A stretch of 64,000 bases of DNA, taken from assembly GCF_006345805.1 (NCBI RefSeq), contig NC_043024.1:9238001-9302000 (forward strand). Direction: 5' to 3'. The notes beneath the pieces were generated by a model. That model saw only the letters and a list, made by a program, of their open reading frames with translations. It was not told where the DNA came from and ran no database searches. Numbering within the stretch: the first letter of the stretch is position 1; the number at the start of each line of letters is the position of its first letter. Positions 1-64,000 of this stretch are shown here, one piece after another. Both the position numbers and the translations under genes were made by a program. The DNA is from Octopus sinensis. Lineage: Eukaryota.

Positions 1-4
1 TGCA

Positions 5-233
5 TTGTTTTAGCCTTCAAATGACGCCACCCCACTGGCTAAGCGAGCAGGCCAACAGAAGAAAGAGTGGTGAAAGAGTACAGCAGGGATCGCCATCAAC
101 CCCTGCTGGAGCCTCGTGGAACTTTAGGTGTTTTCGCTCAATAAACACTCACAATGCCTGATCTGGGAATCGAAACCGCGATCCAATGACCGTGAATCCG
201 CTGCCCTAACCACTGGGCCATTGCGCCTCCACA
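5..233 (-). mobile_element. tRNA-derived SINE, family A (partial body)
   Basis: Minus strand starts TGTGGAGGCGCAATGGCCCAGTGG (A box) with GGTTTCGATTCC (B box); same family at 262-634, 12952-13335, 49404-49638. Confidence 0.85.
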
Positions 234-261
234 TATATTATACTTTATTAATCATGGCACT

Positions 262-634
262 ATCAGTTGTGATGATGAGGGTTCCAGTTGATTCAATCAA
301 CGGAACAGCCTGCTCGTGAAATTAACGTGTAAGTGGCTGAGCACTCCACAGACATGTGTACCCTTAACGTAGTTCTCGGGGAGATTCAGCATGACACAGA
401 GTGTGACAAGGCCGGCCCTTTGAAATACAGGTACAACAGAAACAGGAAGAAAGAGTGAGAGACAGTTGTGGTGAAAGAGTACAGCAGGGGTCGCCACCAC
501 CCCCTGCCAAAGCCTCGTAGAGCTTTAGGTGTTTTTGCTCAATAAACACTGACAATGTCTGATCTGGGAATTGAAACCGCTATCCTACGACTGCAAGTCC
601 ACTGCTCTAACCACTGGGCCATTGCACCTCCACA
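262..634 (-). mobile_element. tRNA-derived SINE, family A
   Basis: Reverse complement aligns along its length to the plus-strand copy at 12952-13335. Confidence 0.85.
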
Positions 635-1499
635 CTTTAATAAAGCTGCAAAGACATCACATAAGCTGTTACTCAGAGTTTCATGTTCTCGTTCAGACAG
701 TTTTGGCTGAGAATGGAACAAAAATAAGGATATATGTATAAATATACTATTACACTGATAGATACACGTTTCCCATTTGAAATTGGTTTTTTTTCATTGG
801 TCCTTTCAACTAATGGTCTTTTCAATAAATGGTTCTATGAAATTAAAATTATGATTTAAAATCTTTTAAAATTGAAGAAAATCTTATTTTAAATATGATT
901 TTAAATAGTAATTTTAATTTCATATAACCAGTTATTGAAAAGACTTAGTTGAAAGGACCAATGAAACAAAACCATTTACAAATGTGTATCTATCAATGTA
1001 ATTGTATATTAATGCATATAATCTTATTTTTGATCAGCCTCCACATGGAGTTATTGACCTCCCATAATGTTGCATGGAGATATCAACCTTCTATAGTGCT
1101 ATATGTTAATATTGGTCTCCCATGGGCCCACATGGAAATATCAATCTCCAAAAGAGCCACATGAAACATCAGTCTTCAGTAGTGTGACATGGAGATATCA
1201 GTCTCTCTGATGCTATACATGAGGACATTGACCTTCCATGGCGCCACATGGCAATATATATATGTGTGTGTGTGTGTGTATATATATATATGTGTATATA
1301 TATCAACCATAGTGCCACAAACAGTAACACTGCTACAGAGAGACTAAACACTAATTGAATTTAATGTGTCAGCTGACAGCATTTCAAGCAGGAATTTAGG
1401 CCAACCAATGACCCTTTCACCTTTCAACAAACCCACAACTACAGGCACCACTTGAGAATGGTAATTACAGAGATCTGAAGGAACAGTGTCTCCCTTTGA

Positions 1500-1603
1500 T
1501 CACAGAATTAAATTCATCTTATTATCAATGTGTAGACTCTTAGCTGTTTGCTGGGCTGTGAAAGGACTGCTGCTGTGGCTGCTGCTGCTACAAACTGTCA
1601 ACC
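1500..1603 (-). CDS. Candidate terminal coding exon of an unidentified host gene (G-LTVCSSSSHSSSPFTAQQTAKSLHIDNKMNLIL*)
   Basis: Minus-strand acceptor TTTAGTATTTTCAG at 1604-1617 in non-repetitive sequence; only one frame stays open and its phase matches the candidate exon at 7139-7185; no homology recognised. Confidence 0.25.
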
Positions 1604-1749
1604 CTGAAAATACTAAACAGACTTCTGCTCCAAATCCACATCATTCAACAGCAATAACAAACATCTTTTATATAATTGTGGGATTCTTTACCCAACATTC
1701 CAATCTATGGAATATTTTGAAAACAGGTTAAAACAAAAACATGAAAAAA

Positions 1750-2016
1750 TATCTATTTCTTTATTGCTCACAAGGGGCTAAACACAGAGAGGACAAACAA
1801 GGACAGACAAATGGATTAAGTCGATTATATCGAACCCAGTGCGTAACTGGTACTTAATTTATCGACCCCAGTGCATAACTGGTACTTAATTTATCGACCC
1901 CGAAAGGATGAAAGGCAAAGTCGACCTCGGCGGAATTTGAACTCAGAACATAAAGGCAGACGAAATATGGCTATGCATTTCGCCCAGCGTGCTAACGATT
2001 CTGCCAGCTCGCCGCC
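1750..2016 (-). mobile_element. tRNA-derived SINE, family B
   Basis: Minus strand begins GGCGGCGAGCTGGCAGAATCG with B-box-like GAGTTCAAATTCC; recurs at 6356-6928, 16656-16893, 22425-22640, 27868-28088. Confidence 0.85.
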
Positions 2017-2133
2017 AAAAATATTTTCATCCCTTTTTAACATGAAGTTTGAGAGGGAGGTAGTTACTATTTCTAGCAGTTGGGCAACCACATAGAGACT
2101 TCTTCATTGGCTCAAGAGACACTGGATCTCAGC

Positions 2134-2173
<40 letters not shown>

Positions 2174-2369
2174 GCTAAGCAACCTGTTGCCTGCCTCTTT
2201 TATTTATATATATATTATATTAGGGAATTCGTGGTAATTAGTCTATATTTTCGATATGGATTATATATAGGTTATATATGGATTATATACTTATATTTTT
2301 TCATTTATACTTTAATTATTTAAAAGTATTATTTTTATATTTTAAAATTTGATTTTTTAGATTGGAAGT

Positions 2370-2412
2370 CCACCTGAAGATTGTCGATCAAGACAAGAAA
2401 CGATTGTAGTGG
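2370..2412 (+). ncRNA. Minimal type I hammerhead ribozyme motif (Penelope-like repeat remnant)
   Basis: ccac-CTGAAGA-ttgtc(gatcaa)gacaa-GAAA-c(gatt)g-TA-gtgg: canonical core, 5-bp stem II, short stem III, GUA cleavage triplet, 4-bp stem I. Confidence 0.7.
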
Positions 2413-2498
2413 CGGTTTTTTTTGACTATTTATTAATTTAATGTATTGATTAAGTCTTTCCTTGTTTGTTTTGCAAAATAGTGGTTTTGTCTCAAATA

Positions 2499-2542
<44 letters not shown>

Positions 2543-2560
2543 TATATTATATTATATTAT

Positions 2561-3185
2561 ATTATATAAAATCCGTTCTGTCTGTCTGTCTGTGTGTCTT
2601 CTAAGATCTCAGGCATCCTCCATCCGATTGCACTCAAATTTGATATGTAGTTACTGACGGTATCAGGGCGTGTATAAGACTTGAAAAAATTACAAAAACC
2701 GATTCCAAGTGAGAATGCGGTCGATAAAGCCGTGGGAATGTGCATTTGTATGCGCAAGTACATCAGCTGTTGCGATTGATACTACACGTATGCGAGAAAA
2801 CTGCACGTGCAGTTTGCGCAAAAAAGCCGGCTGGCTTGAAATAATGCCACAAAATGCAGTATATTTAAGAGACCAAAAAAGTAAGATGCAAAAGAGATAT
2901 TTTCTTCAAACTTGGCATGAAGGAAGGAAAGACTATCATAACAGCCTTATCATTACTGGTACTTTAAACTCTTCGGTTGCATATTTGTGTGAATAAAATT
3001 GCATTTCTTTGGAATACAAAAAAAGTCTATCTTTATTTCTTCTTTTACTGGTATCTCAAATTTAGGTTAAATTAGTGTTTCTCAAAGGGGAGGCCTAGGG
3101 GACAGTCAGACAAGTTGTTTTGAGAAAATTTGGTTTAAATGTTTGACAACTCAGCACCGTCCATTGGACGGGGTTGTTTTGCTCG
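2561..3185 (+). mobile_element. Non-autonomous Helitron-like element, copy 1
   Basis: 5' TATATAAAA plus (TCTG)n, 3' hairpin CCGTCCA-T-TGGACGG (3157-3171) then CTCG|T; homologous copy on minus strand at 54348-55050. Confidence 0.65.
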
Positions 3186-3439
3186 TATACATATAAATAC
3201 ACCTGTGTGTAAAGGCTCCAAGGAAGTTATAATGTGGTGCACAGACACTCAGCTTTGAATGCACTATTTCCCAAAGCAGAAACAGCTGTAAGCCATTGAA
3301 GTTGCTTACATAATTCATATTCCCTTGTCATTTCTTTATTTCATATCATGCCCTGTACTCAACCAAACACTTTATTCTGAAGAATATCTATACAGGTTAT
3401 TAGTATTGAAATGCCCAAGAAAAATCTTGTGTGTGTGTG

Positions 3440-4375
3440 TTAGTTAGTTAGTTAATTTATTGGCTCAAAAAGCAAAAAGCAAGGCCATGTAGGGGAACAT
3501 GGAGTTATGTACAGGGTGTTGTTCATGCAAAGAGTTCAGGCCATTTGTGGTCAAGGGAGACTTTGAACTGAGTGGTCGTCGGCATCTTCACTATCTCATC
3601 CGGCAGCTTATTCCACGGATCCGCAACCCGGACGGAGAAAGCCCCTCTCCTTCGATTGAGATGAAATCGTCGCAGATAGAGCTTTTCGGAGTGACCCCGC
3701 AGCCGACGCTCTGGAGTAGGAGTGAAGAACAGCTCTTTCGAGAGGTTACACTTTCTGCTTATGATGTTGTGAGGCCATGTAGGGGGACATGGAGTTATGT
3801 ACGGGGAAGGTGTTCATGCAAAGAGTCCAGGCCATTTGTGGTCAAGAGAGACTTTGAACCGAGCGGTCGTCAGCATCTTCACCATCTCGTCTGGCAGCTT
3901 ATTCCACAGATCCGCAACCCGGACGGAGAAAGCCCCTCTCCTTCGATTGAGATGAAATCATCGTAGATAGAGCTTTTCGGAGTGACCCCGCAGCCGACGC
4001 TCTGGAGCAGGAGTGAAGAACAGCTCTTTCGAGAGGTTACACTTTCCGCTTATGATGTTGTGAGGCCATGTAGGGAGACATGGAATTATGTACGGGGAAG
4101 GTGTTCATGCAAAGAGTCCAGGCCATTTGTGGTCAAGAGAGACTTTGAACCGAGCGGTCGTCAGCATCTTCACCATCTCGTCTGGCAGCTTATTCCACGG
4201 ATCCGCAACCCGGACGGAGAAAGCCCCTCTCCTTCGATTGAGATGAAATCATCGTAGATAGAGCTTTTCGGAGTGACCCCGCAGCCGACGCTCTGGAGTA
4301 GGAGTGAAGAACAGCTCTTTCGAGAGGTTACAATTTCCGCTTATGATGTTGTGAGCGAGAATGAGATCATCACGG
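3440..4375 (-). mobile_element. CR1-clade LINE 3' fragment with a ~291-bp segment triplicated in tandem
   Basis: Same sequence as 11741-12205 (RGHSEKLYLRRFHL...DQKWPELFA); units start at 3483, 3773, 4064; (TAAC)n tail at 3440-3455. Confidence 0.85.
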
Positions 4376-4569
4376 TGTGTGTGTGTGAGAATTTATTTCT
4401 AATCCACAATTTGAAACTGAACAAATGAAATCAGTGGCAGAGATTGAACCGCAATATTTCTATGATTATGATTGTAAAATTATTGATTACCATTTAATTA
4501 TCGTTAATCTAACAACTGCTGACAATATACTAACACCTTCAAATAGCAAATACGTTGGTAGGAGCAGTG

Positions 4570-6020
4570 ATCATAGCAGAAGTGCTGATGTTGGTGTTGG
4601 TGGTGGTGGTGGTGGTGTTAGTGATGGTTGTGGTATTGGTGGTGGTGGTGATGATGTTAGGGGTTGTGACTGTGTTGGTGATGGTGGTGGTGCTAGTGAT
4701 GGTTGTGGTATTGGTGGTGGTGGTGATGTGGTGGTTGTGACTGTGTCGGTGATGGTGGTGTGTGGTGATAGTGATGGTTGTGGTATTGGTGTGGTGGTGG
4801 TGATGTGGTGGTGTGACTGTGTCGGTGATGGTGGTGGTGCTAGTGATGGTTGTGGTATTGGTGTGGTGATGTGGTGGTGGTGATGTGGTGTGGTGGTGAT
4901 GTGGTGGTTGTGACTGTGTCGGTGATGGTGGTGGTGTTAGTGATGGTTGTGGTATTGGTGGTGGTGGTGATGTGGTGGTTGTGACTGTGTCGGTGATGGT
5001 GGTGGTGGTGATGTGGTGGTTGTGACTGTGTCGGTGATGGTGGTGGTGCTAGTGATGGTTGTGATATTGGTGGTGATGTGGTGGTGGTGATGTGGTGGTT
5101 GTGACTGTGTCGGTGATGGTGGTGGTGCTAGTGATGGTTGTGGTATTGGTGGTGGTGATGATGTTAGGGGTTGTGACTGTGTTGGTGATGGTGGTGGTGG
5201 TGTTAGTAATGGTTGTGGTATTGGTGGTGGTGGTGATGTTAGGGGTTGTGACTGTGTTGGTGATGGTGGTGGTGGTGTTAGTAATGGTTGTGGTATTGGT
5301 GGTGATGTGGTGGTGGTGATGTGGTGGTTGTGACTGTGTTGGTGATGGTGGTGGTGCTAGTGATGGTTGTGGTATTGGTGGTGGTGATGATGTTAGGGGT
5401 TGTGACTGTGTTGGTGATGGTGGTGGTGGTGTTAGTAATGGTTTGTGTATTGGTGGTGGTGTGATGTTAGGGGTTGTGACTGTGTTGGTGATGGTGGTGG
5501 TGGTGTAGTAATGGTTGTGGTATTGGTGGTGTGTGTGGTGGTGATGTGGTGGTTGTGACTGTGTCGGTGATGGTGGTGGTGCTAGTGATGGTTGTGGTAT
5601 TGGTGGTGGTGGTGATGTGGTGGTTGTGACTGTGTCGGTGATGGTGGTGGTGCTAGTGATGGTTGTGGTATTGGTGGTGGTGGTGATGTGGTGGTTGTGA
5701 CTGTGTCGGTGATGGTGGTGGTGCTAGTGATGGTTGTGGTATTGGTGGTGATGTGGTGGTGGTGATGTGGTGGTTGTGACTGTGTCGGTGATGGTGGTGG
5801 TGTTAGTAATGGTTGTGGTATTGGTGGTGGTGGTGATGTGGTGGTTGTGACTGTGTCGGTGATGGTGGTGGTGTTAGTGATGGTTGTGGTATTGGTGGTG
5901 GTGGTGATGTGGTGGTTGTGACTGTGTTGGTGATGGTGGTGGTGTTAGTAATGGTTGTGGTATTGGTGGTGGTGGTGATGTTAGGGGTTGTGACTGTGTT
6001 GGTGATGATGGTGTGGTGTT
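4570..6020. repeat. GGT-rich compound minisatellite, ~70-bp unit, roughly 20 degenerate copies
   Basis: Recurrent TTGTGACTGTGTCGGTGATGG...CTAGTGATGGTTGTGGTATTGG; measured spacing 5624 to 5695 = 71 bp. Confidence 0.9.
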
Positions 6021-6355
6021 GTTGGTGCTAGTATTATTGTTGGAATCTATAATTCACAGGTTTCTCAACTTCTTCACTGGGGTTCTATATGGTTGCACCA
6101 TGTGCTAGAAATAACAGCCAAGTCTATCTCAGCTCATAATTTGCTGTATTAGAAATGGACAAGTTGCAGAATGCAATCTCCAGTTCCCTGTGTATAGAGA
6201 AAAGACAAGATGGTTGCAATTAAGATGCATTTTTCCATCATAAACCTGCTGAGCCAGAGTTGATCTAGGATTAAAGATTAACAGAAACTACAGAATTTGG
6301 GCTTCAAAGAATCTGGTTTGTCTTTGACAAAATTAACCCCTAACTTCTCACTACA

Positions 6356-6928
6356 CATACCTATTTCTTTACTACCCACAAGGGGCTAAACACAGAGAGG
6401 ACAAACGAGGACAGACAAATGGATTAAGTCGATTAAATCGACCCCAAAAGTATGGAGGGCAAAGTCAACCTCGGCGGAATTTGAACTCAGAATGTAGCGG
6501 CAGACAAAATACCTATTTCTTTACTACCCACAAGGGACTAAACACAGAGGGGACAAACAAGGACAGACAAACGGATTAAGTCGATTATATCGACCCCAGT
6601 GCATAACTGGTACTTATTTAATCGACCCCGAAAGGATGAAAGGCAAAGTCGACCTCAGTGGAATTTGAACTCAGAATGTAGCGGCAGACGAAATACCTAT
6701 TTCATTACTACCTACAAGGGGCTACACACAGAGGGGACAAACAAGGACAGACAAACGGATTAAGTCGATTATATCGACCCCAGTGCGTAACTGGTACTTA
6801 TTTAATCGACCCCGAAAGGATGAAAGGCAAAGTTGACCTTGGTGGAATTTGAACTCGGAACGTAACGGCAGATGAAATACCACTAAGCATTTCACCTGGT
6901 GTGCTAACGATTCTGCCAGCTAGCCGCC
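6356..6928 (-). mobile_element. Family B SINE with its 3' body in three tandem copies
   Basis: TATTTC(T/A)TTACTACC restarts at 6362, 6514, 6698; single tRNA head at 6900-6928. Confidence 0.85.
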
Positions 6929-7138
6929 TTTGGCCAAGGAGAAAATGTCACCAGGGATTATAAAGAAGCAGCTGTTTGGGCCACAACAGGTGAGTGTGGC
7001 ATTAATATGGTGGCACCACAAGTCCTCAGTAGATGACAGAAATATGAAGGACCAGAGCCAAAGTACCTGCAGGCTTTGCAGACAATAACTAAACTGCTGG
7101 TCCAACATTTGTTCCGGGAATCATATTCCCCTACTTAC

Positions 7139-7185
7139 CACTGAAAGTCCCTGTCAATGACTCAAGACACAGGGTCCTTGTAGAC
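7139..7185 (-). CDS. Candidate internal 47-nt exon (STRTLCLESLTGTFS) of an unidentified host gene
   Basis: Minus strand GATTTCAG|...CAGTG|GTAAGT: acceptor plus consensus donor; one open frame, ending in the phase required by the 1500-1603 exon. Confidence 0.25.
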
Positions 7186-7832
7186 CTGAAATCTTGTGAT
7201 GGGGGTAAACCGTAAGGATCAATTGTCAAAGACTGAAAAACTAAAATTTTGGTTTCGTTCACGTTCCTGGTTTCTAGAAAGATCTGACAGGTAAGCACCT
7301 GACAGGTAACAACAGATGCCTTGAAATAATCAACTGAAATTTAATTAATTACAACATCTCTAGAAACTGAACAATTTATTTGTCTGTCACACACCTGAAT
7401 GAACATACAGTTATACCATACCACACACACATACAAACACCCCATACAAATATACAAACACATACATGCACCATAACACCCACCCCACTCCCTATACTCC
7501 CTCACGTCAACTTAACGAGAAATTAAGATTGCTAAAACAGGTTACATCAGGGTAGTGGTGGTGGTGTGATGATGATGATGATGATGACAGGTGAGGTAGT
7601 ACATAGTGAATTGAGGGTAGCATTGACAGCGGTGGTGGTGGTGGTGGTATAGATGATGGAAATAGCTAATAGTGGTGGCAGCGGTATACACAATAGTGAT
7701 AGAGACTGTGGTAGGGGTAATGATGGTGGTTTCAAACCAACTGGTTCTGTGTTCAATCTTAAGGTACCATTCAGAAAAAAAACTGTTAAAAGAAATGTTA
7801 ACCAAAAAAACCCAAAAAACAAACCATTAATG

Positions 7833-8185
7833 CAGGCGCAGGAGTGGCTGTGTGGTAAGTAGCTTGCTAACCAACCACATGGTTCCGGGTTCAGTCCCAC
7901 TGCTTGGCATCTTGGGCAAGTGTATTCTGCTATAGCCCCGGGCCGACCAATGCCTTGTGAGTGGATTTGGTAGACGGAAACTGAAAGAAGCCTGTCATAT
8001 ATATATATGTATGTGTGTGTTTGTGTGTCTGTGTTTGTCCCTCTGGCATCGCTTGACAACCGATGCTGGTGTGTTTATGTCTCCGTCACTTAGCAGTTCG
8101 GCAAAAGAAACCGATAGAATAAGTACTGGTCTTACAAAGAATAAGGCCCGGGGTCGATAGCTCGACTAAAGGCGGTGCTCCAGCA
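7833..8185 (+). mobile_element. tRNA-derived SINE, family C
   Basis: CAGGAGTGGCTGTGTGG (A box), GGTTCAGTCCC (B box), CTTGGGCAAG, internal TA/TG microsatellite; many other copies in window. Confidence 0.85.
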
Positions 8186-9639
8186 GTTGAACCGTCCAAC
8201 CCATGCTAGCATGGAAAGCGGATGTTAAACGATGATGATGATGATATATATATACACATACACACATATATATATGTATGTATGTGTGTGTGTGTACTGT
8301 AATTTAACTAACAGAGTAGTCCTTAGAACGTTTCATGGGGGTTCAAAACAACTCTACTACAGATATGCAAACAATCTCAATATATACAGCATGTAAAAAG
8401 TATTCATGCTGGTGCCATGTAAAAAAGCGCCCAGTACACTTTGTAAAGTGGTTGGCGTTAGGAAGGGCATCCAGCCGTAGCTTCCCAGACCCCAGTTGAA
8501 CCGTCCAACCCATGCCAGCATGGAAAACGGACGTTAAATGATGATGATGATGATGATATTGCTCATCATCTCTTTTTAACCAAATTTAGTGGATTAAAAA
8601 CACAAAAACACAGAGTCCAATGCCATCTCTTAAGGATTGACCAACCAACCAACTTAATAACTTGGCACAAACAGAAGACAATAAACCTTTTTAACCAGTT
8701 CTATGATACGGAGTGGTTGGCGTTAGGAAGGGCATCCAGCTGTAGAAACATTGCCAGATCTGACTGGGCCTGGTGCAGCCTTCGGGCTCCCCAGACCCTA
8801 GTTGAACCGTCCAACCCATGCTAGCATGGAAAGCGGACACTAAACGATGATGATATATATATATATATAAAACCATCCGAACGTGGCCGTAGCCAGTACC
8901 GCATCGACTGGCCTCCGTGCTGTGGGCACGCAACAAACACCCATCCGTCGTGGCCGTTCGCCAGCCTCATCTGGCACCTGTGTCGGTGGCACATAAAAAC
9001 ACCATCCGAAGACCCGGCAAGACTGTCAGGCCATAACCCGTGGCCCCTACCTGGGACGTAGTCAGTCCACCTGTGCATACCTTCCTTCTTGTGACACTTG
9101 TGAAGACCTGTTGAGGCAAGTGAAAATCAAATCAAATCAAAACAAATCAAAATAGATGAACATCAATGGAATTTGTATCTTTGTGGTACCAGTGCCGGTG
9201 GCACACAAGAAAATCATCCGAACGTGGCCGTAGCCAGTACCGCATAGACTGGCCTCCGTGCTTTGGGGACGTAACAAACACCATCCGATCGTGGCCGTCC
9301 GCCAGCCTCATCTGGCACCTGTGTCAGTGGCACATAAAAACACCATCCGAGCGTGGCCGTCTGCCAGCCTCGTCTGGCACCTGTGTCGGGGCACATAAAA
9401 ACACCATCCGAGCGTGGCCGTTCGCCAGCCTTGTCTGGCACCTGTGTCGGTGGCACATAAAATCACCCACTACACTCTCGGAGTGGTTGGCGTTAGGAAG
9501 GGCATCCAGCTGTAGAAACACTGCCAGATCTGACTGGCCTGGTGCAGCCTTCGGGCTCCCCAGACCCCAGTTGAACCGTCCAACCCATGCTAGCATGGAA
9601 AACGGACGCTAAATGATGATGATGATGATGATGATATAT

Positions 9640-9688
<49 letters not shown>

Positions 9689-9935
9689 TATATATTGTAT
9701 ATTGGATTTATTAACAAGCACAGGTGTGGCTGTGTGATAAGAAGCTTGCTTCCCAACTTAGGAGAGTCTGATGAGGGTTCAGGAGTAGGGAAGGGCTATG
9801 ATTAATATGCGAGGGCATTGAGACCAGACTGGAGCCTGGTGCAGCCTCCTGGCTTCCCAGACCCCGGTTGAACCGTCCAACCCATGCCAGCATGGAAAGC
9901 GGACGTTAAACGATGATGATGATGATGATGATGAT
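8186..9935 (+). mobile_element. Cluster of family D interspersed repeats with (ATG)n tails
   Basis: Repeated GTGGTTGGCGTTAGGAAGGGCATCCAGC and GAACCGTCCAACCCATGCTAGCATGGAAA...(GAT)n ends near 8245, 8555, 8850, 9633, 9935; internal ~55-60 bp GGCAC repeats at 8870-9470. Confidence 0.8.
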
Positions 9936-10524
9936 GCTGAACAGTCTTCTGTCAAATTACTAATTATAGTCTTGGAATAAAATGAAATTCAGTTTGAGTA
10001 AGACATTTATAAAGAACCAAACGCATACAGACAAGCACACACAACACACAAAAACACACTCTCACCAAAACATACATACGCACACATACATACATACATA
10101 CACCAAAATAGACACATATGATGGAGAAGAAGAAGGCTATAATTATCTCTCCTCTGACTCGTGTTTTGCCAGAATCTCTTGAATCATCTTTATATAGAGC
10201 CTGTGTCAGGTGAGTTCAGGTTTGACTTCAATTCCAACTAGGTTCTCTTGCCTTTAAGCATTAGAACACATCCACCAGCTAAGTGGTGTACCTCGCTAAT
10301 TAGGAGCAGGCAGAGAGAGAGAAAGAGAGAGAGAGAGAGGCGGGGGGGGGAGAAAAATTAATTAAAACAGAATTTATTATGTGATAAGAATTTCGGAGCC
10401 AGAAAAAGAGATGCCACACTTTTGACACTCGCGAACTCCGAACAGAAACGGAAAAATGGTACATAAAGATGGAACACACAGACCGAAGATGTGAAAATTT
10501 CACTGGATGTAGAAAGTAGATTTA

Positions 10525-11310
10525 TCCATCATCATCATCATTTAACATCTTTTCATGCTGGCAATGGTTTGGACAGTGTGATAGGAGCTGGGTAGTCAGA
10601 CGACTGCACAAACCCATGGTGTCAGTTCTGGCATGCTTCATATGGTTGGATGCCCTTCCTAATGCCAACCACTTTACAGAGTGTCCTGGGTGCCTTATAC
10701 ATGGCACTGGCGTGGGTGCCCTCTTACATGGTGTCAGCACAGGTGCCTTCTATGTGGGACTGGCACAAGTGCCTTTTATGTGGGACTGGCACAGGTGCCT
10801 GACACTGGCATGGGTGCCTTTTATGTGGGAGTGGCACAGGTGCCTTTTGTGGGACTGGCACAGGTGCCTTTTATGTGGGACTGGCACAGGTGCCTTTCAT
10901 GTGGGACTGGCACAGGTGCCTTTTATGTGGGACTGGCACAGGTGCCATTTATGTGAGACTGGCACAGGTGCCTTTTATGTGGGACAGGCACAGGTGCCTT
11001 TTATATGGGACCAGCACAGGTGCCTTTTATGTGACACTAGCACAGGTGCCTTTTATGTGGCACTAGCACAGGTGTCTTTTAAGTGTGACTGGCACAGGTG
11101 CCTTTTATGTGGGACTGGCACAGGTGCCTTTTATGTGAGACTGGCACAGGTGCCTTTTATGTGAGACTGGCACAGGTGTCTTTTATGTGGGACTGGCACA
11201 GGTGCCTTTTATGTGGCACAAACATGGGTGCTTTATACGTGGCACAAACATGGATGCTTTGTACCTGACACCAACACAGGTGATTTTTATGAGGCACCAG
11301 CACAGGAAAT
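10525..11310 (-). mobile_element. Family D repeat carrying an expanded 26-bp minisatellite
   Basis: (ATC)n tail near 10525; unit GGCACAGGTGCCTTTTATGTGGGACT repeated about 20 times in 10730-11300. Confidence 0.8.
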
Positions 11311-11740
11311 TTCCCTAAATTTAATATTTATGGCACCAAGGCAATGAACTGGTTCAGTGGTTAGTGTACCAGAGAGCCTTCTTTGTAGGATCAGTTCTAG
11401 CTCTTGGCACCTTGCTGGGGTTTGAACCCTCTGCTTTTCAACCTGTTAGTGGGGAGTGTGGCGTTGATTAAGAAAACACCAATGCTTGACAGAAGACTCG
11501 TTAGAGTTGGATTATTTGTTTTGTGCTTGGTACCTGTTCCATTTGTGTTCTGAGTTCAAATCCTGCCCCTTGTTATCGTCTACCTTCTATGGCAAGGACA
11601 CATCAGGAAGCAGGTGGTTGGATCAGGACATAGCTCGCAGTGAATGACCTCCAGTGCTTGTACTTGCAGCAGAATTCAGCCGGGATGGGTTGAGCCAGGT
11701 ACAACCAACAAATTTACCATGTCCCTCACAAATGCTGACT

Positions 11741-12205
11741 GTTAAGTTAAGTTAATTTTTTGGCTCAAAAAGCATAAAGCAAGGCCATGTAGGGGGACAT
11801 GGAGTTATGTACAGGGGTGTTCATGCAAAGAGTTCAGGCCATTTCTGGTCAAGAGACACTTTGAACCGAGCGGTCGTCGGCATCTTCACTATCTCGTTCG
11901 GCAGCTTATGCCACGGATCCGCAACCCGGACAGAGAAAGCCCCTCTCCTTCGATCGAGATGAAATCGTCGCAGATAGAGCTTTTCGGAGTGACCCCGCAG
12001 CCTACGCTCTGGAGCAGGAGTGAAGAACAGCTCTTTCGAGAGGTTACACTTTCCGCTTATGATGTTGTGAGCGAGAATGAGATCACCACGGCGGCGGCGT
12101 TTTTCTAGAGAATAAAGGTCGAGCGTCTTCAGCCTTTCTTCATAAGACAAATGCTTGAGACCAAGAACCATGCAGGTAGCCATCTTCTGGATTGTGTCCA
12201 ATGAT
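11741..12205 (-). mobile_element. CR1-clade LINE, 5'-truncated 3' end
   Basis: ORF 11821-12201 YEERLKTLDLYSLEKRRRRGDLI...RGHSEKL...FSVRVADPWHKLP matches the conserved CR1 ORF2 C-terminus; (TTAAC)n tail. Confidence 0.9.
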
Positions 12206-12951
12206 CATCCACAGTTAAGGCTGTAATGGAGACCCACTCCCATTATCGAATGGTCTCCAATGTCAAATGCTAGTCGTAGCATCAATATGCATTCCTGACA
12301 TAAACCACAGATTGAGCACTTCGAGTGCAATAAACACCAAGACAGAATGGAAAAAAAAAAAATCTCACCTATTTTCCTCTGTGTTAATTGATGTTCCAAC
12401 ACAGAAATTGCTCAAGTAATTTGGAAAAAAAAAATTTTTTTTTTTTTAAATCAATAAAAAAAAGTTGATTTTGTTTGGTTATTTGGTTATTTTTGTTGCC
12501 ATTGGAAACAACGGAGGGGGAAAAAAACAAAACTAATGAATAAAACAGTTTCTATTTTAATTAAATTAAATCAAATTTGACAGTTGATTAGTATGTCATG
12601 ACAAGGTAGGTGAATGTTAAACGTGAGGGTGGGAGCAAGGAGTACGCGTAAGGGCAGCTGAGTGCAATGTAGGTATACAGTAAGTTTCAAATTTAAGGAC
12701 AAGGCCAGCAATTTCAGGGGTGGGGTTAAGTCACTTACATCGACCTCAAAATGATGAAAGGCAAAGTCGACCTTAATGGCATTTGAACTCGGAATGTAAA
12801 AATAGATGAGATAACTGCTTAGCATCTAACCTGGCATGCTAACGATTCTGACAGCTCAGTGCTTAACGACGGTATATATTAACAGTAAGAACAGAAGGAG
12901 TGGAGATGGCTGAGGGATAAAGTAGGTCTGGGTTAAATGTATGGTCAGAAA

Positions 12952-13335
12952 TGTGGAGGCGCAATGGCCCAGTGGTTAGGGCAGCGGACTCGCGGTCGTG
13001 GGATCGCGGTTTTGATTCCCAGACTGGGCGTTGTGAGTGTTTATTGAGCGAAAACACCTAAAGCTCCACGAGGCTCCGGCAGGGATGGTGGTGATCCCTG
13101 CTGTACTCTTTCACCACAACTTTCTCTCACTCTTACTTCCTGTTTCTGTTGTACCTGTATTTCAAAGGGCCGACCTTGTCACTCTCTGTGTCACGCTGAA
13201 TATCCCCGAGAACTACGTTAAGGGTACACGTGTCTGTGGAGTGCTCAGCCACTTACACGTTAATTTCACGAGCAGGCTGTTCCGTTGATTCGGATCAACC
13301 GGAACCCTCATCGTCGTAGCCAACGGAGTGCTTCC
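12952..13335 (+). mobile_element. Full-length family A SINE with 11-bp TSD
   Basis: ATGGTCAGAAA at 12941-12951 and 13336-13346; A and B boxes intact. Confidence 0.9.
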
Positions 13336-13457
13336 ATGGTCAGAAATATGTCGCATGGGTGGGCATAGCGGAGTCTGAGGCACACCTGTTTCATACAGGC
13401 ACATTTAAAGCATCAAGTAAAACATTTAACGTCATAAAACGCTAAATAACATTTACA

Positions 13458-14435
13458 GGTGGCACCAATGAAGATATCAAGATGAAAATAAGTAAGGCAA
13501 GGACCGCTTTTCACCTGTTAAAAAAGGTATGGAGCGCAAGTGTAATTTCAATCATCATCATCATTTAGCATCCGCTTTCCATGCTAGCATGGGTTGGACG
13601 GTTCGACTAAGGTCTGGGAAGCCAGAAGGCTGCATCAGGCCCAGTCTGATCTGGCAATGTTTCTACAGCTGGATGCCCTTCCTAACGCCAACCACTCCGA
13701 GAGTGTAGTGGGTGCTTTTACGTGCCACACGAGGCTGGCAAACGGCCACGATGGGATGGAACGTCAAAGCGGTGTTATTGTATAGGGCTGAGACATGGCG
13801 AACAACAATTAAGTCAATTAAGCAAATACAATCATTCATCAACAGATGCTTGCGAAGTATACTTAAAATTAGATGGCCTGAACACATAAGCAATATGGAG
13901 CTATGGCAAAGAACAAATCAAGTTTCGATTAGGGAGCAAATATTTAAGAAAAAGTGGAAGTGGATTGGTAGCACAATTAGAAAAGACACACCAAATGTAG
14001 CGAACAGTGCTTTAAAGTGGAACCCGGTTGAATATAGAAGGAGAGCTAGGCCTTAAGAACTCGTGGCGGAGATCAACACAAAAGGAACTAGAGAAAGGGG
14101 GACATTCATGGCAGAGTATAAGTACAGAAGCGAAAAATTATGCAACATGGAATTTAATTATAAGTGGCTTATACTCCACGGATAGGTATAGAAAGAGAGG
14201 TAGGCCTAAGAACTAATGGCGGAGATCAACACAAAAGGAACTAGAGAAAGGGGGACATTCATGGCAGGGTAAGTACAGAAGCGAAAAATTATGCGACATG
14301 GAATTCAATTATAAGTGGCCTATACTCTACAGATGGGTATAGAAGGAGAGGTAGGCCTAAGAATTTGTGGCGTAGATCAACACAAAAGGAACTGGAGAAA
14401 GGGGGACATTCATAGCAGAGTATAAGTACAGAAGC
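13458..14435 (+). mobile_element. RTE-clade LINE 3' fragment interrupted by a family D repeat (about 13551-13759), last ~152 bp triplicated
   Basis: GGTNEDIKMKISKARTAFHLLKKVWS then NVKAVLLYRAETWRTT...FINRCLRSILKIRWPEHISN...KKKWKWIG, typical RTE post-RT region; GGAGATCAACAC-like anchors at 14068, 14221, 14372. Confidence 0.85.
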
Positions 14436-15332
14436 CAAACCGATGCTGGTGTGTTTACGTCCCCGTCACTTAGCGGTTCGGCAAAAGAGACCGATAGAAT
14501 AAGCACTGGGCTTACAAAAGAATAAGTCCCAGGGTCGATTTGCTCGACTAAAGGCTGTGCTCCAGCATGGCCGCAGTCAAATGACTGAAAACAAGTAAAG
14601 AGAGAGATAAGTTTATGAACGCCTTCAGTACTGGATTGAGGTCTCATCGGGGACCCCGCCTTAATTACATCGACTCCGATGCTTATTTTAATTGACCTTG
14701 GAAAGACGACAAGCAAAGTAAATATGTATTACACTAATAAAAGAATGATTTGTATGAAGTTCTCCATGGTTACTTAAACTGCCTGCAACAATTAATTCTG
14801 TACAGAACAACAGGGAGAGACACTGCGGTCAGTTGACTGTCTCGGCCATCGAGACGGAGCAGTGACGAAGAAGTAGATGGGATGTAAAACATCAGCGTTT
14901 GGACATCACTTCAACATCAAGCCGACACGCATCTGCAGCTCTCCTCATTTTCTTCATCAAATTATAGCCGTCAATTAACGACATCGCGTCGTTTGCACAG
15001 ATCGTTGAAACTTCTTCCAGACTCGCGTGCGTGGATTGGAAGTGGTGGATTGAGAGACAAAAGCAGGGCAGCGTAAAATTCAATAAAAACGTGAACGAGA
15101 GTTGGAGAGAATGTGTCTTGGTAAAGAATTGGTTGAAGCATTCTGCGGAGACGTGGGTTGACAAGGACGGTGGTGGGGTAGAGTAGTTGATGTTTGCTGA
15201 GAGGGGGAGGAGAAAGTGGGGAGGAAGCGAGCGAGAGAGTGGTTGATGTTTGCTGAGGGGGGGGTGAGAAAGAGGGGAAGGAGAGAGAGAGAGTGGTTGA
15301 TGTTTGCTAGGGTGAGAGTGACTGATGCTCGC

Positions 15333-15364
<32 letters not shown>

Positions 15365-15983
15365 AAGAGAGATAAGAGAGAGAGAGTAAGAGAGAGGGAG
15401 AAAGAGAAAAAGAAAGAGAGAGAGAGAGAGAGAGAAAGAAAGAGAGAAAGAGAAAGAGAGAAGAGAGAAAGAGAGAAAAAGAAAGAGAGAGAGAAAGAGA
15501 AAGTAAGAGAGAGAGAGAGAGAGAAAGAAAGAGACAGAGAGAAAAGGGGATGATGTTTGCTAAAGAGAGAGGGAGAGAGGGAGAGACAGATCCCTTTATC
15601 TTTCCCTTGTTTCAGTCAATGGACTGTGGCCACACTGGGGCACCACCTTCAAGGGTTTAGCGGAATGAATCAACCCCAGGTCTATTCTATCAGTCTCTTT
15701 TGCAGAGCAGCCATGTCAAGCAGACATAAACAAACCAACAGCAGTTGTCAAGTCATGGTGGAGGACAAACACAACACAAGTACACACGTTTCCATCTGCC
15801 AAATCCTTTGTAAGGCTTGCAATAGGGCTGAACTGAACCCAAAGCCACAGAGTTGGGATGCAAATTTTTCAACCACACAACCACACTTGCACCATGGAAA
15901 TTATTTTTTCTAACGAGACCCCAATGTCATAATATTTTTGTAAAATCTCAGAAAATAATTAAAAATTCACATTTTTTATCAAA

Positions 15984-16510
15984 TTCATCATCATCATCGT
16001 TTAACGTCCGCTTTCCATGCTAGCATGGGTTAGACGGTTCAACTGGGGTCTGGGAAGCCCGAAGGCTGCACCAGGCCAGTCAGATCTGGCGGTGTTTCTA
16101 CAGCTGGATGCCTTTCCTAACGCCAACCACTCCGTGAGTGTAGTGGGTGCTTTTTATGTGCCACTGACATAGGTGCCAGGCGAGGCTGGCATGACCACGA
16201 TCGGATGGTGTTTGTTATGTGCCACCAGCACGGAAGCCAATCGATGCGGTGCTGGCTATGGCCATGTTCGGATGGTTCTCTTATGTGCCACCGGCACTGG
16301 TACCACAAACTACAAATTCCATTGATGTTGATCGATTTTGATTTGATTCTTTGATTTTCACTTGCCTCAACAGGTCTTCACAAGTACAGTTATGTGTCCC
16401 AAGAAGGAAGGTATGCACAGGTGAACTGACTACGTCCCAGGTAGGGGCCAAGGGTTATGGCCTCACTTGTCCTGCTGGGTCTTCTCATGCACAGCATACT
16501 CCCAAAGGTC
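15984..16510 (-). mobile_element. Long family D repeat copy
   Basis: Reverse complement matches 9000-9633 including the upstream GGCCCCTACCTGGGACGTAGTCAG segment. Confidence 0.8.
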
Positions 16511-16655
16511 TCAGTCTAAACTTTTTGTTATAACTTGGTAAAAGGGTACATATTTTGCCCAAAATTGCCAAATTTGTTCCCCCAGTCTTCTTTATCCACA
16601 ACCATGTATTCCTTTAGCCGGACAGGGACCCAATACCCAAAAAGGTATTGGTGGG

Positions 16656-16893
16656 CGAGCTGGCAGAAACGTTAGCACGTTAGGCGAAATGCTTAGCGGT
16701 ATTTCGTCTGCCGTTACGTTGTGAGTTCAAATTCTGCCGAGGTCGACATTACCTTTCATCCTTTCGGGATCGATAAATTAAGTACCAGTTACGCACTGGT
16801 AATCGACTTAATCGACGATGTAATCGACTTAATACCTATGTCTGTCCTTGTTTGTCCCTTCTATGTTTCGCCTCTTGTGGGTAATAAAAAAAT
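16656..16893 (+). mobile_element. Family B SINE with TSD
   Basis: AGGTATTGGTGGG flanks both ends (16643-16655 and 16894-16906). Confidence 0.8.
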
Positions 16894-17832
16894 AGGTATT
16901 GGTGGGGATAATAATGACGATGAAGACTGATGCTGCTTTTGTGGTTTATAAGGAAGAATTGAGATTTATTTATTTTCCCTGCTCCAACAATGAGCCCTTC
17001 ATATGACCACCAGACAGAAACATACTGGAGCACATCCCATAGCCTTCAACAGCAAGTGTGGGGGGTGCTCAGCAGCATGGCAATAAAATTCAGCTTAATT
17101 ATTCAAATTGCTGAATTTATTCCTTTAGCCGGACAGGGACCCAATCAATACGATAAGCATCAACAGCCCCCGCATCCTCCAATCACATTAATAAACCACA
17201 GCCTTTCTCCTTGTCCACCCCCAACAAATTCTATTTTACTTACAACTGCACTGACCTTTACTCCGAACGGTTCAACAAGATGTGATGGTCGTTTTCTTCA
17301 TTATCCCCAGAAGGAATCTTGTGAGAGTCAAACAAGTAATTAAGACTCTAAAGATAATGTATCATTAAAGAGTTAATTAAGGCTGTAACCAATAAAATCC
17401 AATGATCCACTCTGCTATTTTCTGTTGCTTCAGTATGTCTCAGATAAAATTATTCTTATTAAAATTAGAAGCTTCCAGACTTCTTAAAACATTGTCTTTG
17501 GAATTATACAGCAGCTCTAGCCTTGCACTACGTGTTTATGAAGATCTTGCTATGATATGGTCTTCTATAATGCAAAGCATTTTCTCTGTTGATTTGCCAG
17601 GGCTGGTCTTCTTGTTTCTCTGGTGGATATATTCCATCCTGGTTGGGATGCCAGTCCTTTGCAAGGTTACTCGCTTTTACCAGCTGGGTGGACTGAAGCA
17701 GCATGAAATGAAGTGTCTTGCTCAAGAACACAATGCATTGCCTGGTCCCAGAAACGAAACCACAGTCTTACAATTGCAAGTCCAACATGTTACATATAAA
17801 CACCCTAATTTCAATCCAAAAGACAACATTTA

Positions 17833-18347
17833 CTGTAAATCCTCAAGTATAATCTGCATTTTCCCCCCCCCAAAATTTAAAGGTCAAAATCCCTAGTGCG
17901 TACTATATACGAGGTTAAAAATGAAAAATGTTTTCTAAGCAATGTCCGAGTCTCTATTTGCTGTCTGGCAATGTTTATTCAGACACATTTTGTGATGACG
18001 GGCACGAAAATACCTTAAGCTAAGCCTGAAAGCAATGAAGTCATAAAAGAATCATCCATAACTTGCAGTAAGCAACATTTATTAAACGTTATTACTGTTA
18101 TTTCTTTATTTTCTGCAAACAAAATGCACAAAAAAGCTACACGTTTGCATTATGTTATATATACAATAATAATAAAGGATGTTACCGTATACATTTTTAC
18201 AAACCTAGGACGTTATATAGACCTCCTTGACTCAAGTTAGAGAAGGGGTGTGTATTATACACAAGGTTTAGGTTTTCCAGAGGTACAGCCCCCTAAAAAT
18301 CCCCTGCGTATTATACTCAAGGGCGGACTATACTCGAGGATTTACGG
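17833..18347. mobile_element. Tc2/pogo-like MITE (Tc1/mariner superfamily), TA TSD
   Basis: 25-bp TIRs CTGTAAATCCTCAAGTATAATCTGC vs CCGTAAATCCTCGAGTATAGTCCGC (4 transitions), TA on both sides, no ORF. Confidence 0.8.
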
Positions 18348-18350
18348 TAA

Positions 18351-18570
18351 CCCTTTTCTATTTAAACCAGCCATGTCTGACCCAAAACATTCTCCCTGTT
18401 CTATGTTAAAACTGGCCGGATCTGGCCTCTCACACCAACCATACAATGTCATTCTAAAAATAAAAATCCCATCATTAAAATTTCAAAGCCATGAGATTTT
18501 GCAGGATTAATTCAAAACAATTTGAATAAATAAGCTGTACATTTGGCAGAATAATCTGAATGCTAAAGGG
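18351..18570. mobile_element. piggyBac-like MITE
   Basis: CCCTTT...AAAGGG ends, TTAA at 18571-18574; left TTAA is restored when the adjacent Tc2-like MITE is removed. Confidence 0.6.
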
Positions 18571-18794
18571 TTAACAAAGATTCACCTTCATTCCCAGATT
18601 GTTTCCTCATTTTTCTCTTTCCACTGCTACTTCAACAGCCTCTGTTCCTCTAAACCAGCCATCTACACACACTTATCCCTCTCATCGCCTATCAATCTCT
18701 TCCTTATACTATTCTTGCTAATATCTCTCAAGTATTCTAGGGCTAGTCCTGCTTCCCCCACAGCTGTACTCCACTGGAATCCCTTCTTTGTTAC

Positions 18795-18988
18795 TCTTTT
18801 ACTTGTGTCAGTCATTTGACTGTGACCATGCTGGAGCACCGCCTTTAGTTGAGCAAATCGACCCCAGGACTTATTCTTTGTAAGCCTAGTACTTATTTTA
18901 TCGGTCTCTTTTTTGCCGAACCGCTAAGTGACGGGGACGTAAACACACCACCATCGGTTGTCAAGCAATGCTAGGGGGACAAGCACAG

Positions 18989-19071
<83 letters not shown>

Positions 19072-19245
19072 CATACATATATACGACGGGCTTTTTTCAG
19101 TTTCCGTCTACCAAATCCACTCACAAGGCTTTGATCGGCCCGAGGCTGTAGCAGAAGACACTTGCCCAAGATGCCACACAGTGGGACTGAACCCGGAACC
19201 ATGTGGTTGGTAAGCAAGCTACTTACCACACAGCCACTCCTGTGC
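18795..19245 (-). mobile_element. Family C SINE, full length
   Basis: Reverse complement of 7833-8185 family; head ends CACAGCCACTCCTG. Confidence 0.85.
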
Positions 19246-19747
19246 CTGTTGAATATAAATATAAGCAGACAAACCTACAGTTGTTTGTGTAGAGCACTAA
19301 TGATACCGATCCTGTCGGTCTACTAGTGTGACCTGCAAAGGTCACAGACATCATTATCTCCACTCTTTCGGTTTTAACAAAGGATAAGCAATAAAGTGGT
19401 TAATAACATTGGATGATCTATGTTGGAAATGAAGGACCTGGGTTCAAACCAAACGCAGGGATATGTGTAAGTGCAGTGTGGGTGCACATGCATGTGTGTG
19501 TTAGAGAAAGAGAGAGGAGAGAAAGTGTGTGGGGGGGGGGTTAAGGAAGAGATCAGGTAAATGTGTGCCGGAGGTGAGGTGGGGTGGGGGTGGATAACCA
19601 ACAAGAAGAGTGTCCCCCAGGAACACATGAAATCAAGGTCAAGAGCATGGAGGATGTAGGGGGTTGCCACATGGAAGATTCCGGGAACCTTTAATAATGG
19701 CTGCAGTTCAGATTGTAGTTTCTGTTTAAATAACAGAATATCAGGCT

Positions 19748-19820
19748 GTGTGTGAGAGAGAGAGAGAGAGAGAAGAGAAGAGAGAGAGAGAAAAGGAGAG
19801 AGAGAGAGAGAGAGAGAAGG

Positions 19821-19860
<40 letters not shown>

Positions 19861-19961
19861 GAGTGAGAGAGAGAAAAAGAGAGAAAGGGAAAAAGTGAGA
19901 GTAAAACTATGCGTGCATCAGTGTATTTGTGTGAGACATAGTGTATATGTGTGTGTGTGTG

Positions 19962-20002
<41 letters not shown>

Positions 20003-20345
20003 AAGAGATAGAAATGTGTAAGCATGTGTGAGAAACAAAGTGCATGTTTCTGTATCATGAGTTGTGTCTACATGTGTGTGTGTGTGTGTGTGGTGTGTGT
20101 GTGTGTGTGTGTTGTGTGTGTGTGTGTGAGTGTGTGTGTGAGTGTGTATGTGTGTGAGTGTGTATATGTGTGTGTGTGGTGTGTGTGTGTGTTTGTGTGT
20201 GTGTGTTTGTGTGTGTGTGTTTGTGTGTGTGTGTTTATGTGCGTGAGAGAGAGAGTGTGTGTGAGTGTGTTTGTATGTGTGTGTGTGTGTTTGTGAACGT
20301 GTGTATGTGTTTGTGTGTGTGTGTGTTTGTGCACACTCGCGTGTG
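19748..20345. repeat. Compound (GA)n, (TA)n and (TG)n microsatellites
   Basis: Direct reading. Confidence 0.95.
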
Positions 20346-20899
20346 CATCCAGAAATCTATAGAACATACTCTTTGACTGATTGACAATAATACATTATTT
20401 GTAGCTGCGCAGTTAATATGATGAGGTCCCAGGAGGGGAGAAAACGTCTCCAGAGGACGACGGAATCAAAGCATTGACTCAAGCGCAACTGCCAGTCAGT
20501 CAAGGAAAACACGTCTGGGGAAGCGAAATAGATTTGCAAACAACAACAACAACAGCAACAACAACAACAATCGGTGGTGAGGAATTGGTGAGGATGATGA
20601 TGATGATGATGATGAAGACTGATGCTGCTTTTGTGGTTTATAAGGAAGAATCGAGATTTATTTATTTGATTCCTGCTCCGACAATGAGCCATTCATATGA
20701 CCACCAGACAGAGACAGATACTGGAGCACATCCCATAGCCTTCAACAGCAAGTGTGTGGGGTGGTGGTGGTGCTCAGTATGGCAATTAAATTTTTATCGT
20801 CATCATCGTTGTTTTAACAAATCCACTTTTCCATGCTTGCATGGGTCGGACAGGATTTGTTAAAATGAATTTTTCTACAACTCTCTCTCTCTCTCTCTT

Positions 20900-21318
20900 T
20901 TACCCTTTCACTTGTTTCAGTCATTTGACTGCGGCCAAGCTGGAGCACCGCCTTTAGTTGAGGCAAATCGACCCCGGGACTTATTCTTTGTAAGCCCAGT
21001 ACTTATTCTATCGGTCTCTTTTGCCAAACCGCTAAGTGACGGGGACCATAAACACAACCAGCATCGGTTGTCAAGCGATGCTAGGGGGACAAACACAGAC
21101 ACAAACACACACATATATATATATATATATATACATATATACGACGGGGCTTTCTTTCAGTTTCCGTCTTCTACCAAATCACTCACAGGCTTTGGTGGCC
21201 CTGAGGCTAGAGTAGGACAAGGATAGTAGAAGACACTTGCCCAAGTGTCATGCAGTGGGACTGAACCCGGAACCATGTGGTTGGTAAGCAAGCTACTTAC
21301 CACACAGCCACTCCTGTG
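20900..21318 (-). mobile_element. Family C SINE
   Basis: Same sequence as 18795-19245. Confidence 0.85.
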
Positions 21319-21600
21319 CATGTGTGCACATATATGAAAATGTGTATGTTTAACTGTTAGTATTTATGTATGTGGGCAGGCAGTCACTTGGACAAACTAT
21401 TTTGAGTACAGTGAGTGGGGGGGGGGAGGCTGGTACGCTGAAAAGCTATCAAGAGGAATGCTGCAAAATGATGCACATTTTCTTGTGATAACCCTTGGAC
21501 CCTACTGGCATCTGGTATGCGAGGTTTTCGATCGGCTTGGCAGTCCTTGCACAAGGAAACTGCTTGCAAATCTCTCTCTCTTGTATGCATGTATATGTTG

Positions 21601-21636
<36 letters not shown>

Positions 21637-21639
21637 CCT

Positions 21640-21702
<63 letters not shown>

Positions 21703-21928
21703 CCGGAGTAAACACATAAATGTGAAACAAGGTGGAAAAAAGAGTACTCAAATACCGGTGGTAGAGTAATATGCTTTATTTAAAGCAGCAGAAAATTCAA
21801 CAAAATCTGTTACTCTGAGTTTCAAGTTCCCGTTTGTCGGAACCATTCTAGCAAAAGCTGTCTGACGAACGGGAACGTGGAACTCAGAGTAACAGGTTTT
21901 GTTGAATTTTCTGCTGCTTTAAATAAAG
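21703..21928. mobile_element. Penelope-like terminal-repeat remnant with inverted partial copy and hammerhead-like motif (21858-21895, plus)
   Basis: Inverted arms TTTATTTAAAGCAGCAGAAAATTC... / ...GAATTTTCTGCTGCTTTAAATAAA; ctgt-CTGACGA-acg(ggaa)cgt-GGAA-ctc(a)gag-TA-acag; family repeats at 30788-31008 and 33180-33358. Confidence 0.6.
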
Positions 21929-21959
<31 letters not shown>

Positions 21960-22639
21960 GTACAATAAATTCAGGGTGAATACTTGATAAATGTAAGCAC
22001 CTGTATATGCCAGCTAGTTGTATAGGTGATAGGATATATGTATCAAAAGAAAAACAGGACGCAAAGGATTTTGCGGTACATATGTTTTGGGCTTTATTGA
22101 ACAACTTATATCAATGCATAAATGATACAACAGGAGTCTCGCAATACCATGTACGACTATGAGGATATAATTTCCCAATGAAACTCGGTTTTTTCCCAAA
22201 CTTTTTCTCAAACCTGCTATAATGTGATACATGTCTTTGGTGTGGTAATTGTACACGGCTGAAAAAGGCTTTTGACCTACCTGTTATATCAATTATGCAT
22301 TGATATAAGTTGTTCAACAAAGCCCGAAACATATGTACCGCAAAATCCTTTGCATCCTGTTTTTCTTTTGATACCACACACACACACACACACATAAATA
22401 TATATATATATATATATGTATGTATATCCTTTCTACTTAAGGCACAAGGCCTGAAATTTGGGGCGTGGGGACTAGTCAATTACAACGACCCCAGTGTTTC
22501 ACTGGTACGTAATTTAATCGACCCCCGAAAGGATGAAAGGCAAAGTCGACCTCAGTGGAATTTGAACTCAGAACGTAGCGATGGTCGAAATACCGCTAGT
22601 CATTTCGTCAGTGTTGCTACCAATCCTGCCAGCTCGCCG

Positions 22640-22897
22640 ATATACATACATATATATATATATACATACATATACATACATACATATACATATATACATA
22701 TACATACATACATATACATACATACATATATATACATATACATACATACATATATACATATATATACATACATATACATATATATACATACATATACATA
22801 TATATACATACATACATATACATACATACATACATATACATATATATACATACATACATATATACATACATACATACATATACATACATACATATAC

Positions 22898-22935
<38 letters not shown>
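22640..22935. repeat. (TA)n/(TACA)n compound microsatellite
   Basis: Direct reading. Confidence 0.95.
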
Positions 22936-23242
22936 CATTACCTTCTTTATCATCACCATTATCTGGCCGAACTTGTTTGAACATTTTTAACCTGCACACA
23001 CCATCTGTCTCGGTCCTGCATTAGCTGAGGAAGGTCTTCAGGGAGGCATCCAGTGTCTCTGGCAAGTTGACCTGCATACACTGTGTTCAGATGACCTGCT
23101 TGACTGTGGCCATGATTTGGCTACCTTAGCAGTAAGGTCACTTGCCAGCTCTTGTTTAATTTACCAGCAATATGCCACAAAGCAAAATTTATATATACAT
23201 ATAGCAGCATACATACACTTTTTGCTCACCTATATATATATA

Positions 23243-23655
23243 TCATCATCATCATCATCATTTAGCGTCCGTTTTCCATGCTAGCATGGGTTGGACGGTT
23301 TAACTGGGGTCTGGGAAGCCGGAAGGCTTCATCAGGCCCAGTCAGATTTGGCAGTGTTTCTACGGCTGGATGCCCTTCCTAACGCCAACCACTCCGTGAG
23401 TGTAGTGGGTGCTTTTTACGTGCCACCTGCACAGGTGCCAGACAGAGCTGGCAAACGGCCATGAACGGATGGTGTTTTTTTCGTGGCACGGGGGCCAGGC
23501 GAGGCTGGCAACGGACACAAATGGATGGTGCTTTTACGTGCTACCGGCACGGGGGCCAGGCGAGGCTGGCAACGGACATGAGCGGAAGGTGCTTTTACGT
23601 GCCAACGGCACAGGGGCCAGGCGAGGCTGGCAACGGACACGAACGGATGGTGCAT
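23243..23655 (-). mobile_element. Family D repeat with internal ~58-bp tandem units
   Basis: (ATC)n tail; GGGGCCAGGCGAGGCTGGCAACGGACA repeated three times. Confidence 0.8.
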
Positions 23656-24016
23656 ATATACATATACACACACACATACACATACAAACTGTACTCCGGT
23701 GTTGATTTTTGCCAATGGCCAAAAGAAATACATGTGTAAGAGTACACATCATTATCATCATTTAATGTCCATTTTCCATGCTGGTATGGGTTGGACAGTT
23801 TGACAAGAACCGAAAAGTCAGAAGAACTGCACCAAGCTCCGCTGTCTGCTTTGGCATGGTTTCTACAACTGGATGCCCTTCCTAATGTCAACCACTTTAC
23901 AGATTGTATTGGGTGATTTTGATATGGCACCAGCAGCAATGAGGTTACCAAGTAACTTGCATAAGAAGGCCCCTCAAAAAGTGTGTTATAGTTGAGAAAC
24001 ATAGCTACCACAGAGT

Positions 24017-24960
24017 GCCTTAGAGTTAATTTAGCAATGACCAAAGTATTAGTAAGCAAGAAAGCAGACAAATTACTAATCCCTTCTGAGAAATGGCCCT
24101 GCTCAATATGTAGAAAAGGTGTGGGTAAGAAATTCCATTCGTTGTACCAAGTGCAAGCTATGGATCTCTTATGTGTCCATAGCTTGCACTTCAATTCTAG
24201 TCCTTGCTTCCATACCTGAAGTTTCTTTCTTTCAATTCCAGTCCTTTCCATACCAGAAGTTTCTTTCTCTAACTCAAACAGACATTCAGATATATAAAAA
24301 CAAGGCCCTCAGTATAAAGAGCTTCCAAGGGCAACAAGTCTTACATTCCTCTGTTATGGCCTGGAGGACTACGATAAACAAAAGTGGGCCAAGAATCAAC
24401 CCATGGTGAACTCCTACCTGCATACTAAATTTGTTGGTATACTCATTGCCAATTTTTATCTTACTGACTGCATCCATCAATATGGTTTGGCTGGCGCTCA
24501 CCAACCACTCAGCTATCCTTAGCTTCTGCATCAATCTCCAGAAAAGCAAGTGAGGGACCCTGTCAAAGGCTTTCTCCATGTTGACAAATGCTAAGTACAG
24601 GATTTTTGTTTTCACTGAATACTTCTGCATTTACCTTACTAGGAAGATAGCATTCATTAGTAGTGCTTCTCCCTGGCACAAAACCACCTGCATCTCATCC
24701 AGGATAACAGGTTTTCTAATTAGTTGAGCTGTGACCCTTTCTGCAACTTTCATGAACTGGTCCAGTAATTTGATCCCTCTGTAGCAGTTGACTTAAATGC
24801 TGCTACACCAGTCATTGGGTACAACCCCTTCCTGGACAACCTGATTAACTATACAGGTGACTAGGCCATATCCCACTTTGCCAGACATTTTAAGCATCTT
24901 GATGGTAATTCCTGATGAACCGGGAACTTTCTCACTCTTAAGAAGTTTATTTAAACTGAA
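24017..24960 (-). mobile_element. Degenerate RTE-type LINE reverse transcriptase fragment with an internally inverted segment
   Basis: Minus ORF 24286-24630 LAFVNMEKAFDRVP...GVHHGLILGPLLF (RT motifs); the downstream LRVNLAMTKVLVS...WPCSICRKGV part lies on the plus strand at 24017-24164. Confidence 0.8.
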
Positions 24961-25979
24961 TTCCTTCCTCCCAGTTTTAGTTTCACACTACCAAATATGG
25001 TAAAATGAAATCATCATCATCATCATCAGTTTAATGTCCACTTTTCCATGCTTGTGTGAGTGAGACCATATGTATTTATGTGTGTGTGTGTGTGTGTGTG
25101 TGTGTGATTTTGTTCTTGTAATCTATTGACACCATTTCAACCACTACCATCAGCAACAACAACATCAAACAGATGGGTGTGTGTGTGTGCATGTGTGAGT
25201 GTGTGCATGCATGTATGAGCATGCAGGCACACACGTGTGAATGTGTGAGCATTTTCGTGCTTGTGTGAACGTGCACGTGTGAATACGCACATGTATACAT
25301 GTTGGTGAGAAAACAGTAGAAATGTTTATTGATTGAAGTGTGAACAGACAGGAGTCCAGACTGTTGTTACATCAACATCATCATCATTAGCGTTTTAATG
25401 TCCATTTTTCAATGCCTGGCATCGGTTGGAGAGAATTTGTCGAGGCAAATTTTTTACAGCCAGGTGCCTTTCCTGTCACCAACCCTCACACGTTTCCAAG
25501 TAAAATAATACCGTCCCAATTACAGACACATTTCCAAACAAGATTGGAATTGAAATACACTGCTTGTATGACAGTGGCACTCATTTACGACTATCATGTG
25601 ATGTCAAGACAAAGCGACAGAAACACACACACACACACACTATATAATTCTTTAAAAATAATAATTTTGATAGTGACTTTGAAGTTTCGACTTGCTTAGC
25701 CTTCATCTTTGAAAGAAAATGCAGGAAAAATGCTCACGCATTCACACGTGTGTGCATGCATGCTCACACATACATACATACACACACACATTGAAAAGTT
25801 GGCATTAAAACACTAATGATGATGTTGCCTGTGTGTATATATGCATGTGTGTGTGTGTGTACATACATGCACGTATACACACACACACGTGAGTAGATAA
25901 GTATGCATGTATACATATTTATAGAGATAACTGTGCCCATGCATGTGTGTGCATGAGAGAGAAGTGTGAATGTGATGTG

Positions 25980-27653
25980 CAGGGGTTGGACAAAATAATG
26001 GAAACACCTGGCATCATAATTTTCAAATAGCTATAAAACCATCAAAAGCTTGTTTATTTTTCTGCTTTTTGATTTATTAATAGACTAATAGTGTTGCTTA
26101 TTATGTTTTGCTAAAATTGCTGTTTCTTTTCAGATGTCATCAGAAAAAGGTAATTAAAATTCATTAAAAGGACAGATCTATCGGACTTTCAAAGAGGTCA
26201 AATTGTTGGTGCCTGTATGGCAGGTGCTAGCGTAATGAAAACAACTGAAATGTTTGGTGTATCAAGAAGTACCGTCTCGAAGGTAATGACAGCCTTTCAG
26301 AAAGAGGGAAAAATCTCCTCGTCGAAACAAAACTCTGGAAGAAGACCGAAACTTTCAGATAGGAACCATTGAACTCTTACGCGAATTGTTAGAAAGGATC
26401 GCCTTGACTGGCTTCCGTGTCAGTGGCACATAAAAAGCACCATCCGAATCGTGGCCGATGCCAGTGCCGCTTCGACTGGCTTCCGTGCAGGTGGCATGTA
26501 AAATGCACCATCCGAATCGTGGCCGAGGCCAGTGCCGCTTCGACTGGCTTCCGTGCAGGTGGCATGTAAAATGCACCAATCCAACCATGGCCGATGCCAG
26601 CCTCGCCTGGCACCAGTGCAGGTGGCACGTAAAAAGCACCCACTACACTCACGGAGTGGTTGGCGTTAGGAAGGGCATCCAGCTGTAGAAACATTGCCAG
26701 ATAAGACCGGAGCCTGGTGCAGCCTCCTGGCTTCTCAGACCCGGTCGAACCGTCCAATCCATGCTAGCATGGAGAACGAACATTAAACGATGATGATGAT
26801 CATCATCATCACAAAAGTACAGCTCCCAAAATTACAGCAGAGCTTAATGACCACCTCGAGAACCTAGTTTCCATAAAAACTGTTCACCAGGAGCTGTACA
26901 AAGGTGGATTTTATGGGAGGGCTGCAATCAGAGAACCACTACTTTCAAAGACAAATGTTTTTGGTCCTAAGAGCAGTGGAAGAATATTATTTTCTCGGAT
27001 GAGTCATCCCTTACCTTATTTTCGACCATTGGTTGAGTATACATGAGGAGACAGTCAAAAGGAGCATTTGACCCAGACTGTCTTCTTCCAATTGTTAAAC
27101 ATGAAGGAGGATCTCTGATGATCTTGTGGTGATCAGGGTGGTTTATATCTCAGAAATCTGCCGACCCAATGGTTTCCCTTCATGGCAGAATTAATAGTCA
27201 AGACTATTTATACATTTAATCTGATCAAATTCATCCTATGGTTGCGGAACTGTTTCTGGAGGGAAATGTAATCTTTCAGGATGATAACGCACCAATTCAC
27301 ACAGCTAAATTTGTCACTGAATGGCATGAAGAACATTCTAGTCAAGTTGAACATCTTACCTGGCTACCACAGTCCCCAGATCTCAATATCACTGAACATT
27401 TATTATTGAACGTTTATGGTGCATTTTAGAAAAGCAAGTAAGGAGTTGATATCCTCCATCATCATCACTACAGGAACTGGAGACTGTTTTAGCTGAAGAA
27501 TGGACAAAAATTCCTTTGGAAACAATTCAAACTTTGTACAAGTCCATACCTCATAGAATTCAAGCTGTAACTACTGCCAAAGGTGGCTCTATTCCATATT
27601 CAAATAAATTGATTGAAATTTTAAGGGGTTTCCATTATTTTGTCCAACCCCTG
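25980..27653 (+). mobile_element. Tc1-like DNA transposon (DD36E spacing), decayed, with a family D insertion at 26401-26810
   Basis: Perfect 26-bp TIRs CAGGGGTTGGACAAAATAATGGAAAC (25980-26005 and 27628-27653), TA on the right, TG on the left. Confidence 0.92.
26169..27600 (+). pseudogene. Tc1 transposase pseudogene
   Basis: DLSDFQRGQIVG...SGRRPKL (paired-like HTH and GRPR-like motif), FSDES at ~26992, QDDNAPIH...SPDLNITE; stops, frameshifts and an insertion. Confidence 0.88.
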
Positions 27654-27752
27654 TATATGTGTGTGTGCGTGTATGTATATATATGTGTGGTGTGTGTGTG
27701 TGTATGTATGTATATATATGTATGTGTATGAATATATATATGTATGTGTATG

Positions 27753-27783
<31 letters not shown>

Positions 27784-28087
27784 GTGTATATATATATAGG
27801 CACTCCTGTGCCTAACCCTGTTTCTCTTCACTGTATAACAACAACAACAACAACAACGATAATAATAATCCTTTCTACTATAAGCACAAGGCCTAAAATT
27901 TGGTGGGAGGGGACTAGTTGATTACATAAACCCCAGTATTTCACTGGTACTTAATTTCATTGACCCCGAAATGGATGAAGGGTAAAAGTGAACCTCAGTG
28001 GAATTTGAACTCGGAATGTGGAAAACAAAAAGGAAATGCCACAAAGCATTTTGTCTGGCATGTTAATGATTCTGACAGCTTACCATC

Positions 28088-28128
<41 letters not shown>

Positions 28129-28129
<1 letters not shown>

Positions 28130-28683
28130 GCCCTGATGCAGTCCCAGGCAGTGGCTCTCATGGCTTCTGATCTTAACTGATTGGAAGTGTTATCATGTAC
28201 ATTGTTTTCTCTTGGTATAAAAGATGGGCTACAGCAAATATTCTGCTCAATACCACAGATTTGCTTGTCAGTTGTTTGGCCTTAACCAGTTGAGCATGTC
28301 CCTTGGTGGCTGACGATATGTGCATCTCTGATCACGAGCAGAAGTAGTGGGGGAGTATCATAGCCATGTGTTCAGATGGATTCTTTGGGGTTTGAATAGT
28401 TCACCTCTGGAAACATGGGTGTTTCGTTCAACATGCTTAAACAACCCTTATTCAGGGACCGTTTGAGCGGGATGGGCTACCCAACCTGAAGAAAATTCTA
28501 ACTGGGCCCCACCTGCAAGGTCATGTGCTGTTTATCTTGATATGAGATCACCATGTCGCGCACATATGGTTGTGATGCATGTGCCTGGTGTACCTTTATC
28601 AGACGGGTAGTCATGATGGGTATATTGGGCTTCGTATATTTTACCCCAGTGTCACTTTGATGGCATGAACTGCTCTCTCACTC
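28129..28683 (+). mobile_element. ~555-bp non-coding element embedded in (AAT)n
   Basis: Near-identical 5'-shorter copy at 52887-53364 with the same 3' end CTCTCTCACTC followed by (AAT)n. Confidence 0.75.
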
Positions 28684-28697
28684 AATAATAATAATAA

Positions 28698-28731
<34 letters not shown>

Positions 28732-28761
28732 AGTAATAATAATAATAATATAATAATACTA

Positions 28762-28801
<40 letters not shown>

Positions 28802-29059
28802 AAATACTACTACTACCACCACCACCACTACCACTACTACTACTACTACTAATAATAATAATTTGGAAAACAGAGCCACAATAAAAAAAAAAACAATAAA
28901 AAAAAACTGGGTTCTGTTAAGTATTTTTCCTTAACCAGATTCTTAATCTCCCAACAAAGATAGAAGATTCTACAACGGGGTACTTAGGGTTAGGAAGGAG
29001 GTGGAAGTGGGGTAGGGGTGGGGGTGATGAGGCTGAAAACAGTGAAGAGAAACAGGGGT

Positions 29060-29159
29060 AGACAGGAGAGAGAGAGAGAGAGATAGACAGAAAAAGACAG
29101 ACCTACAGATAGACAGAGAGGGAGATGTGAGAGGTGGGACAGGATGATAGACAGAGAAA

Positions 29160-29192
<33 letters not shown>

Positions 29193-30000
29193 CTGCTAGA
29201 CAGGTGAGAGAGATAGACAACCTGATACACAGGTGACAGAAAGAAAGAGAGACTGACAGACAGGTGACAAAGGAAAGAGGGAGGGAGAGAGAGAGAGAGG
29301 GGGAGAGGGGGATGTGAGACAGGCTGATAGACAGAGAAGAGAGAGAAAGAGAGAGAGAAAGAAAGAGAGGGAGGGAGGGAGAGGGGGAGATGTGAGAGGT
29401 GAGACAGGCTGATAGACAGAGAAAAGAGAGAGAGAGGGAGAGAGAGAAATGGAGAGAGAAAGAGAGGGAGAAAGAGAGTGAGAGAGAGGGAAAGAGAGAG
29501 GGAGAGGGAGAGAGAGAGGGAGAGGGAGAGAGAGAGGGGGGATGTGAGACAGGCTGATAGATAGAGAAAAGAGAGAGAGAGGGGAGAGGGGGATGTGAGA
29601 CAGGCTGATAGACAGAGAAGAGAGAGAAAGAGAGAGAGAAGAAAGAGAGGGAGGGAGGAGAGGGGGAGATGTGAGAGGTGAGACAGGCTGATAGACAGAG
29701 AAAAGAGAGAGAGAGGGAGAGAGAGAAATGGAGAGAGAAAGAGAGGGAGAAAGAGAGGGAGAGAGAGAGGGAGAGGGAGAGAGAGAGGGGGGATGTGAGA
29801 CAGGCTGATAGATAGAGAAAAGAGAGAGAGAGGGGGAGAGGGAGAGACAGATAGACAGGTGAGAGAGACAGACAGACAGATAGTCAAAAGAGAGACAACC
29901 TGACACACAGGTGACAGAGAGAGAGAGAGAGAGAAAGAGAGAGAAAAGAGAGAGAGACTGACAGACAGGTGACAGAGAGACAGACGCAGAGCAGACAGAC
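29060..30000. repeat. GA-rich compound minisatellite with larger internal duplications
   Basis: Recurrent GGGGATGTGAGACAGGCTGATAGA(C/T)AGAGAA blocks separated by (GA)n. Confidence 0.9.
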
Positions 30001-30566
30001 AGACATAATGATATTAGAAGACAGAAGAATGCAAAAAAGACTGGAAGAAAGAATGAAGGATGGAGATGCAACAGTTAATTGTGATGGTACTGACGTGAAT
30101 TTCCCAAAATGAAAACATCAATATGAAAGAATTTGTTTGTCTTGTTGATAATTAATATCAGAAAGGAAACGAGACTGCAGAATCAGAACTGCCATGATGG
30201 GGGGAAGGGGTGAGAGGAAGAGAGAGAGAAGGAGAGAGAGAGAGAGAGAGGGAGAGAAAATGGTTTGGAAGCGTTAAGCACATTCTCCGGAGAAATGGAG
30301 AAGAAGAAGAATGAAATGAGCCAAAAAAGAGAACAACAGGCGAACAGGCATGTGGCTGAACCTAACGGAACATCGCCCTCCCTCCCCGTTTTTTTGGGGT
30401 TTTTTTCCATTATTCCTTCCTTCCTTCCTTCCTTCATCTCTCCCCTCCATCCCCCACCACCAAATTCTTCATCCAAAGCGACGATGACGAAATGAAGAGT
30501 CGAAGAATTACCGAACAGAACGGTGGAATTTCAGAAATACATACAAACATAAATACATACATACAC

Positions 30567-30617
<51 letters not shown>

Positions 30618-30787
30618 TAAATAAAACATATGCATATATATATATATACATATATGTACGTACCTACCTCTACATGTATATATACACGCATATATGAGTA
30701 CAGGACACCCAAAAAAACGTCGAACACAATGAGAAACGAAAACATAGACACAAACCCAAGGAACTGGACATTTTTCTTAAACAACAA

Positions 30788-31008
30788 AAAAAATAGAATA
30801 TATATACTTTATTTAAAGCAGCAGAAAATTCAACAAAACCTGTTACTCTGAGTAACAGCAAAAACTGTCCGACGAACGGGAACGTGGAACTCAGAGTAAC
30901 AGGTTTTGTTGAATTTTCTGCTGCTTTAAATAAAGCATATTACTCTACCACTGGTATTTGAGTACTCTTTTTTCCACCTTGTTTCACATTTATGTGTTTA
31001 CTCCGGTA
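30788..31008 (+). mobile_element. Penelope-like terminal-repeat remnant (same family as 21703-21928) with hammerhead-like motif 30865-30902
   Basis: ctgt-CCGACGA-acgggaacgt-GGAA-ctcagag-TA-acag preceded by an inverted partial copy. Confidence 0.55.
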
Positions 31009-31034
31009 TATATATATATATATATATATATATA

Positions 31035-31238
31035 CAAAATTTAGAGGAATGACCACTAATAGTGGACAGCCTGTATGCTAGAAATAGATGTCAAACTCGC
31101 CATTTACCACGAAGAATGTGTTCTGAAAAAAAATTCAACAAAATTTTGAGAACACATTCTTCGTGGTAAATGGTGAGTTTGACGTCTATTTCTAGCATAC
31201 AGGCTGTCCACTATTAGTGGTCATTCCTCTAAATTTTG
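31035..31238. repeat. Near-perfect inverted repeat, 90-bp arms, 24-bp spacer
   Basis: 31035-31124 is the reverse complement of 31149-31238 with few transitions; related diverged sequence at about 38625-38790. Confidence 0.85.
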
Positions 31239-31396
31239 CATGTATAAAATTTTTAATCTTCGGATTTAAAAAAAAAATATGCTAGGTAACTGGTTTTAAT
31301 TGATTAATATCAATTTCTACCCTTATTTAATTTTATATATATATAAATGGCGGTGCCCCAGCATGGCCACAGCTCATGAGCTGAAACTGGAAAAAT

Positions 31397-31434
<38 letters not shown>

Positions 31435-31834
31435 TATATATATATTTGTATGTGTGTGTGTGTGTGTAAATATGTATGTATATGTATGTATGTATTGTGT
31501 GTATGTAGAATGACAATAATAATAATAATAATAATAACGATGATAGCATTGATGATGATAATTTCTTTTCTTTGCCACTTGGGCAACAATTGAAAGGGGG
31601 AACAATTAGACGATTAGTTCCTACATAGATACAAGGCATGAAAATTTGGAGGGGAAGTCTTTGGTGAAAACTCCCGACCCCATCTCCTACCCGTAGCACT
31701 CTCTGCTGCGGAACCCCAGGAAAGGTCGAAAGACCAGAGCGGAGAACGTTGGAGAGGAACAACAACAAAGAAAGAAGCACAATGCAATTTTGACCAATTC
31801 CGTACCACCAATGCAGCCGTCCACCAATCACTGA

Positions 31835-32241
31835 CGATGATGACGATAATAATAATAATAATAATGATGATGATAATAATAATATATAATAATAATAATA
31901 TAATAATAATAATAATATAATAATATTAATAATAATAATATGATGATGATAATAATAATAATATATATAATAATATAATAATAATAATAATATATAATAT
32001 TAATATATAATAATGATAATAATAATAATAATAATAATAATAATATAATAATAATAATAATAATAATAATATAATAATAATAATAATTAAAAATAATAAT
32101 GATATAACAATAATAATATAATAATAATAATAATGATAATAATATAATAATAATGATAATATAATATATAATAATATAATAATGATAATAATGATAATAA
32201 TAATAACATAATAATAATGATAATATAATAATAATAATAAC

Positions 32242-32273
<32 letters not shown>

Positions 32274-32313
32274 TAATAATAATAATAGTAATAATATAAT
32301 AATGATAATAATA

Positions 32314-32344
<31 letters not shown>

Positions 32345-32385
32345 TATAATAATAATAATGATAATAATAATGATAATAATGATAA
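31835..32385. repeat. (AAT)n microsatellite, degenerate
   Basis: Direct reading. Confidence 0.95.
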
Positions 32386-33059
32386 AGCAGTAACATTTCG
32401 TTTATCCAGAGTAAAATATCTCATTGAATGGTGATGTGAAGTGAGGTGGTGAGCTAAAGGAAGAACATTTTACCCTCCACTAATATCAGCTCTGTCCATA
32501 AGGAAGTGTTTCTTTATCTTTCTCTCTCTCTTTGTGTGAGAGAGAGAGAGAGAAGGAGAGAGAGAGAGAGAAGGGGAGAGAGAGAGGGAGTGTGGAGAAT
32601 GCAGCCAGGTTCTGCAATGCTGGTCCGTGGTCGTGGCAGAAGACGGTCTGAAAGGCAAATCGTCAGGTCGGAAGGTTTGAACTACGAGGAGAAAAAAGCA
32701 AAAACGAAGGAAGGAAGAAAGGACCAATTACTGAAAGAGAAAGAGAGAGAGGGGAGGAGGGGGGAGAGAGACGAATGGGTATGGGTGTGTGTGCAATGAC
32801 AAATGTCGCAGATTGATGACGAAGATGACAGCAGTGGTGGTGCTGGTGGTGGTGAGGGTTGTGGTGGTGTTGTTGAAAGGATGCTGAGAATGGAACAAAA
32901 AAAAAGAATCTAAAAAAAAATATTTTTTAAAAATAAGCTGCAACGGTCTCCTCTTCTTCCTCCTCCTCACCACCGCCACCGCTTTCATGTACAAAGGTGA
33001 AATATCAAAATAAATAAATAAATAATTTACCGCACACAAGAAGCAAATATGGTAATACA

Positions 33060-33114
<55 letters not shown>

Positions 33115-33179
33115 TGAGCATTATATTAATATACATACACACAGAAATATACATACATACGTATATATATATATATGCT

Positions 33180-33356
33180 TTATTTTAAGCAGCAAAAAAT
33201 TCAACAAAACCTGTTACTCTGAGTTTCACGTTCCCGTTACTCAGAGTAACAGGTTTTGTTGAATTTTCTGCTGCTTTAAATAAAGCATATTACTCTACCA
33301 CCGGTATTTGAGTACTCTTTTTTCCACCTTGTTTCACATTTATGTGTTTACTCCGG

Positions 33357-33358
<2 letters not shown>
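33180..33358 (+). mobile_element. Third copy of the 21703/30788 Penelope-like family, head-to-head rearranged
   Basis: Inverted junction CTGTTACTCTGAGTTTCACGTTCCCGT|TACTCAGAGTAACAGG; retains GAAAC on the minus arm. Confidence 0.55.
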
Positions 33359-33389
<31 letters not shown>

Positions 33390-33442
33390 ATGAACCTTAC
33401 ATAAATATACATACACAAATATACATATATACATGCACACCA

Positions 33443-33486
<44 letters not shown>

Positions 33487-33541
33487 GAACCTTGCATTAA
33501 TATACATATACACAGAAATATACATACATACATGCACACCA

Positions 33542-33576
<35 letters not shown>

Positions 33577-33653
33577 CAAGAACCTTACATTAATATACAT
33601 ACATACAGAAATATACATACATAATGCACACCAATATATATATATATATATTA

Positions 33654-33696
<43 letters not shown>

Positions 33697-33983
33697 CATG
33701 AACCTTACATTAATATACATACACACAGAAATATACTACATAACAACATGCACACCAATATATATTTATATATATGTGCATGAACCTTACAGTAATATAC
33801 ATACATACACAAATAATATATATATATATATATATACATGCACACCAATATATATATATGCATGTGTGTATATTATTTAAGTATTATACGGATGCAAAAA
33901 TCACATCATCATCATCATTATCATCAGCATCACCGCTAACATTGTTGTTGTCTAGCAAACAGGAGGGGATGCGTGTATAAGAA

Positions 33984-34015
<32 letters not shown>

Positions 34016-34695
34016 GTGGATGCTAATGGATGTGCATGTCTGTCAGACAACTGTTGCAACTGATTGAACGATGCGTGTGCATGCCAGTGCATATGCGTGT
34101 GCATTCATGAATGCATGCATAAACCGAAGCAAAGACGACCACCACCACCACCACCACCACAACCACAACACCACCACCACCACCACCACCACCACCACCA
34201 CCACCACCACCACCACCCCACCACCACAACAACCACAACCACCACCACCACCACCACCACCACCACCACCACCACCACCACCACACACCACACCCTCTCA
34301 CGCTAACCGATGTGAATATGTAACGAAATTAACGAAGCCAGACCCATTAGATTTGTTTTAATCTAATTCTTCTTCTTCTTTTTTTTTTTTTTTTTTTTTA
34401 ATTATTATAATTTGGAATTTTAGAGAATTAATTTTTTGTGTTTTTGTTTTGTTAGGTTTTGATTTTTGAAATGCGAGATATCTTCTGGCATCTTTCCCAG
34501 TCCTTCGGTATTCATTTAAAATATGAATGTTGCATAGAGAAGCAGAATTATGTACGGGTATCTATATATATATCTTTGTAGATATATTGTGTATATATAT
34601 ATATATCTTGTAGGTATGTGTGTGTGTGTGGTGTTATATATATATTGATATATATATATAAAAAACGTTGAGTTGTGGGGTATCGCACGAGTGGG

Positions 34696-35646
34696 ATATA
34701 TAAGAAAAAAGGTTTGAAAATGCAATTTAAACGATTGTTTATTTACTTAACCGGTTTCACTCTTTGGTAAAAGATTGTCAAAAGTTACATTTAAGGAAAC
34801 ATTGATAATATGGGTTCAAAAAAAGTTTTTTACATAATTGTCACATTGAGTATATGCATTCAAAAAGGTTTTTACATAATTGTCACATTGAGTATTATGA
34901 CATTCAAAAAGGTTTTTAATAATTTCACATTGGATATTATGAATTCAAAAATGTTTTTTTATACATAATTGTCACATTACATGTATAGATATAGTGTTTG
35001 GTACAGAGAAGTTCAATGTGTGTGATGAGAATGTTTGCAACTGATTGAACGATGCGTGTGCATGCCAGTGCATATGCGTGTGCATTCAGGAATGCATGCA
35101 TAAACCGAAGCAAAGAGGACCACCACCACCACCACCACGACCACGACCACGACCACGACCACCACCACCACCACCACAACCACCACCACCACCACCACCA
35201 CCACCACCATGACCACCACCACCACCACCACCACCACCACCACCACCACCATGACCACCACCACCACCACCACCACCACAACCACCACCACCACCACTAC
35301 CACCACCACAACCACCACACTATTGAACTTCTCTGTTACCAAACACTATATCTATACATGTATGTGACAATTATGTATAAAAAAACATTTTTGAATTCAT
35401 AATATCCAATGTGACAATTATGTAAAAACCTTTTTGAATGCATAATACTCAATGTGACAATTATGTAAAAACCTTTTTGACTGCATAATACTCAATGTGA
35501 CAATTATGTAAAAAACTTTTTTGAACCCCTATTATTCAATGTTCTTTAAATGTAACTTTTGACAATCTTTTACCAAAAGAGTGTGAAAACCGGTTAAGTA
35601 AATAAACATTTTTAAATTGCATTTTCAAACCTTTTTTCTTATATAT
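34696..35646. repeat. Large inverted repeat (~320-bp arms containing 43-bp subrepeats) around a (CAC)n spacer
   Basis: 34696-35017 is the reverse complement of 35322-35646 with mostly indel differences; AATGTGACAATTATG recurs at 35408, 35451, 35494. Confidence 0.8.
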
Positions 35647-35741
35647 TATATATATAATGGCGGTGCCCCAGCATGGCCACAGCTCATTAGCTGAAACTGG
35701 AAAAATCAAAATCAATATATATATATATATATTTTTGTAGA

Positions 35742-35777
<36 letters not shown>

Positions 35778-35925
35778 ACGGGAAGCTTTATGAAAATAAA
35801 CAAAAGACGAAGGCAGGTGGAAAACAAACAAACAATTGTATTAGTATGGCGCTCAGGAAATATAAATAAAACAAGTCTTTAACGTTTCGAGCCTACGCTC
35901 TTCAACAGAAAGATACACAGAGATA
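35778..35925 (-). mobile_element. Penelope-like repeat remnant with variant hammerhead (35876-35913)
   Basis: Minus: tcttt-CTGTTGAA-gagc(gtag)gctc-GAAAC-GTT-aaaga; same family on plus strand at 50425-50600. Confidence 0.55.
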
Positions 35926-35973
35926 TATATATACATATATATATATATATATTTTTGTAGATATATGTGTGTG

Positions 35974-36004
<31 letters not shown>

Positions 36005-36007
<3 letters not shown>

Positions 36008-36635
36008 CTCTTATTCTTTTACTTGTTTCAGTCATTTGACTGCGGCCATGCTGGAGCACTGCCTTTAGTCGAGGAAATCTTTGTAAGCCTAGTACTTATT
36101 CTATCGGTCTCTGTTGCTGAACCGCTAAGTTACGGGGGACGTAAACACACCACCATCGGTTGTCAAGCGATGTTGGGGGGACAAACACAGACACACAAAC
36201 ACATATATATATACATATATATAACACACACATACATATATATATATATATACTCTTTTACTTGTTTCAGTCATTTGACTGTGGCCATGCTGGAGCACTG
36301 CCTTTAGTCGAGGAAATCAAACCCCAGGACTTATTCTTTGTAAACCTAGTACTTATTCTATCGGTCTCTTTTGCTGAACCGCTAAGTTATGGGGGACGTA
36401 AACACACCAGCATTGGTTGTCAAGAAATGTTGGGAGGACAAACACAAACACACACACATATATACATATATACGACAGGCTTCTTTCAGTTTCCGTCTAC
36501 CAAATCCACTCACAAGGCTTTAGTTGGCCCGAGGCTATAATAGAAGACACTTGCTCAAGGTGCCACGCAGTGGGACTGAACCCGGAACCATGTGGTTGGT
36601 AAGCAAGCTACTTACCACACAGCCACTACTGCGCC
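36005..36635 (-). mobile_element. Family C SINE with duplicated 3' half
   Basis: CTTTTACTTGTTTCAGTCATTTGACTG starts near 36016 and 36255; head ends near 36630. Confidence 0.8.
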
Positions 36636-37134
36636 TATACATACATATATATATACTTTGTATGTATGTATGTATGTGTATATATATATATATATTTACA
36701 CACACATGTATATACACATGCACACACATTTATAAACAGATAGTGGATAAGAGTACTTGTTAGCATTTTGCATCGAATATCTCCCAGTATTTGCTCCAAC
36801 CCCCTGTGCACAAAGTTCAAACCATACCAATGTTGCTTTTCATCCATCCAAGGGGGTCAATAAAAACGAACCAGTTAAGGCTGTCAGATTGTCAAAACTG
36901 TTAGAGCATCCAGGTGAGATGCCTTGTGGTAGCTCTGTCGGGATCATTGTGTTCTCATGGCAATACCTTTGACAACAGCACTGTCAAGCTGTATCAACCC
37001 AAAAGGAATAACCTTCCTCTTGGCAAAACATGTTGCCATGGAAACAGGAAACTTACGTGCATGGTCAACTGTCGGATCATCATCATCATCATCATCATCA
37101 TCATTAAAGTACATTGTCCATGCTGTATGTTTGG

Positions 37135-37560
37135 GATGTCCGATGTAGCCCGATCATGGTCTTTGGAGAGCTTGCTAGGGGCACTATGTCTGCGGGAAGA
37201 CAGATCTTACAATCCAAGGATGTTTGCAAAAGGGACATGAAGGCCTGAGACATCAATATTAGCAACTGGGAAGCAGTTGCCAGCAACCGTGGAGATTGGT
37301 GACGTACCATAAAAGAGGGGACACAAAGGAGTGACATAGAGGGAGGGGAGAAATGGAAAGACAAGAAAAGACGTCAATAAGAAACTACGACACTACAACC
37401 AGCCAGGAATAGTCTTCGCTACATTTGCAGTACCTGCCAGAGGGAGCGTTCGTCCAGGATAGGACTACACAGCCACAGCAGGAGATGTATTTAGACAGGA
37501 AATGTAAAAGCCAGACTAGATTATTTTATGCGTAACTCCATGGTTAGCATGGTGAAGGGC
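37135..37560 (+). pseudogene. RTE/BovB-like LINE 3' fragment
   Basis: Translates to VFGELARG...KDVCKRDMK...WEAVASNRGDW...CSTCQRERSSRIGLHSHSRRC, RTE C-terminal zinc-finger-like region; internal stops. Confidence 0.75.
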
Positions 37561-37756
37561 TGTACCACATTCCAGTCTGATTTGGCATGGTTTGTATGGC
37601 TGGATGCCCTTCCTAATGATAACCACTCCGAGAGTGTAATGGGTGCTTTGATGTGCCAGTTGTGTGGCCCCAGTATCTCCCATCACTATGATTTCTCTTG
37701 GCTTCATGGGTCTTCTACTCAAGCACAGCATATTGCTAATGGTCTTGACCACTTGT

Positions 37757-38285
37757 CATTCAGCTAGTGTTAGGAACATAAATTGTGACTAAGGTTTGGT
37801 GGAAGATTTGAATTCAAAACCTATGAAAACAAGACATTTGTACTACAGAGCCAGAGCCGGTTTCAGTCGGGTTGGTATCAAAAAGGTTAAATTAATCATT
37901 TGTTAACCCTTTCGTTACTGTATTTCTGTGAGATGCTCTGTGTTTCTTTCAATTAATTTTAATATAACAAGAATTTAGTAATAAAAAACTTAGTTATCAT
38001 TCAGCTAGTGTTAGGAACATAAATTGTGGCTAAGGTTTGGTGGAAGATTTTAATTCAGAACTTTTGAAAACAAGACATTTGTACTACAGAGCCAGAGGCT
38101 GTTTCAGTCAGGCTGGTATCAAAAGGGTTAAATATAACAAAGAATTTAGTAAAATAACTTAGTTATCATTAAGCTAGTGTTAGGAACATAAATTGTGGAA
38201 GATTTTAATTCAAAACTTATGAAAACAAGACGTTTGTGCTACAGAGCCAGAGGCAGTTTCAGTCGGTTTGGTATCAAAAGGGTTA
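37757..38285. mobile_element. piggyBac-like MITE (full copy 37907-38127, TTAA flanks) with two flanking partial copies
   Basis: TTAA|CCCTTT...AAAAGGG|TTAA; internal GCTAGTGTTAGGAACATAAATTGTG occurs three times. Confidence 0.65.
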
Positions 38286-38349
38286 AGTATGGCATACTGT
38301 CAAAGGTTCCAGTCACTGGTCATTGCCTCCATGAGGCCCAATGTTCTGA

Positions 38350-38449
38350 NNNNNNNNNNNNNNNNNNNNNNNNNNNNNNNNNNNNNNNNNNNNNNNNNNN
38401 NNNNNNNNNNNNNNNNNNNNNNNNNNNNNNNNNNNNNNNNNNNNNNNNN
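38350..38449. other. Assembly gap (100 N)
   Basis: Direct reading. Confidence 1.
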
Positions 38450-38983
38450 AGCTGCTGCACAAATGTCGTAGCTAACATGGTTGGCTACAAGCCAAAAAAA
38501 AACAACAAAAAACGGTAGTAGAGGAGGAATTACAACCGTGTGTTTGTGGTCTGCTACCACAATAGCTCCTTTATAGCATGCTTTTCAACCTTTTGGCTGG
38601 AGCGGAACCCAGACTTTTGATGAGAATGGCGATTGACGTCTATATCTAGCATGTTTTGACTGTCCACTTTTCGTGTGCAGTCTTAATTGGTAATATAAAT
38701 ATTTTAATCTTCGGATTCTTTTTTAATATGCTAGACCACTGGTTCTAATTGATAAATATCAATTTGTTACCCTAAATTTAATTTTATATTATATATATAT
38801 ATATATATAATATATATTATTATCGCCCGATACTAATATGGGCATTCTATAAAAAATAAGAAAAAAGCTGACCGCTTATTAGCTCCATGAGGCCATCGCC
38901 TTAAGTTAGCTATTTGATACACAAACTGTATCCATATAACCTTTGAACAAGGGAGGTCAGTCGCTCCACACTACTGGCCGGCA

Positions 38984-39025
38984 GCTACAGACGCGTTTCG
39001 GGGTATTGCCCCTTTTCAATGCAGC
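38984..39025 (-). ncRNA. Type I hammerhead ribozyme, U3-A8 variant (copy 1)
   Basis: Minus: gctgca-TTGAAAA-gggg(caata)cccc-GAAA-cgcg-TC-tgtagc; stem I 6 bp, stem II 4 bp, palindromic ACGCGT stem III, GUC cleavage triplet. Confidence 0.85.
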
Positions 39026-39347
39026 GTAGCCAAACCAGTAGGTGTCGCTTCCGACAATCTCTGTTCAAAGGTTTTATTTACCTAGATTCGGTGGAATACA
39101 TCCACTTGTTTTCAATAATAGAAAATTATTAAATTACTAAGTCTCTCTAAAAGAGAACAACGGCAGCGTTCCCGGAAAATATTATTTATCGCCATACTAA
39201 TATGGCATTCTTATAAAAATAAGAAAAAAGCTGGCCGCTTATTAGCTCCATGAGGCCATCGCCTTAAGTTAGCTATTTGATACACAAACTGTATCCATAT
39301 AACCTTTGAACAAGGGAGGTCAGTCGCTCCACACTACTTGGCCGGCA

Positions 39348-39389
39348 GCTACAGACGCGTTTCGGGGTATTGCCCCTTTTCAATGCAGC
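39348..39389 (-). ncRNA. Type I hammerhead ribozyme, U3-A8 variant (copy 2)
   Basis: Identical to 38984-39025; predicted cleavage between 39354 and 39353. Confidence 0.85.
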
Positions 39390-39656
39390 GTAGCCAAACC
39401 AGTAGGTGTCGCTTCCTAAATCTTTATTATGATTATAAAAATCTTACAGAGATAGTACATTACAATACAAAACATAATTACAAAAAGTTTACGTTGTTCG
39501 TTTGATATTTACATATGTTGATTATTGATTATGATACTAGACTTTACTTTTCTCCTTTTTTTTTTTTTTAAATTAAAAATGATTTTGGCCAGCTAGGTAT
39601 ATCACAGTCAGGATTCTTACCCGACAGCCTAAGAGCCCAGAGACTATTTTCTCCCT

Positions 39657-42600
39657 TCATGATGACCAAGCAGGGTTACTCACACCCACCTTTTTTATCA
39701 CATCCTTCCATCGATTCACATACTTTTTCTGTGTCAGGTTCCTCTTCTCTAAATCCATCTTGCTCTTTAGATGGTATCTGAAGTATTTTAACATACCATA
39801 TCCAGAGACAAAGGATCCTGACACCAAACCTTCCAATCTAGTTCTCCACACACACTCTTTCAGTACTGCCACCGTACAGTGAAAACAAGCCTCACCTTCC
39901 TTTGAGAGTCCAGCTGGCGGTATCATCTTTATTATAGAACCAGCCGATAGCTGTACTCGTCCCAGATGCGACAACACGTGTTCTACGTAACTTATTAAGC
40001 CTGACAGCTCCTGACAATGTACAAAAGCGTGCTGGACGGTTTCATCGTCCAACCCACATCTTGGACATGTCGGTGGCACTGACATTCCATGCCTATATAA
40101 CTTATCGCGAACAGGTAGAGCATTCCTATAGCACTGCCAAGTCAGGGATTTTTGGTAATTGTCCAAATACCCCGGCTTGAAAGTCTTCTTAAACAGGTCG
40201 GATAGTTGATCCTCATCGAACCCCAGAGACCCTCTTAGGACGTCGTCATTTTTTGCCTCTACCATCCTTCTATAAAATGTCGAGGTGGTATTCCCGCAGC
40301 CGGCTTTGCCTATCTTGTGGATCAGCCAGAGTGCCTGTCGGCACTCTTTCTGCCATAAAGTCAGTTCCGTCTTTTAATGAAACCGGGTTTAAATCTCTCC
40401 ATAGAGTCCGGTTGCGGGAAGAAATTATCTGCCAGCGGACTCCACACCTTATCACCTTCCAGGTGAAACCAGAGATGTCTCAGTCTCAGCGCATGCCTGC
40501 GCATCATTAACCAAGGCATCCCCAGCCCACCTTTAGTGGTTCCTGGCAACACACGGAGCGCCTTACAAGTGGCTTTCCTCCCTTCCACAAAAAGCGGAAA
40601 AGGAGTCGATCCAACTTGCTTAGCCACAAATCGGGGCAAGGCACGACAGTCAGGCGATAGGTGATTACAGATGCTATAAACACCTGTACCACCTCCGCCC
40701 TCCCTTTCAAGGAAAGATGCCTTCCGGACCACTCCCAAACTATGGCTTCTACCTTGGTCACTACCTCGCTCCAATTTTTCTCCGTCTGGGAGTCTGAACC
40801 AAACCAAACTCCAAGCAATTTAACAGGACCATCTGTCCAGTGTCCAACAACACTGGACGATATCGGCTTGTTCCTCCAGGTGCCGAGGCGCAAACCAGTG
40901 GACTTGTCCTTGTTAACTTTTGCCCCAGCCACCGCTTCGTATCTTCGGAGAGCACCTTCTACACGAGTTAGTTGTGCTTCGTTGGACACGATGAAGGTGA
41001 CGTCATCCGCATACGCAGAAACAGACTTACCGCATCCGATTTCATTAGGATTGCATCTCACCGTCTCCAACTTCCGCAGCAATGGCTCAAGAGCCAAAAC
41101 GTACAGGAGAGGGGACAAGGGACATCCTTGACGAACTGAACGCTTAATCGAAAACGGTTCCGTTAAGTAACCGTTTATCTGGACTGTGGACTTGATACCG
41201 CTGTACATAGCTGATATCCACCCGCGAAAGTCAGGACCTAGCCCAGCCGCTTCGAGAACCGTCGCCAGGTACTGATGATCTACCCTATCAAATGCTTTAC
41301 TTTGGTCTAAATGGACCAATGCCCCTCCTTTGCCGGCTAATTGCCCAACCCTGTCTATAGTGTAGCGTAGAAGGTGAAGATTATCTTCGATCGACCTGCC
41401 TGGGATTGCACATGTCTGTGCCTTTCCGACAAGTTTTTCCATGACGACCTTCAACCTTTCTGCTAACACCTTGGCCAAAATCTTTAACTCTACATTAAGT
41501 AGAGTTATGGGCCTATAATTACTAATATTATCCCCCTTGCTCGGGTCTTTCTGGATCAGCGTCACAACTCCCCGGCTCACAGAACTGGGAATCCTCCCAT
41601 TCTGTTGCCAGTTTGCGTAGACGCTTGCCAGTATGTCCCCGAACAAGTCCGGCATACAACAATAAAACTCATAGGGCAGACCATCCAGTCCCGGCGACTT
41701 TTCCCGGGCGCATTCAGCCAAAACCCCTCTTACCTCCGCGGGAGTAATCGGTCCTTCACAGCGTTCCGCTCTGCTTGGCGAGAGCCGAGGCCCACCAGCT
41801 AGGAAGTTCTGTAAGTCCTCCCCTCGCTCGAGTGGATCGCCCTCCCCAAACAACCGAGCGAAATGCTGTTGAAAGACCTTCTGTATCTCCTCCTGTCCAT
41901 AGATTTTGCGTCCCTGTTCGTCAGTTAAAGACTTAATAGAGGACTTTTTGCCCTTCTGACTCTCCACACGACGTGCCCATCCGGCAACATTAATACCTTC
42001 TCGTTTCACTGCACGTAGCTTAGCTCTGACTCTACATCCTTCATGCTTGGCATTGAGGTGACGGTACAAGATCGTTCTCTCTGCTAACACTCTAGATGCA
42101 CAGCCAGATCCCATTGCCTCGTCTAAGTTCTTAACTAAATCGCCCTCTATTCTAGTCCTATCTAAACTTAGCTGGTTGCTAAATCTAATGGACTCCAAAC
42201 GGATGGCTCTTTTGAGGGCGATCCACCATCTATTATTAATGATGGTTCCACATAATGCCCTCTGGACTAATTCCATAATCCGGTTACGGAAAGCTTCACA
42301 AGCCAAAATAGACTTGTTCATTTTCCAGTATCCGGGTCCCTGTCTATGGCATTTATCTACATGTACCTCACACGTCACTAATTTGTGATCCGTGTAAGGC
42401 ACAATACAAAATTGTGGACAGCTAATGCTATTCCTATCTCGTTCTTTAACAAATACCCTATCTATATACGATCTGCGTGAGCCGTCATTGTTACTCCACG
42501 TCCACTGTGGAATGCTCGGCTCATCCATTCGAAACCGATCTACTAGATTAAAGCTCGTCAGTAGACCCTTAAGGCAAGGATTCCCCCTTCTATCAGACGA

Positions 42601-43053
42601 GCCCACACTATCTATCCGCGCATCGATGATAGTGTTGAAATCCCCTACCAATACTACCGTTTTAGACGTCACTAGAAAGTGCTCCAAGTTCCGATAAAAA
42701 CCAGTCTGCCTACCCTCATTAGGAGCATAAACAGCTACCAACCTGAAGGACTGCTTACTTACGTGAGTTACATCGAGGACAACCAGCCTACCTTCTGAGT
42801 CCATAAAGACAGTACTTACCTGTAAGTCCAAGTTCTTCCTGATAAGGACTGCCACGCCTGCACTTCCTCCTCGGCTAGGAGAAATAAATTTCTCGTAACC
42901 ATTGAGAAGATGCGAGAACGCTTGGGTTCCTCTCATCTTGGACTCGGTGACAATGGCTACATCTATTCTGTGTGTCCTGAGGTCGTCCAGCAAGCAAGCC
43001 TGTTTCCATTTCGACCCCATTCCACGCACATTTATACAGCCCAACTTAATCAT
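39657..43053 (-). CDS. ORF2: APE endonuclease + reverse transcriptase + C-terminal zinc finger (~1132 aa after correcting two 1-bp deletions near 40530 and 40365)
   Basis: INVRG, VTE, VYAP, GDFN, YIDR, TDH (APE); GLDG, YRPITLLN, DQSKAFDRV, VRQGCPLSP, YADD (RT); CPRC...ETVQHAFVHC; pieces 43053-40507, 40807-40361, 40265-39657 join in register. Confidence 0.92.
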
Positions 43054-43077
43054 CGATGAATGAAGAAAGTTTGTTAC

Positions 43078-44555
43078 TTACGGTTGTGAGAGGGAGCATG
43101 GCAGCTTTTGTCTGCCTGCCTCCCCCACACTCTCCGTTGTTGCTGGGCATTTAACCGGCGTTGCCACCGGGCTCTGGGATGGAGTGGCTGCCGGGCTAAT
43201 ATTCAATTTTCCAGCTATCACCTCTTGTGTGACATCTTTAATCAGGTTGTCCCTCACGTGTAGTTGGAAGAGTCTCTCCTTCCATTCCTCCTCTCCGACC
43301 TTCGCATACCTCCAATCCGGGTTTTTTTCCGATGATCTGAAACATTTTATGTTTGGTTTCGCCTTTATGTACCAAACTACTCTCTCGTTTTTTGTGTTAT
43401 AAGCAATGCACCTATCGGTTTTTTTGAATCCTTTTAAAGTTGGGGGCTGGGGTTTAATGAAATGCTGGCCTACAAAAGTAGTGCCAGCGGGGTGGGATTG
43501 GATAATTTTTTTGTGTTGTTCTTCTGCGTTTGTTTTTCTTTTTGTTTGGGGTGGGGAGTCCGGGGTATTGGATTTCTTCCTTTTGTTGGTTACAGTCGTA
43601 TATTCCATTACTTCCAGTTTTCCATTTGATAAAATATTTTCCACCTCGTTTTCGTTTTCGCTTTGTTTTCCATTCATTTTCTTTTCCTCCTTTTGACTTT
43701 CATTTTGCTTTTTCCGGGTATTCTCTTTTGTTGTTGCTGTGATGTCTGCTTTGTTCTCCACAGCGGTTTGAATGGGGGCATTAACGGGTTTTTTTCTTTT
43801 TGCACTCTGAGCGGACGTGACCCTTCTGCCCACATTTGAAACATCTGGGCCTACGTCCCTCAACCGATACCCGCGCAGTGTGTCCATCCCCCACGAAGAC
43901 CCTGTCTGGCAAACTCTCCAGCGTTGCATTGTCAGCTTGAACGATCATTTCAAGCTGCTGACCTTTCCAAAATTTTGCCTCTTTCATCCTCATGTTTAAA
44001 ATGTTTAATTTCTCTTCTACGTCGAATACGACCGCTGTTGCTGCCCACATTACATCGTAACCTGTTGGTATATCCTCTATTGTTATCTTAGCTGTTCTGC
44101 GCCCTAAGTACGTGGGCAGCAACAGGATGTCTGCACTCTTCAACGTTTGAGTTGAAATTTCCTTCGCTATGCTAGCCGACTCGAAATGCGCTTCAATAGT
44201 AGCGCTTCTCACTCCTCGGCCAACATAGCGAACCTTGTTCCAAATTGGTGCCATGCACCGTTCTACCAATTCATTTCTTACATCTGCAATCTTTTTTCCT
44301 TAATATTATATACCTTATAAATTACCGTCTTCTCACGGATTGCTTGTAAGGTGTCAGGGGGCGGTATTATTCTCGTTTCTTCTCCATCCTTTGTATGAAC
44401 TTTCTGAACTTGAAGAGATCCTCCATTGTTACTTCCAGTTCTATAACATTGCCTCCAACGGCTTCCGAAAAACTTTGTTTCTCCTTTGTATCCTTTTGCT
44501 TTATAACTTCTCCCATCTCGGGAAAATCAGAATTTGACGTTAAGTCAAGATCCAT
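43078..44555 (-). CDS. ORF1: nucleic-acid-binding protein with CCHC zinc knuckle (~492 aa after correcting three 1-bp indels near 44377, 44295, 43790)
   Basis: ATG at 44555; CFKCGQKGHVRSEC; track ORFs 44367-44606, 43781-44269, 43078-43929 chain via A-run indels; stop is 24 nt before the ORF2 ATG. Confidence 0.75.
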
Positions 44556-45074
44556 AATAAAATGCAAGTGACTTGTCACAAGAGACAAGATAAAAATCAA
44601 ATCCACACTGAATTAAAGTTCATATATAAAAAGAAATTTTCTACCCCGAAGGGCGAAAATTACTTTGTTTCACAAGTTAATACTCCAAAAATTATACGTG
44701 TAAATCCAGAACAGAACGAACTAACATAACAGCTTACAGCGTAAAATAATCCGACGTAATCCAAGGAAAAATCAGTAGGTGTCGCTTCCGACAATCTCTG
44801 TTCAAAGGTTTTATTTACCTAGCTTCGGTGGAATACATCCACTTGTTTTCAATAATAGAAATATTAAAATTACTAAGTCTCTCTAAAAGAGAACAACGGC
44901 AGCGTTCCCGGAAAATATTATTTATCGCCATACTAATATGGCATTCTTATAAAAATAAGAAAAAAGCTGACCGCTTATTAGCTCCATGAGGCCATCGCCT
45001 TAAGTTAGCTATTTGATACACAAACTGTATCCATATAACCTTTGAACAAGGGAGGTCAGTCGCTCCACACATGC

Positions 45075-46620
45075 CGTATGGGATGTGTGTGTGGGTTTAT
45101 TTGTGTGTGTGTGCGTGTGTATGTATGTGCGTTGCGTTTCTTTTTGCGCGTGTGCGTGCGTGTGTGTGCGCATGTTTTGGTGTGCGTATGTATGTGTGTG
45201 TCTATGCTTATATGTGTGTACGTATGTGTATGTGTGCGTGCGCGTGAAGGTATATGTTGTGTGTATGTATATGTGTCGGTGTGTATGTGAATTAGTGTGT
45301 GTTTGTACGTGTGTAAGTGTGTGTGCGTGTATTGTATATATATGTAAATGTGTGTGTGTACGTGCGTGGGAGTGAATGTATGTATGTATGTGCGTGTGTG
45401 TACAAAATGTAGGGGTTTATATGTATGTTTTTATGTTTATATGTGTGTATATATATATGCATGCAAGGGCACACTTCGCAACTGAAAGACTGATGGAGGA
45501 GACTCTTGCGGTGAAGGGCGCATGCGAATCCCCAGGTACAACGCACACACCCAGACGTACGCCCGAAATAAAGCCAGACCCCACAGGCACGCGTGCATGC
45601 ATGTATGTGTGCGTGCGCGCGGGCATGCATGTGTGTGCGTGTGCATGCGAGTGTGTATGTAGGTATGTGTATGTGTGTGTATGTATGTGTGAGTGTGTAT
45701 GTGTGTATGTCTGTGTGTATGTATGTCCGTATGAGTGTATGTAAGTATGTGTGTATATGTGTATGTGTGTATGTGTGTATGAGTGTGTGCGTGTATGTAT
45801 GTGTGTATGTATGTATGCATGTATGTGTGTGTATGTGTGTATGTGTGTATGTATGTGTGCATGCGTGTATGTGTGTATGTGTGTATGTGTGTGTATGTAT
45901 GTATGCATGCATGTGCGTATGTATGTGTGTGTGTATGCATGTGTGTATGTATATGTGTATGTGCGTATATGTGTGTGTGTATATATGTGTGTATGTATGT
46001 GTGTGTATGTATGTGTGTATGCGTGTGTGTATACATGTATGTGTGTATGTATGTGTGTATGTATGTGTGTATGTATGTGTGTATGCGTGTGTGTATACAT
46101 GTATGTGTGTATGTATGTGTGTATGTATGTGTGTGTGTCTGTATATGTTTGTGTGTGTGAATGTATGTATGTATGTGTGTGTACGTATTGCGTGGGGTTT
46201 CCTCTGGAGTTGTGTGGGCGTAATGTATGTATGTATGCGTGTGTGTGTATGTATGCGTGTGTATGTATGTATGTGTGTGTGTATTTATGTATGTATGTGT
46301 GAGTGTATAGGTGTGTGTCTGTATGTATGTATGTCTTGTGTATGAATGTGTGTGTGTATGTGTGTGTATGTGTGTATGTATGTGTGTGTGTAAGTGTTTG
46401 TGCGTATATGTATGTAGGTATATATGTGCGCGCGCATGCATGCATGCATGTGTGTGTATATATGTATACACACACACACACACACACACACCCACGAACG
46501 CACACTCACACACACGACACACAAACAGACAACGCACGCATATGGGGCCGGCCGCACCCCAGGCGCGCGCGTTGGCGCGCGCCCGCGGACCCACGAACAC
46601 CCACACTAAAAAAAACGAAC
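45075..46620. repeat. Long degenerate (TG)n/(TATG)n microsatellite with irregular GC-rich patches
   Basis: Direct reading. Confidence 0.9.
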
Positions 46621-46660
46621 TCCATCATATATATATATATTTATTTATGTGCTTTGATAT

Positions 46661-46703
46661 ATTCAACTGATGACGGCAAAGCTAGAAATCCTGGATCTTG
46701 AAT
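46661..46703 (+). ncRNA. Minimal type I hammerhead ribozyme motif
   Basis: attcaa-CTGATGA-c-ggc(aaa)gct-a-GAAA-tcc(t)gga-TC-ttgaat: canonical core, 6-bp stem I, AUC triplet; first stem II pair is a C.A mismatch. Confidence 0.65.
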
Positions 46704-46848
46704 TATTCAGTAATATCTTTTTGCTAGTCTATTTTGTCCCTCTGTCTTATCTCATGGTGCTATATGAACATTTAACGTGGTTTTTAGAGTCATGGTTTTG
46801 ACTGCTATTTCGGCATGGTGGTGTGTCTCAGACACCCTTATTTTTAGT

Positions 46849-46874
<26 letters not shown>

Positions 46875-46883
<9 letters not shown>

Positions 46884-47090
46884 AAAGTTAATCCAAACAA
46901 GAAAACACAAAAACACAACAACGCGAGGACGTGGAACAAATATAGTATTATTGGACGCTCAGGAAGGAAGGGAAGAAGGTGGGTTTAACGTTTCGAGCGG
47001 AGCTCTTCGTCGGAAACATAGGAGAAGGAAAGATCCCGAGAAGGGAAGACAGAGGAAAAAAAATCGCCAACGGTACACACGAGGTCACAT
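46875..47090 (-). mobile_element. Penelope-like repeat remnant with degenerate hammerhead (46983-47017)
   Basis: Minus: gttt-CCGACGAA-gagc(tcc)gctc-GAAAC-GTT-aaac. Confidence 0.5.
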
Positions 47091-47693
47091 TTTGATATGA
47101 ATGTAAGTATGTATAAATGACAAAGGATCAGGAGTTGTAGCAATTTGCTGTACTTGAGATGCGTCAAGCCAAGGAAAATCGTTGCCAACCCATACATAGA
47201 GCCTCGTCCTCTACAGGGGACAGTGCCACATAAAATGCATTCATACCAGTGCTGTGTAATCGCACCCGTGCCGGTGGCACGTAAAACCTCCAACCACACT
47301 CTGTAAAAGTGGTTGGCGTTATGAAGGACATCCAACCATAGAAGCCATGCCACATGAGACAACTGGAGTCTGAACAGCGCCCCTGGCTGGCCAACTGTTG
47401 TCAAACCATCCAACTCATGCTATGGAAAACTCATGGAAAATTAACTATGGAAAATTAACGTTAAACTAGTTAAATGAAACACGGAATAGGATTGGCACTG
47501 CTGAAATTCAAACTGACCAAGATATCCCGTGCGTCATAATGACATAGCCTATATGCTGCTCCAGAAATTAAAGCAGAACCGTCATTGACTCGAGACTATA
47601 ATTTCCGGAGTTTGTTTCCTGTAAAAAGAATGACAGTCAAACAGATGAGGGGCTTGCCATCTTATATATAGCATTAGCTACTGATCACATGGC

Positions 47694-47732
<39 letters not shown>

Positions 47733-47744
47733 CGTACAATGACA

Positions 47745-49298
47745 CATATACTCTTTTACTCTTTTTTACTTGTTTCAAGTCATTTTGACTGCGGCCATGC
47801 TGGAGCACCGCCTTTTAGTCGAGCAAATCGACCCCGGAACTTATTCTTTTTGTAAGCCCAGCACTTATTCTATCGGTCTCTTTTGCCGAACCACTAGGTG
47901 ACGGGGGACGTAAACACACCAGCATCGGTTGTCAAGTGATGCTAGGGGGACAAACACAGACACACAAACACAGACACACACACATACACACGCACACACA
48001 CACACACACACACATACACGCATATATATACATATATACGACGTGCTTCTTTCAGTTTCCGTCTACCAAATCCACCCAGAAGGCTTTGGTCGGCTCGAGG
48101 CTATAGCAGAAGACACTTGCCCAAGGTGCCACGCAGTGGGACTGAACCCGGAACCATGTGGTTGGTAAACAAGCTACTTACCACACAGCCACTCCGACAT
48201 GTATATATATATATACATATATACGACAGGCTTCTTTTAGTTTCCGTCTACCAAATCCACCCAGAAGGCTTTGGTCGGCCCGAGGCTATAGAAGAAGACA
48301 CTTGCCCAAGGTGCCATGCAGTGGGACTGAACCCGGAACCATGTGGTTGGTAAACAAGCTACTTACCACACAGCCACTCCGACATGTATATATATATATA
48401 CATATATACGACAGGCTTCTTTTAGTTTCCGTCTACCAAATCCACCCAGAAGGCTTTGGTCGGCCCGAGGCTATAGAAGAAGACACTTGCCCAAGGTGCC
48501 ATGCAGTGGGACTGAACCCGGAACCATGTGGTTGGTAAACAAGCTACTTACCACACAGCCACTCCGACATGTATATATATATATACATATATACGACAGG
48601 CTTCTTTTAGTTTCCGTCTACAAATCCACCAGAAGGCTTTGGTCGGCCGAGGCTATAGCAGGAGACACTTGCCCAAGGTGCCACGCAGTGGGACTGAACC
48701 GGAACCATGTGGTTGGTAAACAAGCTACTTACCACACAGCCACTCCGACATGTATATATATATATACATATATACGACAGGCTTCTTTTGTTTCCGTCTA
48801 CCAAATCCACCCAGAAGGCTTTGGTCGGCCCGAGGCTATAGCAGGAGACACTTGCCCAAGGTGCCACGCAGTGGGACTGAACCCGGAACCATGTGGTTGG
48901 TAAACAAGCTACTTACCACACAGCCACTCCGACATTATATATATATACATATATACGACAGGCTTCTTTTAGTTTCCGTCTACCAAATCCACCCAGAAGG
49001 CTTTGGTCGGCCTGAGGCTATAGAAGAAGACACTTGCCCAAGGTGCCACGCAGTGGGACTGAACCGGAACCATGTGGTTGGTAAACAAGCTACTTACCAC
49101 ACAGCCACTCCGACATGTATATATATATATACATATATACGACAGGCTTCTTTTAGTTCCGTCTACCAAATCCACCCAGAAGGCTTTGGTCGGCCCGAGG
49201 CTATAGAAGAAGACACTTGCCCAAGGTGCCACGCAGTGGGACTGAACCCGGAACCATGCGGTTGGTAAGCAGGCTACTCACCACACAGCCACTCCTGT
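47745..49298 (-). mobile_element. Family C SINE whose ~185-bp 5' head is repeated seven times in tandem
   Basis: TATACGAC unit starts near 48035, 48220, 48405, 48590, 48771, 48953, 49137; each unit contains the A and B boxes on the minus strand. Confidence 0.9.
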
Positions 49299-49403
49299 GC
49301 ATGTGTATAAATATACATATTTATGCAAATTCACATAGATGTCACAAACAAATTCTGTGAAGTTTTGTAAATTCAGTTCTACACTATTTAACAGATGAAA
49401 CGC

Positions 49404-49637
49404 GTTTTAGCCTTCAAATGACGCCACCCCGCTGGCTAAGCGAGCAGACCAACAGAAGAAAGAGTGAGAGAAAGTTGTGGCGAAAGGGTACAGCAGGGAT
49501 CACCACCATCCCCTGCCGGACCCTTGTGGAGCTTTTAGTTGTTTTCGCTCAATAAACATTCACAACGCTCGGTCTGGAAATCGAAACCGCGATCCTACAA
49601 CCGCGAGTCCGCTACTCTAACCACATTGCGCCTCCAC

Positions 49638-49638
<1 letters not shown>
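49404..49638 (-). mobile_element. Family A SINE
   Basis: Matches 5-233. Confidence 0.85.
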
Positions 49639-49692
<54 letters not shown>

Positions 49693-49701
49693 CGCGCGCG
49701 C

Positions 49702-49728
<27 letters not shown>

Positions 49729-49732
<4 letters not shown>

Positions 49733-49980
49733 GAGGCGCGTGGCTTAGCGGTTACGGTGTCAGCATCATGATCGTAAGATTGTGGTTTCGATTCCTGGAC
49801 CGGGTGACGCGCTGTGTTCTTGAGCAAAACACTTCATTTCACGTTGCTCCAGTCCATTCAGCTGGCAAAAATGTTGTAACTCTGCGATGGACTGGCGTCC
49901 CGTCCAGCTGGGGAACACATACGCCACAGAAACCGGGAAACCAGGCCCATGAGCCTGGCTAGGCTTTAAAAAGGCGCATT
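49729..49980 (+). mobile_element. tRNA-headed SINE related to family A with a different body
   Basis: TGTGGAGGCGCGTGGCTTAGCGG...GGTTTCGATTCC head, body diverges after CTTGAGCAAAACAC. Confidence 0.7.
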
Positions 49981-50060
49981 TATTTTTATTTATTATATAT
50001 ATATACGTTTATATATTTGTTGTGCAAGATTTTTTATGTGAAGTCGTGTGCTGAAACAGA

Positions 50061-50383
50061 TATTGTTATATTTTGGAATGGTCATTTTGCCAGTTTAGCC
50101 AATAAAAACACACGCACTATATATTTGGTGTTATTTTGCTTCAGTGTTATTTATTTTTTACATTAATCTTAATCTTATTTCGGTCGGAGTTCTTTCGTCA
50201 CACTCCTGTGACCGCATCAGTGGTCCTTTGCTTTCTTCTGTCTTATTTGTGACGAAAGAACTCTGGCCGAAATAAGATTAAGATTAATGTAAAAAAATAA
50301 ATAACATTGAAGCAAAATAACACCAAATATATAGTGCGTGTGTTTTTATTGGCTAAACTGGCAAAATGACCATTCCGAAATAT

Positions 50384-50390
<7 letters not shown>
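50061..50390. repeat. Near-perfect inverted repeat, ~142-bp arms, 45-bp spacer
   Basis: 50061-50202 is the reverse complement of 50248-50390; degenerate hammerhead-like motif on minus strand 50182-50226. Confidence 0.85.
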
Positions 50391-50424
<34 letters not shown>

Positions 50425-50427
<3 letters not shown>

Positions 50428-50598
50428 TCTCCTTGTTTCTCTCTCCGTGTTTCTTTTCTGTGTATCTTTCTGTTGAAGAGCGTAGGCTCGAAACGTAAAA
50501 GACTTGTTCTATTTATATTCCTGAACGCCATACTAATACAATTGTTTGTTTGTATTCCACCTGCCTTCGTCTTTTGTTTATTTTCATAAAGCTTCCCG

Positions 50599-50600
<2 letters not shown>
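50425..50600 (+). mobile_element. Penelope-like repeat remnant with variant hammerhead (50465-50502)
   Basis: tcttt-CTGTTGAA-gagc(gtag)gctc-GAAAC-GTA-aaaga; reverse complement of 35778-35925. Confidence 0.55.
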
Positions 50601-50653
<53 letters not shown>

Positions 50654-51036
50654 TGAATGTATTTATATGTGTGTGTATGTATGTAACCAACCTCAGATAG
50701 CATTTCCATCGCCTGTAGGAACATTAACACCACCACCACCACCACCACACCACCACCACCACCACACCACCACCACCACCACCACACCACCACCACCCAC
50801 CACCACACCACCAATACAACATCTGCTGTCTCTTCACTTAACATTCTCTTTCTCCTTAATTCCACTAATCTCTCCAGATATGACCCACTTCAAGGAACCA
50901 ATCCTAGCTAATACCCAGACATTGCAATTTTACCCTTCTCTATTCCAGCATTTTTGGAAAAATTCAAGTGATTTTCCTTCCGAATCTCCTCATTGACATT
51001 TTGGAAGAAAACTGAGCTAAATACTATAATTATTAA

Positions 51037-51107
<71 letters not shown>

Positions 51108-51185
51108 CTTCATCATCATCATCAATCATCATCATTATTATTATATTATTATTATTTTATTATTATTATTATTATTACTATTATT

Positions 51186-51217
<32 letters not shown>

Positions 51218-51239
51218 TATATTATTATTATTATTATTA

Positions 51240-51280
<41 letters not shown>

Positions 51281-51328
51281 GTTATTATTATTATCGTAGT
51301 CGTCGTCATCATCACCATCATCATCATC

Positions 51329-51402
<74 letters not shown>

Positions 51403-51451
51403 GTCGTCGTCAACATCATCATCATCATCATCATCATTATTATTATTATTA

Positions 51452-51527
<76 letters not shown>

Positions 51528-51555
51528 CGTTATTATTATAAATAATAATAATAAT

Positions 51556-51770
51556 AAACAAACATTCCGGCAAATATATAACCAAAATACCAGGACTTAC
51601 GAATGTATATAACATACAGAAAATAGCACTACTAGGCACTGCATACATCCTACGTAAGGCAATTTCAATGCAGTGACAATAAGGGCACTGCAACAAACCA
51701 CAGCACATACCCAAGGCACACAGAGCTGCGCTCGGTAGTACCGCGAAGGCACGTGATAAAAATAATACTG
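51556..51770 (+). mobile_element. R4/Dong-like (RLE) LINE extreme 3' end, subfamily 1
   Basis: Translates KYITKIPGLTNVYNIQKIALLGTAYILRKAISMQ*, homologous to the end of ORF 52045-52257; followed by (AAT)n. Confidence 0.7.
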
Positions 51771-51905
51771 AATAATAACAACAGCAAAAAATAACAACAA
51801 CAACAACAATAATAATAATAATAATAATAATGATAATAATAATAATAATAATAATAATAATAGTAGTAGTAATAATAATAATAATAACAATAATAAAAAT
51901 AATAA

Positions 51906-51936
<31 letters not shown>

Positions 51937-51937
51937 A

Positions 51938-52034
<97 letters not shown>

Positions 52035-52035
<1 letters not shown>

Positions 52036-52461
52036 GAAATCAGCATGAGCAAATATAAAGATCTTGAAATAGAAATCAGCAAAATGTGGAAGCTGAAGAC
52101 TAAAACAATACCTGTTGTCATAGGTGCCCTGGGAATGATAGCAAAAGGGGCTGATAGCTACCTAACTCAGATACCAGGAAACCCAAAAATGGCAGAAGTT
52201 CAAAAGATAGTGTTCATGGGAACTGCTCATATCCTACGCAAAATACTCTCTATGTAATCTCAAGGTTTAAAACAAACATAATTTTCGGTTTAAAAAAAAA
52301 AAAAACCTTTTTTTAGACATTCATTAGTACAACATCCCCACCCCCCAAATATATGGCACACTAGGCATAACAACATGAACTTCCAACCCTGTTGTCTCTT
52401 GAGGTCTCTGGGTGAGACTTGGAGCCAACTTGTACAAATATAAAGCAAAAGTCAAACATAG
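52035..52461 (+). mobile_element. R4/Dong-like (RLE) LINE 3' end, subfamily 2
   Basis: SKYKDLEIEISKMWKLKTKTIPVVIGALG...QKIVFMGTAHILRKIL, the end of a restriction-like endonuclease domain; (AAT)n on both sides. Confidence 0.8.
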
Positions 52462-52470
52462 AATAATAAA

Positions 52471-52506
<36 letters not shown>

Positions 52507-52526
52507 TAATAATATAATAATAATAA

Positions 52527-52575
<49 letters not shown>

Positions 52576-52632
52576 TAATAATATAATATAATAATAATAA
52601 TGAGAATAATAATTATAATAATAATAATAATG

Positions 52633-52690
<58 letters not shown>

Positions 52691-52794
52691 TAATAATAAT
52701 AAAAATAATAATAATAATAAAAATAATAATAATAAAAATAATAATAATGATAATAATGATAATAATGATAATAATAATAATAATGATGATGGTG

Positions 52795-52849
<55 letters not shown>

Positions 52850-52886
52850 TAATAATAATAATAATAAAAATAATAATAATAATAAT

Positions 52887-53364
52887 ATTGTCTTGGTATA
52901 AAAGATGGGCTACAGCAAATATTCTGCTCAATACAACAGATTTGCTTGTCAGTTGTTTGACCTTAACCAGTTGAGCATGTCCCTTAGTGGCTGACAATAC
53001 GTGCATCTCTGATCACGAGCAGAAGTAGTGGGGGAGCATCATAGCCATGTGTTGAGAGGGATTCTTGGAGGTTTGAATAATTCACCTCTGGAAACATGGG
53101 TGGTTCTTTCAACATCCTTAAACAACCCTTATTCAGGGACCTTTTGAGCGGGATGGGCTACTCAACCTGAAGAAAATTATAACTGGGCCCCACCTGCAAG
53201 GTCATGTGCTGTTTATCTTGATATGAGATCACCATGTCGCGCACATATGGTTGTGATGCATGTGCCTGGTGTACCCTTATCAGACGGGTAGTCATGATGG
53301 GTATATTGGGCTTCGTATATTTTACCCCAGTGTCACTTTGATGGCATGAACTGCTCTCTCACTC
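52887..53364 (+). mobile_element. Second, 5'-shorter copy of the 555-bp (AAT)n-embedded element
   Basis: Near-identical to about 28206-28683. Confidence 0.75.
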
Positions 53365-53404
<40 letters not shown>

Positions 53405-53519
53405 TAATAATATAATAATAATAATAATAATAATAATAACGACAACAGAGAATTCAGAGAGCACAAACCTCCGCCAAGGCAACACCAACGTCCTCTCAAG
53501 GATTAGCCAGGATGGGGGT

Positions 53520-53700
53520 TTTTTCCCCTTTCTGTGGGTCATTCAAGTGTTTTCTCTGGTCCTGTTAGAATCTCATTGAACTTCTCTGCCAGTGCCTTAT
53601 GTATCCCTGTTAAATATTTTAACCATAAATTGGGAACTCTTGTCGTGCCCTGGCACCTTCCATTTGCTTAGTTTTTGCAGCCCCTGGGTTATCTCTTTTA
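53520..53700 (-). pseudogene. R4/Dong-like RT N-terminal fragment
   Basis: Minus strand translates, across a frameshift, KWKVPGHD..VPNLWLKYLTGIHKALAEKFNEIL, resembling the WKAPGxDxIxNFWLK motif. Confidence 0.55.
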
Positions 53701-53724
53701 TTGTGATAGGCATCAATAAGTGTT

Positions 53725-54298
53725 CAGCTGGGATCTTTTCGGTTTGACCGGCAGTTTTTAAAAATAATTTCCACGTAACTAAACACTTTTAAACTTCGTA
53801 TACTGGTAGAATGTGTTTATAAAACATCTTTTTCTCTTGGCTTTATTGAGAAAATTCTATAGTTGGTAAGGTATTTGTTGTTTTTTCTTCAATTTCTGCA
53901 ATTTCAACCAATCAATGACGTCCATTGAGGTAAAAAAAAAAACATTCTGTGCCGTATGAATATGTCCCTCGTTTAAGAAACAGATTAGGTTTATTTACAT
54001 TTGTGAAGAAAAAAGATTATGGTAAATTTTCTTTTGAGAGTTAAAAAGGTCGAGTTGCGTCCCCTAGACAGTCTGTGGTTTGTGTTTCTGTTTCTCGACC
54101 CCATGTCGAATTTATCGATTTTTTTCAGAACTGGGGGAACTTTTCAAAATTTTCACTGCGTTAGTTTTGAATTATGACATTGGGCTATGTGTTTGTCAAG
54201 TTTCATCAGAATCGGTTGAAAGCTGTGGTCAGGGTGAGGGTACAACCTAACAGACACACAGACACGCACACAGACAAACTGCCGTTTATATATAGAGA
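53725..54298. mobile_element. Helentron/DINE-1-like non-autonomous element
   Basis: Subterminal inverted repeat CGGCAGTTT (53749-53757) / AAACTGCCG (54276-54284), (ACAG/AC)n near one end, TATATATAGAG terminus. Confidence 0.5.
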
Positions 54299-54347
54299 GA
54301 TACTATGTCTGTTTTGGCGTTTTACAATCCCAGTACTTATGTTATTA

Positions 54348-55050
54348 CGAGCAAAACGCCCCCCATCCAATAGACGGTGTTGAGTTGTCAAACATTTAAA
54401 CCAAATTTTCTCAAAACAACTTGTCCGACCGTCCCATAGGCCTCCCCTTTCAGAAACACTGATTTAACCTAAATTTGAGACACCAGCAAAAGAAGAAATA
54501 AAGATAGACTTTTTTTCTATTCCAAAGGAAAACGATTTTATTCACACAAATATGCAACCGAAGAGTTTAAAGTACCAGTAATGATAAGGCTGTTGACTGG
54601 GAGAACACAAACATGGTTTAAACAGTAAGCTTGGCAGGAAAGAAACGTGCCTTTAAGCAGTACAAAAACAAAAAAAAATGGAAGGTGCAGTTATGTACAG
54701 GCTGACGGAAGAAAAGCAGGACAAAAACGATACATACAAATGGGTTAGCTGGAGGTAAATCTAGATGGAAAAGTATGATGATTTTTTTATGCAAACTGCC
54801 CGTGTATTCTTCTCGCGTACGCGTAGTATCGATCGCAACAGCTGGTGTACTTGCGCGTACAAATGCACGTTCCCACGGCTTTATCGATCGCATTCTCACC
54901 TGGAATCGATTTTTGTAATTTTTTCAAGATTTATATACGCCCTGATACCGTCGGTATCAACATATCAAATTTGAGCGCAATCGGATGGAGGATGCCCGAG
55001 ATCCTGGAAGACACACACACAGACAGACAGAACGGATTTTATATAATAGA
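54348..55050 (-). mobile_element. Non-autonomous Helitron-like element, copy 2
   Basis: Minus strand starts TCTATTATATAAAATCCG, ends hairpin + CTCG|T; ends homologous to 2561-3185, central part differs. Confidence 0.65.
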
Positions 55051-55051
55051 C

Positions 55052-55600
55052 TAGGTGTTGTTCTATGGGCACCATTTGTGTCTTTCATGAGGTATTTTTC
55101 CTTTTAAATGCTCTTTTTCAATTCCTGAAACCTTTATTTTTTGGAGGAGGGAGTAGTGCAATCGATTTGGTTAATTTCCGCCCTGTGTCCATTTCAGAAT
55201 CGGTGCCCTCTAGCGGACTACAGCCACAGCCCAAATCATAATGGCAGTCACACGGTTCCTTGCATTGAGCTTTGACTTCAGGAGAAGTTTAAGGCGCTTC
55301 AAATATGCAGCGGTGACCCTGTCCTTCATTTCTCCGTGCAAGCTCCAAGATCCCAAGGTATTTGTACCCATCATCATCATCATCCGGGTCTCCCATTAGC
55401 TCTCCGTTTCCCAGTCCTATGCCCCTACAATCTGCTCTTTTTCCCTCTTCAAAATAAACAACACTGCACACTGCGAGATACCGAATTCCCTCCCTATATC
55501 CCTGCTGCAAATCTGTACAGATCAATCTGCATCTCCATATCAGGCCATATCAGGCTCTGTTTTTGTGAACAGTTTTAAAATCATCCATGAAGAGTAGGTG
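55052..55600 (-). pseudogene. R4/Dong-like reverse transcriptase fragment continuing out of the satellite
   Basis: Across frameshifts: HLLFMDD.KLFTKTEPDM..VQICSRDIGREFGISQCAV...GYKYLGILEL...AYLKRLKLLLKSKLNARN. Confidence 0.8.
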
Positions 55601-58600
55601 GTTGTGACGTGGTCCATGCACAAGTGTTTTGGTACCGTTTGCACTTCTTCATTACGACCTTATCTATCACAGGGTAGTCCTTGGTGTCCTTGGATCGTTT
55701 TGGGCATCTCTTTTGTTCTACTAGTTGATTGTTTTCTGCAAAAAAACGTATATATTTTTCCTACAGTCTCAACCTGCCTCTCCATATCAGGCCATATCAG
55801 ACTCTGTTTTTGAGAACATTTTAAAATCATCCATGAAGAGTAGGTGGTTGTGACGTGGTCCATGCACAAGTGTTTTGGTACCGTTTGCACTTCTTCATTA
55901 CGACCTTATCTATCACAGGGTAGTCCTTGGTGTCCTCGGATCGTTTTGGGCATCTCTTTTGTTCTACTAGTTGATTGTTTTCTGCAAAAAAACGTATATA
56001 TTTTTCCTACAGTCTCAATCTGCCTCTCCATATCAGGCCATATCAGGCTCTGTTTTTGAGAACATTTTTAAATCATCCATGAAGAGTAGGTGGTTGTGAC
56101 GTGGTCCATGCACAAGTGTTTTGGTACCGTTTGCACTTCTTCATTACGACTTTATCTATCACAGGGTAGTCCTTGGTGTCCTCGGATCGTTTTGGGCATC
56201 GCTTTTGTTCTACTAGAAGTAGATTGTTTTCTGCAAAAAAACGTATATATTTTTCCTACAGTCTCAATCTATCTCTCCATATCAGGCCATATCAGGCTCT
56301 GTTTTTGTGAACATTTTAAAATCATCCATGAAAAGAAGGTGGTTGTGACGTGGTCCATGCACAAGTGTTTTGGTACCGTTTGCATTTCTTCATTACGACC
56401 TTATCTATCACAGGGTAGTCCTTGGTGTCCTCGGATCGTTTTGGGCATCTCTTTTGTTCTACTAGTTGATTGTTTTCTGCAAAAAAACGTATATATTTTT
56501 CCTACAGTCTCAATCTGCCTCTCCATATCAGGCCATATCAGGCTCTGTTTTTGTGAACAGTTTTAAATCATCCATGAAAAGAAGGTGGTTGTGACGTGGT
56601 CCATGCACAAGTATTTTGGTACCGTTTGCACTTCTTCATTACGACCTTATCTATCACAGGGTAGACCTTGGTGTCCTCGGATCGTTTTAGGCATCTCTTT
56701 TGTTCTATTTGTTGATTGTTTTCTGCAAAAAAACGTATATATTTTCCTACAGTCTCAATCTGCCTCTCCATATCAGGCCATATCAGGCTCTGTTTTTGTG
56801 AACATTTTTAAAATCATCCATGAAAAGAAGGTGGTTGTGACGTGGTCCATGCACAAGTGTTTTGGTACCGTTTGCATATCTTCATTACGACCTTAGCTAT
56901 CACATGGTAGTCCTTGGTGCCCTTAGATCGTTTTGGGCATCTCTTTTGTTCTACTAGTTGATTGTTTTCTGCAAAAAAAACGTATATATTTTTCCTACAG
57001 TCTCAATCTGCCTCTCCATATCAGGCCATATCAGGCTCTGTTTTTGTGAACAGTTTTAAATCATCCATGAAAAGAAGGTGGTTGTGACGTGGTCCATGCA
57101 CAAGTGTTTTGGTACCGTTTGCATTTCTTCATTACGACCTTATCTATCACAGGGTAGTCCTTGGTGCCCTTGGATCGTTTTGGGCATCTCTTTTGTTCTA
57201 CTAGTTGATTGTTTTCTGCAAAAAAACGTATATATTTTTCCTACAGTCTCAATCTGCCTCTCCATATCAGGCCATATCAGGCTCTGTTTTTGTGAACATT
57301 TTTAAATCATCCATGAAAAGAAGGTGGTTGTGACGTGGTCCATGCACAAGTGTTTTGGTACCGTTTGCATTTCTTCATTACGACCTTATCTATCACAGGG
57401 TAGTCCTTGGTGCCCTTGGATCGTTTTGGGCATCTCTTTTGTTCTACTAGTTGATTGTTTTCTGCAAAAAAACGTATATATTTTTCCTAGTCTCAATCTG
57501 CCTCTCCATATCAGGCCATATCAGGCTCTGTTTTTGTGAACATTTTTAAATCATCCATGAAAAGAAGGTGGTTGTGACGTGGTCAATGCACAAGTGTTTT
57601 GGTACCGTTTGCATTTCTTCATTACGACCTTATCTATCACAGGGTAGTCCTTGGTGCCCTTGGATCGTTTTGGGCATCACTTTTGTTCTACTAGTTGATT
57701 GTTTTCTGCAAAAAAACGTATATATTTTTCCTACAGTCTCAATCTGCCTCTCCATATCAGGCCATATCAGGCTCTGTTTTTGTGAACATTTTTAAATCAT
57801 CCATGAAAAGAAGGTGGTTGTGACGTGGTCCATGCACAGTATTTTGGTACCGTTTGCATTTCTTCATTACGACCTTATCTATCACATGGTAGCCCTTGGT
57901 ATCCTCGGATCGTTTTTGGCATATCTTTTGTTCTACTAGTTGATTGTTTTCTGCAAAAAAACGTATATATTTTTCCTACAGTCTCAACATGCCTCTCCAT
58001 ATCAGGCCATATCAGGCTCTGTTTTTGTGAACATTTTTAAATCATCCATGAAAAGAAGGTGGTTGTGACGTGGTCCATGAACAAGTGTTTTGGTACCGTT
58101 TGCATTTCTTCATTACGACCTTATCTATTACAGGATAGTCCTTGGTGTCCTCGGATCGTTTTGGGCATCTCTTTTGTGCTACTAGTTGATTGTTTTCTGC
58201 AAAAAAACGTATATATTTTTCCTACAGTCTCAATCTGCCTCTCCATATCAGGCCATATCAGGCTCTGTTTTTGTGAACAGTTTTAAATCATCCATGAAAA
58301 GAAGGTGGTTGTGACGTGGTCCATGCACAAGTGTTTTGGTACCGTTTGCATTTCTTCATTACGACCTTATCTATCACAGGGTATTCCTTGGTGTCCTCGG
58401 ATCGTTTTGGGCATCTCTTTTGTTCTACTAGTTGATTGTTTTCTGCAAAAAACGTATATATTTTCCCTACAGTCTCAACCTGCCTCTCCATATCAGGCCA
58501 CATCAGACTCTGCTTTTGTGAACATTTTTAAATCATCCATGAAAAGAAGGTGGTTGTGACGTGGTCCATGCACAAGTATTTTGGTACCGTTTGCACTTTT

Positions 58601-61600
58601 TCATTACGACCTTATCTATCACAGGGTAGTCCTTGGTGCCCTTGGATCGTTTTGGGCATCTCTTTTGTTCTACTAGTTGATTGTTTTCTGCAAAAAAACG
58701 TATATATTTTTCCTACAGTCTCAATCTGCCTCTCCATATCAGGCCATATCAGGCCCTGTTTTTGTGAACATTTTTAAATCATCCATGAAAAGAAGGTGGT
58801 TGTGACGTGGTCCATGCACAAGTATATTGGTACCGTTTGCACTTCTTCTTTACGACTTTAACTATCACAGGGTAGTCCTTGGTGTCCTCGGATCGTTTTG
58901 GGCATCTCTTTTGTTCTACTAGTTGATTGTTTTCTGCAAAAAAACGTATATATTTTTCCTACAGTCCCAATCTGCCTCTCCATATCAGGCCATATCAGAC
59001 TCTGTTTTTGAGAACAGTTTTAAATCATCCATGAAAAGAAGGTGGTTGTGACGTAGTCCATGCACAAGTATTTTGGTACCGTTTGCACTTCTTCATTACG
59101 ACTTTATCTATCACAGGGTAGTCCTTGGTGTCCTCGGATCGTTTTGGGCATCTCTTTTGTTCTACTAGTTGATTGTTTTCTGCAAAAAAACGTATATATT
59201 TTTCCTACAGTCTCAATCTGCCTCTCCATATCAGGCCGTATCAGGCTCTGTTTTTGAGAACATTTTTAAATCATCCATGAAAAGAAGGTGGTTGTGACGT
59301 GGTCCATGCACAAGTATTTTGGTACCGTTTGCATTTCTTCATTACGACTTTATCTATCACAGGGTAGTCCTTGGTGTCCTCGGATCGTTTTGGGCATCTC
59401 TTTTGTTCTACTAGTTGATTGTTTTCTGCAAAAAAACGTATATATTTTTCCTACAGTCTCAATCTGCCTCTCCATATCAGGCCGTATCAGACTCTGTTTT
59501 TGAGAACATTTTTAAATCATCCATGAAAAGAAGGTGGTTGTGACGTGGTCCATGCACAAGTATTTTGGTACCGTTTGCACTTCTTCATTACGACTTTATC
59601 TATCACAGGGTAGTCCTTGGTGTCCTCGGATCGTTTTGGGCATCTCTTTTGTTCTACTAGTTGATTGTTTTCTGCAAAAAAACGCATATATTTTTCCTAC
59701 AGTCTCAATCTGCCTCTCCATATCAGGCCGTATCAGGCTCTGTTTTTGAGAACATTTTTAAATCATCCATGAAAAGAAGGTGGTTGTGACGTGGTCCATG
59801 CACAAGTGTTTTGGTACCGTTTGCATTTCTTCATTACGACCTTATCTATCACAGGGTAGCCCTTGGTGTCCTCGGATCGTTTTGGGCATATCTTTTGATC
59901 TACTAGTTGATTGTTTTCTGCAAAAAAACGTATATATTTTTCCTACAGTCTCAATCTGCCTCTCCATATCAGGCCATATCAGGCTCTGTTTTTGTGAACA
60001 TTTTTAAATCATCCATGAAAAGAAGGTGGTTGTGACGTGGTCCATGCACAAGTGTTTTGGTACCGTTTGCATTTCTTCATTACGACCTTATCTATCACAG
60101 GGTAGCCCTAGGTGTCCTCGGATCGTTTTGGGCATATCTTTTGTTCTACTAGTTGATTGTTTTCTGCAAAAAAACGTATATATTTTTCCTACAGTCTCAA
60201 TCTGTCTCTCCATATCAGGCCATATCAGGCTCTGTTTTTGTGAACATTTTTAAATCATCCATGAAAAGAAGGTGGTTGTGACGTGGTCCATGCACAAGTG
60301 TTTTGGTACCGTTTGCACTTCTTCATTACGACCTTATCTATCACAGGGTAGCCCTTGGTGCCCTTCGATCGTTTTGGGCATCTCTTTTGTTCTACTAGTT
60401 GATTGTTTTCTGCAAAAAAACGTATATATTTTTCCTACAGTCTCAATCTGCCTCTCCATATCAGGCCATATCAGGCTCTGTTTTTGTGAACATTTTTAAA
60501 TCATCCATGAAAAGAAGGTGGTTGTGACGTGGTCCATGCACAAGTGTTTTGGTACCGCTTGCATTTCTTCATTACGACCTTATCTATCACAGGGTAGCCC
60601 TTGGTGTCCTCGGATCGTTTTGGGCATATCTTTTGTTCTACTAGTTGATTGTTTTCTGCAAAAAAACGTATATATTTTTCCTACAGTCTCAACATGCCTC
60701 TCCATATCAGGCCATATCAGGCTCTGTTTTTGTGAACATTTTTAAATCATCCATGAAAAGAAGGTGGTTGTGACGTGGTCCATGAACAAGTGTTTTGGTA
60801 CCGTTTTCATTTCTTCATTACGACCTTATCTATTACAGGATAGTCCTTGGTGTCCTCGGATCGTTTTGGGCATCTCTTTTGTGCTACTAGTTGATTGTTT
60901 TCTGCAAAAAAACGTATATTTTTCCTACAGTCTCAATCTGCCTCTCCATATCAGGCCATATCAGGCTCTGTTTTTGTGAACAGTTTTAAATCATCCATGA
61001 AAAGAAGGTGGTTGTGACGTGGTCCATGCACAAGTGTTTTGGTACCGTTTGCACTTCTTCATTACGACCTTATCTATCACAGGGTAGTCCTTGGTGTCCT
61101 CGGATCGTTTTGGGCATCTCTTTTGTTCTACTAGTTGATTGTTTTCTGCAAAAAAACGTATATATTTTCCCTATAGTCTCAAACTGCCTCTCCATATCAG
61201 GCCATATCAGACTCTGTTTTTGTGAACATTTTTAAATCATCCATGAAAAGAAGGTGGTTGTGACGTGGTCCATGCACAAGTATTTTGGTACCGTTTGCAC
61301 TTCTTCATTACGACCTTATCTATCACAGGGTAGTCCTTGGTGCCCTTGGATCGTTTTGGGCATCTCTTTTGTTCTACTAGTTGATTGTTTTCTGCAAAAA
61401 AACGTATATGTTTTTCCTACAGTCTCAATCTGCCTCTCCATATCAGGCCATATCAGGCTCTGTTTTTGTGAACATTTTTAAATCATCCATGAAAAGAAGG
61501 TGGTTGTGACGTGGTCCATGCACAAGTATATTGGTACCGTTTGCACTTCTTCTTTACGACTTTAACTATCACAGGGTAGTCCTTGGTGTCCTCGGATCGT

Positions 61601-64000
61601 TTTGGGCATCTCTTTTGTTCTACTAGTTGATTGTTTTCTGCAAAAAAACGTATATATTTTTCCTACAGTCCCAATCTGCCTCTCCATATCAGGCCATATC
61701 AGACTCTGTTTTTGAGAACAGTTTTAAATCATCCATGAAAAGAAGGTGGTTGTGACGTAGTCCATGCACAAGTATTTTGGTACCGTTTGCACTTCTTCAT
61801 TACGACTTTATCTATCACAGGGTAGTCCTTGGTGTCCTCGGATCGTTTTGGGCATCTCTTTTGTTCTACTAGTTGATTGTTTTCTCTGCAAAAAAACGTA
61901 TATATTTTTCCTACAGTCTCAATCTGCCTCTCCATATCAGGCCGTATCAGGCTCTGTTTTTGAGAACATTTTTAAAATCATCCATGAAAAGAAGGTGGTT
62001 GTGACGTGGTCCATGCACAAGTTTTTGGTACCGTTTGCACTTCTTCATTACGACCTTATCTATCACAGGGTAGTCCTTGGTGTCCTCGGATCGTTTTGGG
62101 CATCTCTTTTGTTCTACTAGTTGATTGTTTTCTGCAAAAAAACGTATATATTTTTCCTACAGTCTCAATCTGCCTCTCCATATCAGGCCATATCAGGCTC
62201 TGTTTTTGAGAACATTTTAAAATCATCCATGAAGAGTAGGTGGTTGTGACGTGGTCCATGCACAAGTGTTTTGGTACCGTTTGCACTTCTTCATTACGAC
62301 TTTATCTATCACAGGGTAGTCCTTGGTGTCCTCGGATCGTTTTGGGCATCGCTTTTGTTCTACTAGAAGTAGATTGTTTTCTGCAAAAAACGTATATATT
62401 TTTCCTACAGTCTCAATCTATCTCTCCATATCAGGCCATATCAGGCTCTGTTTTTGTGAACATTTTAAAATCATCCATGAAAAGAAGGTGGTTGTGACGT
62501 GGTCCATGCACAAGTGTTTTGGTACCGTTTGCATTTCTTCATTACGACCTTATCTATCACAGGGTAGTCCTTGGTGTCCTCGGATCGTTTTGGGCATCTC
62601 TTTTGTTCTACTAGTTGATTGTTTTCTGCAAAAAAACGTATATATTTTTCCTACAGTCTCAATCTGCCTCTCCATATCAGGCCATATCAGGCTCTGTTTT
62701 TGTGAACAGTTTTAAATCATCCATGAAAAGAAGGTGGTTGTGACGTGGTCCATGCACAAGTATTTTGGTACCGTTTGCACTTCTTCATTACGACCTTATC
62801 TATCACAGGGTAGACCTTGGTGTCCTCGGATCGTTTTAGGCATCTCTTTTGTTCTATTTGTTGATTGTTTTCTGCAAAAAAACGTATATATTTTTCCTAC
62901 AGTCCCAATCTGCCTCTCCATATCAGGCCATATCAGGCTCTGTTTTTGAGAACATTTTAAAATCATCCATGAAAAGAAGGTGGTTGTGACGTGGTCCATG
63001 CACAAGTGTTTTGGTACCGTTTGCACTTCTTCATTACGACCTTATCTATCACAGGGTAGTCCTTGGTGTCCTCGGATCGTTTTGGGCATCTCTTTTGTTC
63101 TACTAGTTGATTGTTTTCTGCAAAAAAACGTATATATTTTCCCTACAGTCTCAATCTGCCTCTCCATATCAGGCCGTATCAGGCTCTGTTTTTGAGAACA
63201 GTTTTAAATCATCCATGAAAAGAAGGTGTTTGTGACGTGGTCCATGCACAAGTATTTTGGTACCGTTTGCATTTCTTCATTACGACCTTATCTATCACAG
63301 GGTAGTCCTTGGTGCCCTTGGATCGTTTTGGGCATCTCTTTTGTTCTACTAGTTGATTGTTTTCTGCAAAAAAAACGTATATATTTTTCCTACAGTCTCA
63401 ATCTGCCTCTCCATATCAGGCCATATCAGACTCTGTTTTTGTGAACAGTTTTAAATCATCCATGAAAAGAAGGTGGTTGTGACGTGGTCCATGCACAAGT
63501 GTTTTGGTACCGTTTGCATTTCTTCATTACGACCTTATCTATCACAGGGTAGTCCTTGGTGCCCTGGATCGTTTTGGGCATCTCTTTTGTTCTACTAGTT
63601 GATTGTTTTCTGCAAAAAAACGTATATATTTTTCCTACAGTCTCAATCTGCCTCTCCATATCAGGCCATATCAGGCTCTGTTTTTGTGAACATTTTTAAA
63701 TCATCCATGAAAAGAAGGTGGTTGTGACGTGGTCCATGCACAAGTGTTTTGGTACCGTTTGCATTCTTCATTACGACCTTATCTATCACAGGGTAGTCCT
63801 TGGTGCCCTTGGATCGTTTTGGGCATCTCTTTTGTTCTACTAGTTGATTGTTTTCTCTGCAAAAAAACGTATATATTTTTCCTACAGTCTCATCTGCCTC
63901 TCCATATCAGGCCATATCAGGCTCTGTTTTTGTGAACAGTTTTAAATCATCCATGAAAAGAAGGTGGTTGTGACGTGGTCCATGCACAAGTGTTTTGGTA
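55516..64000. repeat. ~246-bp satellite, about 35 copies, running off the window end, derived from a LINE RT segment
   Basis: Unit starts at 55598, 55844, 56090...63963; minus strand of each unit encodes GPRHNHLLFMDD...KTEPDM-ERQIETV; 10-bp duplication CCATATCAGG in every unit. Confidence 0.95.

What the first reader, a model, noticed from the sequence alone, without database searches (positions are those of the whole stretch)
39348..44789. Tx1-like LINE inserted next to the ribozyme in the array: possible new target specificity and borrowed RNA processing
Seen: the element sits co-oriented with the ribozyme strand, flanked by a perfect 17-bp TSD taken from the hairpin arm that lies 10-27 nt upstream of the hammerhead. 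It ends ...AATAAAGATTTA with no poly(A) tail, and the downstream hammerhead would cut a read-through transcript about 63 nt past its 3' end. Established: Tx1-group L1s are often sequence-specific for multicopy targets (other transposons, U2 snRNA, tRNA arrays, 5S rDNA, microsatellites), and R2 uses an HDV-like ribozyme to free itself from a co-transcript. Inference: this family may specifically parasitise the ribozyme repeat, and in longer arrays it would be bracketed by hammerheads that excise a unit-length RNA. I know of no described LINE that targets a hammerhead array, but one insertion cannot show specificity.
Basis: partly seen in the sequence, partly recalled or inferred. Interest (0 to 1): 0.88.

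Follow-up and report, generated by a model that had tools for sequence, protein, structure and literature searches.

The report
LINE copy nested in hammerhead repeat
A decayed L1/Tx1-type jumping gene sits cleanly inside a short array of hammerhead-ribozyme repeats (a "retrozyme") in what looks like a cephalopod genome, but no data I could reach show that it seeks out these repeats or uses their ribozyme, so for now it is an ordinary nested insertion.

Summary
A 5,356-bp non-LTR retrotransposon (window 39417-44772, minus strand) interrupts a 364-bp tandem repeat. It is flanked by a perfect 17-bp target-site duplication, and removing it restores the intact repeat junction (79/80). It encodes a CCHC ORF1 and an ORF2 with APE, RT and zf-RVT domains. 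It has no poly(A) tail, and ORF2 carries two frameshifts. The host repeat is a small (2.4-unit) metazoan "non-LTR retrozyme". Each full unit carries a type-I hammerhead with a U3-A8 core variant and a minimal palindromic helix III. Rfam misses the motif, but it fits published descriptors. The ribozyme cleavage site lies 63 nt downstream of the LINE, on the same strand.

The interpretation (a retrozyme-targeting family that borrows hammerhead processing) could not be tested. The source genome is absent from every searchable collection, and the window holds only this one copy. No hammerhead lies upstream of the LINE at this locus. The ribozyme is of the dimer-dependent kind. Relatives at 44-69% identity show no hammerhead association.

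The best reading is a single ordinary insertion into a pre-existing retrozyme. Target preference remains possible (about 0.2). It would add a new target to a clade already known for such preferences.

The parts
38814..39052 (-). Retrozyme unit A. It is the sense-3'-most unit and is partial (about 239 bp). It carries hammerhead 2 and decays into (AT)n at its sense-3' end.
   Evidence: 96% identical to unit positions 127-364; alignment.
38984..39025 (-). Hammerhead 2 (type I, U3-A8 core). The predicted cleavage is after C at 38990.
   Evidence: Descriptor hit with the core starting at 39019; 78 nt identical to hammerhead 1 (D8).
39053..39416 (-). Retrozyme unit B, a full 364-bp unit with 40.7% GC. 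Together with unit A it contains one complete cleavage-to-cleavage monomer (39353 to 38990).
   Evidence: The 364-nt RNA (folded one base out of register, 38991-39354) gives -121.7 kcal/mol, z = -6.9, with 0 of 100 shuffles as stable.
39348..39389 (-). Hammerhead 1: helix I GCUGCA/UGUAGC, core UUGAAAA, helix II GGGG/CCCC with loop CAAUA, then GAA, then helix III A-U closed by palindromic CGCG. Cleavage is GUC^U after 39354, 63 nt downstream of the LINE 3' end.
   Evidence: No Rfam hit. The architecture matches PMC4209133.
39400..39416 (-). Target-site duplication, sense-3' copy (GGAAGCGACACCUACUG in sense). In the RNA it forms part of the long arm that extends helix I.
   Evidence: pairing seen in the fold.
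39417..44772 (-). L1/Tx1-superfamily LINE, 5,356 bp, 45% GC, apparently full length, tail-less and decayed.
39417..39656 (-). LINE 3' UTR (240 nt). It contains an internal A14 run at 39558-39571 and ends AAUAAAGAUUUA with no poly(A).
39657..40373 (-). ORF2 C-terminal segment (third reading frame used), with zf-RVT at about 40008-40151.
   Evidence: Pfam PF13966, E = 3.6e-11; tblastn frame map.
40364..40534 (-). ORF2 middle segment in a second frame. It is bounded by two frameshifts, near 40530 and near 40370.
   Evidence: tblastn of P0001 and P0002 switches frame 1 to 3 to 2; frame map.
40507..43053 (-). ORF2 main segment (848 aa): APE domain at about 42436-42996 and RT domain at about 40804-41532.
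   Evidence: Pfam Exo_endo_phos 2.7e-14 and RVT_1 6.1e-33. It aligns over residues 6-838 with human LINE-1 ORF2p, E = 5e-63.
43078..43929 (-). 283-aa lysine-rich ORF between ORF1 and ORF2. It is in frame with ORF2, separated from it by one stop codon, and overlaps the end of ORF1 in another frame. It has no domain hit.
43784..44299 (-). ORF1 (about 160-170 codons) ending in one CCHC zinc knuckle (about 43796-43846).
   Evidence: Pfam zf-CCHC 1.8e-5. It is homologous to the ORF1 of relatives.
44300..44772 (-). LINE 5' UTR. No ribozyme was detected in it.
   Evidence: Rfam E-value scan shows only chance-level hits.
44773..44789 (-). Target-site duplication, sense-5' copy.
44790..45070 (-). Retrozyme unit C. 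It is the sense-5'-most unit and is 5'-truncated (282 bp). It starts about 20 nt after the cleavage position and so has no hammerhead.
   Evidence: 98% identical to unit positions 1-282; alignment.

Best explanation
This is a single, ordinary nested insertion. A short retrozyme locus was already in place: 2.4 units of a 364-bp hammerhead-bearing repeat, the known class of non-autonomous metazoan retroelements. An APE-type LINE of the L1/Tx1 superfamily then retrotransposed into it by target-primed reverse transcription. Inferred steps are as follows. The endonuclease nicked the bottom strand (window + strand) at 5'-GTCGCTTCC^GACAATC-3'. The freed 3'-OH primed cDNA synthesis from a defined 3' end of the LINE RNA (...AAUAAAGAUUUA, no A tail). 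The top strand was cut 17 bp away (5'-CCUACUG^GUUUGG-3' in sense), which gave the 17-bp duplication. The copy has since decayed, or was already defective: ORF2 has two frameshifts and the ORF1 region is split. The ribozyme 63 nt downstream and the shared orientation are incidental. The hammerhead belongs to the retrozyme's own life cycle, in which multimeric transcripts are cleaved to 364-nt monomers that circularise.
For: Shown: a perfect 17-bp TSD and a restorable empty site at 79/80. Shown: LINE domain set APE + RT + zf-RVT with a CCHC ORF1, and end-to-end similarity to human L1 ORF2p. Shown: two frameshifts in ORF2. Shown: the host repeat has all sequence-level features of a non-LTR retrozyme, namely 364 bp, 41% GC, a type-I hammerhead and a strongly self-paired monomer with z = -6.9 (PMC7229834, PMC4209133). 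Shown: there is no hammerhead upstream of the LINE. Shown: the window has only one LINE copy and one array. Shown: about 19.3 kb (33%) of the non-LINE window is tandem repeat by TRF at score >=200, so landing in some array is unremarkable here. A relative in another genome made the same 17-bp TSD in an unrelated tandem repeat of about 455-495 bp, at a Y-run/R-run nick (GGATT/AAATT), and another copy has different flanks. That points to a loose L1-like site preference rather than a long recognition sequence. No hammerhead or target-like 17-mer occurs in any of the 16 related loci.
Against: Only n = 1, so specificity is not excluded. The nick site (TTCC/GACAA) is not the A/T-rich L1 consensus, although the genome is 40% GC. 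There is no poly(A) tail. The ORF1 type (zf-CCHC, no Transposase_22) and the best named relatives (Ciona pol-like protein, Chlorella Zepp) fit the diverse L1/Tx1 part of the tree (PMC5203782), where many families do show target preference, including for transposons and satellites (PMC4494074). Relatives are repeatedly found in head-to-tail LINE arrays or inside tandem repeats, which hints that the lineage tends to land in repeats.
Confidence: 0.65

Rival explanations
1. The LINE family has a genuine target preference for this retrozyme, in the manner of Tx1-clade families. Its endonuclease, and/or annealing of a read-through 3' tail to the nicked target, would direct insertion to the GGAAGCGAC... 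site of the repeat unit.
For: The nick site is not A-rich and the 3' end is tail-less and precise. The ORF1 is Type I/Tx1-like (PMC5203782). Tx1-clade families are documented to target transposons, satellites, snRNA genes and microsatellites (PMC4494074). A donor copy sitting in the same target would give a read-through RNA whose 3' tail (GGAAGCGACACCUACUG...) is complementary to the primer strand; this is inference. Relatives are often seen in tandem repeats or tandem LINE arrays.
Against: There is a single copy and no other copy could be reached. Relatives do not share this target. The retrozyme makes up 1.5% of this window and one third of the window is tandem repeat, so a chance hit in 'some interesting repeat' is not rare. 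Tx1 clade membership is untested.
Confidence: 0.22
2. Borrowed RNA processing. The family lives in retrozyme arrays, and the arrays' hammerheads trim its co-transcripts. They would define a 3' end 63 nt past the element and, in longer arrays, a 5' end as well.
For: The LINE and ribozyme share a strand. An intact hammerhead 1 with its full 5' arm is preserved by the TSD, and a second hammerhead 364 nt further on could supply the dimer partner. AAUAAA lies only 6 nt from the element end, so polyadenylation cleavage would fall in the flank (sequence plus general knowledge). Precedent for ribozyme-processed LINE co-transcripts comes from R2 and other LINEs with HDV-like ribozymes (own knowledge; also mentioned in bioRxiv 10.64898/2026.07.22.740005).
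Against: This reading requires the target-preference rival to be true first. No hammerhead lies upstream at this locus. The ribozyme has a 1-bp helix III and a U3-A8 core; motifs with such a minimal helix III are reported as weak or inactive as monomers (PMC4209133, PMC7229834). The inserted copy carries none of the 63-nt tail, so reverse transcription starts internally and does not need a processed end. Shared orientation has a 50% chance. No expression data are available.
Confidence: 0.06
3. Reverse dependency. This LINE is the autonomous partner that mobilises the retrozyme, and the two are adjacent because they use the same insertion machinery.
For: PMC7229834 lists LINEs or PLEs as candidate mobilisers of metazoan retrozymes. 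The retrozyme locus looks like a 5'-truncated multimeric cDNA.
Against: The unit and the LINE share no sequence, including the 3' ends (BLAST). The array has no recognisable TSD and ends in (AT)n, unlike the LINE. Recent work ties animal retrozymes to the terminal repeats of Penelope-like elements (bioRxiv 10.64898/2026.07.22.740005).
Confidence: 0.04

Closest known systems
Target-preferring Tx1-clade LINEs (Tx1L in the Tx1D piggyBac transposon, Tx1-Mar in Mariner-N4_AMi, Keno in U2 snRNA genes, Kibi/Koshi in microsatellites; PMC4494074)
   Same: It is an APE-type LINE with a CCHC-type ORF1 sitting inside another multicopy element, with a clean TSD.
   Different: Recurrent use of one target defines those families. 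Here only one insertion is known. RT-phylogeny placement in Tx1 was not obtained. A hammerhead retrozyme has not been reported as a target in the papers searched.
Metazoan non-LTR retrozymes (Cervera and de la Pena 2020, PMC7229834)
   Same: The host repeat is a tandem unit of 364 bp (reported range 170-400), has low GC, carries a type-I hammerhead and gives a highly self-paired monomer RNA.
   Different: The array is tiny (2.4 units). The core carries U3-A8, and helix III is minimal. Helix III that short was described for amphibian retrozymes and for PLE hammerheads, not for most invertebrate retrozymes. Circular RNA and self-cleavage were not tested.
Hammerheads of Penelope-like elements and dimer-dependent metazoan hammerheads (PMC4209133)
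   Same: It has a 1-2-bp helix III closed by a small palindromic loop, which implies action as a dimer in tandem copies. The U3-A8 core covariation was seen in Schistosoma Cercyon PLE motifs.
   Different: No PLE (RT + GIY-YIG) is present in the window. Helix I (6 bp) and helix II (4 bp) are of the canonical type-I kind rather than the 'min-HHR' kind with long helix II.
R2 and other LINEs processed by HDV-like ribozymes
   Same: The shared idea is a self-cleaving RNA trimming a LINE co-transcript.
   Different: In those elements the ribozyme is part of the element and cuts at its 5' junction. Here the ribozyme belongs to the host repeat, lies 63 nt beyond the 3' end, and none lies upstream. 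No function is shown.
Human LINE-1 ORF2p (PDB 8uw3, 8sxt, 8c8j)
   Same: ORF2 aligns over APE, linker and RT with E = 5e-63. The TSD length is in the L1 range.
   Different: There is no poly(A) tail, the nick site is not TTTT/AA, and ORF1 has a CCHC knuckle instead of Transposase_22.

Membership tests
APE-type non-LTR retrotransposon, L1 superfamily | N-terminal apurinic-like endonuclease followed by a reverse transcriptase in ORF2 | tested here: met
   Pfam Exo_endo_phos E = 2.7e-14 and RVT_1 E = 6.1e-33. Aligns over residues 6-838 with human L1 ORF2p, E = 5e-63.
APE-type non-LTR retrotransposon, L1 superfamily | C-terminal cysteine-rich zinc-binding domain | tested here: met
   zf-RVT PF13966, E = 3.6e-11, in the third frame segment.
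APE-type non-LTR retrotransposon, L1 superfamily | Variable-length target-site duplication from staggered nicks | tested here: met
   17/17 TSD and empty site restored at 79/80.
APE-type non-LTR retrotransposon, L1 superfamily | 3' poly(A) tail (typical of L1 proper) | tested here: not met
   The element ends ...AATAAAGATTTA directly at the TSD. Relatives also end ...AAATAAA(R) without a tail.
Tx1 clade | RT-domain phylogeny groups it with Tx1L, Keno, Kibi and the like rather than with L1 proper | not testable with these tools
   No Tx1 reference sequence was returned by either protein search. The best named relatives are Ciona Q76IK4 (27%) and Chlorella Zepp (26%).
Tx1 clade | Type I ORF1 (RRM and/or CCHC knuckle, no Transposase_22) | tested here: met
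   zf-CCHC E = 1.8e-5 and no Transposase_22 hit. PMC5203782 calls this pattern consistent with Tx1, but it is not exclusive to Tx1.
Target-specific LINE | Independent copies recur at the same target sequence | not testable with these tools
   There is one copy in the window. Four collection scans gave 0 hits. No protein above 62% identity was found.
Hammerhead ribozyme, type I | Conserved core CUGANGA ... GAAA ... UH at a three-way junction | tested here: met
   The core is UUGAAAA / GAAA / GUC, that is, the documented U3-A8 covariation of the C3-G8 pair (PMC4209133).
Hammerhead ribozyme, type I | Helices I (about 6 bp) and II (about 4 bp), and a short helix III with a palindromic loop as in metazoan motifs | tested here: met
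   Helix I GCUGCA/UGUAGC, helix II GGGG/CCCC, helix III A-[CGCG]-U. Two hits against 0.02 expected.
Hammerhead ribozyme, type I | Scores with the curated covariance models | tested here: not met
   No Rfam 15 hit at gathering score or at E<=10, even on 96 nt.
Hammerhead ribozyme, type I | Self-cleavage | not testable with these tools
   This needs in vitro transcription of monomer and dimer constructs.
Metazoan non-LTR retrozyme | Tandem repeats of 170-400 bp, each with a type-I hammerhead, and GC below 50% | tested here: met
   364-bp period, 2 hammerheads, 40.7% GC.
Metazoan non-LTR retrozyme | Highly self-paired monomer RNA | tested here: met
   MFE -121.7 kcal/mol, z = -6.9.
Metazoan non-LTR retrozyme | Expressed as linear and circular monomer RNA | not testable with these tools
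   No transcript data were available.
Ribozyme-processed LINE (R2 type) | A ribozyme at or upstream of the element's 5' junction releases the element RNA | tested here: not met
   No hammerhead lies in unit C upstream of the LINE. No ribozyme was found in the 5' UTR.

The most novel reading that the evidence does not exclude
The LINE family is specialised on hammerhead retrozyme arrays. Donor copies would be transcribed through the downstream repeat, and the array's (dimeric) hammerhead would cut 63 nt past the element. The resulting target-derived 3' tail would anneal to the nicked GGAAGCGAC... site of another retrozyme unit to prime precise reverse transcription. This would be the first LINE shown to exploit a ribozyme supplied by its target.
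Probability: 0.06. Interest if true: 0.8.

Novelty: new member of a known kind. Interest (0 to 1): 0.3.

Why it matters
As it stands, this is one more nested transposon insertion, and its main use is annotation. It documents a cephalopod-like L1/Tx1 LINE and a retrozyme whose U3-A8, minimal-helix-III hammerhead escapes Rfam. If the family did prove to home to retrozyme units, it would add a ribozyme-bearing non-autonomous retroelement to the list of Tx1-type targets. It would also give a tractable case for asking how an APE endonuclease or a read-through RNA tail selects a target. If the hammerhead also shaped the LINE RNA, that would be a new way for a LINE to obtain defined transcript ends. 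Both questions can be settled with a simple genome-wide flank tabulation in the source species.

Tried and rejected
(1) Rfam gave no hammerhead or other ribozyme. I ran it on the whole window at gathering score, on 851 nt and 96 nt around the motif at E<=10, and on the LINE 5' UTR. The motif was therefore assessed with my own descriptor and against the literature.

(2) I tried to find other copies with exact-pattern scans. The LINE's last 27 nt was scanned in metagenome contigs. The ribozyme core was scanned in prokaryote genome contigs, and a version with a degenerate loop in metagenome and viral contigs. All gave 0 hits. These collections are unlikely to hold cephalopod DNA, so this says nothing about copy number.

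(3) Protein homology was searched with ORF2, with its C-terminal piece and with a 15-sequence profile. The best hit is 62% identical, and neither the same family nor any Tx1 reference was returned. Eleven contig look-ups followed. The closest relatives (L001, L005-L012; about 69-71% nt identity for L001 and L005-L010) end before, or ambiguously at, the 3' junction.

(4) I tested whether relatives sit next to hammerheads or the 17-mer target. They do not.

(5) I looked for shared sequence between the LINE and the retrozyme unit (a SINE/LINE-type 3' tail relationship) and found none.

(6) A 31-nt match between the LINE 3' UTR and L002 is an A-run with short flanks. I judged it low-complexity.

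(7) An assembly artefact or chimera is rejected, because the TSD and the restorable empty site are those of a real insertion.

(8) A composite 'LINE with retrozyme pseudo-LTRs' analogous to a PLE is rejected, because the flanking units are one interrupted unit plus a TSD.

Full report
WHAT IS THERE

The window is repeat-rich, 40% GC and without recognisable host genes. Ten further ORFs gave no Pfam hit, and about 19.3 kb is in tandem arrays. Its SINE-like repeats, and the fact that the only named animal relative closer than 30% is from Argonauta hians, suggest a cephalopod. That origin is an inference.

On the minus strand lies a 5,356-bp element at 39417-44772. The same 17 bases bound it on both sides: + strand CAGTAGGTGTCGCTTCC at 39400-39416 and at 44773-44789. 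Joining the outer flanks gives a sequence 79/80 identical to the uninterrupted junction of the neighbouring repeat unit at 39052|39053. The 17 bases are therefore a true target-site duplication and not a by-product of the tandem array.

THE ELEMENT

Read in sense, the parts are:
- a 5' UTR of about 470 nt;
- an ORF1 of about 160-170 codons ending in one CCHC zinc knuckle (Pfam 1.8e-5);
- a 283-aa lysine-rich ORF with no domain hit, which overlaps the end of ORF1 in another frame and is in frame with ORF2, separated from it by a single stop;
- ORF2, with an apurinic-type endonuclease (2.7e-14), a reverse transcriptase (6.1e-33) and a C-terminal zf-RVT domain (3.6e-11).

Mapping relatives onto the DNA shows ORF2 switching frame twice, near 40530 and near 40370. 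This copy is therefore dead, unless those are assembly errors. ORF2 aligns end to end with human LINE-1 ORF2p (E = 5e-63).

The 240-nt 3' UTR ends ...AAUAAAGAUUUA with no A tail. Relatives in another genome also end at ...AAATAAA(R) without a tail.

The element is thus an APE-type LINE of the L1 superfamily. The ORF1 type (CCHC, no Transposase_22) and the best named relatives (a Ciona pol-like protein and Chlorella Zepp) match what PMC5203782 describes as the diverse L1/Tx1 groups. No Tx1 reference sequence could be obtained, so 'Tx1-like' remains plausible but untested.

THE HOST REPEAT

The host is a 364-bp unit present as 2.4 copies, and it is the only such array in the window. In sense order:
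- unit C (44790-45070) is 5'-truncated;
- the LINE follows;
- unit B (39053-39416) is complete;
- unit A (38814-39052) is partial and runs out into (AT)n.

Units B and A each begin with a hammerhead-like motif: helix I GCUGCA/UGUAGC, core UUGAAAA, helix II GGGG/CCCC with loop CAAUA, then GAA, then A-CGCG-U, with cleavage GUC^U.

Rfam does not detect the motif at any threshold tried, and two features explain this. The core has U3 and A8 in place of the C3-G8 pair, and helix III is a single pair closed by a palindromic tetraloop. PMC4209133 describes both. It says canonical metazoan type-I hammerheads have a 6-bp helix I, a 4-bp helix II and a 1-2-bp helix III with a 2-4-nt palindromic loop, and that they act as dimers in tandem copies. 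It also reports the U3-A8 covariation in about 1,300 Schistosoma motifs.

A descriptor encoding these rules finds only the two array sites in the 64 kb, against 0.02 expected. The 364-nt cleavage-to-cleavage RNA folds far better than shuffles (-121.7 kcal/mol, z = -6.9). Unit length, GC content (40.7%) and architecture match the metazoan non-LTR retrozymes of PMC7229834. I therefore accept the 'ribozyme array' as a small retrozyme locus. Catalysis and circular RNA remain untested.

GEOMETRY

The duplicated 17-mer lies 10-27 nt upstream of helix I, and in the predicted fold it is part of the long arm that extends helix I. C17 of hammerhead 1 (39354) is 63 nt beyond the LINE's last base, and both are on the minus strand. 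Because the 17-mer is duplicated, hammerhead 1 keeps its full 5' arm.

The LINE is not bracketed, however. Unit C begins about 20 nt after the cleavage position and has no hammerhead.

TESTING THE INTERPRETATION

The claim that the family targets this repeat needs other copies, and I could not reach any:
- The window has one copy.
- Exact-pattern scans of the metagenome, prokaryote-genome and viral collections found nothing, as expected if no cephalopod DNA is there.
- The closest proteins in the large collection are 62% identical (P0001) or, for the C-terminal piece, 51-58%. Their short contigs (L001, L005-L012) stop before or ambiguously at the 3' junction.

More distant relatives could be examined. 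A family 44% identical in ENA assembly ERZ21867824 occurs in three settings:
- as head-to-tail LINE arrays (L002/L003 with a 6,821-bp period at 99.9%; also L015);
- once inside an unrelated tandem repeat of about 455-495 bp, with a 17-bp TSD AATCCTTCATTTGTTGA (L013/L014, probably one event seen twice);
- once with other flanks (L004).

Two relatives in Argonauta hians lie head to tail and share a near-identical segment at the 3' end. None of these loci contains a hammerhead or anything like the 17-mer.

The lineage is therefore often seen in repeats, which fits a Tx1-like habit. The sampled family is not tied to one target, and the two nick sites I could read (TTCC/GACAA here, GATT/AAATT in L014) share only a pyrimidine-run/purine-run character.

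WEIGHING

Several points favour chance. One third of the window is tandem repeat. Shared orientation is a coin flip. There is a single event.

Other points favour preference. The nick site is not A-rich, the 3' end is tail-less and precise, and the ORF1 is Tx1-type. PMC4494074 shows that many Tx1 families prefer particular transposons, satellites, small-RNA genes or microsatellites.

I put an ordinary insertion at about 0.65 and a real preference for the retrozyme at about 0.2.

The 'borrowed processing' idea needs the preference to be real and is further weakened by four observations. There is no upstream ribozyme here. The hammerhead is of a type reported to be weak or inactive except as a dimer (PMC4209133, PMC7229834). 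The inserted copy carries none of the 63-nt tail, so reverse transcription begins at a fixed internal position regardless of downstream sequence. No ribozyme belonging to the LINE itself was found.

It is not excluded. A read-through RNA would contain both downstream hammerheads, and a target-derived tail could anneal to the primer strand. I give it about 0.06.

The converse idea, that this LINE mobilises the retrozyme, has no sequence support. It also runs against recent evidence linking animal retrozymes to Penelope-like elements (bioRxiv 10.64898/2026.07.22.740005).

COMPARISON AND NOVELTY

Both partners belong to known kinds: L1/Tx1 LINEs and metazoan retrozymes. Even if confirmed, it would extend a well-known Tx1-type behaviour to a new target. 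Only ribozyme co-option would be new in kind.

On present evidence the finding is a correctly observed, ordinary nested insertion with an untested hypothesis attached. A genome-wide tabulation of flanks in the source species would settle it quickly.

Noticed in passing
window 39348-39389 and 38984-39025 (minus strand): The retrozyme hammerhead carries the U3-A8 core covariation and a 1-bp helix III with a palindromic CGCG loop. Rfam 15 misses it completely, even at E<=10 on 96 nt. Cephalopod-type retrozymes may therefore be under-annotated by covariance-model scans.
   Followed up: partly
window 38814-39416 and 44790-45070: The retrozyme locus is only 2.4 units long. Its sense-5' end starts about 20 nt after the ribozyme cleavage position, its sense-3' end fades into an (AT)n microsatellite, and I saw no TSD for the array itself.
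   Followed up: partly
window 43078-43929 (minus strand): A 283-aa lysine-rich ORF with no domain hit lies between the CCHC ORF1 and ORF2. It is in frame with ORF2, separated from it by a single stop codon, and overlaps the end of ORF1 in another frame. It could be a frameshifted ORF1 tail or an extra ORF.
   Followed up: partly
L002/L003 (ERZ21867824 ctg88761c) and L015: LINE relatives (44% aa identity) form head-to-tail tandem arrays. The period is 6,821 bp at 99.9% identity, and the 3' end ...GGAAATAAAAT abuts the next copy's 5' UTR directly.
   Followed up: partly
L013 and L014, about 2123-2588 and 9181-10587: A relative LINE is embedded in a tandem repeat of about 455-495 bp that contains (CT)n. 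It has a 17-bp TSD AATCCTTCATTTGTTGA, the same TSD length as in the window. The two loci are 97% identical across the flanks and may be haplotigs or a segmental duplication.
   Followed up: partly
L016 (Argonauta hians BAAFZT010000021.1) 12729-12965 and 18799-19074: Two adjacent LINE relatives are only 67-70% identical in ORF2. They nevertheless share the last 60 bp or so of the 3' UTR, a (TCTA)n run and then 180 bp at 99% identity. This could be a shared 3' module or a shared target, and it is unresolved.
   Followed up: partly
window 55522-64000: A 246-bp satellite, 34.5 copies at 96% identity, runs off the end of the window.
   Followed up: no
window 48022-49320; also 6432-6881, 23408-23653 and 26406-26640: There are tandem and dispersed copies of SINE-like units, including a 185/365-bp array. 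I recognise them from memory as cephalopod-type SINEs, but this was not verified against a repeat library.
   Followed up: no
window 39558-39571 (minus strand; LINE 3' UTR): An internal A14 run lies about 85-100 nt after the ORF2 stop and 140 nt before the element's end. A similar TTTA-A13-GGAAAAAGT motif occurs in the inter-ORF region of L002 (9342-9371). This is probably low complexity.
   Followed up: partly

What the first reader, a model, noticed from the sequence alone, without database searches (positions are those of the whole stretch)
55052..64000. An 8.5-kb-plus satellite born from the catalytic core of a LINE reverse transcriptase
Seen: each 246-bp unit carries, on the minus strand, GPRHNHLLFMDD...KTEPDMERQIETV (RT motif C). 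At the array edge the sequence runs on seamlessly into the next part of the RT (VQICSRDIG...YKYLGILE), so the parental LINE fragment is still attached. A frameshifting 10-bp duplication (CCATATCAGG x2) is in every unit, so the donor was already dead when amplification began. Established: TE-derived satellites are known, but usually from termini or UTRs; capture of the amplification with its parental flank intact is uncommon. The large homogeneous array could be heterochromatic or centromere-associated and a source of antisense RT small RNAs (inference).
Basis: partly seen in the sequence, partly recalled or inferred. Interest (0 to 1): 0.7.

Follow-up and report, generated by a model that had tools for sequence, protein, structure and literature searches.

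The report
Tandem array from dead LINE fragment
A 246-bp piece of a broken jumping gene (a LINE retrotransposon of the R2/R4/Dong type) has been copied head to tail at least 34 times while still joined to the rest of its parent copy. It is a clean but ordinary example of how repetitive "satellite" DNA starts from a transposable element.

Summary
A 246-bp tandem array (34.5 copies, about 96% alike) runs from 55516 to the end of the window. Every unit carries the RT motif-C peptide NHLLFMDDLKMF on the minus strand, and all 35 units have the doubled 10-mer. The last unit runs in register into 0.45 kb of unique, decayed RT sequence (55515 to about 55060).

- The unit is not a contiguous "catalytic core". 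It joins RT motifs 1-2 (profile positions 507-550) to motif C (from 656). About 105 residues holding motifs A and B are deleted in every unit.
- Satellites derived from LINE ORF2 are already on record (PROsat, Pvc20, chicken HinfI).
- "Satellite", heterochromatin, centromere and small-RNA roles are untested. Only one locus is visible.

The parent belongs to LINEs with a restriction-like endonuclease. Full-length relatives lack an APE domain, match solved R2 proteins best, and one abuts an (AAT)n tract. This fits R4/Dong, but no phylogeny was done.

Most likely mechanism: tandem duplication in place of an already dead copy, then growth by unequal exchange. Multi-unit blocks at 98.5-99.5% identity support this. 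No function is indicated. It is a new member of a known kind, of modest interest.

The parts
55516..64000 (-). Tandem array of 246-bp units, 34.5 copies, cut off by the window end. The LINE sense strand is the minus strand.
   Evidence: TRF, edge alignment, 35 anchors at spacings of 244-249 bp, 27-mer found 35 times against 0 expected.
55860..55991 (-). Segment A in one representative unit: RT fingers, motifs 1-2, reading FFAENNQLVEQKRCPKRSEDTKDYPVIDKVVMKKCKRYQNTCAW. It ends where motif A should begin. The same segment recurs in every unit.
   Evidence: tblastn: P0055 506-542, L001 N-part 465-501 and P0034 483-516 all map here. Profile HMM positions 507-550, i-E 2.7e-6 per unit.
55859..55862 (-). 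Internal deletion junction in the representative unit (about +/-3 bp). The reading changes frame from ..CAW to GPRHNH.., and about 105 profile positions (motifs A and B) are missing. The same junction is in all units.
   Evidence: The gap between HMM 550 and 656. The same gap appears against six full-length relatives and L001. Uniform unit length.
55793..55861 (-). Segment B in the representative unit: RT motif C, reading GPRHNHLLFMDDFKMFSKTESDM.
   Evidence: tblastn to P0001, P0008, P0044 and P0055. HMM 656-677, i-E 4.4e-6.
55782..55801 (.). Doubled 10-mer CCATATCAGG/CCATATCAGA in the representative unit. It shifts the frame between ..TEPDM and ERQIETV. Present in 35 of 35 units.
   Evidence: Removing one copy gives an alignment to P0001 with no gap at this site.
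55761..55762 (.). Unit-to-unit (duplication) junction in the representative unit. On the minus strand ..ETV (CTGTA) is followed by GKIY.. (GGAAAAATA), that is, the end of segment B is joined to the start of segment A.
   Evidence: Comparison of the unit with the array/flank boundary, where the same CTGTA is followed by the parental CAGATT (VQICS..).
55060..55515 (-). Unique parental LINE flank: RT from just after motif C through the thumb (VQICSRDIG .. GYKYLGILE .. LKSKLNARN .. WAVAVVR .. about KYLMKDTNGAHRT). It has several frameshifts and stops, and it is cut short about 300 residues before the expected C-terminus.
   Evidence: tblastn to more than 30 relatives down to 55183. HMM 666-796, i-E 1.6e-19. 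The last ~120 bp were read by eye against L001 and are inference.
54333..55048 (.). Unrelated interspersed repeat that abuts and truncates the LINE flank. A second copy lies inverted at 2560-3200. It is context, not part of the array.
   Evidence: blastn of the flank against the window: 54333-54594 matches 3200-2940 (91%) and 54783-55048 matches 2825-2560 (90%).

Best explanation
This is a locus-level tandem array that grew in place from an already defective copy of a LINE carrying a restriction-like endonuclease (R2/R4/Dong type).

Before amplification, the progenitor copy had already lost about 315 bp of the RT (motifs A and B) and had gained a 10-bp tandem duplication just after motif C. 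A first tandem duplication then joined the sequence just after motif C (..ETV) back to the RT motif 1-2 region (GKIY..). This created a 246-bp unit.

Unequal exchange or replication slippage between units then expanded the array to at least 34.5 copies. Whole blocks of several units were duplicated along the way. The downstream end of the array still reads straight into the parental RT.

The array encodes nothing. All frames are broken and no dyad or stable fold is present. It is most likely a neutral by-product.

Shown: the anatomy, the RT origin, the shared lesions, the in-register flank and the block duplications. Inferred: the order of events, the exchange mechanism and the lack of function.
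For: - Array and periodicity.
- RT origin of two separate unit segments and of the flank, in collinear order.
- Motifs A and B missing from every unit (HMM 551-655 absent; uniform unit length).
- 10-bp duplication in 35 of 35 units, including the edge unit. Its removal restores alignment with no gap at the duplication site.
- Exact boundary at 55516, sharing CTGTA with the unit junction.
- Multi-unit blocks are far more alike than average: 98.55% over 1.7 kb at an offset of 11 units and 99.46% over 741 bp at an offset of 25, against a mean of 95.85%.
- Differences between units are mostly substitutions with a transition excess (112 transitions, 68 transversions, 27 indel cells). That pattern fits real mutation rather than long-read assembly noise.
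- No structure or inverted repeats: z = +0.7; 0 inverted repeats.
- Relatives lack APE, carry CCHC plus a restriction-like endonuclease, and are closest to solved R2 proteins.
- Published models for the TE-to-satellite transition by unequal crossing-over: PMC6947457.
Against: - The far end of the array lies outside the window, so the upstream parental flank and any short direct repeat that seeded the first duplication are unseen.
- No intact copy of the same family from the same genome was available. The best relative is only 52-55% identical in protein. The deletion and the duplication are therefore inferred against distant relatives, not against the true parent.
- Read depth could not be checked. 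The near-identical multi-unit blocks could be assembly duplications.
- Lack of function is an argument from absence.
Confidence: 0.78

Rival explanations
1. The array is one locus of a genome-wide, abundant satellite family, heterochromatic or centromere-associated. It may yield small RNAs antisense to Dong-like LINEs. The attached RT flank marks either the birthplace or a recombination product.
For: The array is at least 8.5 kb long and runs off the window. It is homogenised to about 96% with block duplications typical of satellite dynamics. The neighbourhood is dense in TEs and microsatellites. ORF2-derived satellites with pericentromeric locations are known in other taxa (PMC9659126).
Against: There is no second locus in the other 55 kb of the window. 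No related ORF was found among 5.8 billion proteins and there was no 27-mer hit in the metagenome contigs, although the source genome is probably not in those collections. No CENP-B-like dyad or notable structure was seen. Abundance, chromosomal position and small RNAs were not testable.
Confidence: 0.15
2. The array length, or part of it, is an assembly artefact: a short tandem duplication over-expanded by the assembler.
For: Blocks of 3 and 7 units recur at 99.46% and 98.55% identity. One unit pair is identical. The array runs to the end of the window, so its far boundary is unseen.
Against: The 34 full units differ by about 10 positions on average, with shared, structured variants. Differences are mainly substitutions with a transition excess rather than homopolymer indels. 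An over-expanded collapse would give near-identical units.
Confidence: 0.05
3. The satellite came first and a LINE inserted next to it, or the RT-like peptides in the unit are chance similarity.
For: Dong-like LINEs have inserted repeatedly in this neighbourhood.
Against: Two independent unit segments match RT profile positions 507-550 and 656-677, in the right order and on the right strand, in every unit. The last unit continues into the flank at exactly the next RT residue, with no gap at the junction. LINE insertions are truncated at the 5' end and end with their 3' end, which is not the case here.
Confidence: 0.02

Closest known systems
LINE ORF2-derived satellites: PROsat (Phodopus roborovskii, L1 ORF2), Pvc20 (harbour seal, L1 ORF2), chicken HinfI/SCR1 (CR1 3'UTR plus part of ORF2)
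   Same: Tandem repeat monomers derived from the coding region of a LINE second or only ORF (PMC9659126 Table 1; PMC6947457 Table 1).
   Different: Those derive from APE-type LINEs (L1, CR1) in vertebrates and are established genome-wide satellites. Here the source is an invertebrate-type LINE with a restriction-like endonuclease, only one locus is seen, and the parental flank is still attached.
R4/Dong clade non-LTR retrotransposons (Dong of Bombyx mori, R4 of Ascaris, Rex6 of fish)
   Same: Relatives of the parent have a single ORF with a central RT and a C-terminal CCHC plus restriction-like endonuclease, with no APE. One relative abuts an (AAT)28 tract. Truncated C-terminal pieces in the window sit between (TAA)-type microsatellites. 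This matches the published description of the clade (PMC7998251).
   Different: The copy here is a dead fragment, not a working element. No phylogeny against Dong or R4 was done. No HDV-like ribozyme or N-terminal Myb-like domain was detected in relatives.
TE-to-satellite 'first steps' model (unequal crossing-over between or within TE copies; short-direct-repeat-mediated first duplication)
   Same: A partial TE segment is duplicated in tandem and then expanded and homogenised. Block duplications are visible (model described in PMC6947457).
   Different: The seeding short repeat cannot be seen, because the upstream parental sequence lies outside the window.
R2 retrotransposon proteins with solved structures (for example 9nl2, 8gh6)
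   Same: These are the best solved-structure matches of the full-length relatives. The matches cover the RT, the thumb and the CCHC/endonuclease region (E = 4e-28).
   Different: R2 elements are specific to 28S rDNA and carry N-terminal zinc-finger and Myb domains. Nothing here suggests rDNA targeting.

Membership tests
TE-derived tandem repeat / satellite DNA | Head-to-tail repeats of one monomer in a long array | tested here: met
   246 bp x 34.5 copies, 96% matches; 35 anchors at 244-249 bp spacing.
TE-derived tandem repeat / satellite DNA | Monomer homologous to part of a transposable element | tested here: met
   Unit segments match an RT profile at positions 507-550 and 656-677. tblastn to more than 30 RT proteins.
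Satellite DNA in the strict sense | High genomic abundance, multiple or very long arrays, typically heterochromatic | not testable with these tools
   Only one window was available and the array is cut by its end. No hits elsewhere, but the source genome is apparently absent from the collections.
Non-LTR retrotransposon (LINE) reverse transcriptase | RT motifs in canonical order (1, 2, A, B, C, D/E, thumb) | tested here: met
   For the parent as reconstructed from unit plus flank, motifs 1-2, C and downstream are present and collinear. A and B are deleted in the unit. Pfam RVT_1 is only marginal on the decayed fragment (E = 0.096) but clear in relatives.
LINEs with a restriction-like endonuclease (R2/R4/Dong/NeSL/CRE/HERO group) | No N-terminal APE endonuclease; C-terminal CCHC zinc finger plus a PD-(D/E)xK-type endonuclease | tested here: met
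   This was tested on relatives, not on the window copy, which lacks that region. Seven full-length relatives have RVT_1 with or without zf-RVT and no Exo_endo_phos. L001 and P0034-P0055 carry C..C..H..C and RRPD..IDIAVP..K motifs. A second HMMER stretch aligns to the R2 CCHC/endonuclease region. R2 is a far better match than L1 in the PDB.
R4/Dong clade | Insertion into (TAA)n microsatellites or rDNA | tested here: inconclusive
   The relative L001 starts directly after (AAT)28.7. The window has Dong-like C-terminal pieces between (TAA)-type tracts and an RT N-terminal piece abutting (AAT)n. The target site of the array's own parent is not visible, because it is truncated at about 55060.
R4/Dong clade | Phylogenetic placement of the RT with Dong/R4/Rex6 rather than R2, NeSL, CRE or HERO | not tested
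   No reference Dong or R4 sequences were available in the tools.
R4/Dong clade | 5' HDV-like ribozyme and divergent N-terminal Myb/SANT-like domain (PMC3774820, PMC7998251) | tested here: inconclusive
   An Rfam scan of the L001 5' end found only a spurious low-complexity hit. A Pfam scan of N-terminal regions of five relatives found no Myb or SANT domain even at E <= 10. The original report needed HHpred to see this domain.

The most novel reading that the evidence does not exclude
This locus is the preserved birthplace of a lineage-specific, genome-wide satellite founded by an RT-coding fragment of an R4/Dong-type LINE in an invertebrate, possibly a cephalopod. The progenitor's lesions and its parental flank are still readable. 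If so, the full path from a single dead TE copy to satellite DNA could be reconstructed, and perhaps its use as heterochromatin or as a source of piRNA-type small RNAs.
Probability: 0.12. Interest if true: 0.5.

Novelty: new member of a known kind. Interest (0 to 1): 0.3.

Why it matters
Tandem repeats that start from transposable elements are well documented. Most described cases are old arrays whose origin is inferred from residual similarity. Here the steps can be read directly: an internally deleted, frameshifted RT fragment, one duplication junction, block-wise expansion, and the parental sequence still attached in register. That makes it a neat teaching example, and possibly the first noted case from a Dong-like LINE with a restriction-like endonuclease. 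It does not reveal a new mechanism or open a new question, and no function is indicated.

Tried and rejected
- My first reading placed the upstream half of the unit at RT motif B (RGHQG.. taken as RGIFQGD). tblastn and the profile HMM rejected this and placed that half at motifs 1-2, upstream of motif A.
- Pfam on the raw unit translations gave nothing useful: RVT_1 at E = 0.096 on unit plus flank, and a spurious Cys_knot hit.
- Exact look-ups of ten array or flank ORFs, and of the 848-aa LINE ORF, found nothing in the protein and contig collections. The source assembly is apparently not indexed.
- A homology search with a 158-aa plus-strand ORF of the array gave no hits.
- An exact 27-mer scan of the metagenome contigs gave no hits.
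- Rfam and tRNA scans of the whole window found nothing.
- A search for an HDV-like ribozyme at the 5' end of relative L001 and for a Myb/SANT domain in the N-termini of relatives was negative or inconclusive.
- A search for a continuation of the parental LINE beyond the 54333-55048 repeat found none on the minus strand in collinear order.
- A literature string search for the SINE-like sequence, meant to identify the organism, gave no hits.
- Unit fold and dyad symmetry were unremarkable.
- No simple higher-order repeat period was found. There is only a weak rise in identity at a lag of 11 units, explained by one block duplication.
Full report
**What is there**

Tandem Repeats Finder reports one array from 55522 to 64000, with period 246, 34.5 copies, 96% matches and 0% indels. 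Aligning the edge to the unit consensus moves the first unit-homologous base to 55516. Anchoring on a conserved word gives 35 unit starts spaced 244-249 bp apart. A conserved 27-mer occurs 35 times, all inside the array, against 0 in shuffles. Mean pairwise identity of the 34 complete units is 95.9%. The array runs off the end of the window, so 8.5 kb is a minimum length.

- The quoted minus-strand peptides are present.
- The doubled 10-mer is in 35 of 35 units. 29 are exact and 6 carry one substitution in the second copy. The unit next to the flank has it too.
- RT relatives align by tblastn from the edge unit straight into the flank. For example, P0001 residues 9-94 cover 55615-55340 and residues 37-150 cover 55521-55183.
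- With one 10-mer removed, motif C, the duplication site and the array/flank junction align to P0001 with no gap at either site, at 55% identity over 56 residues.

**Origin in a reverse transcriptase**

A conceptual translation of unit plus flank finds 33 proteins. The best is 52% identical, and many carry Pfam RVT_1. I built a profile from 53 full-length relatives (1155 positions) and searched six-frame translations:

| Piece | Profile positions | i-E |
|---|---|---|
| Unit, one frame | 507-550 | 2.7e-6 per unit |
| Unit, another frame | 656-677 | 4.4e-6 |
| Flank | 666-796 | 1.6e-19 |

Six individual full-length proteins and locus L001 give the same map.

The first unit segment reads FFAENNQLVEQKRCPKRSEDTKDYPVIDKVVMKKCKRYQNTCAW. 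It corresponds to RT motifs 1-2 (EQKGCR..GTKDQL..DK..L..C) and stops where motif A (..LAMAWIDYKKAYD) begins. The second segment is motif C (NHLLFMDDLK).

Profile positions 551-655 are absent from every unit. These are about 105 residues, or about 315 bp, and include the motif A aspartate and motif B (RGIFQGDSLSP). So the unit is not a contiguous catalytic core.

**Lesions shared by all units**

1. The motif A-B deletion, which also shifts the frame.
2. The 10-bp duplication after motif C.
3. Apparently a 1-bp shift in a T7 run near the start of segment A. This one was read by eye.

Because these are in every unit, including the edge unit, the simplest reading is that the progenitor carried them before amplification. 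Early homogenisation cannot be excluded.

**Junctions**

Two kinds of junction recur.

- The deletion junction (..CAW|GPRHN..) joins RT parts in their normal order.
- The unit-to-unit junction joins the end of segment B to the start of segment A. On the minus strand CTGTA (..ETV) is followed by GGAAAAATA (GKIY..).

At the array edge the same CTGTA is followed by CAGATT.. (VQICS..), which is the next RT residues. That is exactly what a tandem duplication in place predicts.

**The flank**

From 55515 down to about 55060 the minus strand encodes the RT from just after motif C through the thumb, with several frameshifts and stops. It ends about 300 residues short of the expected C-terminus. There it meets an unrelated interspersed repeat (54333-55048) that has a second, inverted copy at 2560-3200. 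No collinear continuation of the LINE was found further on.

**Kind of LINE**

- Locus L001, fetched for the closest relative, holds a nearly full element. It has a single ORF of about 1070 residues with two frameshifts and a central RT. Its C-terminus carries C..C..H..C and RRPD..IDIAVP..K motifs, and there is no APE domain.
- Seven full-length relatives show only RVT_1, with or without zf-RVT, in Pfam. None has Exo_endo_phos.
- In the PDB the relatives match R2 proteins far better than L1 ORF2p: 4e-28 against 1e-7. A second aligned stretch covers the R2 CCHC/endonuclease region.
- L001 starts directly after an (AAT)28.7 tract.
- In the window, two truncated C-terminal pieces of the same LINE type lie on the plus strand, at 51593-51673 and 52045-52266, between (TAA)-type microsatellite blocks.
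- The literature describes R4/Dong as RT plus a REL-endonuclease inserting into rDNA or into (TAA)n in insects, molluscs and cnidarians (PMC7998251).

The R4/Dong guess is therefore consistent with all of this, but I made no phylogeny. The ribozyme and Myb-like features were not detected in relatives.

**How the array grew**

Unit variants are structured.

- Units 9-15 (57750-59469) match units 20-26 (60454-62175) at 98.55% over 1.7 kb.
- Units 2-4 match units 27-29 at 99.46% over 741 bp.
- The mean for blocks of the same size is 95.85%.

This is the signature of multi-unit unequal exchange. In principle it could also be an assembly duplication. Differences between units are mainly substitutions with a transition excess (112 transitions, 68 transversions, 27 indel cells). 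That argues against simple assembly noise. The unit has no significant fold (z = +0.7) and no inverted repeats.

**Function**

Nothing indicates one. All six frames are interrupted. No Rfam family matches. The unit is absent from the rest of the window, and no related ORF or exact 27-mer was found in the protein collection or the metagenome contigs. The source genome does not seem to be indexed there, so these negatives say little about abundance in the genome. Heterochromatic or centromeric location and small-RNA production remain untested.

**Comparison with what is known**

Reviews already list satellites derived from LINE ORF2: PROsat of Phodopus, Pvc20 of harbour seal and chicken HinfI from CR1 (PMC9659126; PMC6947457). 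They also describe the unequal crossing-over "first steps" model. This case adds a source of a different LINE type, with a restriction-like endonuclease and Dong-like features, and an unusually legible founder locus. I rate it a new member of a known kind, with interest about 0.3.

**Organism**

Not determined. The best named hit for a neighbouring APE-type LINE is Argonauta hians at 48% identity. From memory, the SINE-like repeats resemble octopus SINEs. A cephalopod is a weak guess only.

Noticed in passing
window 39657-44269 (minus strand): An apparently near-intact APE-type LINE. It has an 848-aa ORF (40507-43053) covering the endonuclease and RT, a 202-aa zf-RVT-like tail ORF (39657-40265), and upstream ORF1-like ORFs (43078-44269, with a CCHC knuckle). 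Best hits are 62% (unnamed, GCA_024449705.1) and 44-48%, including Argonauta hians.
   Followed up: partly
window 51593-51673 (+) and 52045-52266 (+), within microsatellite blocks 51025-53439: Two short, 5'-truncated C-terminal fragments of Dong-like LINEs (..IPVVIGALG..LGTAHILRKIL*). Each lies between (TAT)n, (ATA)n or (AAT)n tracts, as expected for repeated insertion into a (TAA)n target.
   Followed up: partly
window 53440-53800 (minus strand): A fragment of the N-terminal part of a Dong-like RT (..WKVPGHD.., about residues 350-450 of full-length relatives) that ends directly at the (AAT)n tract at 53365-53439. It is not collinear with the array's parental copy, and its relation to that copy is unexplained.
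   Followed up: partly
window 54333-55048 and 2560-3200: An interspersed repeat of about 0.7 kb present twice in inverted orientation, about 90% identical in two segments. One copy truncates the LINE flank. Its ends resemble ..CAGACACACAGAC..TTTATATA.
   Followed up: partly
window 48022-49320; also 6432-6881: Other TE-like tandem arrays: a 185-bp unit x 7.1 (96% matches) and a 184-bp unit x 2.4. The units look like tRNA-related SINE sequence (..GGTGCCACGCAGTGGGA..). This genome seems prone to tandem amplification of TE pieces.
   Followed up: no
window 3482-4355 and 4592-6027: A 291-bp x 3 tandem repeat (96% matches), followed by a 1.4-kb array of a GT/GGT-rich 71-bp unit with extreme GC skew (0.69).
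   Followed up: no
window 24319-24948 (minus strand): A weak RT-like fragment (22-28% identity to the RT relatives) from another, unidentified LINE family.
   Followed up: no
L001 7696-11051 (minus strand): In the relative's contig, a second LINE of a different type (Exo_endo_phos_2 plus RVT_1) lies immediately downstream of the Dong-like element.
   Followed up: no
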